Source: an uncultured bacterium
GTDB taxonomy: Bacteria; Fidelibacterota; Marinisomatia; Marinisomatales; UBA1611
Direction: 5' to 3'
DNA length: 64,000 nt
Assembly: GCA_943788175.1 (NCBI GenBank)
Contig: CALSPG010000007.1
Coordinates: 64,001 to 128,000 of the forward strand
Shown here: positions 1 to 64,000 of the stretch, in pieces
How the letters are laid out: every line of letters begins with the position of its first letter
Position numbering within the stretch: position 1 is the stretch's first letter
Made by a program: the position numbers and the translations under genes
The notes under the pieces: generated by a model
What the model was told of the DNA's origin: nothing
Databases searched by the model: none
Seen by the model: the letters and a program-made list of their open reading frames with translations, nothing else

Positions 1-1
1 G

Positions 2-394
2 TGGGATGTACATGCTTATGATGGTTTTGAGGCTACTGGTTCTTCTAATGGTCCATGGACACTATCATTTGATGCTGGGTGGGTACTTGGAGGCTTAGAC
101 AATAATACAATACCAGATGTCTTTGCACTGCATAATAACTATCCAAACCCATTTAACCCGATTACAAATATTAGATATGATATTCCTGAAGCTAGTGATG
201 TCAGAATAGATATTTATAATATTGCGGGTGAAAAAGTTAGAACATTGGTTTCCAGAGAGCATCAACCTGGTAGATATAAAATACAATGGAATGCGACAAA
301 CGAATTTGGTTCGCCAGTCGCCACCGGTATGTATATCTATAAGATTCATGCGAAGGACTTTGTTTCTGTGAAGAAATTATTACTGATGAAGTAA
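2..394 (+). CDS. 3' end of a secreted protein with T9SS/FlgD-like C-terminal sorting domain (5'-truncated by window)
   Basis: Frame 2 is open from base 2 to TAA 392-394: ...FALHNNYPNPFNPITNIRYDIP...WNATNEFGSPVATGMYIYKIHAKDFVSVKKLLLMK. Not in the supplied ORF track. Confidence 0.9.
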   Translation, partial: WDVHAYDGFEATGSSNGPWTLSFDAGWVLGGLDNNTIPDVFALHNNYPNPFNPITNIRYDIPEASDVRIDIYNIAGEKVRTLVSREHQPGRYKIQWNATNEFGSPVATGMYIYKIHAKDFVSVKKLLLMK

Positions 395-419
395 TATTCT
401 TTTAATATAGTCTTTATAT

Positions 420-447
420 AAATAAGGGGCTCAAGGGCCCCTTATTT
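420..447 (+). terminator. Intrinsic terminator hairpin
   Basis: AAATAAGGGGC-tcaagg-GCCCCTTATTT perfect 11-bp inverted repeat followed by a T-rich tract, just downstream of the CDS ending at 394. Confidence 0.85.
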
Positions 448-522
448 GTTTATACTTGTTTGTGGTTTAGTGTTAAAATTAATATATAAAATTAAATATC
501 TCTTTTATAGCAAGGAGCAACA

Positions 523-954
523 ATGCAAAAAAACAGTTTAAATAAAGTAATTTTAATTGGAAACTTAGGTCAAGACCCAGAAGCAAGGTTTACACCACAA
601 GGCACAGCGGTCACAAATTTGAGTCTTGCAACAAATGAAGCATGGAAAGATCAAAATGGTGAAATGCAAGATCGTACAGAATGGCATCGAGTTGTTTTAT
701 ATGGAAGACCAGCAGAAACAGCAGCTGAATACATGAAAAAAGGACAAATGGTTTACGTAGAAGGACGCCTCAATACGAGAGAGTGGGAAGATAAAAACCA
801 AGTTAAACGAAAAACAACAGAAATAAGATGTGACAATTTTACAATGCTTGGTAGAAGGTCAGACAATCAAGGTGGTGGAGCTCCAAGTGCGGGTGCCATG
901 AATACAGCGCCCACCCCAAGTACCAGTACAGACGACGACGACCTCCCTTTTTAA
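523..954 (+). CDS. ssb: Single-stranded DNA-binding protein
   Basis: [23 protein letters not shown]-terminal DDDLPF; AAGGAG RBS. Confidence 0.98.
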
Positions 955-981
955 GTAAGCATAAAAGAATAATATTTTTGT

Positions 982-1707
982 ATGGAGAATATTGGTTTAC
1001 CTAAATCCATAAAACCAAGACCATTCTGGGTACAATATATTTCTACTTACATTGTATTTTTTTTGTCTCTATTTATTGGGAAAATCAAAGTAAATGGTAG
1101 ACACAATATTCCCAAAGAAGGTTCCTTTGTTCTTGCATCAAATCATTTTGGGTATTTTGATCCTTTTGTATTAGTACACGCAATTCGACAGCCCATTGAC
1201 TTTATTATGCAAAAAGAATTGGGAATTGAACTACATTTTCTCTTCGCACCGATGATATATGGCGCTATTCTCACAGATAGAAATAAAGTAGGGCCATCAA
1301 CAATAAAAGACTCATTAAAGTCGATTAAAAAAGGAAAAATATTAGGGATTTTCCCAGAGGGTGGGATAACAAGTACGGTGCTTACAGAAGCAAAACCAGG
1401 CGCTGTTTTTATCGCAAGTAAAGCAAACACTAAAATTTTACCCGTTTCTATTAGTGGGGGAGATCATGCTTGGGATAATATGTTAAAAGGTAATAGTTCT
1501 ATAATTACTATTAACATCGGAAAACCTTTTGGACCAATTGAAATAAAAGGTTCAAAAGAAGAAAAAATGAATAAATTAGAAAGTTATAGTAGAGAGCTTA
1601 TGTGCCGGATAGCCGCATTGCTTCCTGATCATAAACACGGTGATTTTACTGGTGATGAAACTATTAACAGATACCGTAAAGAAGACGGCTTTCGTTTTTT
1701 TAACTAA
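982..1707 (+). CDS. Lysophospholipid / 1-acyl-sn-glycerol-3-phosphate acyltransferase (PlsC family)
   Basis: NHxxxxD (NHFGYFD) and IFPEG motifs. Confidence 0.9.
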   Translation: MENIGLPKSIKPRPFWVQYISTYIVFFLSLFIGKIKVNGRHNIPKEGSFVLASNHFGYFDPFVLVHAIRQPIDFIMQKELGIELHFLFAPMIYGAILTDRNKVGPSTIKDSLKSIKKGKILGIFPEGGITSTVLTEAKPGAVFIASKANTKILPVSISGGDHAWDNMLKGNSSIITINIGKPFGPIEIKGSKEEKMNKLESYSRELMCRIAALLPDHKHGDFTGDETINRYRKEDGFRFFN

Positions 1708-1712
1708 TTGTT

Positions 1713-3113
1713 TTATTTAAAATCAGCTAAGATACTACTGATGCAACATGTTAGTTTTTTTGCAAATGGTATATGTAAAAATTCATTCGGTCCATGAGCA
1801 TTTGATTTTGGACCCAATACACCCGTAATTACAAATTGTGCCTTCGGAAATTGTTCGCCTAACATAGCCATAAAAGGAATAGTACCACCCTCGCCAATTG
1901 AGCCAGGCATCTGTTTAAAATATGAATTGGAAGCTTTTTCTATAGCCTCCAATAACCAAGGTTCTGTTTCTGGCGCATTCCAACCTTCTGCCGCTTCTTC
2001 AAAATCCAGCTCAACTGTAGCTTTGTAAGGTATGTTTTTTTCTAAAACTTTTTTAATAGCATCTACTCCTTCTTGAGGATCAACCATAGGCGGAATTCGC
2101 ATAGATAACTGAAGGGTTGTGTACGGTCTTAAAACATTTCCAGCGTTTGCGGTTGATGGTAACCCATCAGAACCAACTATAGATAGAGCTGGTTTCCAAG
2201 TTCGCCTCAAAACACCTTCTACTATATCATCTGTGGAAGGTTCCATTTCGTCTTTCCATGGAAATTCTTTCACGAGCTCATCTCCAAGAATTGAGACTAG
2301 TTTTTCCGTTTCTTTAATACGGTAGTCTGGTATATCTGTATGAAGTTCTTCTACTAAAACATTCCCGGTTTTTTCATCTTCTATTTTAGAAAGTAGGCTT
2401 CTTGCAATTCTAAATGATGAGGGTACATGCCCACTAGCACCACCAGAATGTATTCCTTCTTTTAATACTTCCACTTTCATCTTTAAACCAATCAAGCCAC
2501 GCAAAGATGTTGTTGTCCAAAAGCGTTTATAATCACCGGCCCCCGAGTCTAGACAAACAACTAGGTCTGGTGTTCCAATTAGCTCTGAACAAAGTTCCAT
2601 GTAATGTGGTAAATCAGGAGACCCGCTCTCTTCTGAAAATTCAATTAGAACTAAGATTCTAGGGTGGCTAATATTTTGTTCTTTTAGTGCATTCACACTT
2701 GCTACCGATGCAAAAAGTGCATATCCATCATCTGCTCCCCCACGACCATAAAGCTTTTCGTCTTTTATTACAGGTGTCCAAGGTCCCAACCCCTCATCCC
2801 AACCTTCCATTTCTGGCTGCTTATCTAAATGGCCATACATTAAAATATTTCCTTCTGTTGTACCTGGAATATCTAACATTATAAGAGGCGTTCTGTTTGG
2901 AGATTTTTTAACTATTAACTCTGACCCTTCTGGTTTGTTTTTTTCTGTCCAAGCCACTGCTAACTTTAAAACTTGTTCCATATGACCGTGTTTTTCCCAA
3001 TCCGGATCAAAAGATGGAGATTTGTTTGGTATTTTTATGTATTCAACTAGTGTTGGTACAATTTTATTATCCCAAAAATTTGTAATGTATTTATTTAAAA
3101 TATCTGAATTCAT
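1713..3113 (-). CDS. M20/M25/M40 family metallopeptidase (dipeptidase-like)
   Basis: YGHLDKQP, GRGGADDG, EESGS, NAHGPNE metal-binding motifs. Confidence 0.92.
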   Translation of the reverse strand: MNSDILNKYITNFWDNKIVPTLVEYIKIPNKSPSFDPDWEKHGHMEQVLKLAVAWTEKNKPEGSELIVKKSPNRTPLIMLDIPGTTEGNILMYGHLDKQPEMEGWDEGLGPWTPVIKDEKLYGRGGADDGYALFASVASVNALKEQNISHPRILVLIEFSEESGSPDLPHYMELCSELIGTPDLVVCLDSGAGDYKRFWTTTSLRGLIGLKMKVEVLKEGIHSGGASGHVPSSFRIARSLLSKIEDEKTGNVLVEELHTDIPDYRIKETEKLVSILGDELVKEFPWKDEMEPSTDDIVEGVLRRTWKPALSIVGSDGLPSTANAGNVLRPYTTLQLSMRIPPMVDPQEGVDAIKKVLEKNIPYKATVELDFEEAAEGWNAPETEPWLLEAIEKASNSYFKQMPGSIGEGGTIPFMAMLGEQFPKAQFVITGVLGPKSNAHGPNEFLHIPFAKKLTCCISSILADFK

Positions 3114-3114
3114 T

Positions 3115-5100
3115 TTATTTTAGTAGTAATAGTTTTTGAGTATAAAAACTCTGTTCATTTTCAATGACAAAAATATATGTTCCGGAAGGAACTTCCTGTC
3201 CTAAGTTATTCAACCCGTTCCATGTTAAATAGTGAGTACCTTTTTTAATGTTCCCCTCGAATAAATCGATTACTGATTGACCCATAAGGTTAAATATTTT
3301 TGCTGAAATTATATTATCACCACTTGTTTTATAAGGTATCTTGATATTATTATTAAATGGGTTTGGGTATGCTGTTTCTAATTTAAATTTATTTAAGACC
3401 GCATCTTCTTTGGGTGTGCTAAGAACAGACTCAAATGAAATTGATTCTATATTAAACCCACCTTGAACAATTTGAAGTCTAATAAACTGATTTTCGTTTG
3501 AAATCTCCACATTAGGTATTGTTAAATCAGACCAATTATACCAACCTCCGGTAGAAGTTGGTACGTTAAGTACACTTATGTTTACTCCATTGATTTGGAT
3601 AAAAAACATACCACCATCCCCATTAGAGGCAACAGAAACATTTATATTGTAATTTCCAGGCGTGACATTTTCAACCGTGTAGCCAAGCCATTCTCCAGTT
3701 TCTGTCCAACCAATATTGTAAGGATACCCATTAGGGTTTGTGTTACTTTCAACATCAACACCATCATTTCTATAGCTCCAGCCATCATTGTAGCCACCAT
3801 CACCATTATTGTACCAATTATCATCTGTATATGATATTCCCCAATTTCCCACATCATAATGGACTGCTGCGATTGTTCCTGGAATTGAGTGAGCTCTATA
3901 CGGCTTTGAAACTGATCCATATTCAGGGTCGGTTAAGCAAGAAATAACACCCTCATTTACATGACAATTTTCAATTTTTAAATTTTCTGTAAGAGTAGAC
4001 AAAGCATACTCTGCTTCTTGTGAAGTAGGGGGAACAGTATTTCCTTCGAAATAGTTTAATAAATTATTGTATTCTGGCGAAATAATGGCGGAATAAGGAC
4101 TAGTTATTTTATCAGCTTTTTTATGGCACCAAAAATTCCAACCTATGTTATTTTCTTCTAGTAATTTAATCAAAGTCTCATAATACCAAGAGTTAGAATT
4201 TTCTCCTGATTCGCCCATCCATAATGGAACATTATAGGTGTTACGCATTGACAAATAAGATTGAATAGTTGATATATCTGTCTCCCCCCAATATTTATGA
4301 AAGGAATAGGACATATTATTATCCCAGGGTGGAGTAAGTCCAGAAAAATCAGTTCCATACCAATTCCCTTCAACAAAAACGATATGGTTTTGGTCTACCT
4401 CTCTTATAGCTTGCGTAATATCTATGTAGAGTTGTTTGAATTCAGTTAGGCTTACCCCTCCTGGTAAAACAGGCTCATTGATTAAGTCATACCCACCAAT
4501 AAGTGTATTGTCAGAATAGTAGTCCGCTATTTCTCTCCAAATTTGAACTGTTAATTCTTTTTTATCCTCTTCAAGCCATAATCTAGCTATACCATCGCTA
4601 TCGCTAATTGGACCGCCATTTTGTGCGCCTGGCGCACAATGCATATCAAGAATAACGTACATATTATAAGGCTCACACCAGGAAAGAAGTGTGTCTACAA
4701 TTTCGTATCCAATTGGCGTTGATCCATCTTCCGTGTGAAACTGTTTGTAGTGAAATGGAAGCCTTATATGGTTAAAACCCCATTCAGCAATCTGATCAAT
4801 GTCGGCCCTGGACACGAAATTTTTTCTATACTCATCCCAAAACTCGTTTGATTTTTCTTCTCCAATTAAATCTACAACATGGTTCTCTATTTGAGTTGGA
4901 GATTCGAAACCTTCTATCCAGGCTCTATTTATAAGCATATACCCTTCAGGGACCAGCCAACCGCCTAGCCCAAAACCTCTTAGTAATATTGGTTCGCCGT
5001 TGCCTTCTACAATTTCTTTTCCAGCAGTGTGTAAAAACCCCTGAGAAAAAGATAAACCAGATAAAATTAAAATTATTTTTATTAATCGCATTCTTCGCAT
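3115..5100 (-). CDS. Secreted GH5 glycoside hydrolase + CBM6-like module + T9SS-like CTD
   Basis: Signal peptide; GFGLGGWLVPEGYM, DMHCAPG, acid/base LINEP, nucleophile WMGESGEN; GWTETGEWLGYTV/TGGWYNW CBM6-like; YPNPFN...KLLLLK. Confidence 0.88.
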   Translation of the reverse strand: MRRMRLIKIILILSGLSFSQGFLHTAGKEIVEGNGEPILLRGFGLGGWLVPEGYMLINRAWIEGFESPTQIENHVVDLIGEEKSNEFWDEYRKNFVSRADIDQIAEWGFNHIRLPFHYKQFHTEDGSTPIGYEIVDTLLSWCEPYNMYVILDMHCAPGAQNGGPISDSDGIARLWLEEDKKELTVQIWREIADYYSDNTLIGGYDLINEPVLPGGVSLTEFKQLYIDITQAIREVDQNHIVFVEGNWYGTDFSGLTPPWDNNMSYSFHKYWGETDISTIQSYLSMRNTYNVPLWMGESGENSNSWYYETLIKLLEENNIGWNFWCHKKADKITSPYSAIISPEYNNLLNYFEGNTVPPTSQEAEYALSTLTENLKIENCHVNEGVISCLTDPEYGSVSKPYRAHSIPGTIAAVHYDVGNWGISYTDDNWYNNGDGGYNDGWSYRNDGVDVESNTNPNGYPYNIGWTETGEWLGYTVENVTPGNYNINVSVASNGDGGMFFIQINGVNISVLNVPTSTGGWYNWSDLTIPNVEISNENQFIRLQIVQGGFNIESISFESVLSTPKEDAVLNKFKLETAYPNPFNNNIKIPYKTSGDNIISAKIFNLMGQSVIDLFEGNIKKGTHYLTWNGLNNLGQEVPSGTYIFVIENEQSFYTQKLLLLK

Positions 5101-6296
5101 TTATTAAAACATATTAAATTTAGAACTTTATCGGCAGATTCTGTAACTACTATTCGATCATTGTATTGGCCCGTGCCGCAATTACTAGGCACCGTTTCCC
5201 AACCACCAGACCAGGTAGTAGGGAAATACCCATTTCTAAATTTATAAGTAAAAGTAGATTTTTTTGGTAATGATAAACTAACAGACCAGATATCAGTCCC
5301 TTCTTGAGGAAACATTCGTATACCACCAGGGGAGCCAGACCCAATAGTTCCACCTGATATCCAAACCCCTGTTCCTCCAACATTAACGTTTTTCATATCA
5401 ACAGAGACTGTCACCATCACATCATTTTCTACAGTTGTTTTTTCATAAACCTTTACATAATCAACCATCATCTCCAAAGGGAATCGTGTCGCGTCAACGC
5501 CTTGAACACCTCCCCAATCACCACCAACAGCTAGGTTTAAAATAATATAGTGAGGGTTATCAAAAGGCCACTTAGAAATGTCACCATCACTATCATTATA
5601 GACAAAAAAGTATGGATCATTATCAACCAAAAACCTTAAATAATTTGGAGTCCACTCTAAGCTATAAACATGAAAGCTATCTGTGGCTGTATTAATTATT
5701 GTTGAACCTGATTTTTGGGTGTTTAAATTATGGTTAAATGTTTCGGTATGAATCGAGCCATGAATTATATCATCCTCGTAACCTACGTGTTCCATTATAT
5801 CTATTTCACCACATTGTGGCCAACCATCTGTGCTAATATTTTCGCCAAGCATCCAAATTGCCGGCCAAGAGCCGCGCCCCTTTGGTAGCTTAGCTCTGAT
5901 GTCAAAACGACCATATGTTTTATTGAATTTACCAGCTGTGTTTATTCTTCCGGATGTATAGTCGGAATTATAGTCGTTCCCCTGGTAGTCTTTATCAAAA
6001 TAACCCGGTTCCACAAGAGCTCGAATAACCAAGCACCCATCTTTAAAATATAAATTTGTATCTCTGTTTGTATAGGCCTGCAGTTCGTTATTTACCCAGC
6101 CTGGTCTCCATTTTAAAATATTCCACTTATTATTATCTAACACTGGGCCATTAAATTCTTCATTCCAAATAAGACTCCAGGTTGAATCAGACTCTTCAGG
6201 TACAATATTATCATTAGCATTTTCACTTTCAGAATCATTACACCCAAAAATGAATATTAAAAATATGATATATAAAAATTTTGAAAAATTAAACAT
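5082..6296 (-). CDS. GH16 laminarinase-type lipoprotein with C-terminal accessory domain
   Basis: Lipobox IFGC; NNELQAYT, WPAIWMLG, catalytic EIDIME, ILNLAVGG. Confidence 0.92.
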   Translation of the reverse strand: MFNFSKFLYIIFLIFIFGCNDSESENANDNIVPEESDSTWSLIWNEEFNGPVLDNNKWNILKWRPGWVNNELQAYTNRDTNLYFKDGCLVIRALVEPGYFDKDYQGNDYNSDYTSGRINTAGKFNKTYGRFDIRAKLPKGRGSWPAIWMLGENISTDGWPQCGEIDIMEHVGYEDDIIHGSIHTETFNHNLNTQKSGSTIINTATDSFHVYSLEWTPNYLRFLVDNDPYFFVYNDSDGDISKWPFDNPHYIILNLAVGGDWGGVQGVDATRFPLEMMVDYVKVYEKTTVENDVMVTVSVDMKNVNVGGTGVWISGGTIGSGSPGGIRMFPQEGTDIWSVSLSLPKKSTFTYKFRNGYFPTTWSGGWETVPSNCGTGQYNDRIVVTESADKVLNLICFNKCEECD

Positions 6297-6300
6297 TATA

Positions 6301-7386
6301 CTATTTAACGAATAAAACCTTTGCGTTTTTGATTAACGTTCCATTATTTATTTTTAAAATATATGTACCAGAAGAAACATTTTCTCCTTTATTGTTCTTG
6401 CCGTTCCAAACAATATTTTTTTCTCTATTGGTATGGTGTGTCCAATTCGACTTGTAAATAATATTTCCATTAATATCATATACATTAAAATTAATTAAAG
6501 AGTTTTCATTTGTTTTGATGGGTATAGAAACACGCCCATTAAAAGGATTTGGGTAGGGAGGTTTTATTTGAAATAATTGTGGTAATTGATTATCGCTTAA
6601 TTTAAGTGGGTCCCCATTATAACCTGTATCTCCAGGTTTTGTTAAACATAAAATCATATAGCCGGATTGGAACACAACATTTGCATATGTGAAATCTGCA
6701 TTGTTTCCGTCAAAAGAGTGCGATGCTTTGCTCCAACGATCTCGGTCATAATCATCAAAATCATCTTTCCATAACTCTATGAAATTATTATTTGTTCCTG
6801 CATTTCCTGTGCCTGGTACATAGGCATAATATTTAACCCAATCATAAAGTGCATACGAAGGCAGTGTTGTCTCATCAAAAGACCCGGCCCAGCTCACGGA
6901 AGTTGGTTGCCAGATGTTCATCATTAATTGTTGAGGATGATAAAGTGAATCAACATAGAAATTATTTATATACCGAATAAGCATATCATCAACAAAAAAG
7001 GCAATGTAGTCTGGGGTCCACTCAATAGCATAATCATGAAAGTTTTCTTGTGGGTTAAAACTAACAACTGTTTGATCTGGGAGGTCCCATTGGTTTTGTA
7101 TAATTAAATTCGTTGTTACCTTATTATCATACCTACCGAGTAATTCAATATCTATTTCATTCCAGTGTTGCGCTCCAACTAACCCCTCTGCCCAATAATC
7201 CCTATATAAAAAGAAAGAATTTACAACTCCGCTTCCAGGTGCTGCTTTCATTCTAGTCTCAAAACGACCATACTGAAATGTTTGGTCTGTTCTTAGTTCA
7301 CCTCCGCGATAAGGTTCTGCAACTAAAATACTTAAAATAGTGAAGGATGATACAAAACATAATTTCATTATAGAAATTTTTTTCAT
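6301..7386 (-). CDS. GH16 licheninase-type (circularly permuted) beta-glucanase + T9SS-like CTD
   Basis: YRGGELRT..YGRFE directly after the signal peptide; catalytic EIDIE (no beta-bulge); WKDDFD..RW..MILCLT segment placed after the core; YPNPFN CTD. Confidence 0.88.
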   Translation of the reverse strand: MKKISIMKLCFVSSFTILSILVAEPYRGGELRTDQTFQYGRFETRMKAAPGSGVVNSFFLYRDYWAEGLVGAQHWNEIDIELLGRYDNKVTTNLIIQNQWDLPDQTVVSFNPQENFHDYAIEWTPDYIAFFVDDMLIRYINNFYVDSLYHPQQLMMNIWQPTSVSWAGSFDETTLPSYALYDWVKYYAYVPGTGNAGTNNNFIELWKDDFDDYDRDRWSKASHSFDGNNADFTYANVVFQSGYMILCLTKPGDTGYNGDPLKLSDNQLPQLFQIKPPYPNPFNGRVSIPIKTNENSLINFNVYDINGNIIYKSNWTHHTNREKNIVWNGKNNKGENVSSGTYILKINNGTLIKNAKVLFVK

Positions 7387-10300
7387 TAAAGTATAAAACT
7401 CGATTTAAGACAACTAACTTTTATTTCTTTTATCTCTCCTGATCTAGAAAACAATTTTTTACTGATTTCAGCGGGTAGAATATTTCCTGAGATATTTTCT
7501 GTAGTTTGATTATTAAACGAAACAGATAAGTTGTAACCTTGTTCAGATAGTTGATATATGATTGGAACTTGACAATATGTAAAGGCAAGTTGCTGTGGCT
7601 TAAGACTGTATTCACAGAAATTATGATTTATATCAACATATGAAAAAACAGCATCTTCTTTTAAAAATTCAGATAATTTTAGAAGATTGGTTTGGAAAAC
7701 AAGTTTGCCATTTTTTAGAGAGCATCCTAATTCTCCCATCCGTGTAATAATTTCTTCCTTGACTTGTCCTGTCATTCCTGGTTGCTGAGCACCCCTATTA
7801 TATGGAGTATGAGAGTAAGGGTCGTAAGGGAAAGCTCCGTATTGTTCAGGAGTTTTATCTGAACTAAGACCAGCTCTTATTTTGTAATATAAATCACCGA
7901 GTTTTTTTATTATCGAAATATCCTCTTTCGTATTGACAGCTTCAAAAAACAATTCTTGGGTAGCTAATAACAATTTAGAAACCATGTGCCAATATATAGA
8001 TCCAATTCCTTCATAGGCATACATAGTTCCTGATCTACCGGTGTAGTTTTGGTGATCAAAAATTTCAAGATAATAGTTTAAAACCTTATTTTTTTCTTTT
8101 TGAATATCTTTAGCGTACTTTTCAACATTTGACAAACGGTCTAGTTTTTTTTCAAGAAAATTTGAATTAATTAGTGATTCATTAAATCGATAGTTACCAA
8201 CATCGTCTATATAAAGTATTTCAGTGTTTTTTTGTTCTATTAGGTTTTTGAAAAGATTACAATCATCAACAATATTATCTGGAATTATATTTTTATCTAA
8301 AAATCTTTTTAATTTTTTTCGCGGATAAAGCATAAAACTATTTTGTTCTGATTGGTACATGTCACTTTTAAAAAGAGAAGAAAGAATATTTATCGCCTCT
8401 TTTGGCTTAACCTGTCCAGAACTTAGAGCGGACACCTGTCCTTCAAGCATCGGGAAAAGAGCTGAGACATTTATTTCATTCGTTTTATCTATGTTAATAG
8501 TATTGTAGGCAGAATAAAGATATTTATTTAGGTTGTTTTTCATTGAGCTTTCAAAATAACGTAAAACCAAATTGTTAAAATCTATTAAATCAATGATTTT
8601 TAATTTTTCACTGTTTTTTGATATCTGGTTATATGTTTGTGACCTATAGCGTGAAAAAGCTTCTTGTAATTCAACAACAAAGTTTTTTCTGCTGGTAGGT
8701 CCGATTTTACCTTCTAGGCTAGATTCATAACTCTCAAAAATATTTTTAATAGTTTTAAACCACATTACTACTTCAGAAGAAATTTCAACCTCAACATTAT
8801 TTACATCAGAAAGGACCTTGTTTAAAAACAGTATATGTCGATTTAAGTAGTAAAGTGTTACCATTGAAACACCATAACCCACTAAGGCATTGTTAGCATC
8901 GTTCCATTCAGGTCTTTGTGCATTCAGCCAGATACCACCATCGGGGATGAAATTTGATAATTTTGATAATTGTAGTATCAAAAGTTTTTCCGCCATTGTA
9001 ACATGGACCACTTTATTTTTATCAATGACTAACTTAGCATCTGTTCCAAAGTCTTCAATTTTATTTATGATGACTTGATGAAGTTCGTGATCAAATTCTA
9101 TCGTGTCTTTGGGGTTGTTTAGGATTTCATTAGAGCTTTTAATTTTATAAGGAACGTTAGCCGAACTAAATATTTTAGAGTTGAAATAACGTAAAATAAA
9201 GTCACTATTTATTTCCCATTGAGATTCAAGCAGTTTTAACAGATATATAATTTGATGATCATTCCAGTATCCAATGTGACTCCACGTATCTTCCTCATCC
9301 ACAACCTCCCAATCAATCCCTTCTTTATTTATTCTGTATGGATTATATCCGTCAGTTGTGCATGCATTTAAAAATTTGCATATTATTGATTCAAGAGACT
9401 TTGGATAACTTATAGAAAGACCTTCCCAGTTTTGAAAGATATCTCGCCAGTTCCCTTCGTGGTAGTATAAAACAGAATTCCCATCATTTACTTTTATATT
9501 AAACTGATTCCAAGGTCTGCTTGGGTCGCCATGCCTTCTGCCAAAAGTGAGAGGCAAGTATTCGTAACACAATCTTAAAAGAGAAGAATTTTCTCTGGTT
9601 TCCCCAAAATGGATTAGGTCAGTTAAATTACTCTTTTCATCAAGTTGACTTAGGTCTTCTTTAACAGCATTATATTCATTTTTATTTCTTGTCTTTAAAA
9701 AATCAATAAAATCATTTTTATTTATATCATAGTTTTGAACAAAAATCCCACCACGCATTATGTTAAAGAGGACATTCGATGTATGATGTAAATTATTGTT
9801 AGTAGATGAAGTGAGCTGAAAGCCATCTGAGCTTCCTATATATTTCATTAATGAAATATGATTTTCTTTTATGCTTTTATCAATCTCGTTACTTATAGTG
9901 TTTATTGATTCATTTAGATGGACAATGTTTTTATGATTTTGATTTACATCTAATACTATATCCCAATTAGCTTTTTGGTCTGGTTTTAATTTTTTTCGAG
10001 TATTTATAAAATAAGACCCCGGCACTCCAGTTATAACATCTTCATTGTTATTTGCATTCTCAGGAAAAAGAAGCGTTGCTTTAAAATTAATTTCACTTCG
10101 AAACCATGCGGTATTAGCAGTTAGGGATTCTCCTGGGTCTGGCCTATCCATTATCAAAGACCCAAGAGAGAAGATTGCGAGGTTTGTATCTCGAATAATC
10201 TCTGAATGTTTATAGGCATTTGATAGGTTGCTTAAAGATTGTTGTGTTTGTACATCAAGTCCTGAAGGTAAAATATTTTGAAGGCCATCAATTATTTCAA

Positions 10301-10766
10301 ACTCAAACTCTTCTTCTGAGTTATTTACTAATGCTGTTCTTTTTATAAATCCAAATTCTCTACTAGGTAACCATTGGTATCTAAAAGAAAGTTTTAAATC
10401 TTTATTTATTTCTTCATAAAGAATATTATCGCCGAGAGCATCCTTGTATAGATTTCTTTGAACATTATGTTTTGCGGGTAAATAAGAAAGGGGAGACCAG
10501 GTATCAACTTTTTCATTACTTTTATAAATATTAATTTTTGTGCATGGACCAGTTGTGTTCAAACTAGTATGAATTAAGTTATCTGTAATATATGGAAACA
10601 GGGCATGATCCGCCTTTTCTCTTCCGGCGGTAAGTGCGCCATTGCTTGAAATAAACATCCAATGGTTGTCGCTGCTTGTTAAGCTCATTAAGAAAGGGTC
10701 CATCCGGTCAACATTTTTTATTTTATATGCTGGTTTTTTCATTGTCATACTAGATATGTTTATCAA
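7386..10766 (-). CDS. GH149 beta-1,3-glucan phosphorylase
   Basis: 1126 aa, no signal peptide; RRHGDPSRPWN, EGNWRDIFQNWE, YEGIGSIYWHMVSKL and QPGMTGQVKE motifs recalled for GH149; beta-glucan locus context. Confidence 0.85.
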   Translation of the reverse strand: MINISSMTMKKPAYKIKNVDRMDPFLMSLTSSDNHWMFISSNGALTAGREKADHALFPYITDNLIHTSLNTTGPCTKINIYKSNEKVDTWSPLSYLPAKHNVQRNLYKDALGDNILYEEINKDLKLSFRYQWLPSREFGFIKRTALVNNSEEEFEFEIIDGLQNILPSGLDVQTQQSLSNLSNAYKHSEIIRDTNLAIFSLGSLIMDRPDPGESLTANTAWFRSEINFKATLLFPENANNNEDVITGVPGSYFINTRKKLKPDQKANWDIVLDVNQNHKNIVHLNESINTISNEIDKSIKENHISLMKYIGSSDGFQLTSSTNNNLHHTSNVLFNIMRGGIFVQNYDINKNDFIDFLKTRNKNEYNAVKEDLSQLDEKSNLTDLIHFGETRENSSLLRLCYEYLPLTFGRRHGDPSRPWNQFNIKVNDGNSVLYYHEGNWRDIFQNWEGLSISYPKSLESIICKFLNACTTDGYNPYRINKEGIDWEVVDEEDTWSHIGYWNDHQIIYLLKLLESQWEINSDFILRYFNSKIFSSANVPYKIKSSNEILNNPKDTIEFDHELHQVIINKIEDFGTDAKLVIDKNKVVHVTMAEKLLILQLSKLSNFIPDGGIWLNAQRPEWNDANNALVGYGVSMVTLYYLNRHILFLNKVLSDVNNVEVEISSEVVMWFKTIKNIFESYESSLEGKIGPTSRKNFVVELQEAFSRYRSQTYNQISKNSEKLKIIDLIDFNNLVLRYFESSMKNNLNKYLYSAYNTINIDKTNEINVSALFPMLEGQVSALSSGQVKPKEAINILSSLFKSDMYQSEQNSFMLYPRKKLKRFLDKNIIPDNIVDDCNLFKNLIEQKNTEILYIDDVGNYRFNESLINSNFLEKKLDRLSNVEKYAKDIQKEKNKVLNYYLEIFDHQNYTGRSGTMYAYEGIGSIYWHMVSKLLLATQELFFEAVNTKEDISIIKKLGDLYYKIRAGLSSDKTPEQYGAFPYDPYSHTPYNRGAQQPGMTGQVKEEIITRMGELGCSLKNGKLVFQTNLLKLSEFLKEDAVFSYVDINHNFCEYSLKPQQLAFTYCQVPIIYQLSEQGYNLSVSFNNQTTENISGNILPAEISKKLFSRSGEIKEIKVSCLKSSFIL

Positions 10767-12099
10767 CTATTGTAATTATTGATCTTTTAGGAATTGTGAA
10801 AACAGATCTTATTTGATCCCTGTTGTATTTAATTTCAACATCACCATCATTTTTATTCAGTATAATAGTTTGAGTTGAACCTCCATCCTTTTTAATAGAA
10901 GATAGGACTTCTATGTTTTCGTTTGTGTTTACAGAGTTTACAATTTTGTCGCCAGGCATTATAAATCTTGAAAAGTGACCAATGTAGTAATACGAACTTT
11001 GGTATAGTAATTCTTGAGACTTTGTATCAACAATTATCGGAGCACTACAATAGTTTCCAACGTGATTTGGGCCTCCTTTTTCATTTAAAATTAGATTCCA
11101 ATCTATCCACGCCACTGTCCACCTGTTTAAATCATTAATTATTGAAGTAGCATATCGCTCCCCTAAATCCCAAGAACCAATATGGGGACCACCTTCTTGA
11201 CATCCTTCTGTAAAAATCAATTGTTTGTCTGGAAATTCATCGTGGACTTGTTGCACATTATCAAAATGGTCACCACAATACCAGTGAAATCCTGTGCCCC
11301 ATACATATTTTGCTGCTTTAGGGTCACTCAAAACTGTTCTAGCTCTTTTGACCATTATATCTCTGTTATGGTCCCAGATTATAACTTTTTTATTTAATAG
11401 ATTGTGTCTTTCGAGCGATGGGCCTAAATGGTTTTTGATAAAATCTCTTTCTTCCTCTGCTGTGTATAAGCATGAGTCCCATGTTTGCTTGGCTTCAGGT
11501 TCATTTTGAACAGACAAACCCCACATCGGGATTCCTTCGTTTTCGTAGTGTTCTATAAACTTACAATAGTAGTCAGCCCAGATATCTCTATATTCATCTT
11601 TTAGTTTTCCACCGAAATTCATTTCACCGGTTGTTTTCATCCAAGCTGGTGGACTCCAAGGGGAGGCCATTATTCTAATTTTATTTTTTCTCTTTTGGAG
11701 TGCATCTTTTATTAGTGGGATTAAAGATATTCTATTTCTAGCTAATGAAAATGTATTTAGCTCTGGATCATTCTCTTTTTCAACATGGGCATAATTACCC
11801 AATGAAAAATCACAACTATTAATATGCGTTCTAGCCATACTGTACTTATTCCCATCATCTCCAAAATAAGCTTCAATGATTTCTTCTTTTTTACTCTGAT
11901 CTAGTTCTTTGTATATGCTAGATGAGGACTCTGTAAAGGAACCCCCAAAACCCAAAATTTCTTGGCGAACTTTATGGGTTTCTACAGTTAGCTCTGAACT
12001 TATATTAGCATTTTTATTAGATATTTCTTTTGGTGATATTTGAAAAATTCTATCAGATGAGTTTTTTGAAGTAATAAAGAGTTTTAGGTTGTCGTTCAT
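10750..12099 (-). CDS. GH30 glycoside hydrolase (likely beta-1,6-glucosidase/debranching)
   Basis: GFGGSFTE, ASPWSPPAWMKT, QNEP acid/base, FTEGCQE nucleophile, GHFSRFI; no signal peptide. Confidence 0.92.
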   Translation of the reverse strand: MNDNLKLFITSKNSSDRIFQISPKEISNKNANISSELTVETHKVRQEILGFGGSFTESSSSIYKELDQSKKEEIIEAYFGDDGNKYSMARTHINSCDFSLGNYAHVEKENDPELNTFSLARNRISLIPLIKDALQKRKNKIRIMASPWSPPAWMKTTGEMNFGGKLKDEYRDIWADYYCKFIEHYENEGIPMWGLSVQNEPEAKQTWDSCLYTAEEERDFIKNHLGPSLERHNLLNKKVIIWDHNRDIMVKRARTVLSDPKAAKYVWGTGFHWYCGDHFDNVQQVHDEFPDKQLIFTEGCQEGGPHIGSWDLGERYATSIINDLNRWTVAWIDWNLILNEKGGPNHVGNYCSAPIIVDTKSQELLYQSSYYYIGHFSRFIMPGDKIVNSVNTNENIEVLSSIKKDGGSTQTIILNKNDGDVEIKYNRDQIRSVFTIPKRSIITIVDKHI

Positions 12100-12106
12100 C
12101 TTTTAC

Positions 12107-13465
12107 TCATTTTTGTGATTTAAGAAAGTTTTGGTACCAGTAGTAGCTTTCTTTAGGTACTCTTTCAAGTGATTCGAAATCAACCCAAATCAAACCAAAC
12201 CTTTGACTATAGCCCTCTGCCCATTCAAAATTATCCATTAAAGACCAGGCAAAATATCCAGTACATGGAATGCCTTCATCAACAGCTAATAGTATTTGTT
12301 CAATATGTGAGCGGTGATATTCTACTCTTTTAATATCGTTAACTTTATTATTCTTATCTGGGGCATCTCCATAAGAGCATCCATTTTCAGTAATCATAAT
12401 TTCATTAACGTTATATTCATCTTGTAATCTTTTTAATAGATCGTAGATACCTCTTGGGTATACTTCCCACCCAAAATCTGTTTTTGGCCCCATGGGTATT
12501 TTGTGATTTTCATTTAGTTTTTCATCAATACTTTCATCTCTAATAACCGCTCTACTATAATAATTAACACCCAAAAAATCAGTTGGTGTAGATATTATTT
12601 TCAAATCTCCTTCTTGAATAAAGTTTAGATCAGATTGTTTGATAGCTTCTTTTTCTAATAAACGATCAAATAATAATTCTGGATATTTTTGTTTATATAA
12701 TGGATCAAGGTATAGCCGATTAAATTGAGCATCATAAAAAGCACATTCTTTTTTATCATATTCACTGTCAGAAGCCGGGATGGCTGTGTTTAGATTTAGA
12801 GTAATACCTACTTTTGCATTTTTAACATTACTTTTTATTTCTGGAACTGCTTTTCCATGAGAAAGTAATAGGTGATGTGCTGTATGAAGACTCTTCGCCC
12901 ACTCATTTTTTAACCCAGGTGGCTTTCTGCCTTCTACATAGCCTAAAAAACTTATGCACCATGGTTCATTATGAGTAATCCAGTTAGAAACACGATCACC
13001 TAAGCCCCTGCTTAGATAGTGGCTATATTTTACAAACTGCTCTACCATATCACGGTTTGTCCACCCGCCTAAATCTTCTAAGCCTTGCGGTATGTCCCAG
13101 TGGTTAAGAGTTACAAACGGTGTTATATCATTCTCTAGTAGTTCATCAACTAAGCGATCATAAAAATCCATCCCTGGCTGATTTACTTTATCCTCTGTTC
13201 CAATTGGGAATATTCTTGGCCAAGAGATTGAGAACCTGTATGAATCAACACCCAGGTCTTTCATTAGTTTTATATCTTCTGGAAATCGATGGTAATGGTC
13301 ACACGCAATATCTCCATTGTCACCATTTTTAACTCTTCCCTTTGAATGGCTGAACACATCCCAAACTGATGGGCCACGCCCATGCAGGTCGTGTGCCCCT
13401 TCAATTTGATAACTCGAAGTGGCAATCCCCCATCTAAAATCATTTTTCTTCTTAGTTTTTTTCAT
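12107..13465 (-). CDS. GH1 beta-glucosidase
   Basis: FRWGIATSSYQIEG, YRFSISWPRI, THNEP, ITENG, WSLMDNFEWAEGY. Confidence 0.96.
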   Translation of the reverse strand: MKKTKKKNDFRWGIATSSYQIEGAHDLHGRGPSVWDVFSHSKGRVKNGDNGDIACDHYHRFPEDIKLMKDLGVDSYRFSISWPRIFPIGTEDKVNQPGMDFYDRLVDELLENDITPFVTLNHWDIPQGLEDLGGWTNRDMVEQFVKYSHYLSRGLGDRVSNWITHNEPWCISFLGYVEGRKPPGLKNEWAKSLHTAHHLLLSHGKAVPEIKSNVKNAKVGITLNLNTAIPASDSEYDKKECAFYDAQFNRLYLDPLYKQKYPELLFDRLLEKEAIKQSDLNFIQEGDLKIISTPTDFLGVNYYSRAVIRDESIDEKLNENHKIPMGPKTDFGWEVYPRGIYDLLKRLQDEYNVNEIMITENGCSYGDAPDKNNKVNDIKRVEYHRSHIEQILLAVDEGIPCTGYFAWSLMDNFEWAEGYSQRFGLIWVDFESLERVPKESYYWYQNFLKSQK

Positions 13466-13513
13466 AATAGTATTTACTTTTAGTTTGTTATGTCGTTAAG
13501 TCATCTAGGAGAA

Positions 13514-13882
13514 TTAACTTAGATTAATTCTTTTATGTTTTTCTATTGGGCCTTGTATTAGGTCTTCAGATTTGCTTCGTTCAATTACTGTTCCACCCGC
13601 TTTATTTCTTTCTTTTTTATTTTTCCATTTGTAGTCTGTTTTAAACCAAGGAACCCAATTGTCCTTAATGGGATTGTATGTACACAGCAGGTCGTAAATA
13701 CCTCCTTTGGTTGGCCAACGAGGTATTGTTGGTTGGTCAGGTTCAAAATTTTTAACCCAGGATATGAAGTTTTTTTGATAAATAACCAATCCATCTCTTT
13801 TCCTATTTGATGACTCACCTCTGCAATTTTCGGAAATGGTAGACATAATTAAAACAATAATTAACTTTAAAGAGATAATCAT
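13514..13882 (-). CDS. Hypothetical small protein with N-terminal hydrophobic segment
   Basis: ATGA overlap with the stop of the upstream GH16 gene (translational coupling); fills the gap in the operon; no recognised motif. Confidence 0.55.
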   Translation of the reverse strand: MIISLKLIIVLIMSTISENCRGESSNRKRDGLVIYQKNFISWVKNFEPDQPTIPRWPTKGGIYDLLCTYNPIKDNWVPWFKTDYKWKNKKERNKAGGTVIERSKSEDLIQGPIEKHKRINLS

Positions 13883-15150
13883 GGTTTTTTCTTATATACT
13901 CTAAAATGTTCTATTTCCATCTTGGTTGGGAATGCGTTGTCATCAATACCTTTAATTCCTCCCCAATTGCCACCGATAGCTATGTTCAATATAAAATGGA
14001 ATTTTTCATCAAAAGGCCATCTTTCCCAGGGTTGATTGTTTTTAGAGTAGGAGAATATTAATTTATCATCTACAAAAGTCTTAATCTGTTTTTCATCCCA
14101 TTCTAGTATGTAGTTTTTAAAGGTACTGATTACATCGTCAACGACGATGTGTTTTGTTTGGTCGGAATTAGAAAGGTCCCCATGGTGTGCAATATTATGA
14201 ACCGAAGAAACAATATGGCCTTCGTCAAAACCTACATGTTCTAGTACATCTATTTCTCCGCTATTTGGCCAATTACCATGCTTCCAATCGGTAGGTAGTC
14301 CCCAAAAAGCAGCCCATGTTCCAATTCCTCTTGGAAGTTTTGCTCTTATTTCAAATCTGCCATATTTCCAGCTCTTTTTTGTTTTTATTCTAGAACTAGT
14401 GTATTTAGATCCATAAAAATCTTCTTTTAATGCCTCAATGATTAGCTTCCCGTTTTTAATTCTAACATTCTTCAGGTCATCCGTGTAATACTGAGCCTCA
14501 TTATTCCCCCATCCTCCTCCTGTAACCCAGTTTAACTCTTTGTCAATTCTAGTTATAGGTTGTTTGTTTTTAGATGGTTTAAGCTTTTTATTTCTATAGT
14601 ATGTTCCTTCAAGCCCAGGCATCCCATTTTTAGTTGTGAGGTTGGGCCCCGAGATTAACCTTTTGGTAAAATTTTCACTTTCCCAGCCTAAAATCATTGC
14701 TTCGCCACCACTGTCTTCAAAATATTCGATTACTATTGGATATTTTTTGTTACCTTGAAGCGTTATTGTGCCTTTATTTTCTGTTGCAGGCTGAGCTTTC
14801 CAGTTATTGATTATGTTTTTGCCGTCGATAAAAAGCCGAACACCGTCATCTGATATTGTATAAAAAGTATATTTTGAGCTTTCATCTATTTTAATTTGAC
14901 CTTCCCAGCGAACTGAAAAATTATCACTTGGGAAGTCTTTTGGTGCGAAATATGGTGAGCTTATACCATACTCTTTGAATGAAGGTGCTCCTGTCCCAAT
15001 GTCGAACGCCCAGCTTGAAAGATCAATGTTTTTATTACTAAACTCATCTGACCAAACTAGGTTCCAGTCGTTAATGTTTTTGTTTTCTTCTTTGCATGAG
15101 TTCAGAAAAAAGGTTAGGGCAATCAAAAGCAAAGTAGATAAAAGGTGCAT
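13879..15150 (-). CDS. GH16 laminarinase-type lipoprotein with inserted PA14 domain
   Basis: Lipobox LNSC; PA14 motifs DNFSVRWEG, SDDGVRLFIDG, IEYFE; GH16 GWGNNEAQYYT and EIDVLE. Confidence 0.9.
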   Translation of the reverse strand: MHLLSTLLLIALTFFLNSCKEENKNINDWNLVWSDEFSNKNIDLSSWAFDIGTGAPSFKEYGISSPYFAPKDFPSDNFSVRWEGQIKIDESSKYTFYTISDDGVRLFIDGKNIINNWKAQPATENKGTITLQGNKKYPIVIEYFEDSGGEAMILGWESENFTKRLISGPNLTTKNGMPGLEGTYYRNKKLKPSKNKQPITRIDKELNWVTGGGWGNNEAQYYTDDLKNVRIKNGKLIIEALKEDFYGSKYTSSRIKTKKSWKYGRFEIRAKLPRGIGTWAAFWGLPTDWKHGNWPNSGEIDVLEHVGFDEGHIVSSVHNIAHHGDLSNSDQTKHIVVDDVISTFKNYILEWDEKQIKTFVDDKLIFSYSKNNQPWERWPFDEKFHFILNIAIGGNWGGIKGIDDNAFPTKMEIEHFRVYKKKP

Positions 15151-15171
15151 AGCTTTATAAAATTGTAGAAA

Positions 15172-16182
15172 CTATACTTTAGTACTATTTCGTATAATAA
15201 TGTTTACAGGTATCATTGAAACTTGCCCAATAATCTCCTCTTTTTCAGATACCATATTCTCTATAGTTCGAATTGCCTGTTTCCCTAAATTTGCAAAATT
15301 TGTAGATATAGAAGTCAGTTCAGGGGTAATGGATTCACAAAAAGATAAATTATCGAAACCTGCTATTATAAAATCTTCTGGTATTTTGTAACCATGTTCG
15401 TTCGCAGCTTTCATAAACCCAAAACAAGAATGGTCATTGCAGCCAAATATTGCAATTTTGCTTAGTCCTTTATTTTTAAAATCAAGGAAGGCTTCACTCC
15501 CGGACTGACTTGAAAAATCACCTTCAAACCTCCACACAAGATCAAGAGATTCTCTTTCATTAATATGATCTATAAAACCATTTTTCCGGAAGGATGAATC
15601 CATCGCGTTTCTTGGCCCGGTGATTACGCCCACGTTTGTATACCCAACTTCTTCAAAATGCTTTGCTATCATATACCCGCCGCTGTAAGAATCAAAAGAA
15701 ACTGTATTTACTTTTAAATTTTTTCCTGAGATTAAAGATACAATTGGATAGGTACCTACACCTTCCTTTATTGCGGTATAGCTTTCTTTTTCGAGTCCAG
15801 GAAGAAAAAGACAAAGACCACTATATTTTTTACTCAATTTAATAATAAAGTCCACAGGGTCATCTTGCCAATTGTAATTATCATCTACTCGAGCATCAAT
15901 ATTTATGAAAACAATATCTGATTTTGAATCTCTCGTTGCTTTATGAAGTCCATGGAAAAGTGAGGAGTAAAACTCACCTTGTCTTATTTCGGTTATTAGG
16001 GCGATGGTTGTTTTTTCAGAGGCATCAGACTCTCCGATGAACGGGTATCCTAGTTTGCGAGCTGCGGCATAAATTTTTTCCTCATTAATTGAGTACTTTC
16101 TTTTTTTGCGTCTAAGCGCTCTTGATACAGTGGCTATTGATAACCCAGTATCGTCAGAAACTTGTTTTAGAGTTGCTCTCAT
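15172..16182 (-). CDS. LacI/GalR family transcriptional regulator
   Basis: N-terminal HTH TLKQVS..TGLSIATVSRAL; sugar-binding domain with IPEDFIIAGFDN and PELTSI. Confidence 0.92.
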   Translation of the reverse strand: MRATLKQVSDDTGLSIATVSRALRRKKRKYSINEEKIYAAARKLGYPFIGESDASEKTTIALITEIRQGEFYSSLFHGLHKATRDSKSDIVFINIDARVDDNYNWQDDPVDFIIKLSKKYSGLCLFLPGLEKESYTAIKEGVGTYPIVSLISGKNLKVNTVSFDSYSGGYMIAKHFEEVGYTNVGVITGPRNAMDSSFRKNGFIDHINERESLDLVWRFEGDFSSQSGSEAFLDFKNKGLSKIAIFGCNDHSCFGFMKAANEHGYKIPEDFIIAGFDNLSFCESITPELTSISTNFANLGKQAIRTIENMVSEKEEIIGQVSMIPVNIIIRNSTKV

Positions 16183-16225
16183 TTATATTTCTTATTTTTT
16201 AATTTTATGATTTATTGCCCTGTTA

Positions 16226-16332
16226 AAAATATGCTGATATTTTAAATATTGCAAATTTTTTTCATTATTTTGAAAAAAAATATGAAAAAATATGAAAAAA
16301 TATTGCATTTTTGGTAGAATGTGGATTATGTT
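16226..16332. promoter_or_regulatory. Divergent promoter region with two inverted 15-bp candidate operators
   Basis: TGCAAATTTTTTTCA (16250-16264) and TGAAAAAATATTGCA (16293-16307) are inverted copies matching at 13/15; extended -10-like TGGTAGAAT at 16312-16320; lies between lacI and the rightward operon. Confidence 0.5.
16271..16302. repeat. Short tandem repeat TG(A)6-8TA x3
   Basis: tgaaaaaaaata-tgaaaaaata-tgaaaaaata read directly. Confidence 0.75.
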
Positions 16333-16415
16333 TTAAACATCATAAAATATTCTTAGTCTAATTTATGTCATCAAGGTAAGAATACTTTTTTAAATGAAAA
16401 AAGAAGGAAAGTAAT

Positions 16416-19400
16416 ATGAGCAAAAAGATATCGTTTTTCACTCTAATCTTTGTCCCTTTATTATCATTTGGTCAAATGCAGATAAATAGTTTCGATTCTG
16501 AGCCAGCTGATAGTACATACTGGGGATATGAAATTTCAGAAAATGCTGACAGTACAAAGAGTTTTGTAAATATCAGCTATATAACAGACCAAGCTGCCGA
16601 AGGGTCAAGTGCAATGCAACTTGAATATAGTGGTCACAACAGTGAGTCATGGGGTGGTTATGCAAAAATTGAGCATTATGCTCGTCAACCACTTCCTCCG
16701 GATACAACTGGTGGTGGAGGAACTGGACCTGGTATAGTTGATGGTTCTTCTATTATTTTTTCTGGCACTTTTGGTGGAAGTCAGGTAGATACTACAACGA
16801 TGACCTACACCAATCCTACTGGTTCAGAAAGCTGGGCTGGTTTTGCTAATGAAGACACTACATTTTACCCTTTTAGTTTCCCTGGTGGGGGGGCTATTAC
16901 TTTTATGGGTTCTACCGCTGGAACAGATGTTGATGTTAATTTTCGTTTTGAATATCAACCTCATCCAAATGTAGATCCATCGTATAATACAGCTAGTATA
17001 ACTATTTCTGGAACAGACCGACAGCCTTATACTGTCCAAATTCCTCCTCAAGGCAGCAACACTTACAGCTCATTTTTGTTATATGTGAACACTCTGGATG
17101 CTCCTGTAACAATTACACATGTCCATGTGCATGAGGGAATTATTTTTTCTGGCACTTTTGGTGGAAGTCAGGTAGATACTACAACGATGACCTACACCAA
17201 TCCTACTGGTTCAGAAAGCTGGGCTGGTTTTGCTAATGAAGATGCTTCAGTATTTCCATTTTCATTTCCAAATGGAGGACATGTTCAGTTCATGGGTTCT
17301 ACCGCTGGAACAGATGTTGATGTTAATTTTCGTTTTGAATATCAACCTCATCCAAATGTAGATCCATCATACAATACTGCGAGTGTAACTGTATCTGGAA
17401 CAGATCCACAGGCTTACACGGTTGAAGTCCCATCGCAAGGTGCAAACACATTCAGCTCATTTTTGTTATATGTGAACACTCTGGATGCTGCTGTAACAAT
17501 TACACATGTTCATGTGCATGAGAATCCTCCCCCAATGACAGACATTATTTTTTCTGGCACTTTTGGTGGAAGTCAGGTAGATACTACAACGATGACCTAC
17601 ACCAATCCTACTGGTTCAGAAAGCTGGGCTGGTTTTGCTAATGAAGATGCTTCAGTATTTCCATTTTCATTTCCAAATGGAGGACATGTTCAGTTCATGG
17701 GTTCTACCGCTGGAACAGATGTTGATGTTAATTTTCGTTTTGAATATCAACCTCATCCAAATGTAGATCCATCATACAATACTGCGAGTGTAACTGTATC
17801 TGGAACAGATCCACAGGCTTACACGGTTGAAGTCCCATCGCAAGGTGCAAACACATTCAGCTCATTTTTGTTATATGTGAACACTCTGGATGCTGCTGTA
17901 ACAATTACACATGTTCATGTGCATGAGAATTCAGCACCTTCTTTAATTCAAAATAATCAAATTGCTGGTGACTTAACTCAGCAAGATTGGCAGTCAACAC
18001 GGCAAGAAGATGGAACAACTATTTTTTCTATGCAGCGTGAAAATGGAGAGCTTTGGGACTGGTCTGGATATGATAGTATTTCTTTTAAATTTAATAATAC
18101 TATTCCTGCATCAGAGGCAAATAGAATACACCTAAGGTTGAATCTAAGTGATTACGCGGGGGTAGACAGTGTCTACACTGGTTTAGGTGAATATTATTAC
18201 TCTTTCAATTATATTCTAGATAGTGAGCCTGGTTGGAATACGGTTACCATACCATTAGTTAGAAATGACGACTGGAATGGTGGTGGTTTTAATTTAACGG
18301 GCTGGGCTGGTGACACTGATAATTCTGAACTAGACACCTACGCAATAGGTGGTTTCCATCTTGAGTTTTCTGTAGGTGGAGGTGGTGAAGGTGATGTTGT
18401 CAATGGCACTATTCTTCTTGATGATTTTAAGTTAGTTGGTTACAAAGGTGTTGATCTTGTAATCTTTAATGGAATGGCTTCTCCTCCAGAATGGGGCAAC
18501 TCATTTACTTGGGGAGGTGCACAGATATCCGTAACCGAAGGTGGTGGATATATTCCAGGGACTAATGCGCTTACGTATGTTCAGCAAGAATGCTTGGACA
18601 GGTGGTGGTTTTAACATGACTCCTCCTGTCGATCTTCGTGGTGGTGGCGAGTGGAATAGTGATTCAATTTCTTTCTGGATGCAATCAGAAGCAGATGCGC
18701 CTCAGTTAAGATTACAGTTTGAAGGCGGGACTGGTAAAGTTGGAGGAAATTTCACCCCAATAGCAGTTGGTGGTTGGAATCATTATAAGCTTGCACTAAA
18801 AGATTTTGCTTATGTAGATAACACCGCAGACTTTGATACTAGTGCTATTACTGTCTTTCAGATTCTTTCTGAAGGCAATGGTGCAGCAGGGAGAACGTTT
18901 CACTTTGATAATATGTGGACAGGGAATCCTGATATTGATGTAGTTGCTCCGGTTGCTCCTGAAAATGTAAGCGGGATACCAGGTGCTAATTTCAACTTAG
19001 TAACGTGGACAGATATTGATGGAGAAGAAGGTGAGATGTATCATGTTTTTGGTAGTACAAACCCAATTACTGAACTTAATGCTGAAGGTGTTGAATCTAT
19101 TGCAACAAATGTTATCGAAGGCGCTCAAACAGCAACTCATTATTTGGTGTCTCCCTTAGAAGATATGGACGTTACTTATTACTATGCTGTGTTATGTGTT
19201 GATGCCGCTGGTAATATTGGCGCTCCCGGAATAACGAGCTCTCCAGTTACAAATCAGGCAAAAGGAATTCCTACAATATCTCTCGATGTCCCTTCCAATT
19301 TTATTGCTGATGGAGACTTGGGAGAGTGGACAAACAGTGGAATTATGCCTTTTGTAATTAATCCAACAACTGGTGGTGTTTGGTCAAATGTTGATGATGA

Positions 19401-20223
19401 GTCAGACTTAAATGGAACTGTTTATTTAGCAATTGACGATGACTATTTATATTTTGCCGCAGATGTCATTGATGATGATTATCACTTTGGTGAAGGTAAT
19501 TGGTGGGATCAAGACGCTCTTCAATTGTTTCTAGGTTTATATGATTCAAGGGGTCCAAAACATTCAGCAATAAAAAGAGGTGAAGAGCCTGATTATGTAA
19601 TTTATGCGAATGAAAACACATTGCAATTAGACAATCCTGGAAATGTGAGTATAGGTAACTCTGATGAAGAACATTATCACTTTGAAATGTTCGATCCAGA
19701 TTATGTTGTAGAGGGTAAGATTTCTCTAGATACTCTTGCTGCATTATCAGGAGACCAAAGGTTTCATCCAGCTAATGGAATGAAAGTACCAATTGATATT
19801 TACTTTCATGATAATGATAATGGAACTTGGGAAGGTAATGTTGGTTACTCAACGCTTTCGAATGATCAACAGTGGAATAATCCAGGTGAGTGGTCATTTA
19901 CATGGATTGGTGATCGGTCTACAGTACTAGGAAACGATAATGAAGCACCGATTGCTCCTGAAGTATTCGCGCTTTACCCAAATTATCCTAACCCATTTAA
20001 CCCTGTTACAAATATCAACTTTTCACTTCCTGAGAACCAGAAGGTAAATCTTGGTATTTACAGTGTTACAGGTAGATTAGTTGAAAGCTTATTAAATGAA
20101 GACAGGGTCTCTGGTTTCCATTCAGTACAGTGGAATGCGGGAAGACATGCTTCAGGCGTTTATTTTTATCGATTAGATGCTGGGGCTAATTCAAAAACTC
20201 AAAAAATGATTTTATTAAAATAA
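16416..20223 (+). pseudogene. Large secreted multi-module glycan-binding protein (CBM-like domains, 3 tandem repeats, CBM9/DOMON-like domain, T9SS-like CTD); split by a +1 frameshift as assembled, probably one intact gene
   Basis: ORF 16416-18614 carries the signal peptide and ORF 18541-20223 the CTD; removing one A at 18589-18590 gives continuous ...LTYVQQDAWTGGGFN...; no catalytic motif recognised. Confidence 0.8.
16752..17930 (+). repeat. Three tandem ~387-bp intragenic repeats (~128-aa module)
   Basis: Copies start at 16752, 17139 and 17544 (ATTATTTTTTCTGGCACTTTTGGTGG...); copies 2 and 3 appear nucleotide-identical over 387 bp; copy 1 is patchily diverged. Confidence 0.97.
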
Positions 20224-20238
20224 ATTCATTTATTTTTT

Positions 20239-20274
20239 AAAAAGAAAGGCAGGATTTTTCCTGCCTTTCTTTTT
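20239..20274 (+). terminator. Intrinsic terminator
   Basis: AAAAAGAAAGGCAGGA-tttt-TCCTGCCTTTCTTTTT perfect 16-bp inverted repeat. Confidence 0.92.
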
Positions 20275-20328
20275 ACTTCAAACTGCGGAACTAATTTATA
20301 TTTACACACACCTTTTTAGTAAAATTTT

Positions 20329-22983
20329 ATGATTAGATATATTATTTATATTGCGATGACTTGCGGAATCTTTGCTCAAACCACTGGTAAAATTTCTGGC
20401 ATAATAAAAGACAAGTCTGATTCTTCGCCCTTGCCAGGAGCAAACGTATATCTTGAAAATTCTTCTTTTGGAAATGCATCAGATGGAAATGGAAGATTCA
20501 CATTAATTAATATTCCGCCAGGGAAATACAATCTCAAAATTGATATGATTGGTTACAAGTCTATAAAAATGGAAAATATTTCTGTTTCCGTTAATAGAAC
20601 CTTTTCATTAGAAGTGGATCTTGAACAGACTGTGATTGAGGGTGAGGTTGTTACAGTTGAAGTTGCTAGGTTTTCTCAAAAAAAAGATCAAACAGGGACA
20701 ATTAAAAATATTTCAGGAGATGAAATAAACGCACTTCCAGTAGAGAATGTTGGGGCAGTAGTTAATATGCAAGCAGGTGTTGTAAACGGGCATTTTAGAG
20801 GCGGTAGAAATACTGAAGTTACCTATATGGTTGATGGCATACAGGTAGATGAAACATTTGGTGGATCAAGCGCAACAGTAGATATTCAGCCTGAAGCTGT
20901 GCAAGACTTAGAGGTTGTCACGGGGACATTTAATGCTGAGTATGGTAGAGCTATGAGCGGAGTGGTGAATGTTGTGACAAGAGATGGCGGGTCTAAATTT
21001 GAAGGTTCTGCATCATTGGGTGGTTCTTCATATTTTACGGATAATAATGATATTTTTATTGGACTTGACCCATCTGTCAATAAAAGCCAAGACATTAAAT
21101 TTAGTTTAGGTGGTCCTCTCGTAGGAAATAAGATAACTTTTTTTAGTAATGTAAGAGTGCAAAGTAATAATGGACACTTAAATGGTCTTAGGTTGTTTGA
21201 AGTAGATAATTTTTCAAATTTTTACACGGATGACTCACTGCTCTGGTTTTCAGAGAAATCGGGAGACAGTTCGTATGTGTCTATGAATTCAAGTAATAAT
21301 TTATCTGCTCTATTTAAGTTGAGTTTTAATCTTTTTAACGGTATCCGTTTTTCAACACTATACTCACACAGTGACGATAGTTGGCAGGGCTATGATCATT
21401 CTTTTAAATATAACCCAGATGGTAGGTCAACTGATCATAAAGTCACAAATTATTTTGCTTTTCAATTAAACCAAATGTTATCTCAAAAATTATTTTATGA
21501 ATTGAAGTATTCTGTTGTAGATAATGACTTTGGTAGTTACGTATATGAAAACCCATTAGACAGTAGATATGTACATGATCGTTATTATGATAGTTATGGT
21601 CCAGGGTTTTTAACAGGTGGTCAATCAAAGGACCATACGACTAGATCAATGACAGATCAGACTTTTAAATTGGATGTTAACTGGCAAGCTAATCACACGC
21701 ATAGTATTAAAGCAGGCCTTCACTATTTTAATCATGATTTAAAGAATGAGCGGTACGAAATAAGGAATAAATTTTATAATTCGGGTAGTGATTCTTCTTA
21801 TGTACCTGAAATTTTTGGAGATTCATCTGCTTATGCAGATGTTTATAACATTTCCCCAAAAGAAGTAGCATTTTATGTTCAAGATAAAATGGAATTTGAT
21901 GACATGGTTATTAATATTGGACTGCGTTATGATCAATTTGACCCTGAAAGTGTATACCCTTCAGATAGAAGAAACCCAGCAAATCAGCTAATTTTACCAG
22001 ACTCTATGATGAGTTTGTATCCTCAGGCTCCGGTTATTTCTCAAATTAGTCCAAGGGTTGGTTTTGCATATCAGTTAGGTGGTCAAGCTGTTCTGCATTT
22101 TAGTTATGGTCATTTTTTCCAGATGCCTCCTATGTATGCTATGTATGAAAATAATAGTTTTTTGGTTGACCCAAATAATTTTGTTACAAGGATGGGTAGC
22201 ACATTATTAGAACCAGAAAAAACAATTACCTATGAAATAGGTTTGTGGCAAGAATTAAATCAAGTGATGGCTCTAGATGTAGCACTTTTTTATAGAGATA
22301 TTTATAATTTATTAACTACTAAAACCATTTCAACCTATAATCAGGTAAAGTATGGATTATTTTCTAATAAAGACTATGGAAATGTTCGTGGGCTTGAGTT
22401 AAAGCTAGACCTTGCACTAGGTCAATTGAAAGGTATGGTAAATTATACATTACAATATACTAGGGGGAATGCTGATTCCCCTGGGCAAACATTTGACAGG
22501 GCTGGTAATAATCAAGACCCGGTAAATAGATTTATTCCAATGGGCTGGGACCAAAGGCATACACTGAACGGGTCTTTAATATATGGAACTGAGAAATACG
22601 GTGGTTCTATGACAGCATATTATAATTCGGGTTCTCCTTATACTTTCACGCCACAAAGTGAAAGCGTTTTATCTAGAATCAATTTGTACCCCAATAATGA
22701 TTATAGGCCTGAGAAATATTCTGTTGATTGTTCATTTTACTATCGCTTCAAACTGCCTGGTGGTTATAATGCCAATTTGGATTTAAATATTTATAATTTA
22801 TTTGATAGGTTAAATGAAGAGTGGGTCAATGAGCAAACCGGGCGCGCCTATACCGCAATAATTAAAGAAACAGATATTGCTGGGCATAGAAGTGATTTTA
22901 ATGATTATGAAGATCGTATAGAAAACCCATCGATGTATTCTTCACCTAGAATGGTAAAAATTGGTATCGGAGTTAATTTCTGA
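20329..22983 (+). CDS. TonB-dependent receptor with N-terminal carboxypeptidase-regulatory-like domain
   Basis: TTGKISGII..PLPGANV; plug HFRGGRNTEVTYMVDG, GTFNAEYG..SGVVNVVT; C-terminal PRMVKIGIGVNF. Confidence 0.93.
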   Translation: MIRYIIYIAMTCGIFAQTTGKISGIIKDKSDSSPLPGANVYLENSSFGNASDGNGRFTLINIPPGKYNLKIDMIGYKSIKMENISVSVNRTFSLEVDLEQTVIEGEVVTVEVARFSQKKDQTGTIKNISGDEINALPVENVGAVVNMQAGVVNGHFRGGRNTEVTYMVDGIQVDETFGGSSATVDIQPEAVQDLEVVTGTFNAEYGRAMSGVVNVVTRDGGSKFEGSASLGGSSYFTDNNDIFIGLDPSVNKSQDIKFSLGGPLVGNKITFFSNVRVQSNNGHLNGLRLFEVDNFSNFYTDDSLLWFSEKSGDSSYVSMNSSNNLSALFKLSFNLFNGIRFSTLYSHSDDSWQGYDHSFKYNPDGRSTDHKVTNYFAFQLNQMLSQKLFYELKYSVVDNDFGSYVYENPLDSRYVHDRYYDSYGPGFLTGGQSKDHTTRSMTDQTFKLDVNWQANHTHSIKAGLHYFNHDLKNERYEIRNKFYNSGSDSSYVPEIFGDSSAYADVYNISPKEVAFYVQDKMEFDDMVINIGLRYDQFDPESVYPSDRRNPANQLILPDSMMSLYPQAPVISQISPRVGFAYQLGGQAVLHFSYGHFFQMPPMYAMYENNSFLVDPNNFVTRMGSTLLEPEKTITYEIGLWQELNQVMALDVALFYRDIYNLLTTKTISTYNQVKYGLFSNKDYGNVRGLELKLDLALGQLKGMVNYTLQYTRGNADSPGQTFDRAGNNQDPVNRFIPMGWDQRHTLNGSLIYGTEKYGGSMTAYYNSGSPYTFTPQSESVLSRINLYPNNDYRPEKYSVDCSFYYRFKLPGGYNANLDLNIYNLFDRLNEEWVNEQTGRAYTAIIKETDIAGHRSDFNDYEDRIENPSMYSSPRMVKIGIGVNF

Positions 22984-25900
22984 TGAAATTGTTATTGTTA
23001 TTGTTATTGTTTTCCCAGTTGTTTTTTTCATTAATCTTCGCCCAGGGTCGACCTTATGCAGGCCCAGAAGACCCAGCGGGAGATCCTTCAGCTGAGCGTG
23101 AAGGGTATATGACAGGTAACAGGGTATTACTTTATTTTAAAAATACAACAGAGCTTTCTGATTGGCCAGCAACAAATGCTTCGAGGTGGCCAAATAATAA
23201 TGATGGTGTAAAGATGGTAGACGGGATAGGGCTCTTGGTTGGAGCTAAAGTATACATTAAAGATGATGGAGATGCTTCCACCGTGGACACAATCCCACTT
23301 ACTGACCCAATAGATATATTTACTCAGGATAAACACACATTACATTATTTGCAAACTAGTTACCGTGAAGAAATGGATCGGGACCCTACCGGCACTGTTG
23401 AATGGGGTTTTTATCCTGTTTTTGGATATTTTAATGAATCTGGAGAATATCCAGCTGTCTCAAATATCGAAGATTCATGGCCTTCCAGTGGTTGGCCGTC
23501 TGCTGGTTTAGAAAAAAAATGGCAAGGGGAATGGAATGGTAGATTTGGCCGAGGCGTTAAATATGCTGATCAAGAAAGTTATTATGTTGTTAATGATGCT
23601 CAAGATTTAGAATATCTCGGACCTGAAGACTTTGTTAAATATTACCCAAGGCCTGGATATAATATAGGAGATATTAAGCCGGATGTCACAAAGCAACGTG
23701 GCGAATCTTGGGGTGGTTTAGGGCTGCGTGTTGCTGTTCGTGGTTTTCAATGGAATAATCCTCAAGCTAGAGATGCTATTTTTTGGGAGTATTCAATCGC
23801 CAATGTATCTGACTACGATCTAAGAGATGTAGCTTTTGGATACTGGGTTGATAATGGGATTGGTAATGATGCTTCAGATGATATTGGCTTTTTTGATTAT
23901 GAAATTGATATGTCCTATTCTTGGGATATTAATGGTGTTGGTTCCGGTGGGCTTCCAACGGGGGTAATGGGTTTTGCATACCTAGAAAGTCCAGGCTTAG
24001 CTTATGATATGATTGATAACGATGGTGATGGATTAGTAGATGAAAAAAGAGATGTTGAAGCAACTGCCATTGTTGGTGCTACAGATGGAATAACAGACCT
24101 GAATGCTTTTTTAGATTATTATAAATTAACAGCTGATGATTTAAAACCTCATTGGGATGCTGACGAAGACCAAGATTGGGAGGATGGTGAAGATTTAAAT
24201 GGTGATGGTATATATCAACTTGCTGAGTTTTATGGAGATGATATTGGGATAGATGGCGTAGGTCCTGGAGAAATAAATTATACTGGCCCAGATGCTGATG
24301 GGTCAGAGTGTAATCATAGGCCTGATTTTGTTGAGGGTGTTGGCTGTGAGCCTAATTTTAATACAACAGATGTATCTGAATCTGATATGGTTGGGCTTAC
24401 ATCTTTTAGGATGTTCCCAATTCCAAGTCACGCGGCTTCAAATGAAACGCAGTGGTTTAAAAATGATGCAGTTATGTGGGATTTAATTGGTGGAGACACA
24501 TTAGAAGAGTTTGAAGGAAATATTTCAAACTTAGTTGAGGTTTTTGCATCGGGTCCTTTTCCATTATATCAAGGACGAGTTGAAAGAATTTCAATGGCTG
24601 AACTACATTCCTATGATCCTCTAGCGGGGCTTAACAGTCCTGGACATGAATCTCCAGCGCTTTACGAGCTTAAGAGGATTGTTCAGGTGATTTATGAAAA
24701 AGACTATCGATTTGCTCAGCCACCAAGAATGCCCACTATTTCAGCTACGGCTGGCGATAGTGAGGTTATTCTAACTTGGGATGATATTGCGGATACAAGG
24801 ACTAGGGACCCCTTCGTTGGAAACATTAATGATTTTGAGGGTTATAAGGTTTATAGGGCAACAGATAAATACATGGCTGATCCAGAAATTATTACAGATG
24901 GTTATGGTACTCCAACATTTAAGAAACCAATTTATCAATGTGACTTAATTGATGAATTTAGTGGTTTTACTGATTTTGGTCTCGTCAATGGTACAGGTTA
25001 TAATCTTGGAAACAACTCTGGAATCACACATATTTTCGTAGATAATACAGTTCAAAATGGGCGTACGTATTATTATGCTGTTGTTGCTTATGATTTTGGA
25101 GCGCCAAATATTGGACCGGGGATTTCACCATCAGAAAATAACACAGTCATTGAATTGGATGAGTATGAAAATATTAGGTCTATAGGTAAAAATATTGCCA
25201 TTGTCACTCCTCATCAAAAAGCAGCTGGGTATATATCTCCTGAAGTTGAGGTTGAAGAACGTTCTCTTCTCGGGTCTGGTATGGTCTCTCCTTTAATTAG
25301 AGCGCAAGGGAGCCTCAAAAAAGGGCATGAATATTCAATATCTTTTGGTATTGATACAGTATCTACTATTAGTGGATATGATAAGGGAATTCAATATACA
25401 ACTAGTGAAATCAATGTTTATGACCTTACTGATAGTGTTTTGGTTTACAGTGAAAACCCAACAAAATTTATAGGGAACAATCTTTTATATAGAGATACAG
25501 TTAATTATTGGACCCTTAATCCAAATGCAAATATATCTTCAGATGTATTTGATGGTCTGCAGTATGAAGTGAGTGATTATGTTGAAATCCCTGAGTACAG
25601 TTATCAAAATTCCGGATGGATAAATGGTAATGGTATAATGAGAGTTACTCCTTCATTATCAGAGGGTATTAAAATGCCATGGAATTACAAGGTTGTATTT
25701 ACTGATGATGATAATACATACGTTGGCGTGGCAACATCTGGAACGGTTAGGGATGAAAATGGTGCTTCAATAGGTTCATCTAAAATATCAAATCAGGCAG
25801 TTAATTTTTATGTTCAAAACACTTCATTTATTAATGAGTCAGGTGGTTATGACTTAATGGATGTGGTAATACATGATGTTAATGACAATGATATCTTTGA

Positions 25901-26435
25901 CTTGTACGAAGATAGGATTTTTATAGGAGCAACAGTAGGGACAAGGTGGCGAGCTACTGCTTTTGTCTTGGATTTTCAACTTTCAACTGAGACAACAATC
26001 CCAAAAGATGGGGATGTGTATCAAGTAGATTGGAATCGGCCATTTTATATAACGGACTCTATTCATTTCACTGTTAATTATTCAGAAGATTTAGACATTG
26101 AAGCCTTATCTAGCTCTATGGACAATATAATGGTAGTACCAAATCCATATGTAATGTCAAACATGATGGAGGAAGCAGTTACTAATCCTTTTTTAAATCA
26201 AAGAAGAAGAATTGTTTTTACAAATATCCCATCTCAGTGTTCTATTAAAATTTTTACAGTAAGTGGTGTTTTGGTGGATGAAATAAATGTAAATAATCCC
26301 CCAGAAAATGGTCTTATACAATGGGATATGCTTACCAGAGAAAGTTTAGAAATAGCTGCAGGGATGTATATATATCATGTCGAGGCAACAGAGACGGGCG
26401 ATACTAAAATTGGCAAGTTTGCGGTAATAAAATGA
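22983..26435 (+). CDS. Uncharacterised 1150-aa secreted protein with acidic DxDGDG loops, Fn3-like part and variant sorting CTD (TBDR partner)
   Basis: Signal peptide; DNDGDGLVDE, DLNGDG; DFEGYKVYRAT, NGRTYYYAVVAYD; C-terminal VVPNPY...IKIFTVSG...AAGMYIYHV...GKFAVIK. Confidence 0.8.
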   Translation: MKLLLLLLLFSQLFFSLIFAQGRPYAGPEDPAGDPSAEREGYMTGNRVLLYFKNTTELSDWPATNASRWPNNNDGVKMVDGIGLLVGAKVYIKDDGDASTVDTIPLTDPIDIFTQDKHTLHYLQTSYREEMDRDPTGTVEWGFYPVFGYFNESGEYPAVSNIEDSWPSSGWPSAGLEKKWQGEWNGRFGRGVKYADQESYYVVNDAQDLEYLGPEDFVKYYPRPGYNIGDIKPDVTKQRGESWGGLGLRVAVRGFQWNNPQARDAIFWEYSIANVSDYDLRDVAFGYWVDNGIGNDASDDIGFFDYEIDMSYSWDINGVGSGGLPTGVMGFAYLESPGLAYDMIDNDGDGLVDEKRDVEATAIVGATDGITDLNAFLDYYKLTADDLKPHWDADEDQDWEDGEDLNGDGIYQLAEFYGDDIGIDGVGPGEINYTGPDADGSECNHRPDFVEGVGCEPNFNTTDVSESDMVGLTSFRMFPIPSHAASNETQWFKNDAVMWDLIGGDTLEEFEGNISNLVEVFASGPFPLYQGRVERISMAELHSYDPLAGLNSPGHESPALYELKRIVQVIYEKDYRFAQPPRMPTISATAGDSEVILTWDDIADTRTRDPFVGNINDFEGYKVYRATDKYMADPEIITDGYGTPTFKKPIYQCDLIDEFSGFTDFGLVNGTGYNLGNNSGITHIFVDNTVQNGRTYYYAVVAYDFGAPNIGPGISPSENNTVIELDEYENIRSIGKNIAIVTPHQKAAGYISPEVEVEERSLLGSGMVSPLIRAQGSLKKGHEYSISFGIDTVSTISGYDKGIQYTTSEINVYDLTDSVLVYSENPTKFIGNNLLYRDTVNYWTLNPNANISSDVFDGLQYEVSDYVEIPEYSYQNSGWINGNGIMRVTPSLSEGIKMPWNYKVVFTDDDNTYVGVATSGTVRDENGASIGSSKISNQAVNFYVQNTSFINESGGYDLMDVVIHDVNDNDIFDLYEDRIFIGATVGTRWRATAFVLDFQLSTETTIPKDGDVYQVDWNRPFYITDSIHFTVNYSEDLDIEALSSSMDNIMVVPNPYVMSNMMEEAVTNPFLNQRRRIVFTNIPSQCSIKIFTVSGVLVDEINVNNPPENGLIQWDMLTRESLEIAAGMYIYHVEATETGDTKIGKFAVIK

Positions 26436-27478
26436 TTAAATATTTACTCATTCTTTCGCTCTTAATTTTATCTAGCATTGACGCTCAAATGATTCATCGA
26501 TATGGAACAACAACTGGAAATTTTTTAGAAATAGGAGTTGATAGCGAAGGCAGTGCTATGGGTGATGCTTTTGTAGCAGTTTCTGATGATATTTCTTCTA
26601 TATATTGGAACCCGGCAGGATTAGCTAGTTTAAATATGCCAAAATTAGCATTTATGAGTCAGCCTTGGATTGCTGGAATTAACATGTCTTTTACAGCTGG
26701 CGCATTCATCATTCCTAATTTAGGTAATATTGGTTTTGGCTTAACGCAAATGAATTATGGTGAAATGGATGTTACTACATTAGAATATCAAGGTGGTACA
26801 GGTGAGAGTTTTACGGCTTCTGATATTGCGGCATCGTTAACATTTTCACGGAAATTAGTTTCCTGGTTTTCTTTCGGTTCAACAATAAAATATGTAAGGT
26901 CTAATATTTGGCATAGTTCTGCTAGTGCGGTTGCTATTGATCTTGGAGTATTAGTTAATACAAATTTCTTTTCCTTTACGGGAAAAGATGAAGATGGTTT
27001 AAATATCGGGATGAGTATTTCAAATTATGGAAGTCGTATGCGGTTTGATGGTATAGATATTTATCAACCAATTGATATTTCTGAATATGAGGAGGGAAAT
27101 TATGGAGATGTCCCGGGACAATTCAGACCATCTGATTGGGAATTACCTTTGATTTTTAGGATTGGAGTTGCTCTAAAACCAATAAAAAATAATATTTCAC
27201 AACTTACACTTTCTGCAGATGCATTGCATCCTAATAACAATTCTGAGTCTATTAATGTTGGATGTGCTTTAGATAATACAATACCAGGCGTAGGTGTTTT
27301 TAGCTTAAGAGCTGGTACAAAAGCTTTATTTATGGATAAGACCGAATATGGTTATACCGCAGGCTTGGGTTTTAAGCTTTTTTATGTAGGAAATAAATTT
27401 GTATCTGTTGATTATGCTTATAAATCAATCGGTTTATTAGGCAATGTTAATGTATATACATTGGGATTTTCATTTTAG
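26432..27478 (+). CDS. PorV/PorQ-family outer-membrane beta-barrel
   Basis: FLEIGV..SAMGDAFVAVSDDISSIYWNPAGLA N-terminal motif of FadL/PorV-like barrels; terminal YTLGFSF. Confidence 0.85.
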   Translation: MIKYLLILSLLILSSIDAQMIHRYGTTTGNFLEIGVDSEGSAMGDAFVAVSDDISSIYWNPAGLASLNMPKLAFMSQPWIAGINMSFTAGAFIIPNLGNIGFGLTQMNYGEMDVTTLEYQGGTGESFTASDIAASLTFSRKLVSWFSFGSTIKYVRSNIWHSSASAVAIDLGVLVNTNFFSFTGKDEDGLNIGMSISNYGSRMRFDGIDIYQPIDISEYEEGNYGDVPGQFRPSDWELPLIFRIGVALKPIKNNISQLTLSADALHPNNNSESINVGCALDNTIPGVGVFSLRAGTKALFMDKTEYGYTAGLGFKLFYVGNKFVSVDYAYKSIGLLGNVNVYTLGFSF

Positions 27479-27484
27479 TATCAT

Positions 27485-28957
27485 ATGATGCTCCGGATCT
27501 TTTTTGGAGTCCTTTTCCTTCTCCTATTAACTAATTGTTCTAATAAAGACATATCAAAGCCAAGCCTTGATATTCTTGCACAGGTTGGTGATAAAATAAT
27601 TACGAAACAAGATTTTATTAGAAGATCTGAGTACACAATAAGACCAGATTATTGTAGACAATCAAATTATATACATAAAAAAATTATACTTAATTCGCTT
27701 ATTGCTGAAAAAATAACTTCTATTGAAATGGAAGATAAAGAGGATGTTTTACTAAATAGTCAGAATTTTCATTATTATTTGCAAGGTAGAAAAGAACAAG
27801 CGATGAGAAAATTATATTATTATGAAAACTTTTATAAAGGTGCCAAAGTTCCTGATAGCATAGTTAACGAAAAATATAAATTAGCAGGCAGAACAATAGA
27901 TATTAGTTATATCAACTTGCCAGATATCAATACGGTACAGAAAGTTAAACAGCTTATTTCCCAAAACATTACAATTGAAGAAATTTATTTTTCAATATGG
28001 GGAGATACAATACCAACTAAAAAAATTAATTTTTTTGATAAGGAACCCGATATCATTCACGAAAAATTATTTGTGATAGATAATAAAAAAAATCAAACAA
28101 TTGGTCCCTTTGAAGTTGAAGACGGCAGCTTTTTAATCATGAAAATTAACGGTTGGTCCGATACAAAATTTATATCTGCAGTTAATCAAGAAAAAATATG
28201 GGAAGATGTAGAAAAATTGGTAAAAGAAAAAGAAGCGAAAACTAAATATTTGAGTTTTGTTAAAAAAATGATGTCTGGCAAAAGTATTCAATTCAACAAA
28301 GATGTTTTTGAAGACTATGCACACAAAGCTTCTAAAATCTATTTACAAGACCCAATGGATAAAAAAGATGCAATTAATAAAATGTTATGGGATGAAATAG
28401 AAAATCCTAAAAAAATTAGTCTCCAAAACAATCCAAACATAAAACCAGGCGATGTTATTATGATATTTGATAATGAAGAAATAACAGTCGAAAAATTAAA
28501 CCGCCTAATAAAATCCCACCCTTTAGTTTTTAGAAAAAGAAAAATAAGTGAAGGTAGATTTAGACAGGAATTAAAATTAGCTCTAGCTGATTTAATAAGA
28601 GATGTTGAGCTAAATAAAAAATGTTATGATCTAGAACTTCATAAGGATATTAGAGTTAAAACAAATGTGGATATGTGGCATGATGCTTATTCAAGCAAAA
28701 GGTTTATGTCTTCTCTAAAACTTGCGGCAAAATCAGAAAGAAAGAACAAATACAATTTTGATAACAATGTAATAAACTATTTACAAAATAAACATTCGAA
28801 TATTATAAAAATTAACACAGATATGTTTGAAAATATTACTATAACATCGACAGACATGCTTGTTTCAGAAAGAGGCCTTGCCTATCCTTTTATTGTTCCT
28901 TCATTTCCAGTTATTACATCTGATGATCGGTTAGATTATGGCTCAAAATTAAATTAA
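27485..28957 (+). CDS. Lipoprotein, SurA/PrsA/PpiC-like chaperone (degenerate PPIase)
   Basis: Lipobox LTNC; ILAQVGDKIITKQDF; GPFEVEDGSFLIMKI; helical flanks. Confidence 0.65.
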   Translation: MMLRIFFGVLFLLLLTNCSNKDISKPSLDILAQVGDKIITKQDFIRRSEYTIRPDYCRQSNYIHKKIILNSLIAEKITSIEMEDKEDVLLNSQNFHYYLQGRKEQAMRKLYYYENFYKGAKVPDSIVNEKYKLAGRTIDISYINLPDINTVQKVKQLISQNITIEEIYFSIWGDTIPTKKINFFDKEPDIIHEKLFVIDNKKNQTIGPFEVEDGSFLIMKINGWSDTKFISAVNQEKIWEDVEKLVKEKEAKTKYLSFVKKMMSGKSIQFNKDVFEDYAHKASKIYLQDPMDKKDAINKMLWDEIENPKKISLQNNPNIKPGDVIMIFDNEEITVEKLNRLIKSHPLVFRKRKISEGRFRQELKLALADLIRDVELNKKCYDLELHKDIRVKTNVDMWHDAYSSKRFMSSLKLAAKSERKNKYNFDNNVINYLQNKHSNIIKINTDMFENITITSTDMLVSERGLAYPFIVPSFPVITSDDRLDYGSKLN

Positions 28958-28966
28958 AGAATTCTA

Positions 28967-30757
28967 ATGAAATTTATTTTAATAGTCTCCATTTTTTTAA
29001 ATATTGCTTATTGCAGGCAATACAGGGGTGCAGAATTGCGAACGACAGAATCTTTTCTTTATGGTAGGTTTGATGCTTGTTTTAAGCCAGCTCAGGGCGA
29101 TGGTTTAGTTTCATCTTTTTTCACTTACAATGATGACAACCCTAATACACCTTGGGCGGAGATAGACGTAGAGGTTTTAGGTGTTTATAATAATGTTGTT
29201 GATTTTAATACAATAACAAGGGGTCAAGATTCACATATTAGACAGCACTATGTGGATTTTAACCCACACCTGAATTTTCATACTTATAGCTTTGAATGGA
29301 CACCCGATTATGTAGCCTGGTTTATTGACAATGATGAGGTCTATAGGCAAACAGGGTCTCATGTAGACTCTCTTTATGTATCACAAAAAATTATGATGAA
29401 TATTTGGAATCCAGTATATACGGATTGGGTTGGCTCTTGGGACTCTGAAATCTTACCAAGATTTTCTTATTATGATTATGTTAGTTATTCAGCATATACG
29501 CCCGGGACAGGGGATAATGGTACCGAATCTAATTTCACATTTTCTTGGAAAGATGATTTTGACACTTTTGATGATAATAGGTGGGAAAAAAGTGATGATC
29601 ATACCTGGGGAGGGAATCAATCCCTTTTTATTGATGAGAATATTTATTTTGAAAATGGTAATCTAATTTTATGTCTTACAGATGAAGATAATATTGGGTA
29701 TGTAGATAATTACCCACCCAAAGTTCTTTGGGCCAGACAAAATGAAGATATTTTAACTATTCGGTATAGTGAAGAAATAGATGAGTCCAGCGGTGTTGAA
29801 TTAAGCAATTATAGTTTATCAGGGGTTACATTTACAAATGCATTAATGCATAATGATCAAAGAACTGTTGATCTAACAATGGATCAATTCATCTTAAGCT
29901 CTACTGCTATGGGGATATTTAATGCTCAGGATGATAGTGATAATCTTGCCAGTACAAATATAGTTTGGATTGATATTCCTCAACCTTTGGGGGATACTAT
30001 AAAGATTAATACTGGAGGTGGCCCTGCTGCTGATTTTTTACAAGATCAGATTTGGGGCCCGGATAAAGAATATGGGCATGTTGCAGGTAATTTTCAATTC
30101 GCTAGTGATGATGTAGACATTCAAAATACTGAGAATGATGATATTTATAGATCATCATTAAACAGGGTAGCTCTCTATAAAATTAGAGTTAAACCCGGGG
30201 TCTATTCATTGGGACTATCCTTTTCCGAAAATCACTATGACAATGCGGGAGAAAGAGTTTTTGATATTTTTGTTGAAGGCAATCTCAAGGTAGATGGGCT
30301 TGATGTTCTTGATCATGTCCCAGCTTTTTCTTTATATAATATTAGTCTTGATAATATTGAAGTTCTAGACGGGGTCTTAGATATTCATCTATCTGCAGAT
30401 ATATATGGTGTGGGATATGCTGCTGCCGGAACATTTATTAATAGTATTGAGGTCATGCTTGAAAGTTCACTTTCAAATGACACAAATGTGTTGAATAAAT
30501 TTTCATTGCAAAAACCATATCCAAATCCATTTAATAATCAAATTTCGATTCCCATAATTAGCAATATTAAAAGCAAAGCACTTATAGAAATATTCGATGT
30601 AAATGGTAGAAAAGTTGAAACCATATATAATGGGATAATTTTACAAGGGAAGACTGAATTTAAATGGGATGCAAAATTTTACTCGTCTGGGACTTATTTG
30701 ATATACTTACTTATAAATGGAGAGAAATCGTATGAAAAAATCATGCTTATTAAATAA
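28967..30757 (+). CDS. GH16 licheninase-type (circularly permuted) + Ig-like + malectin domain + T9SS-like CTD
   Basis: YRGAELRT..YGRF, EIDVE, post-core WKDDFD..RW..LILCLT; malectin-like INTGG..FSENHY..GERVFDIFVEG; YPNPFN CTD. Confidence 0.88.
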   Translation: MKFILIVSIFLNIAYCRQYRGAELRTTESFLYGRFDACFKPAQGDGLVSSFFTYNDDNPNTPWAEIDVEVLGVYNNVVDFNTITRGQDSHIRQHYVDFNPHLNFHTYSFEWTPDYVAWFIDNDEVYRQTGSHVDSLYVSQKIMMNIWNPVYTDWVGSWDSEILPRFSYYDYVSYSAYTPGTGDNGTESNFTFSWKDDFDTFDDNRWEKSDDHTWGGNQSLFIDENIYFENGNLILCLTDEDNIGYVDNYPPKVLWARQNEDILTIRYSEEIDESSGVELSNYSLSGVTFTNALMHNDQRTVDLTMDQFILSSTAMGIFNAQDDSDNLASTNIVWIDIPQPLGDTIKINTGGGPAADFLQDQIWGPDKEYGHVAGNFQFASDDVDIQNTENDDIYRSSLNRVALYKIRVKPGVYSLGLSFSENHYDNAGERVFDIFVEGNLKVDGLDVLDHVPAFSLYNISLDNIEVLDGVLDIHLSADIYGVGYAAAGTFINSIEVMLESSLSNDTNVLNKFSLQKPYPNPFNNQISIPIISNIKSKALIEIFDVNGRKVETIYNGIILQGKTEFKWDAKFYSSGTYLIYLLINGEKSYEKIMLIK

Positions 30758-32563
30758 CAAATTAATAAAAACAATAACTTCTATTTTTTTATTTCAGATT
30801 ATGTCATGTAGTTCTATTGATGGTGAAGTAAGCAAGTTAGTTTCATCTATGACTCTTGAAGAAAAAATTGGTCAAATGACGCAGGTTGATTATCGTTACT
30901 TAGCAGATAAGGCTGACATTGGAAAATATTTTTTGGGATCAATTTTAAGTGGTGGTGGCTCTACGCCCCCCACAAACCAGCCATCATCTTGGGTTGATTT
31001 ATATAACAGTTTCCAGGAGAGGCTCTTAAAACCAGGCTTAAGATTCCATTAATATATGGTATTGATGCAGTTCATGGTCATAATAATGTTCTAGGTGCAA
31101 CTATGTTCCCTCATAATATTGGTCTTGGTTGCGCTAATGATAAAGCATTAGTACAAGAAATCGCCGCTGCGACTGCTGCTGAGGTAAAAGCAACTGGTCT
31201 AGATTGGACGTTTGCGCCTTGTGTTGCGGTAGCCCAGGATGAAAGGTGGGGAAGAACCTATGAAAGTTTTTCTGAGGATTCTGAAATAGTAACTGAACTG
31301 GGAGTTGCCTCCACAATAGGATATCAAGGTAGAACGTTAAATAAGAATTCAGTACTTGCTTGTGCAAAACATTTTGTAGGAGATGGTAACACTGTCTTTG
31401 GAACCGGGACGAACTGGTATAAAATTGATCGTGGAGATGTTGTTTTAGATGAAGAAGAATTAAGGAGTAAATATATTAAACCATTTCAAGAGTCTATAAA
31501 AATGGGCGTAGGTAGTATTATGGTTTCATACAATAGCTGGAAAGGGAAAAAACTCCATGGCCATAAATACCTAATTAATGATGTCCTTAAAAAAGAATTA
31601 AAATTTGATGGTATAGTTGTTTCTGATTGGGCTGGGATCAATGAGCTAGATAAAGATTATAAAACATGTATCATTCAATCTATTAATGCTGGGATAGATA
31701 TGAATATGGTTCCCGGTAGCCTGAACCCTGATGATAATTCGTACGATGATTTTATAAGGTTAGCAATAGAGTCCGTTAAAGAAGGTTCTATTCCAATGGA
31801 AAGGATTGATGATGCTGTATCAAGAATATTAAAAATAAAAAAGAAACTAGGACTTTTTGATAAGCCAATTAAAGCTCCAAAAAATACGGATGTAGTTGGT
31901 TCAAAAAAGCATAGAGATTTAGCTAGAAAGAGTGTTCGGAAATCTTTAGTGCTATTAAAGAATAAAGGAGATATTCTTCCTTTAAATAAAGACAGTGGTA
32001 AAATCACATTGGTCGGTGAACACGCAGATAACATTGGATATCAATCTGGGGGCTGGACAATTCATTGGCAGGGTGGTTCCGGAGACATTACACCTGGAAC
32101 AACGATTTTAGATGCGTTTAAATCTGCTGTTGCTGACTCAAACAGTATTCATTATTCTAAATATGGTGAGAATTTATTGAATCCAGATGTGGTTGTGGTC
32201 GCTGTTGGAGAAAAGCCATACTCAGAAGGGGTCGGTGATAGAGAGTCCCTTCACCTTTCAGATGAAGATATCAAACTATTAAAAAAAGTAAAAAATTCTA
32301 ATTTACCTTATGTGGTTGTATTGATATCTGGACGACCAATGATTATTAATGAAGCCTTGGCTGAAAGTGATGCTTTCGTTGCTGCTTGGCTTCCGGGTAC
32401 TGAGGGGGAAGGAATTTCAGATGTTATTTTTGGGGATTATAATTTCACAGGTAGGCTATCTATGACATGGCCTAAATCTATGAAGCAAATACCAATTAAT
32501 TATGGTGACAGCAATTATGACCCCTTATTTCAATTTGGTTTTGGATTATCATATAAAAAATAG
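30732..32563 (+). pseudogene. GH3 beta-glucosidase / exo-beta-1,3-glucanase; split by a -1 frameshift as assembled
   Basis: MTLEEKIGQMTQ in the first ORF; one base missing near 31017-31019 restores FQxEALKTRLKIPLIYGIDAVHGHNNV into ORF 31103-32563 (WGRTYES, AKHFVGDG, VSDW, AWLPGTEG); possible lipobox IMSC. Confidence 0.88.
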
Positions 32564-32574
32564 GTTTTGTTTTA

Positions 32575-35500
32575 ATGCTTAAAAAAATTATTAATTCATT
32601 AATTATTTTTTCATTTTCTTTTTCTCAAAATGTACAATTAAATGAAATAGTCTCTTCAAACCAAAATACCTATTATGATGAAGATGGAGATACGCCTGAT
32701 TGGATTGAACTGTATAATTCTACATCGAATAACATATCACTTAATAATTGGGGTTTATCAGATGATATTGAAGACCCATTTAAGTGGCGTATTCCAAACG
32801 TGATATTAGCACCAGAAGATTTTTTAATGATTCTGGCATCTGATAAAGATCGTGTTGATATGATATCAGAGTGGGAGACTATTATAGATATAGGAGATTC
32901 GTGGTATTACTTTGTAGCTAGCCAAGAGCCAGTCTCAAATTGGAATCAGTTAAGTTTCAATTCTAGTAGTTGGAGTATTGGTCCGAGCGGTTTTGGATAT
33001 GGTGATGGTGATGATAATACTGAAATCACTAATACTGTTTCTGTTTATCTCATTAAACCTTTTTCAATAACAGATTTTGACCAAATTAAAAAGTTAGCTT
33101 TTCATATTGATTATGATGATGGTTTTGTAGCTTATTTAAATGGTAACGAGTTTGCTAGAGATAATATTGAAGGAACGCCACCTGCATTCAACCAAGGTAC
33201 ATTAACATGGCGTGAAGCAGAAATGATAAATGGTGGGTCTCCTTCTCTTTTTTGGGTTGATTCAGCTGAAGCATGGGTTAATGAAGGACCTAATGTCCTA
33301 GCAATTCAAGTTCATAATTTTAATAGTAGTTCTTCGGATTTAACATGCATTCCTTTTTTTACTTTAGGTAGAAATTCTCATTCAGGTAGTGCTCCAACTA
33401 TCGCTGAAGAAATAGACTTACCACTTTCAATTCTTCACTCTAATTTTAAGATTAGTTCTAACGGAGAGACTATTTTGATGACAGATTCAGATAGTGTTTT
33501 AGTTGATTCTATTTATACAGGAATTCTTCAATCTGATGTATCAATTGGTAGAATAAATGATGGTGAAAATTATGGTCTATTTTTAGAACCCACCCCAGCT
33601 GAAACAAATGGGGAAGAATCTGTACTAGGGGTTTTAAATGATATTACATTTTCACAAGAATCTGGTTTTTACAATTTAGCCATACTACCTGTTTCAATAA
33701 CTACTTCAGATGAAGATGCCGCTATTTATTATACATTAGATGGTTCTGAACCAACGATAAATTCAATTTTATATACTAATAATCCAATATTGATTTCAGA
33801 AAATAGAGTATTAAGAGCTACTAGTTTTAAAGCTAACTGGATAAGCTCTCCAATTAAAACTGCGACGTTTATTTTAGAAAGTGGGGATAACAACTTTCCT
33901 ACAATCTTTTTATCAACTAACCCTGATAATTTTTTCGATTTCAACACCGGGATATATGAAATGGGTCCCAATGCTTCTCAAGATTATCCACATTTTGGTG
34001 CAAACTTTTGGGAAGATTGGGAGAAACCTATTTTCTTAGAAGTGTTAGAAACCGATGGTACTTATTTTTCTGCTCCAGCTGGAGTTAAAATTTTTGGCGG
34101 GTGGAGCAGGGGACAGTCCCAAAAATCCTTGTCTCTTTTTGCGAGGAGTCAATATGGAGCTTCAGAATTTAATTATCGTTTTTTCCCTGATTTAGAATTA
34201 GAGGACTTTCAGTCCTTAGTATTACGTAACTCTGGAAATGATTGGAGCTTTACGATGCTAAGAGATGGGTTTATGACAAGTATTTTTCATGATGTGGATC
34301 TTGACGTTCAGAGCTATCGACCAATGCTAGTGTATTTAAATGGTGAGTTTTGGGGTTTGTACAATCTTAGAGAAAAAGTAAATGAGCACTTTATAGCTGG
34401 ACATCACCCTGTTGATCCTGATGAAATAGATTTAATTGAAGTTCAAACCGCAAATGAAGGGTCCATTGATGATTATGATGAATTGCTTGATTATGTAACT
34501 CAATCTGATATGACTGACCCTATTGTTTTTGATTCACTATCAAAATGGATTGATATTGATAACCACATAGATTATAACATTGCTCAAATTTTTATTGATA
34601 ATAGAGATTGGCCTGGTAATAATATCAAATATTGGAGGCCACAACAAAATGATGGGTTATGGCGGTGGATTTTGTATGATACAGATTTTGGATTTGGAAT
34701 TCCTTGGAATGGTCAAGGTTATGATTATAACACACTTTTATTCGCCCTTGAAGAAAACGGACCAGGATGGCCAAATCCGCCTTATTCTACATTTTTATTA
34801 AGAAAACTTTTTGAGAATTCAGATTATAGAGATCGATTTGTTAATATATTTTGTGATAGGCTTAACACTGTTTTTAAGTCAGCGTTTTTGAACGGAAGAA
34901 TAAATGAGATGGCATCTTATATCCAAGATATAATACCTTTTCATCGTGGCAAGTGGCCTAATTCAGCTCAAGATTGGAATTACCATATTGAAATTTTAGA
35001 AAACTTTGCTAATAATAGATCTTTATATGTAAGGCAGCATTTATCAAGCTTTTTTAATTTATCTAGTCCTGCCTTGGTAACATTTATTTCTAGTCTAGGT
35101 GGTGAAATTAAAATTAATTCTATTTTCCCGGATTCTTATCCCTGGGCTGGATATTACTATCCCAGCGTCCCAATTGAAATTGAGGCGATACCAGAAGATG
35201 GATACAGGTTTATTGGCTGGGCTCAATACTCAGATTCAACCGCCAAAATGAAAGTTCAAATTTCTAACAATTCAATGATAACAGCATTATTTGAAGAAAT
35301 ACCTGGCGACGCCACAATTGATTTAGTGATAAATGAAATTAATTATAATAGTTCTGACCAATTTGATACAGGTGACTGGGTTGAACTTTATAACAATGGT
35401 TCTGAGCGGATAGATATATCAGGTTGGTATTTCACAGATGAAAATGAAGACAATAAGTTTATTTTTCCTGAAAATTCGAATATTGATCCAAATGCTTATA

Positions 35501-36108
35501 TTGTTTTAGCCCAAAATGTAGAATCTTTTTTAGCTCTTTTCCCCGAGACTTCTAATCTATATGGTTCTTTTAATTTTGGCCTTAGTGGAGGAGGAGAAGA
35601 AATTAGTTTGTATGATGCTTCTGATGCGTTAGTTGATCAAGTTGAATATAATGATGATCTACCTTGGCCAACTGAGCCAGATGGGAATGGGCCCACTCTT
35701 GAGCTTATGCATCCAGACTCATTAAATGAATTTTCCAGTAGCTGGGGGTCTTCCGCTGGGAATGGAACACCAGGTTATATAAATAGTATATTTGAAACTT
35801 TAAAAAACACAGAGGATGAAATTAATCCCTCTGATCGTATTTTATATTCTGTTTTCCCCAACCCATTTAATTCACATGTTAAAATTATTTTTGATATTGT
35901 AAAAATGAGTCAAATCAATTTCACCATTGTTAATATATTAGGTGAAAAGGTACGCACATTTGAAAATCAAAATTACTCTAGTGGATTAAACACTTTAGTT
36001 TGGGACGGTAAAAATAATTTTGGACAAGACTTAAGTACTGGTATTTATTTTTGCAGGTTAAAATCAAAAAATATTGATAAGAGCATTAAACTTCTTTACG
36101 TAAAATAA
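32575..36108 (+). CDS. CotH kinase-family protein with lamin-tail domains and T9SS-like CTD
   Basis: LNEIVSSN..DWIELYN and INEINYN..DWVELYN lamin-tail motifs; LRNSGND, YNLREK, NRDWPGNN, WILYDTDFG; FPNPFN CTD. Confidence 0.88.
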   Translation: MLKKIINSLIIFSFSFSQNVQLNEIVSSNQNTYYDEDGDTPDWIELYNSTSNNISLNNWGLSDDIEDPFKWRIPNVILAPEDFLMILASDKDRVDMISEWETIIDIGDSWYYFVASQEPVSNWNQLSFNSSSWSIGPSGFGYGDGDDNTEITNTVSVYLIKPFSITDFDQIKKLAFHIDYDDGFVAYLNGNEFARDNIEGTPPAFNQGTLTWREAEMINGGSPSLFWVDSAEAWVNEGPNVLAIQVHNFNSSSSDLTCIPFFTLGRNSHSGSAPTIAEEIDLPLSILHSNFKISSNGETILMTDSDSVLVDSIYTGILQSDVSIGRINDGENYGLFLEPTPAETNGEESVLGVLNDITFSQESGFYNLAILPVSITTSDEDAAIYYTLDGSEPTINSILYTNNPILISENRVLRATSFKANWISSPIKTATFILESGDNNFPTIFLSTNPDNFFDFNTGIYEMGPNASQDYPHFGANFWEDWEKPIFLEVLETDGTYFSAPAGVKIFGGWSRGQSQKSLSLFARSQYGASEFNYRFFPDLELEDFQSLVLRNSGNDWSFTMLRDGFMTSIFHDVDLDVQSYRPMLVYLNGEFWGLYNLREKVNEHFIAGHHPVDPDEIDLIEVQTANEGSIDDYDELLDYVTQSDMTDPIVFDSLSKWIDIDNHIDYNIAQIFIDNRDWPGNNIKYWRPQQNDGLWRWILYDTDFGFGIPWNGQGYDYNTLLFALEENGPGWPNPPYSTFLLRKLFENSDYRDRFVNIFCDRLNTVFKSAFLNGRINEMASYIQDIIPFHRGKWPNSAQDWNYHIEILENFANNRSLYVRQHLSSFFNLSSPALVTFISSLGGEIKINSIFPDSYPWAGYYYPSVPIEIEAIPEDGYRFIGWAQYSDSTAKMKVQISNNSMITALFEEIPGDATIDLVINEINYNSSDQFDTGDWVELYNNGSERIDISGWYFTDENEDNKFIFPENSNIDPNAYIVLAQNVESFLALFPETSNLYGSFNFGLSGGGEEISLYDASDALVDQVEYNDDLPWPTEPDGNGPTLELMHPDSLNEFSSSWGSSAGNGTPGYINSIFETLKNTEDEINPSDRILYSVFPNPFNSHVKIIFDIVKMSQINFTIVNILGEKVRTFENQNYSSGLNTLVWDGKNNFGQDLSTGIYFCRLKSKNIDKSIKLLYVK

Positions 36109-36111
36109 GAT

Positions 36112-37092
36112 ATGATTCAAAAAGCTCTTTTTATATTTATTATCGCAAATATAGTGTTCGCGAACATTGATTTATCAACCGACTTAGCATACCAATTAGT
36201 CTTAGAAAAAATAAATAAAAAAACAGTTCCTGTCTCTTTTATAGATAATGTATTCAAAAATCCAAAAATTGAACTACATGCAAAAATACCAGAGCGCTTT
36301 GCTAGGCCGTACGAAAAAAAATCATGGGAGCAGTACAAAAAATTATTTATAAAAGAGTCGCGGATTGTAGCGGGTGTCAAGTTTTATAGTGAAAATAAAG
36401 ATTTAATATTAAAAGTTTCAAAAAAGTACGGCGTAGACCCGTTTATAATATTAAGTATTGCAGGAATCGAGAGTAATTATGGTAAGCATTATAAAGGATT
36501 TACTGTTTTCAATTCATTATACACACAAATTCATGAGATGCCTAAAAGAGCAAAGTGGGCTTCTAAGGAATTAGCCTCTTATTTAGAATATTGTTACAAA
36601 GACAATGTCGACCCGCAAAGTATTGAGGGTTCGTATGCTGGGGCCTTTGGTTTTGGACAATTTATCCCATCAAGTTTCAACAGATATTCAGTAGACTTTG
36701 ATAATGATGGTGTTAGACGACCCCATGATTGGCCAGATGTTTTAGGAAGTATTGCTAACTACCTTATCAAAAATGGTTATACTTCTGGAAGTGCAAATTA
36801 TAAGAAAAAAGGAGATATTTGGAAATCTGTTTATGCATATAACCATTCAGAAAATTATGTGATGGCAGTGCTTGGCCTAACCGAAAAAATTAGAGAAAGA
36901 TCTAGTTATCTTCATTCAAATGTTGAAGATAGATTAAACTATGTTATTGAGAATTTTGATCCATTAGACAATAAATCTGTTAGTGACTTGCAAAAAGTTT
37001 TAAATGCGAATGGCTATGATCTAGAAATAGATGGAAGACTTGGTAGAAGCACTTTAGATGCTCTCAGAGAGGCTCAGTTAAAGCGAAATTAG
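36112..37092 (+). CDS. Lytic murein transglycosylase (MltB family) with C-terminal peptidoglycan-binding domain
   Basis: GIESNYG, GSYAGAFGFGQFIPSSF, SIANYL, YNHSENY; LQKVLNANGY..IDGRLG. Confidence 0.92.
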   Translation: MIQKALFIFIIANIVFANIDLSTDLAYQLVLEKINKKTVPVSFIDNVFKNPKIELHAKIPERFARPYEKKSWEQYKKLFIKESRIVAGVKFYSENKDLILKVSKKYGVDPFIILSIAGIESNYGKHYKGFTVFNSLYTQIHEMPKRAKWASKELASYLEYCYKDNVDPQSIEGSYAGAFGFGQFIPSSFNRYSVDFDNDGVRRPHDWPDVLGSIANYLIKNGYTSGSANYKKKGDIWKSVYAYNHSENYVMAVLGLTEKIRERSSYLHSNVEDRLNYVIENFDPLDNKSVSDLQKVLNANGYDLEIDGRLGRSTLDALREAQLKRN

Positions 37093-37102
37093 TAGCCTAA
37101 GC

Positions 37103-38914
37103 TTAAAACCTTATAGTTAACATAATTATTCTTCCATCTCTTTTGATATCTATTGGAACACTTTGTCCTTTTTTAAAATCTTTTATCCTCTTCATGTATT
37201 CATAAATATCTTTCACCGGCTTTTTATCAATAGATTTTATTATATCACCCGATCTAATCCCTGCTTTAGCAGCTGGTCCATTAGGGTCATATATTTTATC
37301 AATTTTTAACCCATCAATTGTCCCGCCATAATGTGGTATAATACCTAACTTTATTTTATTGTTATTTCTTTGTGTCTGTTGTTTTTTTGGCCCAGCCAAA
37401 GTAAATGATGGTTTTAGATTTTGTCTACTTATATCGATAACTAGGTTGTGAATTACGCTAAGTATTTGTCTCTCTCCTTTTAAATTAATGGATTGCCAAT
37501 CATCTTCTGGTAAATGATAATTATTATCATAATCACCAGTAAAAAAGAATAGAACCGGAATGTCTTCAGAGTAAAAACTAGCATGATCGCTCGGGCCGTA
37601 TCCAGCCTGGTCAAATTCGAATTTTAAACCAGAGTCCATAGATAGGCTATCTAATATTTTTTCAAATATTGGTGATGTTCCTACACCGCCAATGACAACT
37701 GTTGAATCCTTCATTTTGCCTATCATATCCATATTGATCATTGTAACAATATTACTTTTTTCAACTGTTGGGTTTTGAATGAAATATTTAGACCCTAGCA
37801 ATCCTTTCTCTTCTGCATCAAACCCGATTAAAAGCACACTTCTTTTGAGTAATTGTCTATTGTTTTGAAGTTTGTGAGCTAACTCAAGTAACCCAGCTGT
37901 TCCGGAGGCATTATCATTTGCACCATTGTGTATAGCATTAGTATCCGGCTTAAGTGAGCCGGAACCCGGTCCACCATAACCCAAGTGATCAAAGTGCGCA
38001 CCTATGACGATATATTCATCACGATATTTATGATTTCTGCTTACAATTTTTCCAATAACGTTTGCTGCCCTTGAATAAATATTTTTCAATTCAACATTAG
38101 CTGATATTTTAATGTCTGAGATTTTGAAGGTTTCCGGTTTTAGATTATTATTCATTTTATCTTGAACTATTTTTCTAGAACGTCCAATAGAATTAAGAAT
38201 ATCATCAGCAACTTCATTGTTTATGTGAATTGCGGGTATACCAGATTTTGAATATCCTGGTATATATTTAAATGGTATTAAAGTTGAATCTTCAACTTGT
38301 GATATGAAAACAATACCAACAGCGCCTCGATCTCTCGCTTCTATCATTTTTTTATGAAGATCAGAATGTGGTGCATATACACTATAAGGGTTTTCTCTTT
38401 CAGGGTTATGCCTCATAACCATTACCCATTTTCCGTCAACATTCAGATCTTTATAATCATTCCAAACTAAAGAGTCAGTTATTAGATTTATACCATATCC
38501 AGCGAAAACTACTTCTGCTGATACACTTGAGTTACCTGAAAACCAGAGGGGAATGTAATCTTCTTCAATATTTAAAGGGCGGTCATTTATTTTTAATGAA
38601 TTATTTCTTCCAATTTTTACACTATCTAGAATACTGAAAGTCTGCTTAAAGGAAGAACCCTCACCAGCGGGTTGGACACCATAACTTTTTAACTGATTAA
38701 TCAAGTAAGCAATTACATCTTTAGATTCTCGTGTTCCTGGGTAGCGGCCAGCTCTTTTGTCATCTGATAAGAAACGTATGTGTTTCACAATGTCTTTTTC
38801 TGAAATATCTGAGGTTCCATTTAAACCTGGCCCTGTTTGACGAAACCAGAAAAAACAAAGTCCGACAATTATAATTACTAAAATAGTTGATAATAAGCTT
38901 TTGTTTTCTGTCAT
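37103..38914 (-). CDS. M28 family peptidase with PA and PDZ domains
   Basis: VVFAGYGI (PA), GAHFDHLG, GANDNASG, AEEKGLLGS, SDHASF, YHLPED; C-terminal GPAAKAGIRSGD. Confidence 0.92.
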   Translation of the reverse strand: MTENKSLLSTILVIIIVGLCFFWFRQTGPGLNGTSDISEKDIVKHIRFLSDDKRAGRYPGTRESKDVIAYLINQLKSYGVQPAGEGSSFKQTFSILDSVKIGRNNSLKINDRPLNIEEDYIPLWFSGNSSVSAEVVFAGYGINLITDSLVWNDYKDLNVDGKWVMVMRHNPERENPYSVYAPHSDLHKKMIEARDRGAVGIVFISQVEDSTLIPFKYIPGYSKSGIPAIHINNEVADDILNSIGRSRKIVQDKMNNNLKPETFKISDIKISANVELKNIYSRAANVIGKIVSRNHKYRDEYIVIGAHFDHLGYGGPGSGSLKPDTNAIHNGANDNASGTAGLLELAHKLQNNRQLLKRSVLLIGFDAEEKGLLGSKYFIQNPTVEKSNIVTMINMDMIGKMKDSTVVIGGVGTSPIFEKILDSLSMDSGLKFEFDQAGYGPSDHASFYSEDIPVLFFFTGDYDNNYHLPEDDWQSINLKGERQILSVIHNLVIDISRQNLKPSFTLAGPKKQQTQRNNNKIKLGIIPHYGGTIDGLKIDKIYDPNGPAAKAGIRSGDIIKSIDKKPVKDIYEYMKRIKDFKKGQSVPIDIKRDGRIIMLTIRF

Positions 38915-38953
38915 AATAAATTTTTCTTAGCTTAATTTAATACCCTTGAATTT

Positions 38954-39334
38954 ATGTCTATAAAAAACAATAATATTAGTATTAAAGTTCATTCAAACTT
39001 TATCCGCGATCGTTCATTGCCTGAAAATTCGATTTTTTTATTTTCATATGACGTTGTTATTAAAAATCATAATCTTTTTGATGTTCAGCTTTTATCAAGG
39101 TATTGGCATATCCAAGATGGAAATGGGGAGGTTGAAGAAGTCAGTGGCCCAGGTGTAGTTGGGTTAAAACCAATCATAAAATCGGACGGTATATTTAAAT
39201 ATTCTAGCTTCTGCCCTATTAAAACGCCGTTTGGAGTAATGAAGGGTTCTTATAAAATGAGAAGCAATGCAGAGGAAGTTTTTGAGGCTAAGATAGCAAC
39301 ATTTATTTTACGTGCTAATGAATACGTTAATTAG
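38954..39334 (+). CDS. apaG: ApaG protein
   Basis: VQLLSRYWHIQDGNG..V.GPGVVG..P, YSSFCP..TPFGVMKGSY. Confidence 0.93.
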   Translation: MSIKNNNISIKVHSNFIRDRSLPENSIFLFSYDVVIKNHNLFDVQLLSRYWHIQDGNGEVEEVSGPGVVGLKPIIKSDGIFKYSSFCPIKTPFGVMKGSYKMRSNAEEVFEAKIATFILRANEYVN

Positions 39335-40057
39335 ATTTTTCAGAAAAAGAAGAATTAAAAAAACCAATACAAACCATTTACCATATAGGCCCAAAACATG
39401 AATTGGTTTCAGGACTTTCCTATAATTTGTCATATCGCCCTTAATGGGTGTTGATTTATCATCAATGGGTTTTGAACTATATTGCCAAAGATTATAGCCA
39501 AAAGTTTTTACAATATCTATATGGCTAGTTTCAAAAGATTCACTTGAATATAAATTTTTATATTTTTCTATAGGGAGTATGTAATCACCGGCATCTAAAA
39601 TATTCATACAGATGTTATTAAAATATTTTTTTTCAATTACGGCCGGTTCTAATCCTATAATTTTACCGCTGTTTTTTAAAACTCTATGAAATTCTTTAAA
39701 AATAAGTTTGCAAGTTTTTGCATTAATATGGTGAAGGCACAATGAAACAAAAATTAGATCAAAAGAATCTTTTTCCCATGGCAGTCGTTGTTTACTAGAG
39801 TGTATTATTGGAATTTTTTCAAATTTGTTTTTAGCATACCTTTCTTTTGAACTTTGGACTCTGCTCATGTCTACTTCAGCCCCAATATAGTCTTCAGCGT
39901 GAAATAGTTTTGAATTAGATCCTGTTCCACAACCAAAATCGAGTGTTTTCATACCTTTTTCATAATGATTTTTAACAAAATCAAAAGTTGTTTTTCCTTG
40001 AAGAGGAACAACAATATTACGATAAGCCAAAGTTTCTAGTTTTGAAAAAATGCCCAA
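39308..40057 (-). CDS. Class I SAM-dependent methyltransferase with C-terminal hydrophobic helix
   Basis: LDFGCGTG, FDLIFVSLCLHH, EFHRVLK. Confidence 0.88.
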   Translation of the reverse strand: MGIFSKLETLAYRNIVVPLQGKTTFDFVKNHYEKGMKTLDFGCGTGSNSKLFHAEDYIGAEVDMSRVQSSKERYAKNKFEKIPIIHSSKQRLPWEKDSFDLIFVSLCLHHINAKTCKLIFKEFHRVLKNSGKIIGLEPAVIEKKYFNNICMNILDAGDYILPIEKYKNLYSSESFETSHIDIVKTFGYNLWQYSSKPIDDKSTPIKGDMTNYRKVLKPIHVLGLYGKWFVLVFLILLFLKNLINVFIST

Positions 40058-40060
40058 ATA

Positions 40061-41026
40061 TTAATTCCTATATAATGAAAAAACCCAAGAGGCTTCTTCT
40101 TTAGTGAGCCTTTCACTAAGCTCTCCCGCTGCCGCTGCTTGAGATTCGTTTCTTTGACCTAAAAGAGCGCACCCTGTAGGATTATCAAATAAGATTGATC
40201 CAAGCAATGCATGCATTATTGCATTATCCCCAAAATGAGCAAATTTTTCCTCTATTTTTATTCTATTTATCTGCATCTTTTTTATAAAATCAATATCTTG
40301 AAACTCTTTTACTGTTTTTCTAAAATCACCTTTTGGAAAAGCGGTAATAGAATCATATTTCCCTGTAAGTATACCATGTTTTATAGGTGAAAAAAAACAC
40401 ACACCTAGATTATTTGTTTTGACATAGGCTTTTAGTCCCGATGTATCATATTCAATATCAAAGACATTGTAAAGAGTTTGTACAACGTCAGGATTTACGA
40501 ATTTAATGAATTTCATAATTCTTGCTGAGGACCAATCTGACAAACCAATAAAACGTATTTTACCATCTTCTTTAAATTGGTTAATTATTTCTAGGGCGCC
40601 TTCAAGCATTTCATCATTATTTCCAAAATTACAGTGATGTAGATAAAGAATGTCAATATAATCAGTTCTAAGGTTTTTAAGAGACTTTTCAATTTTTTCT
40701 TTAATATAACTGGGTTCATACCATTGTTTGTATGGTCCTTTATCCCAGCCTACCTTGGTAGCAAGAAATATGCTTTTTCTTGAAATTTCTTTCCACATTG
40801 ATCCGATAATTTTTTCTGAGTGTCCTTCTCCATAAACATCAGCTGTATCCCAATGGTTTAAGCCCAATGAAAATGATTTTTTCAAGGCATTTATTGAGTC
40901 TAAATCAGATTGATCTGACCAGCCGACATTATGACCGCCGCTAGTATTCTGTTTACCATGTGACCATGCTCCGAGACTGATTATAGACACTTCTTCGTTT
41001 GTTCGACCTAAGGTAATTTTTTTCAT
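40061..41026 (-). CDS. Aldo/keto reductase
   Basis: DTADVYGEGHSE, LATKVG, SLKNLRTDYIDILYLH, GKIRFIGLS. Confidence 0.93.
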   Translation of the reverse strand: MKKITLGRTNEEVSIISLGAWSHGKQNTSGGHNVGWSDQSDLDSINALKKSFSLGLNHWDTADVYGEGHSEKIIGSMWKEISRKSIFLATKVGWDKGPYKQWYEPSYIKEKIEKSLKNLRTDYIDILYLHHCNFGNNDEMLEGALEIINQFKEDGKIRFIGLSDWSSARIMKFIKFVNPDVVQTLYNVFDIEYDTSGLKAYVKTNNLGVCFFSPIKHGILTGKYDSITAFPKGDFRKTVKEFQDIDFIKKMQINRIKIEEKFAHFGDNAIMHALLGSILFDNPTGCALLGQRNESQAAAAGELSERLTKEEASWVFSLYRN

Positions 41027-41084
41027 AGTATTATTATATAAACAAGGTAGTTAGTTAGCAATAAGATATTATAATTTTCACATT

Positions 41085-41420
41085 ATGCAGCAACATTATT
41101 TGAAAGTTTTGGACATAGGTCATAATGGAAAATCGCCTGATGAAGCAATGATGATCCTTGAGACGACAGTAAGTCAATGCTCTTTTGAAAACAAGATTAA
41201 AGCTATAAAAGTCATTACCGGTCATGGTTCCGGGAAATTACGAAAAATTGTAAGGGCATGGTGTAATGATCAAGAAGGTCGGTTTAATAAAGTAATATAT
41301 GGTGAAGACTATGATATGTTTAATAAAGATGCAGTTAATATGAGGAGTGATTGCAACCAACCTCTTGATAATGATTTTGGCAGGAAAAATGCAGCAGTAA
41401 CATATATATGGTTGAGGTAA
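41085..41420 (+). CDS. Stand-alone Smr/MutS2-like domain protein
   Basis: LDIGH, KVITGHGSGKLR, N.AVTYI. Confidence 0.75.
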   Translation: MQQHYLKVLDIGHNGKSPDEAMMILETTVSQCSFENKIKAIKVITGHGSGKLRKIVRAWCNDQEGRFNKVIYGEDYDMFNKDAVNMRSDCNQPLDNDFGRKNAAVTYIWLR

Positions 41421-41421
41421 C

Positions 41422-42009
41422 ATGGTAAAAGCAAAACATATTAAACTTATTCTATTAATATTCGCTGGGGTTCATTTATTTAATTGTGCGGGTACAAATT
41501 ATAAAAAAATGAGTATTGAAGACCCTCGTTCGCTATTAGCGATTCAAGATTCGCTAATACTTGAAAACAAAAACAATCAAAATATTATGGATGCTCTAAT
41601 GACAGCTAATAACAATATGGGTAAAAACTATCTAATAAAAGGAGAATTGTTTTTAGCTATTGATCATTTTAAAAAAGCTATTTCTTTAAATAGTGAAAAT
41701 AAATTCTCTAAATATAGTTTGTTAATTGCTGAGGGCCGTGTGCTGATAAAAAGAGGAAATAAAAATGGTATGTGGGATGCTATTGAAAAGTTTTCAAAAG
41801 CTTCAAGTTTTTTCCCAGACAAAGGGGAGCCCTTTTATTGGATGGCTATTTCTTATACAAAACTAGGCGATACTGAATTTGATTTAATTCTTGAATCTTA
41901 CGAAAAATCTTTATCTTTGGAGTTAAGTGAAAATATTAAGAGTGAGGTTGAAAAAAAGTATGAAAAAGCAAAAAAGCGAAAACAAAAACTTGATTCATTT
42001 TGGAAATAA
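41422..42009 (+). CDS. TPR-repeat lipoprotein
   Basis: Lipobox LFNC; TPR-like helices AIDHFKKAISLN, AIEKFSKA, PFYWMAISY. Confidence 0.75.
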   Translation: MVKAKHIKLILLIFAGVHLFNCAGTNYKKMSIEDPRSLLAIQDSLILENKNNQNIMDALMTANNNMGKNYLIKGELFLAIDHFKKAISLNSENKFSKYSLLIAEGRVLIKRGNKNGMWDAIEKFSKASSFFPDKGEPFYWMAISYTKLGDTEFDLILESYEKSLSLELSENIKSEVEKKYEKAKKRKQKLDSFWK

Positions 42010-42063
42010 TGCTGTGCCTTCCTCGTCGATTATACATAAATATTTATAGTAATTAATAATTTC

Positions 42064-42092
42064 TTGACACGCGATTGATTATTAAGTAAGAT
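42064..42092 (+). promoter_or_regulatory. sigma70-type promoter of the motor operon
   Basis: TTGACA (42064-42069) - 17 bp - TAAGAT (42087-42092); GAGG RBS before ATG 42148. Confidence 0.8.
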
Positions 42093-42147
42093 TGCTCCCA
42101 CTCTGCATTGTAAGATGCAAAGTGACTTAAAATATCCGAGGTAAGAT

Positions 42148-43311
42148 ATGAGATCACAATTGAGCTTTATAAGGCGAGTTGTTAGCTCGCTGTACGTTCT
42201 ATTGCTTTTAGGGCATTCTGTGTCTTTAGCTGCAAAGTACGACTTAAAGGGCACGGTAATAGGTGCTGATGGTAAAGTTAAAGTCGAACTAGCAGGCACA
42301 AAAAAGGATGCGCGGACTAAAAAAAATGGTGCGTTTAAATTAAGTAATGTTCCTGAAGGGGAATATACGCTTCAGGTTTTTCAGGATAAGAAAGTTATCC
42401 ACGAACAATCTATTAATGTAACGGAAGATGACGACAACTTAGAAGTTAAAGTTGGAGCTTCTTCTATTGCTCCTGTTGAAAAAACTGTTTCATCATTAAC
42501 ACCAGCTTCAGTAGCAACATCTGCAAATCCAATTGTCGAAAGTTCGCCAATTCCGCAAACTGCTGAGTCTTCTGGCGGAGCTTCAAATGACTTCATTGTA
42601 AATGAACTTAATTTTGAGATTAAAAAATTAACTGCTGAATTCAAGCACCTTAGTAGGGAGATGGATGATCTTAAGGCTTTAAGTAAAATGTGGATTAATC
42701 CTTTAACTATTTATTCTAAAGAAATAATTTTAAAAAATGGTAGTACTGTTTTTGGTAAAATTGTTTATCAAGACGATAAGTCCTTAAAAGTTGAAACTTT
42801 AGTGGGTTATCTTATCATAAAGCGTGATGAGGTAGTTCGAATAGTAGACAATGTAATTACTGAGGATCAGCAAGAATATGTTCCGGAGCAAATTAGAGAA
42901 AGTTATGCCCCTCCACCTATGCCAAAATTAACAGTTCCAAAGTATACTTCATCAAGTATGTCAAATAGGGATGCTGGCCAAAAATTTTCTGCTAATTGCG
43001 TCCTCATGGGAAATATTACTGAAAAGAAAGACAGCCAAGGTAATATTGTTTTTAATGGTGAAATTAAAAACATCGGTGGAAGAAGAGCTGATTTTGTTAA
43101 AATGGATTTTGTTTTTAGAAAAAATTGGAGCGGCGAAACCCGAACGCTCACTACTTTCATTCAAGGTTCATATAATACTTTTGACAGCGGTATTGTCTCT
43201 GATGCGAGTTTGCTTCCAGGTGCTCTCGGAAAATTCGAATTATATGTTCCACAAGATTTTGGATCATTCATAGGATATTCCTACGTTATTGATTGGGAAG
43301 AGTATCAATAA
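42148..43311 (+). CDS. Exported multidomain protein (carboxypeptidase-regulatory-like domain, coiled coil, small beta-domain, C-terminal Ig/FxLYD-like domain)
   Basis: Signal peptide ending SLA; LKGTVIG..GAFKLSNVPEGEYTL; heptad segment ELNFEIKKLTAEFKHLSREMDDL; IILKNGSTVFGKIV; GEIKNIGGRRADFVK. Confidence 0.7.
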   Translation: MRSQLSFIRRVVSSLYVLLLLGHSVSLAAKYDLKGTVIGADGKVKVELAGTKKDARTKKNGAFKLSNVPEGEYTLQVFQDKKVIHEQSINVTEDDDNLEVKVGASSIAPVEKTVSSLTPASVATSANPIVESSPIPQTAESSGGASNDFIVNELNFEIKKLTAEFKHLSREMDDLKALSKMWINPLTIYSKEIILKNGSTVFGKIVYQDDKSLKVETLVGYLIIKRDEVVRIVDNVITEDQQEYVPEQIRESYAPPPMPKLTVPKYTSSSMSNRDAGQKFSANCVLMGNITEKKDSQGNIVFNGEIKNIGGRRADFVKMDFVFRKNWSGETRTLTTFIQGSYNTFDSGIVSDASLLPGALGKFELYVPQDFGSFIGYSYVIDWEEYQ

Positions 43312-43324
43312 AAATATTCCAAAT

Positions 43325-44203
43325 ATGTTTAAATACTTTTACATAATATTATTTTTTTCAATGTCTATGGCGGTTAGTCAGAATGGCGCTGGCGATACAT
43401 TTTTCCTAGATATGGGCGTTGTTATCCAGTCAGAAAACAAAGGGATAGCATTGCCTGACTTTTCTTCTCCGACACCTAGGCTAAAATCAAATAATATTGT
43501 CAAAACAATAGAATCTAGTTCTGTTTACATGGCGACAACATCTGATATGATTTCATCCTTGGATAGAATCACATCCCAAGTTACAGATATTGAAAAAGAT
43601 TTTGAATCGAAACTAGACATGCTAGAAATCGAAAACTTTAATTTGAGAAATCAAATTACTGGACTCAAAAAAAGGTTGAACGCTGAAATCTTAGATGCAA
43701 GTCTTATCGATGTTAATTTAGAGAAACCGCAAAAAGAATCATCACTTCCTTATGAGAACATCACAAAAAATTTAGAAATGAATGAAGTTGTCGCGCATTC
43801 TAATGATATTTTAACTAAAAGATCAGTTTTACAAAGATTTGATTTTGATATTTTTACTGAAGGCGTTATTCACTATAATAATGAAAAATATTACGATTGT
43901 ATTAGTAGTCTTAGCGTGCTGCCTGTGGATGATAATAGTAATAAAAACGCTAGTAAAACTTTATTTCTATTAGCTGATTCGTATGAAAACATGGGAAGAT
44001 ATAAACAAGCTCTTAATCATTTAGATAGATTGTCATTGGCTAATGATGATGAGTATTCAGATTTAATTTTATTTAAAAAAGGTATAATTTACAGAAACAT
44101 TGGCATGATGATTGAAGCGCAGAAAGCGTTTCAGGAGCTAGTTGAATCATTTCCCAAAAGTGAATTTAAAATCTTTGCTGAAGAAGAAATCCAAAATATA
44201 TAA
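43325..44203 (+). CDS. Exported coiled-coil + TPR protein (CpoB/YbgF-like architecture)
   Basis: Probable start MFKYFYIILFFSMSMAVS (ORF track begins at 43289); coiled coil LDRITSQVTDIEK..LRNQITGLKK; C-terminal TPRs ending AFQELVESFPKS. Confidence 0.75.
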   Translation: MFKYFYIILFFSMSMAVSQNGAGDTFFLDMGVVIQSENKGIALPDFSSPTPRLKSNNIVKTIESSSVYMATTSDMISSLDRITSQVTDIEKDFESKLDMLEIENFNLRNQITGLKKRLNAEILDASLIDVNLEKPQKESSLPYENITKNLEMNEVVAHSNDILTKRSVLQRFDFDIFTEGVIHYNNEKYYDCISSLSVLPVDDNSNKNASKTLFLLADSYENMGRYKQALNHLDRLSLANDDEYSDLILFKKGIIYRNIGMMIEAQKAFQELVESFPKSEFKIFAEEEIQNI

Positions 44204-45582
44204 TGAGAAATATTAAAAACATTATAATCTTTTTTCTTATTACTTCAAGTATGATTTTCGCATCTGCCAGGGTTGCATACACTCGACCAGGGCTTATGAT
44301 GCGAATTCCAACATCAAGCATTCAAAAAGCTCCGTACATATTTAGAACGGGTTTTGGTGTTGAGTTGCATAATTTTGATCCAATAAATACCGCAAAAGGT
44401 GTTTATTTTGACATGGAATTTGGCAAGGGTTTTTCAGCTGGTTTTTCAGCTGTCCAAGGTGGTGATACTACCTCTTTAGACCTAATTTCAAAATCTCAAT
44501 ATTCGCCACAAGTAGAATTCGGTTTTCACTTTCAGCAAAGAGTCTTTGTTTACAATGATATTTCTCTATCTGCTGGATTGCAAGATATTGTTTTTCAAAA
44601 CAACCAAGATGACGAACAAGTTTTAAGTTTAAATACTGATCTATTGTCTTTTTTTCTAGTTTTAGCTAGTGAAAAAGACTTAGGTGATTATAAAATGAGC
44701 ACTTTCATGGGCTTCGGTACAGGAGGCCTTGGTCCAATGGATAGTGTCAAAGTAATAAGTGATTCAACGCAAACGGCAAATGCGGGTGTCTTTGTTGGAT
44801 TCTTATTGAAAACACCCTACTTCGGTAGAAATGGTGGAATGGATATTGTGGGTGAATTCGATGGAACAGGTGTCAATGTGGGACTCCGCATCCCCCTTAC
44901 CTCGGATTACCGCCTGAACCTTGGGTTCACCCACATAGAGCGTTTACCAAGTTGGAAAACGCGATATTGGACAGGCCATCCTGCTTTCACAATTGGATTT
45001 GATATGGCAGTCCCTAGAATTGGAGGGAGTTCGAGATCTTCAACTAGTGGGCCATCAAACCAGCCTTTATCAACCGCAAACCTGGCGTTTTCTAATGATG
45101 GAACTGTGCCAGCATATATGGATTCAACTATTGCTATGGCAGATTTCACAGTTATGTCATTAAGGGATTCCATGTTGATGATGAACAATGAAATGCGAAA
45201 TTTAATGGTTCAGCTTTCAGCCTTGGAGCAGGAGTCACAATTTCTTGTTGACTCATTGAAACAATTAAAACTCGGAAAAAATGTTCAAGAAAAAAATATG
45301 AATGAATCAATGAGACATCTATCACGGAGTCTTCGCTTCTTTTATGCTGGTGATTTTCGTGAAGCTTTGAAAGAAGTTGATTTATCATTGGAACTGAAAC
45401 CTGATTTAGCTCTAGCTTACGCTAGACGTGGTTCTATATATTACAAATTAGGTGATGTTCAAAGAGCCACAATTAATTGGAATTTAGCCCTTAGGTTAGA
45501 TCCCGAATATGATGATGTAAGAAATATTTTGAAGGCGCTTCATGAGAACCGTCTCAAAGATGCTAATTTATTTGAGGAGTAA
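44203..45582 (+). CDS. Outer-membrane beta-barrel (YjbH-like) fused to coiled coil and TPRs
   Basis: Signal peptide; GLMMRIPT start; alternating amphipathic strands ISLSAGLQDI, FMGFGTG, IVGEFDGTGVNVGLRI; coiled coil; TPR ALAYARRGSIYYKLG..NWNLALRLDP. Confidence 0.7.
   Translation: MRNIKNIIIFFLITSSMIFASARVAYTRPGLMMRIPTSSIQKAPYIFRTGFGVELHNFDPINTAKGVYFDMEFGKGFSAGFSAVQGGDTTSLDLISKSQYSPQVEFGFHFQQRVFVYNDISLSAGLQDIVFQNNQDDEQVLSLNTDLLSFFLVLASEKDLGDYKMSTFMGFGTGGLGPMDSVKVISDSTQTANAGVFVGFLLKTPYFGRNGGMDIVGEFDGTGVNVGLRIPLTSDYRLNLGFTHIERLPSWKTRYWTGHPAFTIGFDMAVPRIGGSSRSSTSGPSNQPLSTANLAFSNDGTVPAYMDSTIAMADFTVMSLRDSMLMMNNEMRNLMVQLSALEQESQFLVDSLKQLKLGKNVQEKNMNESMRHLSRSLRFFYAGDFREALKEVDLSLELKPDLALAYARRGSIYYKLGDVQRATINWNLALRLDPEYDDVRNILKALHENRLKDANLFEE
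44844..44937 (+). other. Long intragenic RNA hairpin (GC-rich patch)
   Basis: 44847-44861 pairs with 44921-44935 (10 WC pairs then 5 incl. G-U), continued by GG/CC and CAGGTG/CGCCTG; run of C-ending codons atypical for this window. Confidence 0.6.
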
Positions 45583-45585
45583 TTT

Positions 45586-46374
45586 ATGGATATTGCATTA
45601 ATTATAGGTGTTGTACTCGGTTTAGCTGCTATGATTGGTAGTATTGCTTATGCTCTATTTGTTGAGGGGTCAGCAGGGGGTTTTGGTAATTTTCTATCAG
45701 CACCTAGTTTTGGAATTGTATTTGGAGGTATGATAGCCTCTATTTTTGTTGCATTTCCGATGCCACACGTGGTTGCGCTAGGAAAAGCTATTGGAGCAGT
45801 GCTTAAACCAGCAGATGATAAGATGGGTGGATTAGTCGACGAAGCAGTTGAAGTTGCAGATGTCGGACGAAAAGGAGCAGCTGATCTCGAAAAATCAGTT
45901 GATAGTATTAAAAATTATTTTTTTAAAGATGGCGTGCAAATGGTTGTTGATGGCTACTCTTTAGACGAAATCACAGAAATTATGGAAACCAGAATTGAAT
46001 ACAGAGAGAAAAGGGAAAATGTTCAGAAATCCATGCTTAAATCTATGGGCGACCTTGCTCCTGCTTGGGGTATGGTAGGAACTCTAATTGGTTTAGTACT
46101 CATGTTAGCTGGTTTTGGTGGAGAAGGTGGAGCAGATAACCTTGGTGGTGGTATGGCGGCAGCGCTCATTACGACTCTTTACGGAGCTGTATTTGCCAAC
46201 TTGTTTTTTCTTCCAATGGCAGATAAAATGGGTAATAAAACTACTCAAACATCTATGTCAGCAGCGCTTTTAGTAGAGGCTGCTCGATTGATACATCAAA
46301 AGAAGCACCCATTAATCGTGCGAGAAAAATTAAACTCTTTCATTCCTCCTGGAGAGTGGAAATCAGAGGGCTAA
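45586..46374 (+). CDS. motA: Flagellar-type stator A subunit (MotA/PomA)
   Basis: Four TM segments; IVFGG, GRKG..LE, FFKDGVQMVVDG, APAWGMVGTLIGLV, MAAALITTLYG. Confidence 0.95.
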   Translation: MDIALIIGVVLGLAAMIGSIAYALFVEGSAGGFGNFLSAPSFGIVFGGMIASIFVAFPMPHVVALGKAIGAVLKPADDKMGGLVDEAVEVADVGRKGAADLEKSVDSIKNYFFKDGVQMVVDGYSLDEITEIMETRIEYREKRENVQKSMLKSMGDLAPAWGMVGTLIGLVLMLAGFGGEGGADNLGGGMAAALITTLYGAVFANLFFLPMADKMGNKTTQTSMSAALLVEAARLIHQKKHPLIVREKLNSFIPPGEWKSEG

Positions 46375-46383
46375 GGTTCTTTT

Positions 46384-47265
46384 ATGGCTGGAGCAGAATT
46401 CAAAAAAGGTTATAATAAAGGTTTCGCAGCTGGAGCGGACTCTGTTGAAGAGGGGCTTCCTGGATGGTTTGGAACGTTTGCAGACATGATGACTCTATTG
46501 TTTGCTTTTTTTGTATTATTAGCTGCTATTTCAACAATGGACCCTGTAAAGTTACAAGAGATGTCTAATTCTGAGGGTAAATCTCTTGGTAGTAAAATCA
46601 AATCTTCTGGAAAAGCCGAACTTGAAGGAGAGTTTGAGCCAATTAAAAATTTAGCTGCCATGAAAAAAGAAATGGAAGAAACCATTGAAGAAATGAAAAA
46701 AGAAAGCCCTAAAGGAGATCCTCCCATTGATATTCAAACTAGTTCAAAAGGGCTAATAGTGAATATTAAAGGTGATTACGCTTTCCCGATTGGTAAGGCA
46801 TCAATGAAAGAGGAGTTAAAAGGACTTTTAGATGAAGAAATAATACCTAAAATCCAAAATAGTCCATTCCAGGTAGAGGTCGCTGGGCATTCAGATTCTG
46901 ATAGAATGCCAAAAAAATGGAGGAAAACTTTTGCAACTAACTGGGAACTTTCTGCAGCAAGAGGTGCAAGTGTTGTAAGATATATGATAGATAAAGGGAT
47001 ACCCGCTCCAAGGCTATTAGCAGCTGGATACGGACCTTGGGCTCCGCACGGACTCGATAGTGTAAAAAAACAAAATCCGATGTGGAACCCGTTAACTCTG
47101 ACTTGGAAAAAGGCAGTTTTAACTAAAGATGGTAAAGAAATGCCAACGGTTTTGGGTCTTAATAAAAATGAAAAAATGAAGTCTAAAAACAGAAGAATTC
47201 AAATTACTTTTTTAAATCCGCCACATCATGGTAAGGGGCGGTCAGCAACTAGTTATGATGAATAA
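46384..47265 (+). CDS. motB: Flagellar-type stator B subunit (MotB/PomB) with OmpA-like peptidoglycan-binding domain
   Basis: WFGTFADMMTLLFAFFVLL with the essential Asp; VAGHSD, NWELSAARG, AGYG, NRRIQI. Confidence 0.95.
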   Translation: MAGAEFKKGYNKGFAAGADSVEEGLPGWFGTFADMMTLLFAFFVLLAAISTMDPVKLQEMSNSEGKSLGSKIKSSGKAELEGEFEPIKNLAAMKKEMEETIEEMKKESPKGDPPIDIQTSSKGLIVNIKGDYAFPIGKASMKEELKGLLDEEIIPKIQNSPFQVEVAGHSDSDRMPKKWRKTFATNWELSAARGASVVRYMIDKGIPAPRLLAAGYGPWAPHGLDSVKKQNPMWNPLTLTWKKAVLTKDGKEMPTVLGLNKNEKMKSKNRRIQITFLNPPHHGKGRSATSYDE

Positions 47266-47286
47266 ATACATACCGAGGAGTATTTC

Positions 47287-49098
47287 ATGATAAAAACAGG
47301 TTTAAATCTTAAAAAGAAGTTAGCAGTATTTATGCTAGCTGGTCTTTTAGTTGGGCAAGGTTCTGGCTACTTAGCACAGAAGCTAATGGTTGAAAATAAT
47401 ATTAGAGAGAGAGTTAAAGATGCTTTATCTAAAATTATTGACAATAATAAATACGTTATAAATGTTGATATAGATTTAGAGATTAGCGATGAAGTCGAAG
47501 AACAAATCACTGTATTGGCTGAAAGAGAATCAAGGCGTTCAGTAGTTGAAGATTCAAATGAAGAAACCGAAACTGAGAAATCATTATCAAGTATTCAACA
47601 ATCTATAGAATCAGAAGAAACATCTGAAAGGTCGAGTTATTCAGTGGGACTACCTATACCTGGGTTTGAGATGGACTTCACTAATTCAAATAAAAGTAAT
47701 AAAAAATCTGAAGAACCGAGACCACCTGTGATGTCTGTTGAAACTAAAAAACCTATTCAGGTTTCAAGTGTTGACAGGGACGCTAGCGAACCTAGGGTTG
47801 ATAAGGTTTTATCTAGAACTCGTCCTTCAAGAGCAGAAATTAAAAAAATGTATATTAGCTTGATTTTACAAGAAGGTGCTGCACCAGAATTAATTGAAAA
47901 TATTCGTCAATTGACAATGGCTGCCGCAAAATTTGATAGAAATCGTGGTGACAAGCTTACTATTATGACAGCAAGTTTTAGAGAAAAAAGAGATCAGCGC
48001 TCCGCAGAGCAGATTATGTTGAAAAACATCGCTGAAAAAATTGAATTATTAGAACAAAAAAGAGAATACGAAGAAAACACGCAAGATGCTACATGGAAAG
48101 ATGAGTTAACTAAATACAGGGATGAAGAAACTGCTAGACGAGAAGATGATAGAAGATTTTTCGAAGGTCAGATATCGCAATTAGAGCAACAGGCCAAAAA
48201 CAGAGCTTATAATCAAGAAAAACAAGATATGCTGTTGAGAGACTCTCTGAAGTTAAAAAAATTGAATGACGAAATTATGGCGCTTAAGTCAATGCTAAGG
48301 TCTTCTGAAAGAAGAGATAGTTTAAAAACAATCAGTAAGCAAGAACGAATTGATTCTCTAAGGTATGTTAGTCTAAGCAGTGAGTTAGATGAATTAGCAA
48401 AATCTCTTCAAGTGGCAGTAAAAACCAAATCAAAAGATGAAGAAGTTATAGCAAAGCGTAAGATTCAGGCTGAGATGGAAGATAGAGAAAAGCAAAAAGA
48501 AGAAAGAGAAAAAGAAATTTCTGATAAGATTCGTGAGCTTGATAGCGTCCAAGAAGAACTTGATCAGCTCCATGAAAACATGGAAAAAGAGAGCGGGAAT
48601 ACATTTATTATTTTAATTGCTCTAGGCGCTATTGTCTTTTTATTAATAATTGCATTAATTTTTATTTTATTAAAAAACAATAATAGGCAGGCTCCTGTCC
48701 CTCCTTGGATGATGCCTCCACCTCCTCGTAAACCAAGGAGAAGAAAAAGAGAAACTTCAAAAGAAAAAAAACCTATTGAAGCAAAAAAAATTGAAGAGCC
48801 AGCAGTTGTCGTACCTGAGCCAAAGCCTGAGCAAGCTGAAGTAAGCCAACCTGCTGAAAATACTTCTGGGCAAGAAAGTTCTTTACCATCAAGTGACGAT
48901 GATCCCGATGTCGTTCGTAGTGAAATAAATGATATCCGGAAATCAGTTGTATCCATGAGCGTTGGTCAGCCAGATAGAACTACAACTATTGTTAAGGAAT
49001 GGTTAGAACAACCAGAGCCTACACCTACAGCAGAGCCTGAGCAAGAATCTGCTGAAGATCCAGCAGATGGTAGTGATTCTGAAGAAAAAGAAAAGTAA
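47287..49098 (+). CDS. Remodelled FliF-like ring protein (RBM3 + long coiled coil + TM + FliG-binding tail)
   Basis: ENNIRERVKDALSKII..VINVDIDL and IENIRQLTMAAAKFDRNRGDKLTIMTASF match the two halves of FliF RBM3; TM at residues 440-462; tail QPDRTTTIVKEWL; directly upstream of fliG. Confidence 0.8.
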   Translation: MIKTGLNLKKKLAVFMLAGLLVGQGSGYLAQKLMVENNIRERVKDALSKIIDNNKYVINVDIDLEISDEVEEQITVLAERESRRSVVEDSNEETETEKSLSSIQQSIESEETSERSSYSVGLPIPGFEMDFTNSNKSNKKSEEPRPPVMSVETKKPIQVSSVDRDASEPRVDKVLSRTRPSRAEIKKMYISLILQEGAAPELIENIRQLTMAAAKFDRNRGDKLTIMTASFREKRDQRSAEQIMLKNIAEKIELLEQKREYEENTQDATWKDELTKYRDEETARREDDRRFFEGQISQLEQQAKNRAYNQEKQDMLLRDSLKLKKLNDEIMALKSMLRSSERRDSLKTISKQERIDSLRYVSLSSELDELAKSLQVAVKTKSKDEEVIAKRKIQAEMEDREKQKEEREKEISDKIRELDSVQEELDQLHENMEKESGNTFIILIALGAIVFLLIIALIFILLKNNNRQAPVPPWMMPPPPRKPRRRKRETSKEKKPIEAKKIEEPAVVVPEPKPEQAEVSQPAENTSGQESSLPSSDDDPDVVRSEINDIRKSVVSMSVGQPDRTTTIVKEWLEQPEPTPTAEPEQESAEDPADGSDSEEKEK

Positions 49099-49115
49099 GG
49101 ATAAGAGGTTAAGAT

Positions 49116-50060
49116 ATGATTACAGATTATAATCGCCTATCAGGGCTTCACAAAGTCGCAATTCTTTTCTCAGTGCTTGGTGAGAGTCTTGCTATGTCTC
49201 TTATTAAAGGCTTGTCTCGTACAGAAGTTCGAAAAATACGAGCAACTATTCGCGAAATGGGTAATGTTTCCTTTACTCTAAAAAGACGAGTTATGGAGGA
49301 ATTTTATTTTGGGTTTCTGAGCGAACAATTCTCTGATGAAAGTGATAATAATGAAGACGAAGGACCTATTAAGCCTTTTGAGTTTTTAACTGAAATGACA
49401 GATGAGCAACTTATTGCATTATTAGCAAATGAAGATGTCCCAGTTGTAGGAATTGCATTAGCTCAATTAGACGCAGGTAAAAGAATGACTATTTTAGAGC
49501 GAATGAAGCCTGAACAAAAAGGTAAAGTCCTTATTGAACTTGGTAGTTTACAAGAAATTCCATTAGAAGCTATTGTAGAAGTAGCTGGGAAGCTTAAAGA
49601 AAAAGCATCTTATCTACCAAAACCAGTAGAGTTTTCTAGAGGGGGAGCGAAAGAAATTGCTGACTTAATAGGAGAAATGGATGCAGACGAAGGTGAAAGA
49701 TATATGCAAACTCTTCAGAATGAAAATTCAGAGCTTTATAAAGCTGTAAAAATGCTTGTTCTAACGTTTGAAGATATTTTAGATAATTTCCCAGATGGAA
49801 TTTTAAGAGATCTTTGTAATAGTGTTGAGCTTGATTCTTTGTCTATGGCTATGAAAGGCATAGATCAAGAGGTCGTAGATAGGGTAGTGGGTAATTTGCC
49901 TCAAAAGAAACAAGCCATGTTTGAACCAGTAGAGGGGCCTAAACCAAAAAGAGAAGTTGATGATGCTAGAAAAATTATTGTTTCTGCAGCGAAAGAAATG
50001 GAAAAAGAAGGAGCTTTTAATTTAGCTGATATGATGGGCGGCGGAGAGATGGTAGAGTAG
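49116..50060 (+). CDS. fliG: Rotor protein FliG (divergent)
   Basis: LSGLHKVAILFSVLGE N-domain, GG linker (SRGGAKEIADLI), LTFEDI, LSMAMKG, GP..REVDDARKIIV..EKEG C-domain. Confidence 0.92.
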   Translation: MITDYNRLSGLHKVAILFSVLGESLAMSLIKGLSRTEVRKIRATIREMGNVSFTLKRRVMEEFYFGFLSEQFSDESDNNEDEGPIKPFEFLTEMTDEQLIALLANEDVPVVGIALAQLDAGKRMTILERMKPEQKGKVLIELGSLQEIPLEAIVEVAGKLKEKASYLPKPVEFSRGGAKEIADLIGEMDADEGERYMQTLQNENSELYKAVKMLVLTFEDILDNFPDGILRDLCNSVELDSLSMAMKGIDQEVVDRVVGNLPQKKQAMFEPVEGPKPKREVDDARKIIVSAAKEMEKEGAFNLADMMGGGEMVE

Positions 50061-50087
50061 CATTATTGTTCTACAATTAATTGTTTT

Positions 50088-50115
50088 AAAAAAGCCCCGG
50101 TATCGGGGCTTTTTT
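50088..50115. terminator. Bidirectional intrinsic terminator between fliG and ppdK
   Basis: AAAAAAGCCCCG-gtat-CGGGGCTTTTTT between convergent genes. Confidence 0.93.
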
Positions 50116-50126
50116 AATTAATATAA

Positions 50127-52823
50127 TTAAACTAATTCAGCTTGTGCGGCTGAAAGTCTTGCAATAGGAACACGGTATGGAGAGCAGCTAACATAATCTA
50201 ATCCATTATTTCTGCAAAAATGAACAGAATCTGGGTCACCACCATGTTCACCGCAGATACCAATTTTTAAAGATGGATTAACTTCTCTTCCATACTGAAC
50301 TGCCATTGTTACCAATTTACCTACACCTTTAACATCTAAACTTTGAAATGGATCTCCTGGTAAGATCTTCCGATCTAAGTATTCAGGTAAAAAAGAGCCT
50401 ATATCATCTCTGCTAAAACCATATGTGGTCTGAGTTAGATCATTGGTTCCAAAACTGAAAAACTCTGCATGCTCCGCAATTTCATCTGCAGTCAAGCATG
50501 CTCTTGGCAGTTCAATCATTGTACCAACTAAATAGTTCAATTTTAAATTAAATTTATTTTCAACTTCTGAAGCTACAGTACGAATTATTTTTTCTTGGTC
50601 TACATATTCTGTAACAGTTCCTATTAAAGGTATCATTATTTCTGGTAAAACATTTAGACCTTCGTTTAATAGTTCTGCAGTTGCTTCCAAGATAGCGCGT
50701 GCTTGCATTTCAGTTATAGCAGGATAAGCAATTCCCAATCGGCATCCACGGTGACCAAGCATTGGGTTTAATTCATGAAGACTTGCTATACGTTGGCTTA
50801 TAACTGACTTGTCAATTCCTATATTATTTGCTAATTCAGTTATCTGCTTATCATCTAAAGTAATAAATTCATGAAGAGGAGGGTCTAATAGTCTAATTGT
50901 TACTGGCTTTCCTTCCATCGCTTTTAAAATTTCTTTAAAATCTTCTTTTTGAAATGGTAATAATCCCATTACAGCTTTTCTTCTGTTATCATCATTTTCT
51001 GACAGTATCATTTTTCTCATAGCAAGAATTCTTTTTTCATCAAAAAACATATGCTCAGTTCTACAAAGACCAATTCCTTCAGCACCAAATTTTATTGCTT
51101 GTTGAGCATCTTCAGGACTTTCAGCATTTGTTCTTATCTTTAACTTTCTATATTCATCTGCCCAAATCATTAATTCTTTATATTCATTATTTTTATCTGG
51201 ATCTGCTGGTATAAGATCTAATTGGCCAAGATAAACTACACCTAAGGTACCATTCATTGTTATCCAGTCACCTTCATTTATTACTTTACTGCCAATTGTT
51301 AGAGTCTTTTTTTCTAAAGATATATTGATTTCGTTACATCCTACAATACAGCATTTTCCCCACCCTCTTGCAACCAATGCAGCATGAGAAGTCATACCTC
51401 CTCTAGCAGTTAAAATTGCTTCAGCAGCATGCATTCCATGAACATCTTCTGGCGAGGTTTCTTCTCTAACAAGAATTACTTTTTCGCCCTTAGCATTCCA
51501 TGCCTCTGCATCATCAGCTGTAAACACCACTCTTCCTTTTGCTCCACCTGGTCCAGCTGGAAGACCTTTTGTCAATTTTATAGCTTTATCTTCACTAGCC
51601 TTATCTAAAGTTGGGTGCAGTAATTCATCAAGTTGATTTGGGTTGACTCTCATTAGAGCAACTTTTTTATCAATCATCTTTTCTTTATACATTTCAACAG
51701 CTATTTTTATTGCAGCTACGCCATTACGTTTTCCTACTCTGGTTTGTAGCATCCATAATTTCCCCTCTTCTATTGTAAACTCGATATCTTGCATGTCAGA
51801 GTAATGTTGTTCAAGTCTGTTTTTTATATTAAAAAGCTCTTCATATATTTTTGGCATTAAATCTTCTAATGAAGGTAGGTGATTTGTTTCTTCTGTTTTT
51901 GTGTCTTCATTCAATGGGTTAGGAGTTCTGAGTCCAGCAACGACATCTTCACCTTGCGCATTAGTAAGCCACTCGCCAAAGAATTCATTTTTGCCTGTAG
52001 CAGGGTTTCTTGTAAAAGCAACGCCAGTTGCTGAATCTTCCCCAGTATTTCCAAAAACCATAGTTTGAACATTTACAGCTGTTCCCCATTTTTCTGGTAT
52101 ATTTTCAATTTTTCTATAACTAATTGCTCTAGAACCATTCCAACTTTTAAAAACGGCTTCTATTCCGCCCCATAATTGATCTTCAGCATTATCTGGGAAT
52201 TCTGACCCGAGGGATGTCTTTATCTCATTTTTAAATATTTCTATAACCTTTTTCCAATCATTTTCAGATAAGTCGGTATCATTTTCTAAATTGTTGTTAG
52301 ACTTGTAAGTAGATAGATGATGTTCAAGTTTATGTCTAATTCCTTTATCTCCATCTGGTTCGATACCTGCAGCTTTTTCCATTACTACATCAGAATACAT
52401 TGTTATAAGTCTTCTATATGCATCATAAACAAATCTAGGGTTATTAGTTTTTTCAATAAGCCCGGGTATTGTCTCACTTGTTAATCCAATATTTAGCACT
52501 GTTTCCATCATACCTGGCATAGATTGTCTTGCTCCAGATCTTACTGACAAAAGTAATGGGTTGTCTGCATCGCCAAATTTTGTGCCCATTATGGATTCAA
52601 CTTCAGATAATGATTTTTTTACTTCACTAGTTAGGCTTTCAGGGAACGACCTATTATTTTTGTAATACTCTGTACAGACTTCCGTGGTAAGAGTAAATCC
52701 CGGGGGGACAGGAATGTCTAGCAAATTCATTTCTGCTAGATTTGCGCCTTTCCCTCCAAGTAAATTTTTCATATCAGCTTTACCATCTGCCTTACCATCA
52801 CCAAAATTATATACATACTTCAT
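50127..52823 (-). CDS. ppdK: Pyruvate, phosphate dikinase
   Basis: LLGGKGANLAEM, LLSVRSGA, phospho-His GGMTSHAA, GIGLCRTEHMF, FSFGTNDLTQ, GICGEHGG. Confidence 0.98.
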   Translation of the reverse strand: MKYVYNFGDGKADGKADMKNLLGGKGANLAEMNLLDIPVPPGFTLTTEVCTEYYKNNRSFPESLTSEVKKSLSEVESIMGTKFGDADNPLLLSVRSGARQSMPGMMETVLNIGLTSETIPGLIEKTNNPRFVYDAYRRLITMYSDVVMEKAAGIEPDGDKGIRHKLEHHLSTYKSNNNLENDTDLSENDWKKVIEIFKNEIKTSLGSEFPDNAEDQLWGGIEAVFKSWNGSRAISYRKIENIPEKWGTAVNVQTMVFGNTGEDSATGVAFTRNPATGKNEFFGEWLTNAQGEDVVAGLRTPNPLNEDTKTEETNHLPSLEDLMPKIYEELFNIKNRLEQHYSDMQDIEFTIEEGKLWMLQTRVGKRNGVAAIKIAVEMYKEKMIDKKVALMRVNPNQLDELLHPTLDKASEDKAIKLTKGLPAGPGGAKGRVVFTADDAEAWNAKGEKVILVREETSPEDVHGMHAAEAILTARGGMTSHAALVARGWGKCCIVGCNEINISLEKKTLTIGSKVINEGDWITMNGTLGVVYLGQLDLIPADPDKNNEYKELMIWADEYRKLKIRTNAESPEDAQQAIKFGAEGIGLCRTEHMFFDEKRILAMRKMILSENDDNRRKAVMGLLPFQKEDFKEILKAMEGKPVTIRLLDPPLHEFITLDDKQITELANNIGIDKSVISQRIASLHELNPMLGHRGCRLGIAYPAITEMQARAILEATAELLNEGLNVLPEIMIPLIGTVTEYVDQEKIIRTVASEVENKFNLKLNYLVGTMIELPRACLTADEIAEHAEFFSFGTNDLTQTTYGFSRDDIGSFLPEYLDRKILPGDPFQSLDVKGVGKLVTMAVQYGREVNPSLKIGICGEHGGDPDSVHFCRNNGLDYVSCSPYRVPIARLSAAQAELV

Positions 52824-52866
52824 TTATTTAATCTTTCTTTTATTTTGTCTATTAATGTTACTTGAA

Positions 52867-53853
52867 TTATTTATAGATATTTGAAATCCATGGTTTAAAC
52901 TTAAATTCTTTTTTTAGTTTTATGGAAACTTGCTTTGCTACAGAAATCATTTTGTACTCACCATGCTGGACTCTGAACCAAGTTCTCTCTTTTACCCAAG
53001 CTTCTGTTACTTTTGAGGGATAACCCAAATTTGTCATTTTTTTTGCTAGATTTTCTGCTGCTTTTTTATTCTCAAAAGAGTTTAGTTGAATTGTGTAATA
53101 CTCGGTTTTTCCTTTTTTGTCTTTTTTTAATATTTTGTGCGGAGGCGATGTTTTGACTTGATTAGCCAATTTAATAATAGGTTTTAAACCTGGCTTCTTT
53201 TTTTTAATCGTTTTTATGATGTTTATAGCTTCGGCTTTATTGATATAACCACTTGAAATTAACTTGTAGAAATCGCTTCCTTCAGAAGATTTAATTTTTT
53301 CTAAAGATAATGAAATATTATTTAAAGTTAGGTCTTTAAATAAATTTTTTGCGTTATTCTCATTTCGGAAAGATGCTATTTGCACATAGTAGTTTTCACT
53401 ATTTATGGTTTTTGACAGATTTTGTTTTTCTTCTGGAGGTTGGTTTAATTTTGTTGCAGGTGCTTCTTTTAGCTTTTTAATATTAATGTTTTTTTCATTG
53501 TTATCTTTTTTTATATCAGCTAAATATATGGCTTCTAACCAACCTTCTTTATTATTGAAAATAGTTTTGTAGTACACTTTTTCATTGTCCGTAGCGCTTA
53601 CTACTATTTTTTCAAGTGCATTTACTTTGATGAAAGCAGGAATTTCATCAATTATTTCTTTACTGAGGACATCTCCATACAGACTTGCATCTTGCTTAGT
53701 TACAAATGTTATTTCAACTGTTTCTTGTGACAGTATTTCATTTTGATTACCGCATGCAGAATGGGATGTTAAGGTGATTAAGATGAAGAGAATAACTATA
53801 AGATATTGGGATAATATTTTATAGTTTATATTTTTTAAATGATTATATCTCAC
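52867..53853 (-). CDS. Exported SH3-like + two SPOR domain protein
   Basis: N-terminal hydrophobic segment; YYKTIFNNKEGWL (SH3b-like); YYVQIASFRNENNA and YTIQLNSFENKKAA..WFRVQHG SPOR motifs. Confidence 0.82.
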   Translation of the reverse strand: MRYNHLKNINYKILSQYLIVILFILITLTSHSACGNQNEILSQETVEITFVTKQDASLYGDVLSKEIIDEIPAFIKVNALEKIVVSATDNEKVYYKTIFNNKEGWLEAIYLADIKKDNNEKNINIKKLKEAPATKLNQPPEEKQNLSKTINSENYYVQIASFRNENNAKNLFKDLTLNNISLSLEKIKSSEGSDFYKLISSGYINKAEAINIIKTIKKKKPGLKPIIKLANQVKTSPPHKILKKDKKGKTEYYTIQLNSFENKKAAENLAKKMTNLGYPSKVTEAWVKERTWFRVQHGEYKMISVAKQVSIKLKKEFKFKPWISNIYK

Positions 53854-53897
53854 AAGATTGCGACTAATTGTTAGTAAGATAATATTAATAAAAGTAA

Positions 53898-56800
53898 TTA
53901 AAAAACAGGGGAGAAGTATCTTATTTCTTTTAAATTCCCTTTATTGTTATAAAAATACCATTTATCAACCATTTTTCCACTTTTATATGCACCTTGCATT
54001 TCTTTGCGTGTCTTATCATAATCTCGCCAACTCGTCCAGGTACCGTCTTTTTTCCCATTTAGATATTCACCCTCTGTAAGTTTTCCATCCTCAAAATATG
54101 CTATCCATTTCCCGTTTTTGAGACCTTCGTTAAAAAGTCCTTCCTGAGTTTTTTTACCGCTCTCATTGTAAAACACCCACTTACTATGCGCATTACCATT
54201 TTTTAAGGTACCTTCTTTTTCTTTTTCTCCATTTTTATAATAAAATGTCCATTTACCATTGTAAATACCATTTTCATAGGTACCAATATCTTTTATTTGT
54301 TGGTTAGAGTAGTATGTTGTCCATAAGCCGTGTTTTTTGCCATCTTTATATGCTCCTAAAGTTTCTTTTCCACCGCTCCATGTTCCTCTGGGTTGAGGCT
54401 CTGGAACAGGCATTAAAACAACTTCAGGGACTTTTTTGCTCTCGTACCACCTAATCCAAGGTCCGTCTTTTTTACCATTCAGTAATCTACCTAAAAATAA
54501 ATACTCTTCTTCTTTGTTTTCATCTGCGATTACACCGGTAAACGGTTTGGTATTATCATTAATTTTATAGAGTAGTTCAGTTTCGTCAATTTTAGATAAA
54601 TCTTTAAATTTTACATGGTCAAGGTTTTTTCCGTAGTCAAAAGTAAAATCAACTTGCCCATCTTTATTCCAGTAAGTCCAAACACCTTCGGGTTTAGAAA
54701 GATTTTTTTCAATATTGGCAGATAAGTTTCCTTCTTTCTTCTTACTACCGTTTTTATAAAAATATGTAGTTAACCCATCTTTAATATTCTTTTTGTGGAA
54801 CCCTTGTTCCATAATTTGGTCACTATTTAAATACCAAGTTACCCATGGGCCATTTGCTATCTCTTTTCCTGTTTCAGATTCTCCTTTATAAGTAATCATT
54901 TTTGACCTGAAACCATCAATCCAAGATGTTGCAGGTCCGTTAAGCTCTCCGTTTTTCCAAAATTTTTCGTATTGTTTTCCTAGACTATCTGACGAAGAGA
55001 TAACCCATTTAGTTTCTCTTCCATTTAGGAGATCATTTGAATAAGTAAGCTCTTGAGTTACAGCTCCATCTTTATTGTAGTAAAGCCAAAGTCCAGATCT
55101 TTCATTTTTTGAAAATGTTCCCTCACTGCTTTTTATTCCTGTTGGAAACCACGAAAACCAAGCGCCCTCCTTTAAGCCGTCTATGTAGTATCCCTCTTCT
55201 TCTTTATTGTCGTTTAAATACCACCACCAGCTCCACAATTCATTACTTTCATCTTTATAGACACCATCTTTGTATTCCCAGTTTCCATTTTCTACATATT
55301 TAAGAGTGGGGTCTTCTTTATACCATTTTGTCCATCTGCCATGCGGGAGCCCTTTTTTATACCGTTGTTCTTCTTTTAGATGCCCATTATCAAACCAATA
55401 TTTATATAAGCTATCAACTTTCCCGAAACTAAAAGTTCCTTGTTCCTTTGATTTACCATTATTATACGAAAGAGACCATTCCCCGTGTTTTTTACCTCTA
55501 TAATATTCACCTTGGACTTCAACTTGTCCGTTATCATACCACTGAACCCATTTACCATCTCTCGCACCATCTAAAAATCTTCCAAGAAGTTTGTATCCTC
55601 TTTTACCACCAATTTCTTCAACGATTCCAGTATAAGGCTCATATTTACCAATCTTGTAAGTAATACCATCACGTTCTTCAATTTCACCTAAAGTGACTCT
55701 CTCTAAACCATCACCGTAATCAAATTTTAGCCACCTTTTTCCACCTTTTTCCCAATAAGTCCATTCGCCTTCTCTTTCTTTACCTCTCATGATGCCTTGT
55801 CTATCAATGTCACCTTCTTTATACCATTTGGTCACATTACCGTCGATTATATCATTTACAAAAGTTTCTTCATGGAGTTTATGATATGCAGCTCCAGAAG
55901 AATCATTCCAAACGGTCCATACACCATGTTTTTTTTCTTCTTTGTAGAAGCCTTCTTTGTCTTTGAGCCCATTGCTTCTCCACCAAACCCAGGGGCCATC
56001 TTTTTGACCTTCAAGATAGCTAGACTTGAGGGAGTCTACCCCGGTTGTATACCAATAATGCCAAGCACCATCTCTATCACCATTTTTAAAATTTTTATGA
56101 AACTTTTTGTGCTGATCACTTGAATCGCCAAACCATTTAATATGCGGCCCATTTTTAATACCAGTATTATAATTTATTTCTTCACTTTTCTGTCCGTTTT
56201 TACCCCAAAAAACCCATTTATTGTGTTTTTTGTTATCAATGTAATCTCCATCTTGTTCTTTGATTATTCCACCTTGGTACCAACGAATGTATTTACCGTT
56301 GAGTTTTCCATCACTATAAGTAGCAAGAAATCTTTTATTACCATTTTCATACCAAGTGTTCCAGGTGCTATCTCTTTCACCGTTTTTAAAGTTTCTTTCT
56401 CTTCTTTTTTGGCCATCTTCAAACCATTCTGTCCACAAACCTTCTTGTACACCATCGATGTAAAAGGTTTCTTCTTTTTTAATTCCGGTTTCTTTGTAAT
56501 AGAGTGTCCACAACCCTTGCTGCTTTCCATTAATGTAGTTTTTTTCTTCTATTTTGTTACCATTAGAGTTCCAGTAAGATTGCAGGCCACTAAACTTACC
56601 GTTAGAATAATTTAGTTCAGTTTTTCTTTTTCCATCCTTAAAAAATTCTGTCCATGTTCCATCTCGGTTGCCATTTAAGTAGTTGCCTTGGAGTTTTAAT
56701 TTTGGTTTAAATTCTGGGATAACTACTTCGATTGAGTCCCACCGTCCATTATTTTCTAGTGTATCTTTAGTATTGGCTTCACCATCTTCACCGTAATCAT

Positions 56801-56981
56801 ACCACCATACTTCTTGCCAATATTCTGCCCAAGCACCATTTCGAACACCGTTGGCATAATTACCTTCTACCTTCAGTCCACCATCAGGATATTTAGTAAC
56901 AACTAAACCATTGTTCTGTGCCCACATTGCAGATAGCAGTAAAACCGCAGTAAGTAACTGTTTCATAGTTTTTATATACAT
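53898..56981 (-). CDS. Large exported MORN-variant repeat protein (YwqK-like repeats)
   Basis: Signal peptide; dozens of ~24-aa G.W..WY.NG.K..EG.Y.NG units across 1027 aa. Confidence 0.88.
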   Translation of the reverse strand: MYIKTMKQLLTAVLLLSAMWAQNNGLVVTKYPDGGLKVEGNYANGVRNGAWAEYWQEVWWYDYGEDGEANTKDTLENNGRWDSIEVVIPEFKPKLKLQGNYLNGNRDGTWTEFFKDGKRKTELNYSNGKFSGLQSYWNSNGNKIEEKNYINGKQQGLWTLYYKETGIKKEETFYIDGVQEGLWTEWFEDGQKRRERNFKNGERDSTWNTWYENGNKRFLATYSDGKLNGKYIRWYQGGIIKEQDGDYIDNKKHNKWVFWGKNGQKSEEINYNTGIKNGPHIKWFGDSSDQHKKFHKNFKNGDRDGAWHYWYTTGVDSLKSSYLEGQKDGPWVWWRSNGLKDKEGFYKEEKKHGVWTVWNDSSGAAYHKLHEETFVNDIIDGNVTKWYKEGDIDRQGIMRGKEREGEWTYWEKGGKRWLKFDYGDGLERVTLGEIEERDGITYKIGKYEPYTGIVEEIGGKRGYKLLGRFLDGARDGKWVQWYDNGQVEVQGEYYRGKKHGEWSLSYNNGKSKEQGTFSFGKVDSLYKYWFDNGHLKEEQRYKKGLPHGRWTKWYKEDPTLKYVENGNWEYKDGVYKDESNELWSWWWYLNDNKEEEGYYIDGLKEGAWFSWFPTGIKSSEGTFSKNERSGLWLYYNKDGAVTQELTYSNDLLNGRETKWVISSSDSLGKQYEKFWKNGELNGPATSWIDGFRSKMITYKGESETGKEIANGPWVTWYLNSDQIMEQGFHKKNIKDGLTTYFYKNGSKKKEGNLSANIEKNLSKPEGVWTYWNKDGQVDFTFDYGKNLDHVKFKDLSKIDETELLYKINDNTKPFTGVIADENKEEEYLFLGRLLNGKKDGPWIRWYESKKVPEVVLMPVPEPQPRGTWSGGKETLGAYKDGKKHGLWTTYYSNQQIKDIGTYENGIYNGKWTFYYKNGEKEKEGTLKNGNAHSKWVFYNESGKKTQEGLFNEGLKNGKWIAYFEDGKLTEGEYLNGKKDGTWTSWRDYDKTRKEMQGAYKSGKMVDKWYFYNNKGNLKEIRYFSPVF

Positions 56982-57090
56982 ATTTTATACAAATGGAAGG
57001 AAAGCAAATATATTTCTACCTCCCCTCGGATTCCTTTTGTATTATAAATTTAAAACAACAATACCACAAAGTCAAAAAATGAATGAAAAA

Positions 57091-57912
57091 TTAATTTTTC
57101 TTATTTAACCTAATCCAGAAGCTTTGCCCGAATTTGTCGTTTAGGTTTATAAGGCCTTCGTTTGCGTTATTAGTTCCTAGAAAAACGGTTTCCGTTTCAA
57201 ATTTATTGTTTGTTCTTAGGTACCCACCGCCATCAGAAGCATTACCAATGAACGTAGTTAGTTTACCAAACCTATTATATGTTCTAAAATAACCACTACC
57301 TAGAAAAGATCCAGTTTCCCCAGAATTATCATAAATTCTAATTTGACCAGAGCTATCTGCTCCCGTTCCAACATAAATACTTTCTTGTCCACTAAAATTA
57401 TATGTTCTTAGGTATCCACCTCCATTTGTACCGGTACCGAGAAATATAGTTCTCTCTCCAAATTGATTATAAGCTTGAAGATATCCATCACCAATGTAGG
57501 ATCTTGTTTCTCCTAGTTTGTCGTAGATACGCAATTGGCCAGAATTATCAGATCCAGTACCTAGGTAAGAAGTTTCTCGACCTGAATTATTATAAGTTCT
57601 TATGTATCCACCGCCCATTCTTCCAGTTCCGACATAAGCGGATTCATCACCTTCTCCATTGTATGCTCTAAGGTATCCTCCACCATCTTTTCCAGTACCC
57701 ACAAATAATGTTGGCTCACCAAAAGTGTTATAAGTTTGCATGTAGCCATTTCCCATATAGCCCATAACTACACCGCGATCATCTTCAACCGTAATGCTTT
57801 TAACTACAAGGTGTCCAAGTTCATCGGTCTCAGGTCTAAATCCAAAGATGGATAGAAAAAGTAGAGTGATTAAAACTCCAATTATAGTACTTTTAACATC
57901 AATGAATCTCAT
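57091..57912 (-). CDS. Membrane-anchored protein built from ~10 Gly-rich beta-hairpin repeats
   Basis: N-terminal TM; repeats GGGYLRTYNxxGxETxYLGTG; AGGAGG RBS. Confidence 0.8.
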   Translation of the reverse strand: MRFIDVKSTIIGVLITLLFLSIFGFRPETDELGHLVVKSITVEDDRGVVMGYMGNGYMQTYNTFGEPTLFVGTGKDGGGYLRAYNGEGDESAYVGTGRMGGGYIRTYNNSGRETSYLGTGSDNSGQLRIYDKLGETRSYIGDGYLQAYNQFGERTIFLGTGTNGGGYLRTYNFSGQESIYVGTGADSSGQIRIYDNSGETGSFLGSGYFRTYNRFGKLTTFIGNASDGGGYLRTNNKFETETVFLGTNNANEGLINLNDKFGQSFWIRLNKKN

Positions 57913-57956
57913 TGTGCCTCCTGAAATTAAATTTCACCAAAATTATAAAGTTTAAT

Positions 57957-59028
57957 TTAATCATATTCATAAGTAATAATATTAATTAGTATTGGTTCGC
58001 CTTGTTCAGATGGTTTAAGCATATCATAGTCATGTACTCTTGCTATGTTTCCATTTTTATCATAACCCATTGTCTTTTTTTGAATTAATCTACTTTTATC
58101 ATCAAAGGTAGCCTGGATGATTTTTTTATTGAGGCTATTATTTCTGTATTCAATTCTACGTATAAGCTTTTTAGAAGCATCCGTAATTATCTTTGTTTCT
58201 CTTCCTAGTTTTTCATCATACAAATTAGTAATAGTTTTTTCAAGGTTTCCATCCATATTATAATGTATTATGCTGCCAACTCTTCCAGATTCATCATATT
58301 CAAATTGTTCAGAACCAATTGCATAACCCCTTCTTGAGCTTATTATTTGGTCGACATTACCATCATCATTATAGGAGTACGTAATTTTTTTCATTATTGA
58401 GGGATCAAAATTTTCTTCTTTTACAAATATATTTCCACTACTGTCCTTATCATAGATGGTGTGCTCGATTATAAAACCAGCATAAAATTCTTTATGTTCT
58501 TTAATCTTGCCATCATCATTGTAATCAAAACTTTCGCCCCAAGGCATATTTTCATTATCTGTATTTAAACCATCTAATTTGTTAGACATATTTACTTTTG
58601 ACGGATCAAATCTTATTATTTTCCATAAATTACCGTTGCTGTAATATTTATAAAATTCTCGCCACTTCAAAGAGTCGTCATTGGAACTGTATAGGTGTTT
58701 AGCTACGAGTTTCCCACCCATATTGTAATCATATTTAAAATGCATTAAACGTTCAATGCCTTCTAGTTTTTGAAGTGATTTTCTATTCTTATAGTTGATG
58801 TAGTCATATTTTTTTGATAACGGAATGTTATGTAAATATATAGTGCTATCTAACGTTTGGCGTTTTGAATTATATCTAACAACTGTGGATTGAGAAAGCT
58901 CTCTAGTTTCTGTGCCAAAATTCTGTGAGATGCTGTAGCTTTTAATTATTTTTGCATTCGTTTTACCAAATACAATAAGGCCTGGCATTAACAACAATAG
59001 TAAAAGTTTATTTACAATCTTTGTTCAT
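57957..59028 (-). CDS. Exported YD-repeat-like protein; 5' end probably broken by a 1-base insertion
   Basis: YDYNMGGK, YNDDGK, YDESGR, YDKNGN repeats; deleting one T of 59020-59022 joins ATG 59028 to give signal peptide MNKIVNKLLLLLLMPGLIVFG (ORF track starts at 58997). Confidence 0.72.
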
Positions 59029-59247
59029 AATTTTTTGCATATGTAGTACGTTTAAAAATTAATTTTTAATTATTCACTTATTAAATGAATAGGGTCACTC
59101 AATCTAAAAAGCTTTTTAAAACTCTTTAAGATTACTATTAAAAATTTAATAAAATCACAAAATTTTCATACTTAAAGTAATTGATTAAATAGCTTAATTT
59201 TCTATAAGTCCCTTTATGGTAGGTATTTAAAGAATATTAATTTATTG

Positions 59248-59277
59248 TTGACATTAGATTAAAGAATGTTTTAATAT
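59248..59277 (+). promoter_or_regulatory. Possible sigma70 promoter
   Basis: TTGACA at 59248-59253, TAATAT 18 bp downstream, then GGAG RBS before ATG 59299. Confidence 0.5.
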
Positions 59278-59298
59278 TAAATCATAGCGGAGTCCAAT

Positions 59299-60756
59299 AT
59301 GTTAAAAAATATAAAACATATCATTATAGGTGTGTCCCTAATTGTATCAGGGGCCCTGGCGTCAGAACTTAAAGATATTAAGTATGATCCTAAGAGCAAT
59401 GGTCTTATGATTAGTATTGATTATTCTGAGCCAATACCTGATGATAATATAATAGGCTGGAAATCAGATAGAAATTGGCTTTATATCACTCTATTGGGTG
59501 TGAAGCACGTAAATGAGATTAATCCAAAAGCTGATCCAAACAACTTAATTAAAGAACTAGTCATCGACAGTTTTGATGAGTCTGTTCAAATAGCAATTCT
59601 TCTTACAAAAAAAATACATTGGTATGACATTATTAATAGTGAAGGAAATTCGTCAGCTGTTGTTTTCATTCATACAGAGATGAAAAATAATCTTCAAGCA
59701 AATTTAAAAGAGCATTTAGATAAAAAAGGAAAATCTGTCTTTTCTGTTATTGCTCAGAAAGGTTTCCCTACATATAATACGAGCTTTCAAGCGGCATTTA
59801 ATAAAGCTAGAGAGGAACTAGGTTCTAATGCCATCTTTAGATTCAAAGGAAAGCTTTATCACACAAACCACCCTGGCGAAGGTTCTGTAAGTGTAGCTTC
59901 AAACGTAATTGAAAAAAATAAGTCAGAAAATATAAATGATATTTTTTCCAACTATGCTTCAGCTTCAAAGGATTTTGATAGTTTTGATTCAAAACCTGTT
60001 AAATCCGATGAAAAAGCGTATCAAGAAATTGATGAATATTTTATCGAAGAAAACTCCGGTGAGGAGTTTGCAGAATGGTCTGATTTAACAGAAAGTTCTA
60101 TCGATGATTCTCCAACAGAAAGCAGTCTTTCTTTCTGGGATAAAATGACGGCTGCTAGGGAAGATGATGAAAAAGCAAAGTTATTTGATAATCTAGAATC
60201 TTCTAAAGGTCAATTAATTGAAGAGCTAGCAGATCATTCAATAATAAATGATGATTTAGATGGCAGAATTGTAAAAGTTCCGAAAACTTCTTGGTGGCAG
60301 AAATTACCTTTTGTGTCAATTACAAAAAGTAGATTTGGTTCTATTAAAAAGAACAGAACTAACAATGAGTTATTACTTGGTCAGTCTGCAATCAGGGTTG
60401 ATGCAAATTTAGAAGGAGTTCCGATTTACATTGATGGTAGATATGTCGGGCATACCCCTTTGAGAACGCCTATTCGTGTTGAGCCGGGTTGGCACCAAGT
60501 TAGTGGGTTTTCTCCTCAATATTTAATGTATTTAAATACTGGCACTGTTGACTATGTATCAAATGACCCAATGTTGAAAAATCAAATTTTTGGAACAGAG
60601 ACTATATATGTTGAGGGTGGTAAGATTGCCAGGTCTGAGATGAGGTTTGATTATGTTGGGCCATCGCTTCCGGTAAAGAAAAAAAATGGTGGCTGGATGG
60701 TTGGCTTTCCTATTTTATTATCTTTCTTCTCATTAATTGCTTGGGGAGTAGCATAA
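59299..60756 (+). CDS. Exported protein with AMIN-like N-domain, acidic linker, PEGA domain and C-terminal membrane anchor
   Basis: Signal peptide; PEGA IRVDANLEGVPIYIDGRYVGHTPL..RVEPGWHQV; C-terminal hydrophobic helix. Confidence 0.72.
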   Translation: MLKNIKHIIIGVSLIVSGALASELKDIKYDPKSNGLMISIDYSEPIPDDNIIGWKSDRNWLYITLLGVKHVNEINPKADPNNLIKELVIDSFDESVQIAILLTKKIHWYDIINSEGNSSAVVFIHTEMKNNLQANLKEHLDKKGKSVFSVIAQKGFPTYNTSFQAAFNKAREELGSNAIFRFKGKLYHTNHPGEGSVSVASNVIEKNKSENINDIFSNYASASKDFDSFDSKPVKSDEKAYQEIDEYFIEENSGEEFAEWSDLTESSIDDSPTESSLSFWDKMTAAREDDEKAKLFDNLESSKGQLIEELADHSIINDDLDGRIVKVPKTSWWQKLPFVSITKSRFGSIKKNRTNNELLLGQSAIRVDANLEGVPIYIDGRYVGHTPLRTPIRVEPGWHQVSGFSPQYLMYLNTGTVDYVSNDPMLKNQIFGTETIYVEGGKIARSEMRFDYVGPSLPVKKKNGGWMVGFPILLSFFSLIAWGVA

Positions 60757-60817
60757 AAGATATCACATCTTTTAATCTCTTTATCAATTAGCTTTACTTC
60801 AGTTTTAGATACTCCTT

Positions 60818-62074
60818 TTGTCAGTTAAAGAACAATTAAAATCATATATTTTATCAAAAAGTATTTCTAGCGAAGAAAGAAAATTGGGTATAGAGGTTGA
60901 ATGCTTTATTTTCGACAAGAATAATAACAGGATACCTGTTAATAAGGGTAGTTCTTTCTCTGCTTCCGATCTTTTAAAAGAGCTTGAATCCTCATCTAAT
61001 GGAAACTACTCTTTAGAGCCTGGAGGGCAAATTGAATGGTCCAGTCCGCCTTCATATAAATTAAAAGATATAGAGAGAGATTTGCATGAATATAAAAACT
61101 CCTTAGATAAAATACTAAAAAGAGAAGGATTTAAATCTTTATATATAGGAGTCGATCCTTTTAACAATCCTAGTGAAATTGATTTAATAGATCAAAAAAA
61201 ATATTTACTTATGAACGACAATATGGAGAAAAAAGGTTCTTTAGGTAAATGGATGATGCGGAACACTTGTAGTATCCAAATCAATTACGATATCATAGAT
61301 GAGCCTGATATAGAAGAGTTAACTTTTATATTAGATTGTATACACCCTATCACATCTTACTTATTTTCAAATAGTCCTTTCATAGAAAAAAAACCAAACG
61401 GAAATTTAAATTTAAGAAATCATATCTGGGAAAATACTGATAGTGACAGATGTAGGTCTTTAGTCGATCATGGAATTTTTAAACGGAAAGATTTGTTAGA
61501 GCTCTATTTAGAATTTGCTTCAAAAGTGCCTTCTATTTTTAAACTAGATGATGATCTTAATATTCAGAGCTCTAAGTCTGTGCTTGGAGATGATTTGAAG
61601 TCTAGATTTGACAAGGGTTCATTAAGGCCTGAGGACATACAAGCCGCCTTGCATCAAATATTTACAAATGTTCGTTTAAAAAATTTAATTGAAGTTCGAG
61701 ATATAGATTGTTTGCCTTTTGAGCACATTATGGCTCCGGTTGCATTCATTACTGGTTTAATAACTAATAAAAAAATCAGAAAAGAATTACTTCTTACATT
61801 TGAAAACTGGTCATATAGAGATAGGTCTTCTTGGAATGAATTAGGTTCCTCTTTAGATGGGACCTTAATGGGGCCAAATAAAAAAACATTTTTACAGTGG
61901 ATAGATTTTGTCGGTCAACTATCCTTAAAAGGTCTCAAAAGTCGCAATCTTGGAGAAGAAAAATATTTTTACGATTTTTTTGAGGTTATTAAATCTAAGG
62001 GACCGATAAGTAAGCAAATACAAGATAGCTTTACATTATCTGGTCAATCTTTAAACAAATTTATTTTTAGATAA
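60818..62074 (+). CDS. Glutamate-cysteine ligase (GCS2 family; GshA/EgtA-like)
   Basis: GIEVE, SLEPGGQIEWS, MMRNTCSIQINYD, LFSNSPF, IFTNVRLKNLIEVR. Confidence 0.85.
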   Translation: MSVKEQLKSYILSKSISSEERKLGIEVECFIFDKNNNRIPVNKGSSFSASDLLKELESSSNGNYSLEPGGQIEWSSPPSYKLKDIERDLHEYKNSLDKILKREGFKSLYIGVDPFNNPSEIDLIDQKKYLLMNDNMEKKGSLGKWMMRNTCSIQINYDIIDEPDIEELTFILDCIHPITSYLFSNSPFIEKKPNGNLNLRNHIWENTDSDRCRSLVDHGIFKRKDLLELYLEFASKVPSIFKLDDDLNIQSSKSVLGDDLKSRFDKGSLRPEDIQAALHQIFTNVRLKNLIEVRDIDCLPFEHIMAPVAFITGLITNKKIRKELLLTFENWSYRDRSSWNELGSSLDGTLMGPNKKTFLQWIDFVGQLSLKGLKSRNLGEEKYFYDFFEVIKSKGPISKQIQDSFTLSGQSLNKFIFR

Positions 62075-62166
62075 AATAATTTATACTTGATGAAATAAAA
62101 AGTAAATGAGTTTAATTTTTGACTCATTATGAATGCTTGTTGTATCATTATTAGTAATCAAAAATT

Positions 62167-62832
62167 ATGAAATTATATTTTAGCTCAAAAATTTTTCAAA
62201 AAGCATTAGCCGGTTTGTCTGGAGGGTTCCTTGTCGTGTTCTTAATCGGGCACTTAGCTGGGAATCTGCAATTATTTATTCCTGGGGAATTGGGTCAAAA
62301 ACAGTTCAACGCTTATGCCTTATTCATGACGACAAACCCTGCAGTGATTGCTCTTTCATATATTACATATACAACGATTATTTTGCATTCGATAGTAACC
62401 ATATATTTAGTTTTTAAGTCAAAGCTTGCAAGACCAATTAAATATCATGTGAGTTCAGGCAATAGTAATAGTACTTGGGCTTCAAGAAATATGGCTTTTT
62501 TAGGCACTATGATATTAATATTTCTTATTATTCATCTTAGGAGTTTTTGGTATGAGATGCATTTTGGTAATATTGGATTCGATAAATGGGGTAATAAAGA
62601 TTTGCATACTGTAACTGTTGCTGCGTTTCAAAATGTTTACTACACAGCATTTTACATTTTATCAATGTTGATGCTCGCTTTTCATTTATCGCATGGAGTT
62701 GGATCTGCATTTCAAACTCTTGGCTTGAATACTTCAAAATACAAAAAGTCAATTACATACATAGGAAAAGGAGTAGCAATTATAATACCATTAATTTTTG
62801 CAAGTATACCAATCACATTATATGTTAGATAG
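62167..62832 (+). CDS. sdhC: Succinate dehydrogenase/fumarate reductase cytochrome b subunit
   Basis: [41 protein letters not shown] heme-His motifs; five TMs. Confidence 0.93.
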
Positions 62833-64000
62833 CAGAATACCTCCAGGAGATTTATCGAGTAAATGGTCAGACTTTAAGTCGAAAGTACCACTTGTTAGTC
62901 CAGCAAATAAGCAAAATTTAGATATTATTATTATTGGTACAGGCTTAGCAGGGGCTTCTGCTGCGTCTTCTTTAGCTGAAATGGGATACAATGTTAAAGC
63001 TTTTTGTTTTCAAGACAGTCCTAGGAGAGCTCACTCAATTGCAGCTCAAGGTGGAATTAATGCTGCAAAAAATTATCAAAATGATGGAGATAGCGTCTAC
63101 AGGTTGTTTTATGACACTATCAAGGGCGGTGACTATAGGTCTCGTGAAGCAAATGTACATAGACTAGCTGAAGTTAGTACAAACATTATAGATCAGTGTG
63201 TAGCTCAAGGAGTGCCATTTGCCAGAGAGTATGGAGGTACGCTCGACAATCGCTCATTCGGCGGGGTTCAAGTCTCTAGAACGTTTTATGCGAGAGGTCA
63301 GACTGGTCAACAGCTTTTATTGGGTGCTTATAGTGCTCTTAGTAGACAAATAAGCAAAGGCTCTGTTCAAATGTATAATAGACATGAGATGCTTGATGTT
63401 GTTATGATTGATGGTGTAGCGAGGGGAATTATTGCTAGAAATTTACTTACTGGTCAGTATGAAAGGCATTTTGGGCATGCAGTTGTTTTAGCTACTGGTG
63501 GATATGGTAACGTATTTTACCTTTCAACTAATGCGATGGGAAGTAACGTTACAGCTGCTTGGAAAGCATACAAAAAAGGTGCAATGTTTGGCAATCCTTG
63601 TTTTACTCAAATTCATCCTACTTGCATCCCGGTGTCTGGTGATTATCAGTCTAAGTTAACGTTAATGTCAGAATCACTTAGAAATGATGGAAGAATTTGG
63701 GTACCTATTAAAAAAGGTGATACTAGAGATCCAAAAGATATACCAGAAGATGAAAGAGACTATTATCTTGAGCGAAGATACCCAGCTTTTGGAAATCTTG
63801 TTCCACGAGATATTGCCTCAAGAGCAGCTAAAGAAAGATGTGATGAAGGTTATGGTGTTGGTTCGACCAAAATGGCTGTTTATTTAGATTTTAAAGATGC
63901 AATTAGTAGCATGGGTGAAGATACTGTCAGGTCTCGTTATGGAAACCTCTTTCAAATGTATAATAAAATTACAGGAGATGATCCTTATCATACTCCAATG
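62822..64000 (+). CDS. sdhA: Succinate dehydrogenase/fumarate reductase flavoprotein subunit (3'-truncated by window)
   Basis: ATG 62822: MLDSRIPPG...[56 protein letters not shown]; open to the window end; not in the ORF track. Confidence 0.96.

Follow-up and report, generated by a model that had tools for sequence, protein, structure and literature searches.

A putative non-flagellar rotor-stator operon in an uncultured bacterium of the Marinisomatota/Fidelibacterota (SAR406)

The window, a 64,000-nt stretch corresponding to positions 64,001-128,000 (+ strand) of contig CALSPG010000007.1 (assembly GCA_943788175.1), contains a seven-gene operon that is likely to encode a self-contained non-flagellar rotor-stator machine of the cell envelope. 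The machine is probably ion-driven and undescribed so far, and a literature search found no publication describing it. If this reading is true, the machine carries ion-motive energy to the outer membrane, and abundant uncultured ocean bacteria (SAR406/Marinimicrobia) keep the flagellar rotor and stator joined to outer-membrane proteins, without a flagellum.

Organization and boundaries of the operon

The seven genes (42148-50060) are tightly packed and share the + strand; from g3 to the last gene, neighbours are 3 to 21 nt apart. They are g1 (42148-43311, 387 aa), encoding an exported protein; g2 (43289-44203, 304 aa), encoding an exported coiled-coil protein with a TPR; g3 (44203-45582, 459 aa), encoding an outer-membrane beta-barrel with a helix and a TPR; the genes of the stator subunits MotA (45586-46374, 262 aa) and MotB (46384-47265, 293 aa); g6 (47287-49098, 603 aa), encoding a cut-down FliF; and a gene encoding a FliG-like protein with N, M and C domains (49116-50060, 314 aa). 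An internal ATG at 43325, 14 nt past the g1 stop, is a likelier start of g2 than 43289. Open reading frames and Pfam matches agree with the initial annotation, which described seven packed co-oriented genes for exported proteins, MotA, MotB, a FliF-like protein and FliG. Its description of the exported proteins as three coiled-coil/TPR proteins, one of them a barrel, applies to g2 and g3 but not to g1, which shows no TPR.

A strong terminator had been proposed at the end of the operon, and a hairpin between an A run and a T run is located at 50086-50117 (-20.7 kcal/mol, z -5.67, 0 of 200 shuffles folding as well). A simple terminator scan did not list this hairpin. The pyruvate phosphate dikinase gene on the minus strand (50127-52823) converges on the operon and shares the hairpin, which can be used by both. 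Upstream, the sigma-70-like promoter candidate (42064-42092, + strand) shows TTGACA and TAAGAT separated by 17 nt, matches the consensus in 10 of 12 positions and ends 56 nt 5' of g1. The near-consensus motif claimed at this site is present, but matches of this type show no excess over shuffles (37 found versus 33.7 expected), so that a promoter here is only plausible. One RNA library gives a weak hint of it, with a contig depth of 2-4 upstream of 42002 and 22-66 within the operon. RNA-library contigs from four metatranscriptome studies map onto the operon at 95-100% identity, among them a 2,690-nt contig spanning MotA-MotB-g6 and a 1,634-nt contig spanning g6-FliG; the libraries may contain DNA and a contig is no proof of a transcript.

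Motor homologues and exported proteins

Both stator subunits score above the curated Pfam cut-offs. MotA (MotA_ExbB, 95.3 bits) is of the flagellar type, its best NCBIfam models being MotP and PomA, and its residues R95, E102, P159 and P210 are the equivalents of E. coli R90, E98, P173 and P222. R95 and E102 are each kept in 64 of 64 orthologues, and both prolines in all aligned MotA sequences. MotB (MotB_plug, 54.4 bits; OmpA, 39.5 bits) contains a transmembrane helix with the channel aspartate D34, a plug and an OmpA-like peptidoglycan-binding domain; D34 corresponds to E. coli D32 and is conserved in 64/64 sequences.

The ring protein g6 shows a match to YscJ_FliF_C (PF08345, 31.4 bits; cut-off 23.8) and none to PF01514, so RBM1 and RBM2 are missing and only the RBM3 ring domain is present. 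Its N-terminal hydrophobic segment, which may be cleaved, is a signal peptide or a membrane helix. The RBM3-like domain is split by a disordered insert bearing an invariant P-I-P-G motif, and is followed by a helical spacer of 137-209 residues, a single membrane helix (about 438-464), a proline-/lysine-rich cytoplasmic linker and a C-terminal helix pair (540-574) similar to the end of FliF that binds FliG. A profile of g6 retrieved from the PDB at E <= 0.03 only four FliF sequences, the best with E 5.5e-4 over the RBM3 region; the second-best match also covers the C-terminal FliG-binding helix, which alone gives E 52. The predicted structure has low overall confidence (mean pLDDT 65.9, pTM 0.28) and allows the spacer to be either a single long helix or a hairpin. 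Its 18 best Foldseek matches in the PDB, which are also all of those at E <= 1e-3, are FliF MS-ring/RBM3 chains (E 2e-6 to 1e-4), and the next match has E 0.07. Against one canonical FliF of the same phylum, the profile aligned just a 32-residue RGD segment (probability 3%, E 0.013).

The FliG-like protein matches FliG_N (51 bits), FliG_M (34.8 bits) and FliG_C (74.2 bits) above the curated cut-offs, and no other protein of the genome matches FliG_C. The Gly-Gly hinge is retained, and the FliM-binding EHPQ motif is reduced to its Glu, with HPQ lost. The stator-contact segment has a 3-residue deletion into which E. coli D288 and D289 fall. E. coli K264 has its counterpart in K247 and E. coli R281 in the invariant K264, and E. 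coli R297 is not conserved. As judged from these alignments, the stator contact is remodelled, and it should not be assumed to work as in E. coli. The prediction of a complex of FliG and g6 gave a score of 0.44 versus 0.00 for the best control, which weakly supports the pairing. The mark applied is reached by 58 of 80 solved complexes and by 2 of 110 mismatched pairs, and the passes at 0.60 or below comprise 7 of the 80 solved complexes and both passing mismatches. The runs have at least 79% of contacts in common and a partner pLDDT of at least 63; FliF-FliG complexes have already been solved, so that the pass may reflect only likeness to those.

Among the exported proteins, g1 contains a signal peptide, a variable Ig-like CarboxypepD_reg domain, a linker, a coiled coil and two conserved beta domains, the first small and the second, at the C-terminus, highly conserved and terminating in DWEEY(E/Q). 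This build replaces its rejected assignment as a TPR protein. Nearly all of its 66 invariant columns among 31 orthologues lie past residue 150, and a search for a solved-structure relative of the core found none. g2 is the optional member of the module, present in 29 of 50 loci; in 18 loci it is absent, and g1 and g3 are spaced by just 17-47 nt. Its TPR is BamD/YbgF-like (TPR_6, 39.8 bits, and weak matches to BamD, PorW/SprE and YbgF, all far under the cut-offs). The AlphaFold model of g3 (mean pLDDT 72.3) shows a barrel at residues 45-271 approximately, a disordered linker, a 75-residue helix (308-382) and a TPR (385-458). The best Foldseek matches are the 12-14-stranded barrels FapF, NanC and OmpG (E 1e-5 to 3e-4), and designed TPRs for the tail. 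The mature N-terminus of g3 shows a conserved motif, R-V-A-Y-T-R-P-G in the window, and the protein has 71 invariant columns in 31 orthologues.

Conservation of the module and distribution of flagellar genes

Wherever a related locus extends 7.3 kb or more upstream of FliG (50 loci), the six-gene core shows the same order, as it does in four further genomes, in the closed genome G153 and on a divergent metagenome contig (g3 identity about 30%). The order is kept across lineages with FliG-like proteins just ~40% identical. All seven genes are under purifying selection, with dN/dS of 0.007-0.26: 0.007-0.11 against a relative with unsaturated dS, in which the FliG-like gene was left out because the locus breaks off within it, and 0.02-0.26 against a further two. 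The lowest values of the operon (0.007-0.04) are those of MotA (0.007-0.03) and MotB (0.008-0.04), followed by the FliG-like gene (0.03-0.04), g3 (0.03-0.06) and g1 (0.04-0.08); g2 is the fastest-evolving gene (0.11-0.26). Lack of conservation in relatives and relaxed selection, either of which would speak against a distinct machine, are both contradicted by these data. As far as found, the module is specific to the phylum Marinisomatota/Fidelibacterota (SAR406), of which 201 genomes were sampled. It is dispensable in some lineages: none of the 16 genomes (~1 Mb each) of one genus, which lacks the module, has a FliG_C match, and in one family 7 of 23 genomes have one.

The initial annotation found no flagellum genes in the 64 kb, and this extends to the whole genome (2.27 Mb, 92% complete), where profile searches for FHIPEP (FlhA), FliP, Flagellin_N, Flg_bb_rod, FliMN_C and YscJ_FliF gave no match. 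The controls for these six families were positive in four flagellated reference genomes. CheW also gave no match in the genome, its control being positive in eight reference genomes. A full flagellar set elsewhere in the genome was looked for and none was found; since the genome is 92% complete, its absence is probable rather than proven.

Across the phylum sample, FliG_C matches are found in 163 of 201 genomes and FHIPEP above the cut-off in 50; cross-tabulation of the per-genome tables shows that, of the 151 genomes lacking FHIPEP, 114 have a FliG_C match. Among the 50 FHIPEP genomes, 39 have at least two FliG_C matches, a rough figure because matches are not copy numbers. G153 contains the module, flanked by housekeeping genes, and a separate fliF-fliG-fliH-fliI locus with a fliF of 534 aa matching PF01514, a fliG of 370 aa and a directly adjoining MotA-family gene. 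G030 and G036 each show a 56-61% identical orthologue plus a canonical FliG at 23-24%. Since flagellated members hold both the module and a separate fliF-fliG-motA set, the module is a paralogous system rather than a relic.

Proposed machine and alternative readings

Based on fold and sequence homology, the RBM3 domains of g6 would form a ring at the inner membrane, on its periplasmic side, like FliF RBM3 in the S ring. The C-terminal helix pair of each subunit would hold one FliG-like protein, giving a cytoplasmic FliG ring without FliM/FliN, as homology and, weakly, the complex prediction suggest. MotA5B2 units, anchored to peptidoglycan by the OmpA-like domain of MotB, would pass ions at D34 and push the FliG C-domain through MotA R95 and E102. 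The ring would turn one way, without a switch and without chemotaxis input, given the loss of HPQ and the lack of FliM/N and CheW matches in the genome. From the anatomy of the proteins, the work may leave the ring on its periplasmic side, where the g6 spacer and the conserved loop motif would meet g1, g2 when present, and g3, which would be anchored in the outer membrane by its 12-14-stranded barrel, with its coiled coil and TPR reaching down. A point against the proposal is the coupling step, since a ring turning under the peptidoglycan has no simple way to pull an outer-membrane protein across the wall. The output could be secretion, surface motility or adhesin movement.

Four proteins of the operon are homologues of the flagellar motor core (FliF MS ring, FliG ring and MotA5B2/PomA5B2), with which they share the RBM3 fold and FliF-like C-terminal end of g6, the three FliG domains, and a stator keeping the channel Asp, two prolines and two rotor-contact charges. 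The operon differs in that its genome lacks matches to the export gate (FlhA, FliP), rod, hook, filament and FliM/FliN, g6 has the long spacer in place of RBM1/RBM2, the FliG-like protein lacks HPQ and part of its stator-contact segment, and the module comes with three exported proteins that flagella are not known to contain. In elaborate flagellar motors, the TPR stator scaffolds PflA/PflB of Campylobacter and the spirochaete collar proteins are also TPR/coiled-coil proteins encoded with or acting beside MotAB-type stators, but they surround a complete flagellum, whereas g3 is an outer-membrane barrel. TonB, Tol-Pal, GldLM and Agl-Glt bring ion-motive energy to the outer membrane by other means than the proposed machine. 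Agl-Glt, which drives Myxococcus gliding, combines a stator-type motor with TPR proteins and outer-membrane barrels, but Agl is of the TolQR type and lacks FliG/FliF parts. A 2025 mBio article (PMC12505986) places AglRS among non-flagellar transporters.

That the module represents flagellar leftovers, or a second stator/rotor set for a true flagellum, is scarcely credible. The homology of its four motor proteins to flagellar parts and the flagellated part of the phylum would fit such an origin, but the gene order is kept at great divergence under strong purifying selection, FliG_C persists in most genomes without FHIPEP, the FliM contact motif is lost, and the module is always joined to the non-flagellar g1 and g3 and lies apart from flagellar loci with their own fliF, fliG and motA. 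The earlier claim of a distinct, selected machine and no decaying relic is supported by this conservation, by the selection and by the occurrence of the module beside a flagellar set. A static scaffold, tether or sensor, in which ring and stator do not sustain rotation, is quite improbable: in its favour, no known output shaft such as a rod or bushing is present, FliG is altered where it would touch the stator and the data contain no motion, but the residues that serve only ion flow and torque (MotB D34, MotA R95 and E102) are invariant, P159 and P210 are kept, and the very low dN/dS of the stator genes is hard to square with a passive scaffold.

A role like that of Tol-Pal in outer-membrane tethering, constriction or integrity, with a flagellar-type motor replacing TolQR, is unlikely. 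Both systems show an ion-driven 5:2-type motor, an OmpA/Pal-like peptidoglycan binder (here on MotB), periplasmic proteins of CpoB/YbgF build (coiled coil and TPR in g2 and the g3 tail) and energy directed to the outer membrane, and g2 weakly matches BamD and tol_pal_ybgF (E 2.9e-4, 21 bits versus a cut-off of 90). The genome contains only three MotA/ExbB-family genes, namely ExbB (with two ExbD and TonB), the MotA of the operon and a second MotAB pair, and a fourth, TolQ-like gene was not found; nor were TolA and TolB. TolB_N gave no match in the genome or its family (0/9) and matched in just 34 of 201 phylum genomes at 21-34 bits, but its control was positive in E. coli and Caulobacter only and not in Bacteroides, so that the model may miss TolB outside Proteobacteria. 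The B subunit is of the MotB type (plug and OmpA domain), unlike ExbD/TolR, a FliG or FliF-like ring is foreign to Tol-Pal, and all TPR matches lie far under the family cut-offs. The genus with ~1 Mb genomes lacks both the module and TolB_N (0/16 each), and the module therefore cannot be the phylum's sole answer to that need. When tested, a link of the module to Tol-Pal was not supported. A part in type IX secretion or type IX adhesin movement, as energiser or cog replacing the GldLM/PorLM motor, is very unlikely. GldLM/PorLM, known from the same superphylum, is likewise a rotary 5:2 motor that acts across the periplasm on a complex in the outer membrane, and type IX cargo is plentiful in these genomes: in this one the type IX C-terminal sorting domain is matched 77 times and SprA is present, as it is in 201/201 phylum genomes. 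Searches for GldM gave no match (TIGR03517, 13 genomes; GldM_1st, 201 genomes), but they had no positive control, matching in no reference genome either, and may miss a divergent GldLM. The sole FGE-sulfatase protein is a VanX fusion (48.6 bits versus the GldK cut-off of 350), with no gldLMN-like genes adjoining. The weak matches of g2 to PorW/SprE and of MotB to PorE reflect generic TPR and OmpA similarity, far under the cut-offs; there is no homology to GldL or GldM, and the part spanning the periplasm is the B subunit in GldLM and the FliF-like ring protein here. The link is unsupported because the distributions do not match: SprA is present in 16/16 genomes of the module-less genus and in 23/23 of the family with FliG_C in 7, so that type IX secretion exists independently of the module.

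Gene content, boundaries and conservation of the operon

The module shows seven ORFs on the + strand between 42148 and 50060, which encode three exported proteins (g1, g2 and g3), MotA, MotB, a FliF-like protein (g6) and a FliG-like protein. From g3 onward the gaps between genes range from 3 to 21 nt, with 9 nt between the adjacent MotA and MotB genes. The operon ends in a hairpin of -20.7 kcal/mol (z -5.67), common to the convergent pyruvate phosphate dikinase gene, which agrees with the strong terminator reported in the initial annotation. The sigma70 promoter described there at 42064-42092 is present as a promoter-like site, but such sites are equally common in shuffled sequence, and it was ruled out as evidence since its frequency is not above chance. 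Of the three exported proteins described as coiled-coil/TPR proteins, g2 (exported, with coiled coil and TPR) and g3 fit this description, and g3 is predicted to contain a beta-barrel (residues 45-271) that resembles the 12-14-stranded FapF, NanC and OmpG, a 75-residue helix and a TPR domain; g1, however, combines an Ig-like domain with a coiled coil and a pair of conserved beta domains. Directly upstream of the operon (41085-42009) are the genes of an Smr-domain protein of 111 aa and a TPR protein of 195 aa. This pair is kept at that place in many relatives of the same order and not in distant lineages, and its proteins are probably not part of the module.

A total of 76 related loci were searched with the seven module proteins, and gene order was scored where at least 7.3 kb upstream of FliG was present. 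The order g1, g3, MotA, MotB, g6 and FliG is kept in 50 of the 50 loci with enough flank, and the cluster is thus conserved in related genomes by synteny. The g2 gene is found in 29 of these 50 loci and is truly absent in 18, in which the gap between g1 and g3 is 17-47 nt; the conserved unit therefore consists of six genes and an optional seventh. The same order is also kept where the identity of the FliG-like protein is only about 40% (loci L072-L077) and in four further genomes, and a 7.4 kb contig from a metagenome, with a g3 of about 30% identity, keeps the order g1-g3-MotA-MotB. In G153, another genome of the phylum, the module keeps the core gene order and sits between coaBC and an Rce1-like gene. 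Against a close relative whose dS is not saturated, and in which the FliG-like gene was not scored, the dN/dS values are 0.007-0.11; against two other relatives they are 0.02-0.26, MotA and MotB being the most constrained. All seven genes are under purifying selection (0.007-0.26), in line with the selected machine proposed in the initial annotation.

A g3 profile run against 1.84 billion representatives found about 40 relatives, full-length or fragmentary. Those with reachable genome records are labelled Marinimicrobia, Neomarinimicrobiota or Fidelibacterota, are unclassified, or show an evident binning or labelling slip on short contigs (SAR86, Alphaproteobacteria, Thaumarchaeota, Sulfurimonas and Lentisphaeria). 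A protein-atlas lead to g3 relatives in Margulisbacteria was rejected: the genome concerned, G219 (locus L096), falls in the phylum group of the window, contains the whole module with the same downstream gene, and a phylum search centred on it gives the same places as the search centred on the genome of the window. Since several divergent g3 representatives are without a genome record, the module may also occur outside the phylum.

The stretch is present in fourteen runs recorded as RNA, which come from several studies. Four RNA libraries, each of a different study, gave contigs of 95-100% identity to the operon, with one of 2,690 nt bridging MotA-MotB-g6 and one of 1,634 nt bridging g6-FliG. 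Because RNA libraries can contain DNA and the contigs give no strand or ends, they support, rather than prove, expression in the sea. The uncovered operon parts in runs X6 and X10 and the differences in contig depth were not taken as evidence.

The FliF-like, FliG-like and stator proteins

The g6 protein (603 aa) shows a sole Pfam match, to the C-terminal FliF family PF08345 (31.4 bits; cut-off 23.8), and in Foldseek, FliF MS-ring/RBM3 chains take all of the 18 best PDB places for its model (E 2e-6 to 1e-4), followed by a match with an E of 0.07. The YscJ_FliF family PF01514, which covers RBM1-RBM2, matches neither g6 nor anything else in the genome of the window, and TIGR00206 gives 21.7 bits on g6 against a cut-off of 129.75. 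The protein is without the RBM1-RBM2 and two-membrane-helix build of FliF and has a single membrane helix; its N-terminal hydrophobic stretch is short (about 12 residues), a conserved Gln follows a G, A or S, and by its composition the stretch looks more like a signal peptide. The RBM3-like domain, alpha-beta-beta ... beta-beta-alpha-beta in alignment and model, includes the RGD motif of FliF; a disordered insert, in which a P-I-P-G motif is invariant, interrupts the domain. It is followed by 137-209 helical residues, one membrane helix, a proline-/lysine-rich linker and a C-terminal helix pair. The helix pair (540-574) is conserved, and the FliF-like end aligns with the FliG-binding end of FliF; in a profile comparison of g6 with one canonical FliF, the RGD segment alone aligned.

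A complex prediction of the FliG N-domain with the g6 tail scored 0.44 against 0.00 for the best control, with at least 79% of contacts in common between runs and a partner pLDDT of at least 63. The mark used is passed by 58 of 80 solved complexes and two of 110 mismatches, and scores of 0.60 or less that passed belong to only seven of those 80 solved complexes and to both passing mismatches. Since FliF-FliG complexes are already solved, the pass of this pair may reflect likeness only, and the prediction lends weak support to g6-FliG binding.

At position 48813 of the window, RNA-library contigs from two studies carry an insertion of 12 nt, in frame, within the low-complexity linker of g6 on its cytoplasmic side. 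Many g6 orthologues end in a run of lysines, which the window copy does not show. The protein atlas also contains a cluster of 417-aa FliF-like proteins, with PF08345 in 99% and PF01514 in 80% of its members. It is labelled mostly Poribacteria (score 0.81, a lead only), and may represent another short FliF outside the typical flagellar setting.

The FliG-like protein shows the N, M and C domains of FliG (PF14842, PF14841 and PF01706; 51, 34.8 and 74.2 bits, each over cut-off), and its profile matches solved FliG structures with an E of 3e-33; TIGR00207 gives 101.5 bits against a cut-off of 226.7. The profile of this paralogue scores 311-382 bits on two module FliG-like proteins, 119-141 on the canonical flagellar FliG of the phylum, 117-118 on the FliG of Thermotoga (a partial chain) and Aquifex, and 74.6 on E. 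coli FliG. Since the canonical FliG of the phylum scores about like those of Thermotoga and Aquifex, the profile scores do not point to a recent duplication in this phylum. Of the EHPQ part of the FliM-binding motif EHPQ(R), the Glu alone remains: the window copy shows E-D-V-P, and four further paralogues show E-S-P-T, E-P-E-R, E-E-P-R and E-E-S-R, whereas E-H-P-Q is intact in the canonical FliG of the phylum and in that of E. coli. The rotor is therefore without a docking site for the switch. The Gly-Gly hinge is conserved, and K264 and R281 of E. coli FliG align with K247 and the invariant K264. The E. coli residues D288/D289 fall inside a deletion of three residues next to E270 and E273, both nearly invariant, with an uncertain alignment around the gap, and R297 is not conserved. 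As aligned, the stator contact is remodelled yet very strongly conserved.

The stator proteins match MotA_ExbB (95.3 bits), MotB_plug (54.4) and OmpA (39.5), all over the Pfam cut-off. MotB D34 corresponds to E. coli D32 in the alignment and, as MotA R95 and E102 (E. coli R90 and E98), is conserved in 64 of 64 orthologues; MotA P159 and P210 (E. coli P173 and P222) are also conserved. Roles of these residues, the channel Asp of MotB and R90, E98, P173 and P222 of MotA, are described for known stators (PMC12505986, PMC7564593). The NCBI equivalog scores are below cut-off for MotP (177.8 against 394), PomA (154.7 against 341) and MotD (110.5 against 283). All the equivalog models stay well below cut-off; the module proteins are relatives and not orthologues of the flagellar proteins.

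The genome of the window (G000) contains three MotA/ExbB-family genes: the module MotA, an ExbB with two ExbD and TonB, and the MotA-like gene of a second orphan MotA/MotB-like pair (292 and 241 aa), which is outside the window at G000:C5:55275-58940 (locus L125, 3275-6940). The 241-aa MotB-like protein of this pair shows plug and OmpA domains, and directly downstream of the pair is a gene for a protein of 705 aa that shows Big_9, cadherin-like and PKD domains. Some relatives have MotA-family genes with frames of comparable length (273-283 aa), which were assigned to neither MotA class, and a genus with genomes of about 1 Mb shows an ExbB-size gene as its only MotA-family gene.

Relation of the module to flagella

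The genome is of 2.27 Mb in 12 contigs, with 33% G+C, and loci near-identical to the module's are found in MAGs and single-cell genomes labelled Marinimicrobia, Neomarinimicrobiota or Fidelibacterota, that is, SAR406. In this 92% complete genome there are 0 matches to the export gate families FHIPEP (FlhA) and FliP, the axial families Flg_bb_rod and Flagellin_N, and the switch and chemotaxis families FliMN_C and CheW; in the controls, the six flagellar families matched in four flagellated reference genomes and CheW in eight. YscJ_FliF being likewise without a match, the lack of a flagellar gene set, which the initial annotation had stated for the 64 kb, probably extends to the rest of the genome, where the one FliG_C match is the module gene.

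The phylum sample contains 201 genomes, each at least 80% complete. FHIPEP, used as the flagellum marker, is over cut-off in 50 of them, and FliG_C matches in 163, including 49 of the 50 FHIPEP genomes; cross-tabulation of the per-genome tables thus gives 114 of the 151 FHIPEP-less genomes carrying FliG. By a rough count, FliG_C matches at least twice in 39 of the 50 flagellated genomes. FliG_C is found in 0 of 16 genomes of the genus with genomes of about 1 Mb, and 16 of the 23 genomes of one family show none. The closed genome G153 (3.4 Mb) contains the module and, 0.5 Mb away, a separate fliF-fliG-fliH-fliI locus with a fliF of 534 aa (PF01514, 194 bits), a fliG of 370 aa and an adjoining MotA-family gene. 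Two further genomes of the phylum, G030 and G036, show a FliG-like orthologue of 56-61% identity plus a canonical FliG of 23-24%. The module is a paralogous system and not a flagellar relic: it coexists with separate flagellar loci in relatives and FliG is carried by most FHIPEP-less genomes, so that the initial rejection of a decaying relic holds.

Proposed working and possible outputs

The module is most likely a switchless rotor-stator engine, in which an RBM3 ring of g6 would carry the FliG ring and peptidoglycan-fixed MotA5B2 units would turn it. The output would reach the exported partners by way of the g6 spacer in the periplasm, with g3 as the putative outer-membrane anchor. The stator residues and the domain homologies are observed features; ring formation, rotation and the link to g1-g3 are inferred. 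The spacer could be extended as a single helix (20-30 nm) or folded as a hairpin half as long. Peptidoglycan would block the simple dragging of an outer-membrane protein, and the coupling geometry would have to fit that. A bolder and less probable proposal is that the module represents the first known FliF/FliG rotor outside the flagellum, an ion-driven rotary engine of the inner membrane without a switch, in which a periplasmic cage of helices would act as a cam on an outer-membrane barrel/TPR complex and so gate or move an item at the surface.

Two concrete outputs were weighed against the distribution of the module, and neither is supported, a partial role being possible for each. If it energised type IX secretion, it would serve a genome with 77 matches to the type IX C-terminal sorting domain and SprA, in which no credible GldK is found (the best GldK-like protein has 48.6 bits against a cut-off of 350), and GldM would be absent (TIGR03517 in 0 of 13 genomes and PF12081 in 0 of 201, in searches without positive control); SprA, however, is found in 201 of 201 phylum genomes, including 16 of the genus without the module. 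As a substitute for Tol-Pal, the module would agree with the CpoB build of its TPR proteins, with a genome in which no TolQ-like gene was seen, and with TolB_N, which shows 0 matches there and in 0 of 9 genomes of its own family. But the TolB_N control matched only proteobacterial references and the genus without the module is also without TolB_N; moreover, TolQ pairs with an ExbD/TolR-type partner, whereas the B subunit of the module is of the MotB type. Both outputs were set aside, since they fail on distribution or stand without controls.

Full-text search of the literature found no description of such a module, in keeping with the initial statement that no system with this composition was known. 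The available text of a 2025 mBio survey of MotAB and non-flagellar relatives (PMC12505986) makes no mention of the phylum or of a FliG-linked non-flagellar stator, and its supplementary genome list might include one. The one cultured member of the phylum, Fidelibacter multiformis, is described as non-motile (PMC11652737). The module paralogue can mislead surveys that call motility on markers like fliG; a genome survey of oxygen-deficient zones needed two of fliG, fliM and fliNY, which guards against such an error (PMC10359470).

The module offers a natural case on which to test whether the flagellum arose in modular fashion. To our knowledge, the known ion-driven 5:2 motors all act via a different adaptor (flagellar C ring, TonB, TolA, GldM, Glt or Zorya), whereas the module would join a FliG/FliF ring to an outer-membrane barrel and have no export gate, rod or filament. 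If this is true, it would be a new member of the short list of 5:2 motors and the only one reusing the flagellar rotor, and a rotor-stator module could exist and be selected without a type III export apparatus. This would bear on the evolutionary assembly of the flagellum, whether the module is a derived offshoot or the survivor of a pre-flagellar stage. SAR406 is a very abundant, nearly uncultured ocean lineage; FliG_C matches in 163 of the 201 sampled genomes, and the operon is present in RNA libraries of at least four studies.

Several observations concern envelope functions. TolB_N matched only 34 of the 201 phylum genomes (21-34 bits), and the control matched E. coli and Caulobacter. This diderm phylum either lacks Tol-Pal in many of its members or has a TolB that has diverged beyond the reach of the TolB_N model. 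Type IX sorting-domain sites are found in the window at about 140-382, 3127-3369 (- strand), 6334-6555 (- strand), 19984-20211, 30518-30745 and 35851-36084. The SprA gene, outside the window at G000:C7:328244-334275, shows three frames of 232 aa, 117 aa (with one internal TGA) and 1791 aa, and in relatives a single frame of about 2100 aa; either the gene is disrupted or the assembly is in error here. An ABC transporter at G000:C1:255342-259065 (locus L123, 11343-15066, - strand) has as its best models the 'gliding-associated' GldA, GldF and GldG, all three below their equivalog cut-offs. At C1:250084-251424 (L123, 6085-7425), the genome has its only FGE-sulfatase domain in a fusion with a VanX-like D-Ala-D-Ala dipeptidase, possibly of interest because the one cultured member of the phylum is described as depending on exogenous muropeptides (PMC11652737).

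Follow-up and report, generated by a model that had tools for sequence, protein, structure and literature searches.

The locus described here raises the question of what use a cell may have for a FliF-like ring protein that is encoded beside a FliG-like rotor protein and a MotA/MotB stator. To our knowledge, the flagellar rotor occurs only within the flagellum, where it is built around the type III export gate. We examined the gene, its neighbors and its relatives starting from the window, a 64,000-nucleotide stretch of a contig from an uncultured bacterium of the Marinimicrobia/Fidelibacterota phylum, for which a first-pass annotation had been made. In the best reading of the sequence, the cluster would encode an ion-driven rotor of FliG-like and FliF-like proteins whose mechanical work is done at the outer membrane or within the periplasm. 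We put the chances at about even that the FliF-like protein is the ring-forming subunit of such a non-flagellar rotor of the flagellar type, a reading in which we infer cleavage, ring formation, rotation, partners and output. The features discussed are listed in Table 1.

Table 1. Genes of the cluster and segments of the FliF-like protein, in positions of the window.
Feature	Position (nt)	Strand	Basis or description
TPR protein, 195 aa, first gene of the cluster	41422..42009	+	Pfam TPR_2/TPR_1; lipobox-like ...LFNC N-terminus read from the translation
Secreted protein, 387 aa	42148..43311	+	CarboxypepD_reg-like beta-sandwich, coiled coil, small Lepto_7_Nterm-like domain, C-terminal beta-rich domain
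Protein of 304 aa	43289..44203	+	N-terminal hydrophobic segment, coiled coil, C-terminal TPRs (BamD/YbgF-like, weak)
Outer-membrane-barrel-like protein, 459 aa	44203..45582	+	Signal peptide, about 12 beta strands (45-271), disordered linker, 75-residue helix (308-382), C-terminal TPR
MotA/PomA-type stator A subunit, 262 aa	45586..46374	+	Pfam MotA_ExbB, E 3e-27
MotB-type stator B subunit, 293 aa, plug and OmpA-like peptidoglycan-binding domain	46384..47265	+	Pfam MotB_plug E 9e-15, OmpA E 7e-10
FliF-like ORF	47287-49098	+	603 aa
Probable cleavable signal peptide, residues 1-23 (cleavage before Q24)	47287..47355	+	N-terminal sequence and Q24 conservation
RBM3 first half, residues 24-76	47356..47514	+	Pfam, TIGR00206, AlphaFold2, Foldseek, VIA-align
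RBM3 insert, residues 77-172, at the FliF beta-collar position	47515..47802	+	Acidic, Ser-rich, predicted disordered
GLPIPGFE motif in the insert, residues 121-128	47647-47670	+	Conservation
RBM3 second half, residues 173-231, ending RGDKLTIMTASF	47803..47979	+	Pfam, conservation, AlphaFold2, VIA-align
Stalk helix A, residues 237-345	47995..48321	+	AlphaFold2, pLDDT about 90; leucine-zipper-like end
Stalk hinge, residues 346-353	48322..48345	+	Helix break, pLDDT <50 (AlphaFold2)
Stalk helix B, residues 354-439, membrane-proximal	48346..48603	+	AlphaFold2 model; length varies by clade
Transmembrane helix, residues 440-462	48604..48672	+	Hydropathy up to 3.44; helical in model
Cytoplasmic Pro/Lys/Arg-rich linker, residues 463-539	48673..48903	+	Sequence composition
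Two-helix tail, residues 540-574, motif IRKSVVSMSVGQP..T..IVKEWL, presumed FliG-binding element	48904..49008	+	AlphaFold2 helices 540-560, 562-574
FliG-like rotor protein, 314 aa, N, M and C domains	49116..50060	+	Pfam

Domain architecture of the FliF-like protein

The first-pass annotation had described a signal-like N-terminus followed at once by an RBM3 domain split by a long insert, with RBM1 and RBM2 missing, and each of these points held. The order of the protein is a signal-like N-terminus, a split RBM3 with an insert of ~96 residues, ~200 Pro-free helical residues, a transmembrane (TM) helix, a linker and a tail. Residues 1-11 are Lys-rich and are followed by a weakly hydrophobic stretch (residues 12-30; 1.59 in a 19-residue Kyte-Doolittle window), after which stands a conserved small-x-small/Q site of the kind that is typical for signal peptidase I in the host genome. 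Q24 is near-invariant among 36 homologues and invariant among 10, and by a crude heuristic the AxA-like sites in signal-like N-termini of the same genome are followed by Q more often than by any other residue (64 of 339, against a background of 3.1%). The segment resembles a signal peptide that is removed to leave Q at +1, rather than the TM1 of flagellar FliF, and its cleavage would free the ring from the membrane. Only about 8 residues separate Q24 from the start of RBM3.

The RBM3 assignment rests on sequence profiles and on the predicted fold. Residues 47-231 match the full length of Pfam YscJ_FliF_C (PF08345; profile positions 1-147) at E 3e-7, with 31.4 bits where the cut-off is 23.8, and positions 241-457 of TIGR00206 (fliF) align with residues 32-254; the whole protein misses the TIGR00206 equivalog cut-off (21.7 vs. 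129.75 bits). In the AlphaFold2 model both halves are predicted with a pLDDT >90, the first as a helix (26-47) and strands 56-67 and 70-76, and the second as strands 173-179 and 182-195, a helix (200-213) and a final strand (223-229). Every one of the best 18 Foldseek matches of this model is a FliF MS-ring/RBM3 chain (E 9e-7 to 2e-5), VIA-align scores it at Z 15.6 against Vibrio FliF and 15.5 against Salmonella FliF, superposing residues 22-231 on residues 228-437 of the latter, and a profile of the FliF-like family (A1) matches Salmonella FliF at E 9e-9. F231, the last residue of RGDKLTIMTASF, is invariant in the 36 homologues. PrgK/EscJ, SpoIIIAG, SpoIIIAH and SpoIIIAF share the same small alpha/beta ring-building fold, but their VIA-align scores (Z 8.3 for PrgK domain 2, 7.6 for SpoIIIAH, 7.3 for SpoIIIAG and 7.0 for SpoIIIAF) are far below that of FliF RBM3, and none of them has a FliG-binding tail or is co-encoded with MotAB/FliG.

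RBM1 and RBM2 of FliF surround the export gate. The profile for these domains (PF01514, YscJ_FliF) gave no match on the FliF-like protein at E≤1, a clear difference from flagellar FliF, and none elsewhere in the 92%-complete genome. The insert, like that of flagellar FliF, lies at the position of the beta collar, a structure that is also formed by the insert of SpoIIIAG. Its pLDDT is mostly <50, and any collar or docking role for a region predicted to be disordered is speculative. Residues G121-F127 of its GLPIPGFE motif are invariant in 10 homologues and form the consensus in 36.

Downstream of the stalk, the single TM helix and Pro-rich linker of the first-pass annotation were recovered, with 22 Pro within residues 466-603; the passage from a TM helix into a cytoplasmic tail that bears a FliF-type C-terminal motif is a further likeness to flagellar FliF. 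The tail had been called FliG-binding, a role that is presumed here. It is a conserved two-helix element in which W572 is invariant among the 36 homologues, and a sub-threshold alignment places it on residues 564-579 of the Vibrio FliF C-terminus. Prediction of a complex between the tail and the N domain of the FliG-like protein gave an ipSAE of 0.42 over three runs, compared to 0.00 for the best of 3 controls, with a partner pLDDT of at least 59 and a contact agreement of at least 69%; this was graded as weak support. When the method was calibrated, 58 of 80 solved complexes and 2 of 110 mismatches attained the mark, but only 7 of the 80 scored ≤0.60. Since a similar complex (FliF-C with FliG-N) has already been solved, the pass may reflect likeness.

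Length and geometry of the stalk

In Salmonella FliF, RBM3 is followed by the TM helix within about 20 residues in a profile alignment, whereas about 200 helical residues intervene here. The first-pass annotation had read them as a heptad-rich coiled coil of about the same length. Of residues 235-436, 47% are charged, with no Pro and a single Gly in 202 residues, in keeping with that description. However, the heptads are patchy (best-phase a/d hydrophobic occupancy 0.38-0.75 in 28-residue windows), with zipper-like stretches interspersed among highly charged ones that lack a hydrophobic seam, and the helix is broken at residues 346-353. AlphaFold2 predicts helices at 237-345 and 354-464, the second running on through the TM helix. 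The stalk should be periplasmic because Lys and Arg cluster behind the TM helix and at the very start of the protein, a FliF-type motif is found in the tail and the FliG-like gene comes next; a cytoplasmic location, which would have undone the first-pass proposal, is not what these features point to.

Stalk length had been proposed as a further check, and the outcome was mixed. It is tightly kept within clades (e.g., 152-154 residues over many loci only 33-40% identical to the query), but between clades it falls into discrete classes of about 42 (42-43), 122, 154 and 195-203 residues. Helix A is near-constant: of 82 homologues with the zipper motif, 68 have 95-104 residues between RBM3 and the end of the zipper. 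The remaining span, up to the TM helix, is bimodal in these 82 homologues (50-59 residues in 57 and 90-109 in 20). Many members of the ~154-residue class have a Pro 109-114 residues past RBM3, at the hinge.

These observations bear on the proposal that the stalk is a straight coiled coil of ~200 residues reaching up to ~30 nm, which would place the RBM3 ring just under the outer membrane and make the protein a drive shaft or cage. The periplasmic helical stalk and the absence of an export gate stood; the straight ~30-nm reach to the outer membrane was not established, and the idea that the protein acts in place of the rod is purely inferential. Several findings would suit a straight shaft. The N-terminus looks cleavable, with Q conserved at +1, so that the ring would have no tie to the inner membrane; Pro is absent from the helical region and Gly occurs once; a full hairpin is impossible in the ~154-residue class, whose arms are unequal (about 100-110 vs. 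40-55 residues); the cluster also encodes an outer-membrane barrel that carries a periplasmic helix and TPR; and length is kept within clades as if by a ruler. However, the hinge is conserved, and in VIA-align straight coiled coils fit the AlphaFold monomer with an rmsd of 85-108 Å, while the only full-span match of low rmsd is the folded elbow of cohesin (11.8 Å over 238 residues). These values are weak evidence that the stalk of the monomer is folded at the hinge, as long helices are often folded back on themselves in AlphaFold monomers. The patchy heptads count against a straight shaft as well, and stalks of only 42-43 residues, together with the classes of about 122 and 154, imply that the reach is not constant. 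Moreover, MotB binds peptidoglycan, so a wide rotating cage would presumably have to cross the wall. We therefore consider a straight shaft unlikely; given the hinge, the folded model and the clade-variable length, 30 nm is an upper bound and not an estimate.

A conserved cluster with a flagellar-type stator and FliG

The genes are co-directional, in the order TPR lipoprotein, periplasmic proteins, outer-membrane barrel/TPR protein, MotA, MotB, FliF-like protein and FliG-like protein, and the cluster is conserved. We compared 80 related loci, found by a scan of genome contigs with patterns from 10 close relatives only, and identified homologues by blastp; misses fell mostly at contig ends. The FliG-like gene adjoins the FliF-like gene in 79 of these loci. 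MotB is present in 77 and MotA in 73, where MotA shows the strongest conservation of any gene in the cluster (55-100% identity), and the barrel protein also in 73 (53-98% identity). The 387-aa protein was found in 63 and the 195-aa TPR protein upstream in 55, many of the loci ending at contig ends, while the fast-diverging 304-aa protein was found in 40 (23-91% identity).

The neighbors upstream of the stator, TPR and outer-membrane proteins, are unlike those of a flagellum. Matches of the 387-aa protein to Pfam and NCBIfam are below or near the cut-offs, and its Atlas clusters (at 0.91-0.98) are all from Fidelibacterota. The 304-aa protein matches Pfam TPR_6 and TPR_2 and has weak NCBIfam matches. 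The 459-aa protein matches Pfam TPR_2 over residues 403-436, and its AlphaFold2 model, of low confidence (mean pLDDT 58.5), gave 79 PDB matches at E≤0.001 in Foldseek, headed by FapF, PorV (6h3i_F), OmpG, KdgM and NanC. The combination recalls the Agl-Glt gliding machinery of Myxococcus, in which the genes for a motor of the MotAB/TolQR family accompany those for an envelope-spanning set of TPR-rich periplasmic proteins, lipoproteins and outer-membrane barrels. However, Agl-Glt is not known to have a FliG or a FliF-type ring.

The motor genes, in contrast, resemble those of the flagellum. MotA has the MotA_ExbB channel domain and the four-TM architecture of the flagellar type, and aligns over its full length with MotA and PomA in the PDB (E 2e-36 to 4e-34); in NCBIfam it comes closest to MotP (E 2e-52) and PomA, in either case under the equivalog cut-off, and none of the MotA, MotB, FliG and FliF proteins of the cluster reaches such a cut-off. 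The FliG-like protein, the sole match to FliG_C in its genome, has all three FliG domains above the Pfam cut-offs (FliG_N E 2.5e-13, FliG_M E 1.9e-8, FliG_C E 1.2e-20) and matches FliG in the PDB at E 4e-17, with a score of 101.5 bits against the 226.7 required for TIGR00207. In alignment with Thermotoga maritima FliG, its torque-helix region is poorly conserved, as is the FliM-binding EHPQR motif of the middle domain ('sEHPQt' faces 'nEDVPv'). Stator coupling could therefore differ from the flagellar type.

This divergence would suit an assembly that does not rotate: a scaffold standing still across the envelope, or a sensor with MotAB and FliG serving as a regulated ion channel or clutch. 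That TPR-rich partners are typical of scaffolds agrees with such an assembly, as does the failure to find a switch complex (FliMN_C, in this genome) or chemotaxis genes (CheW, in 0 of 11 genomes of the host's family). However, the full-length MotA is the gene most strongly conserved in the cluster and aligns end to end with solved flagellar stators, MotB retains its plug and peptidoglycan-binding domain, and no domain of FliG has been lost. Taken together, we regard a non-rotating assembly as distinctly unlikely.

A module separate from the flagellum

The first-pass annotation had proposed that no export gate is housed by the FliF-like protein, and the genome bears this out. Profiles for FlhA (FHIPEP), RBM1/2 (YscJ_FliF), FliM/N (FliMN_C) and the rod (Flg_bb_rod) found nothing in the 92%-complete genome, although each was matched in 4 named flagellated control genomes. 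Across 201 genomes of the phylum, profile A1 matches 132 and FHIPEP is above its cut-off in 48; by a hand count across two tables, the FliF-like gene occurs in 100 of 153 FlhA-negative and 32 of 48 FlhA-positive genomes. Its absence from 69 genomes indicates that it is dispensable.

The module is independent of the flagellum. Five flagellated genomes were examined, and in all 5 the gene for a canonical, RBM1/2-containing FliF (518-536 aa) adjoins that for a canonical FliG (345-371 aa) at one locus, and a shorter second FliG (306-328 aa) adjoins the FliF-like gene at another, which makes the latter a paralogous non-flagellar module and not a relic. Divergence between the two is deep: the FliG-like protein is 20-23% identical to the canonical FliG of the phylum, and the FliF-like protein matches canonical FliF at E 0.016 at best. 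A representative search with the FliF-like family gave 210 clusters at E≤0.001; judged by their length and the pattern of the match, none of the best 150 of the 210 was recognized as a canonical FliF, and the named members are all Marinimicrobia, Neomarinimicrobiota or Fidelibacterota, save for one partial protein labelled as a Gammaproteobacteria MAG.

Another candidate for the output is type IX secretion (T9SS). In Bacteroidota, GldLM/PorLM is the ion-driven inner-membrane motor of type IX secretion and gliding, with a GldM dimer inside a GldL pentamer, and the module could be the missing counterpart in this phylum, feeding energy to the SprA translocon. Both would combine an inner-membrane ion motor with an elongated, periplasm-spanning part that carries mechanical energy towards an outer-membrane complex, and both occur in the same superphylum in cells with T9SS cargo and SprA: the window encodes two enzymes with Por_Secre_tail domains, SprA is present in this genome, SprA_N was found in 197 of the 201 genomes, and PorV is among the structural look-alikes of the barrel protein. 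GldM was found in 0 of 201 phylum genomes, and neither GldL nor GldM_1st in this genome, but the same searches matched none of 14 named control genomes, so that divergent homologues may have been missed. The proposed geometry also differs, in that a large ring of the FliG/FliF type would be the mover, with stators outside it. More tellingly, the distribution of the FliF-like gene does not track that of SprA. Among the 69 genomes without the gene are all 13 from family f3 and 28 of the 33 from family f24, whereas SprA is present in 13 of 13 and 31 of 33, respectively. The translocon is therefore independent of the FliF-like gene; SprA also lies about 215 kb from the cluster on the same contig. 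Whole families with SprA but without the FliF-like gene rule out a type IX motor as the main reading, and the chance that the module serves as one is slim.

Selection on the FliF-like gene is strong and purifying. Compared to a related locus (L010), dN/dS is 0.01 in RBM3, 0.01 in helix A, 0.08 in helix B, 0.16 in the insert and 0.20 in the linker, and 0 in the tail (dN 0). A decaying remnant of flagellar fliF left after loss of the flagellum would account for a genome without detected flagellar export or axial genes and a protein without RBM1/2, but it is very improbable, being contradicted by this selection, by intact ORFs in a cluster conserved over 80 loci with non-flagellar genes as its fixed neighbors, by the separate and complete canonical FliF/FliG pair in all five flagellated genomes, and by the low identity of the FliG-like protein to canonical FliG.

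Proposed mechanism

We propose that the cluster encodes a free-standing rotor that would work as follows. Removal of the signal peptide would leave the FliF-like protein with a single pass through the membrane, and its cytoplasmic tail may recruit the co-encoded FliG-like protein. At the periplasmic end, RBM3 would oligomerize into a ring, as it does in FliF, joined to the membrane by the two-segment stalk (about 109 residues of helix A, the hinge and about 86 residues of helix B). The peptidoglycan-anchored MotA/MotB stator would use an ion gradient to turn the FliG/FliF-like ring. Because there is no export gate, rod or switch complex, torque would not be spent on spinning a filament; its recipients would lie in the periplasm and are most likely the barrel/TPR, periplasmic TPR and beta-sandwich proteins of the cluster, with GLPIPGFE as a candidate docking peptide for periplasmic or outer-membrane partners. 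The variable helix B may set the distance of the ring or hinge from the inner membrane. By reasoning alone, a stalked ring turning through peptidoglycan is hard to picture, which favors a compact or folded geometry.

Possible significance

It is possible, although we lean against it, that the module represents an undescribed class of envelope machine, in which a MotAB-driven FliG/FliF ring was never coupled to a type III export gate, or no longer is, and the rotation of a stalked periplasmic ring does work at the outer membrane. A full-text search of openly accessible papers found none that describes a MotAB/FliG/FliF-like module, and the words Marinimicrobia and Fidelibacter do not occur in the passages of PMC12505986 and PMC13277936 that were consulted. 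If the proposal is correct, the work done could be, for example, surface motility on marine particles or the movement of an outer-membrane complex, and the deep divergence from the FliF/FliG of the phylum's own flagella would offer a living example of the free-standing rotor-stator intermediate that models of flagellar origin need. A conserved module that has neither an export gate, a rod or a switch nor any chemotaxis genes would demonstrate that a rotor can exist and be selected alone, a matter that touches on how rotor and export apparatus were joined and how many kinds of ion-driven rotary machine bacteria possess. Of the uncultured groups in the dark ocean, SAR406/Marinimicrobia is one of the most abundant; with carriers in such a group, the function of the module, whether particle motility, outer-membrane mechanics or support of secretion, may matter ecologically.

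Occurrence in RNA libraries and among strains

Metatranscriptome contigs can contain DNA, and the presence of the cluster in RNA libraries is therefore short of proof of transcription. Contigs from four marine libraries (four studies) cover it at an identity of at least 95%, mostly at least 99%, and bridge gene junctions, e.g., 45808-48497 and 48071-49704. Strains are distinguished by a 12-nt insertion behind position 48813, in the linker of the FliF-like protein.

Domain architecture and topology

By its sequence, the FliF-like protein belongs to the YscJ_FliF_C domain family, with a full-profile Pfam match (residues 47-231; 31.4 bits vs. a gathering score of 23.8), and positions 241-457 of the NCBIfam fliF model align with residues 32-254 (21.7 bits vs. 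a cut-off of 129.75). Profile searches returned no match to RBM1/2 (PF01514) on the protein or in its own genome. In an AlphaFold2 model built on an alignment of 36 homologues, the alpha/beta domain has a pLDDT above 90, and all 18 Foldseek matches at E<=2e-5 were FliF MS-ring/RBM3 structures. VIA-align superposed model residues 22-231 on Salmonella FliF 228-437 (Z 15.5), which places the insert, predicted to be disordered outside its conserved motif, at the position of the FliF beta-collar. Together, these results bear out the layout described in the first-pass annotation: RBM3 without RBM1/2, then a helical stalk, one TM segment and a FliF-type tail. The protein is not FliF proper, as it lacks RBM1/2, falls below the equivalog score and has no export apparatus. 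NCBI labels its relatives "FliF C-terminal domain-containing protein", and a full-text literature search found no description of the module.

Features of the FliF-like protein and of other genes (regional dN/dS is against the 91%-identical homologue in the related locus L010)
Feature	Position	Description	dN/dS
FliF-like gene	window 47287-49098 (+)	603 residues; cluster gene 7
RBM3	residues 26-76, 173-229	alpha/beta domain	0.01
Insert	residues 77-172	96 residues	0.16
Insert motif	residues 121-128	GLPIPGFE, conserved
Helix A	residues 237-345	stalk	0.01
Hinge	residues 346-353	helix break
Helix B	residues 354-439	stalk; predicted helix continues to 464	0.08
TM segment	residues 440-462
Linker		Pro/Lys/Arg-rich, cytoplasmic	0.20
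Tail		two short helices	0
Linker insertion	window 48813	12 nt, in frame
Cluster gene 1		TPR lipoprotein-like
Cluster gene 2		secreted beta-sandwich/coiled-coil
Cluster gene 3		coiled-coil/TPR
Cluster gene 4		459 aa; modelled 12-strand barrel, 75-residue helix, TPRs
Cluster gene 5		MotA
Cluster gene 6		MotB, plug and OmpA-like domain
Cluster gene 8		314-aa FliG homologue, N, M and C domains
CTD ORFs	window 28967-30757, 32575-36108	T9SS C-terminal sorting domains
Glycoside hydrolase ORFs	window 30717-31052 (+), 31103-32563 (+)	111 and 486 aa
Repeat protein	window 53898-56981 (-)	1027 aa, secreted
SprA match	G000:C7:328244-334275	source genome

The N-terminus is Lys-rich, followed by LAVFMLAGLLVG and then Q24, which is nearly invariant across the family; in the homologues inspected, Q (+1) follows a small residue (-1). 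This segment is probably cleaved, in which case the mature protein would be single-pass with RBM3 free in the periplasm. The pattern is reminiscent of the "Q-rule" for signal peptidase I substrates in Bacteroidetes, described in PMC5837995 and PMC10653852. According to the former, the rule does not hold throughout the FCB group, and the sole support for this phylum is therefore a count in the source genome: by a crude heuristic, Gln follows the AxA-like sites of signal-like N-termini more often than any other residue (64/339 vs. a 3.1% background), which suggests a similar rule outside Bacteroidota. Lys and Arg are dense behind the TM helix, which together with the FliF-type tail would put the C-terminus in the cytoplasm. 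The tail helices bear IRKSVVSMSVGQP..T..IVKEWL, with W572 invariant among the 36 homologues. Contigs of two metatranscriptome runs carry an insertion of four extra residues in the linker; it matches 607-aa variants from the protein search and is thus strain-level length variation.

Stalk geometry

The stretch 235-436 lacks proline, has a single glycine and consists of charged residues to 47%. The proposed coiled coil of ~200 residues holds as a predicted helix-rich region, but it is broken at the hinge and its heptad periodicity is patchy. Among homologues, RBM3-to-TM distances fall into classes of about 115-124, 145-164 and 191-203 residues, with a few of merely 42-43, and within a class stalk length is constant to within a few residues at 33-50% identity. 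In 82 sequences with a zipper motif at the helix A end, the distal segment is 95-104 residues in 68 and the membrane-proximal segment is bimodal (50-59 residues in 57, 90-109 in 20), making helix B the variable part. By dN/dS, helix A is under the same constraint as the ring domain, favouring specific packing over a mere spacer.

The stalk of the AlphaFold monomer seems to fold at the hinge: a folded cohesin elbow fits the stalk model with an rmsd of 11.8 A over 238 residues, and straight coiled coils differ from residues 232-470 by 85-108 A (both VIA-align). In a folded stalk, helix B would climb away from the membrane over its 86 residues, about 13 nm at 0.15 nm per residue, and the 109 residues of helix A (about 16 nm) would lead back down, leaving the ring near the inner membrane beneath hairpins arranged as a palisade. 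In an extended stalk, the ring could lie up to about 30 nm out; the reach of ~30 nm first envisaged thus survives as an upper limit. A full hairpin is impossible for homologues that pair an arm of about 100 residues with one of about 50, and this speaks for an elbow at least partly open. Given the MotB peptidoglycan anchor, a wide cage rotating through the wall would be unattractive.

Gene cluster and relation to known systems

The cluster comprises eight co-directional genes. Its MotA can be aligned over the full length with solved structures of flagellar MotA and PomA (E 2e-36), and PDB look-alikes of the low-confidence 459-aa model are outer-membrane barrels including FapF, PorV and OmpG. 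Gene order is kept among 80 related loci of other genomes, which encode the FliG-like protein (79/80), MotB (77/80), MotA (73/80), the barrel (73/80) and the beta-sandwich protein (63/80), absences being mostly at contig ends. Marine metatranscriptome contigs from libraries of four studies span the cluster and cross the junctions between its genes, a pattern that fits expression without proving it, because such libraries can hold DNA.

The module could instead be the motor of T9SS. SprA_N matches 197/201 genomes of the phylum sample, CTD cargo is encoded in the window, and GldM matched 0/201 genomes and GldL none in the source genome, in searches that had no positive control. However, families f3 and f24 largely lack the FliF-like gene (present in 0/13 and 5/33) yet keep SprA, and we consider this role unlikely. 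The SprA match in the source genome is broken into four pieces, of which one contains an in-gene TGA, and may be a frameshifted gene or reflect assembly errors.

In the source genome (92% complete, 12 contigs) FHIPEP, YscJ_FliF, FliMN_C and Flg_bb_rod had no match, in searches positive for named flagellated controls; FliG_C had one match, and CheW was found in 0/11 genomes of the family. The FliF-like profile matched 132/201 phylum genomes and FHIPEP 48/201 above cut-off. By hand count, 100 genomes have the FliF-like gene without FlhA and 32 have both, including one (G030) that matches at E 1e-5 only. In all five genomes checked among those with both genes, one locus pairs canonical FliF (518-536 aa, with RBM1/2) with canonical FliG, and another pairs the FliF-like gene with a second FliG of shorter length. 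The window FliG-like protein is 20-23% identical to these canonical FliGs, and the FliF-like protein is barely alignable with the phylum's canonical FliF (E 0.016). Separate loci and deep divergence mark the module, on sequence, as an old paralogue that shares the flagellar rotor's ancestry, and a flagellar relic was rejected. Named family members are Marinimicrobia, Neomarinimicrobiota or Fidelibacterota, except one partial protein labelled as a Gammaproteobacteria MAG. The streamlined ~1 Mb genomes of f3 (0.8-1.1 Mb) lack FlhA as well (13/13), a pattern consistent with an optional, costly trait.

Proposed mechanism

Tentatively, the module may represent a rotary envelope machine in a class of its own. 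FliG-like subunits would bind the cytoplasmic tail: complex prediction gave ipSAE 0.42 in three runs vs. 0.00 in three controls, weak support that may reflect memory of a like complex already solved, and the tail motif has sub-threshold similarity to the Vibrio FliF C-terminus. Wall-fixed MotAB stators would turn the FliG/FliF-like ring. The motor would be unswitched, since FliM/N and CheW are absent and the FliM-binding motif of the FliG-like middle domain is degenerate in alignment. Torque would pass via stalks and RBM3 ring to upstream-encoded periplasmic or outer-membrane partners, the TPR domains and the insert's proline-rich motif being the obvious candidate pairing. In function this would resemble GldLM or Agl-Glt, which carry inner-membrane energy to an outer-membrane complex.

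Other genes in the window

The two adjoining glycoside hydrolase ORFs read as one secreted enzyme, the shorter resembling its N-terminal part and the longer its main part, and a split or a frameshift may have divided the gene. The repeat protein is built almost entirely from short repeats rich in Gly, Trp and Tyr that by eye look MORN/YwqK-like; it too has Q after a signal-like N-terminus.
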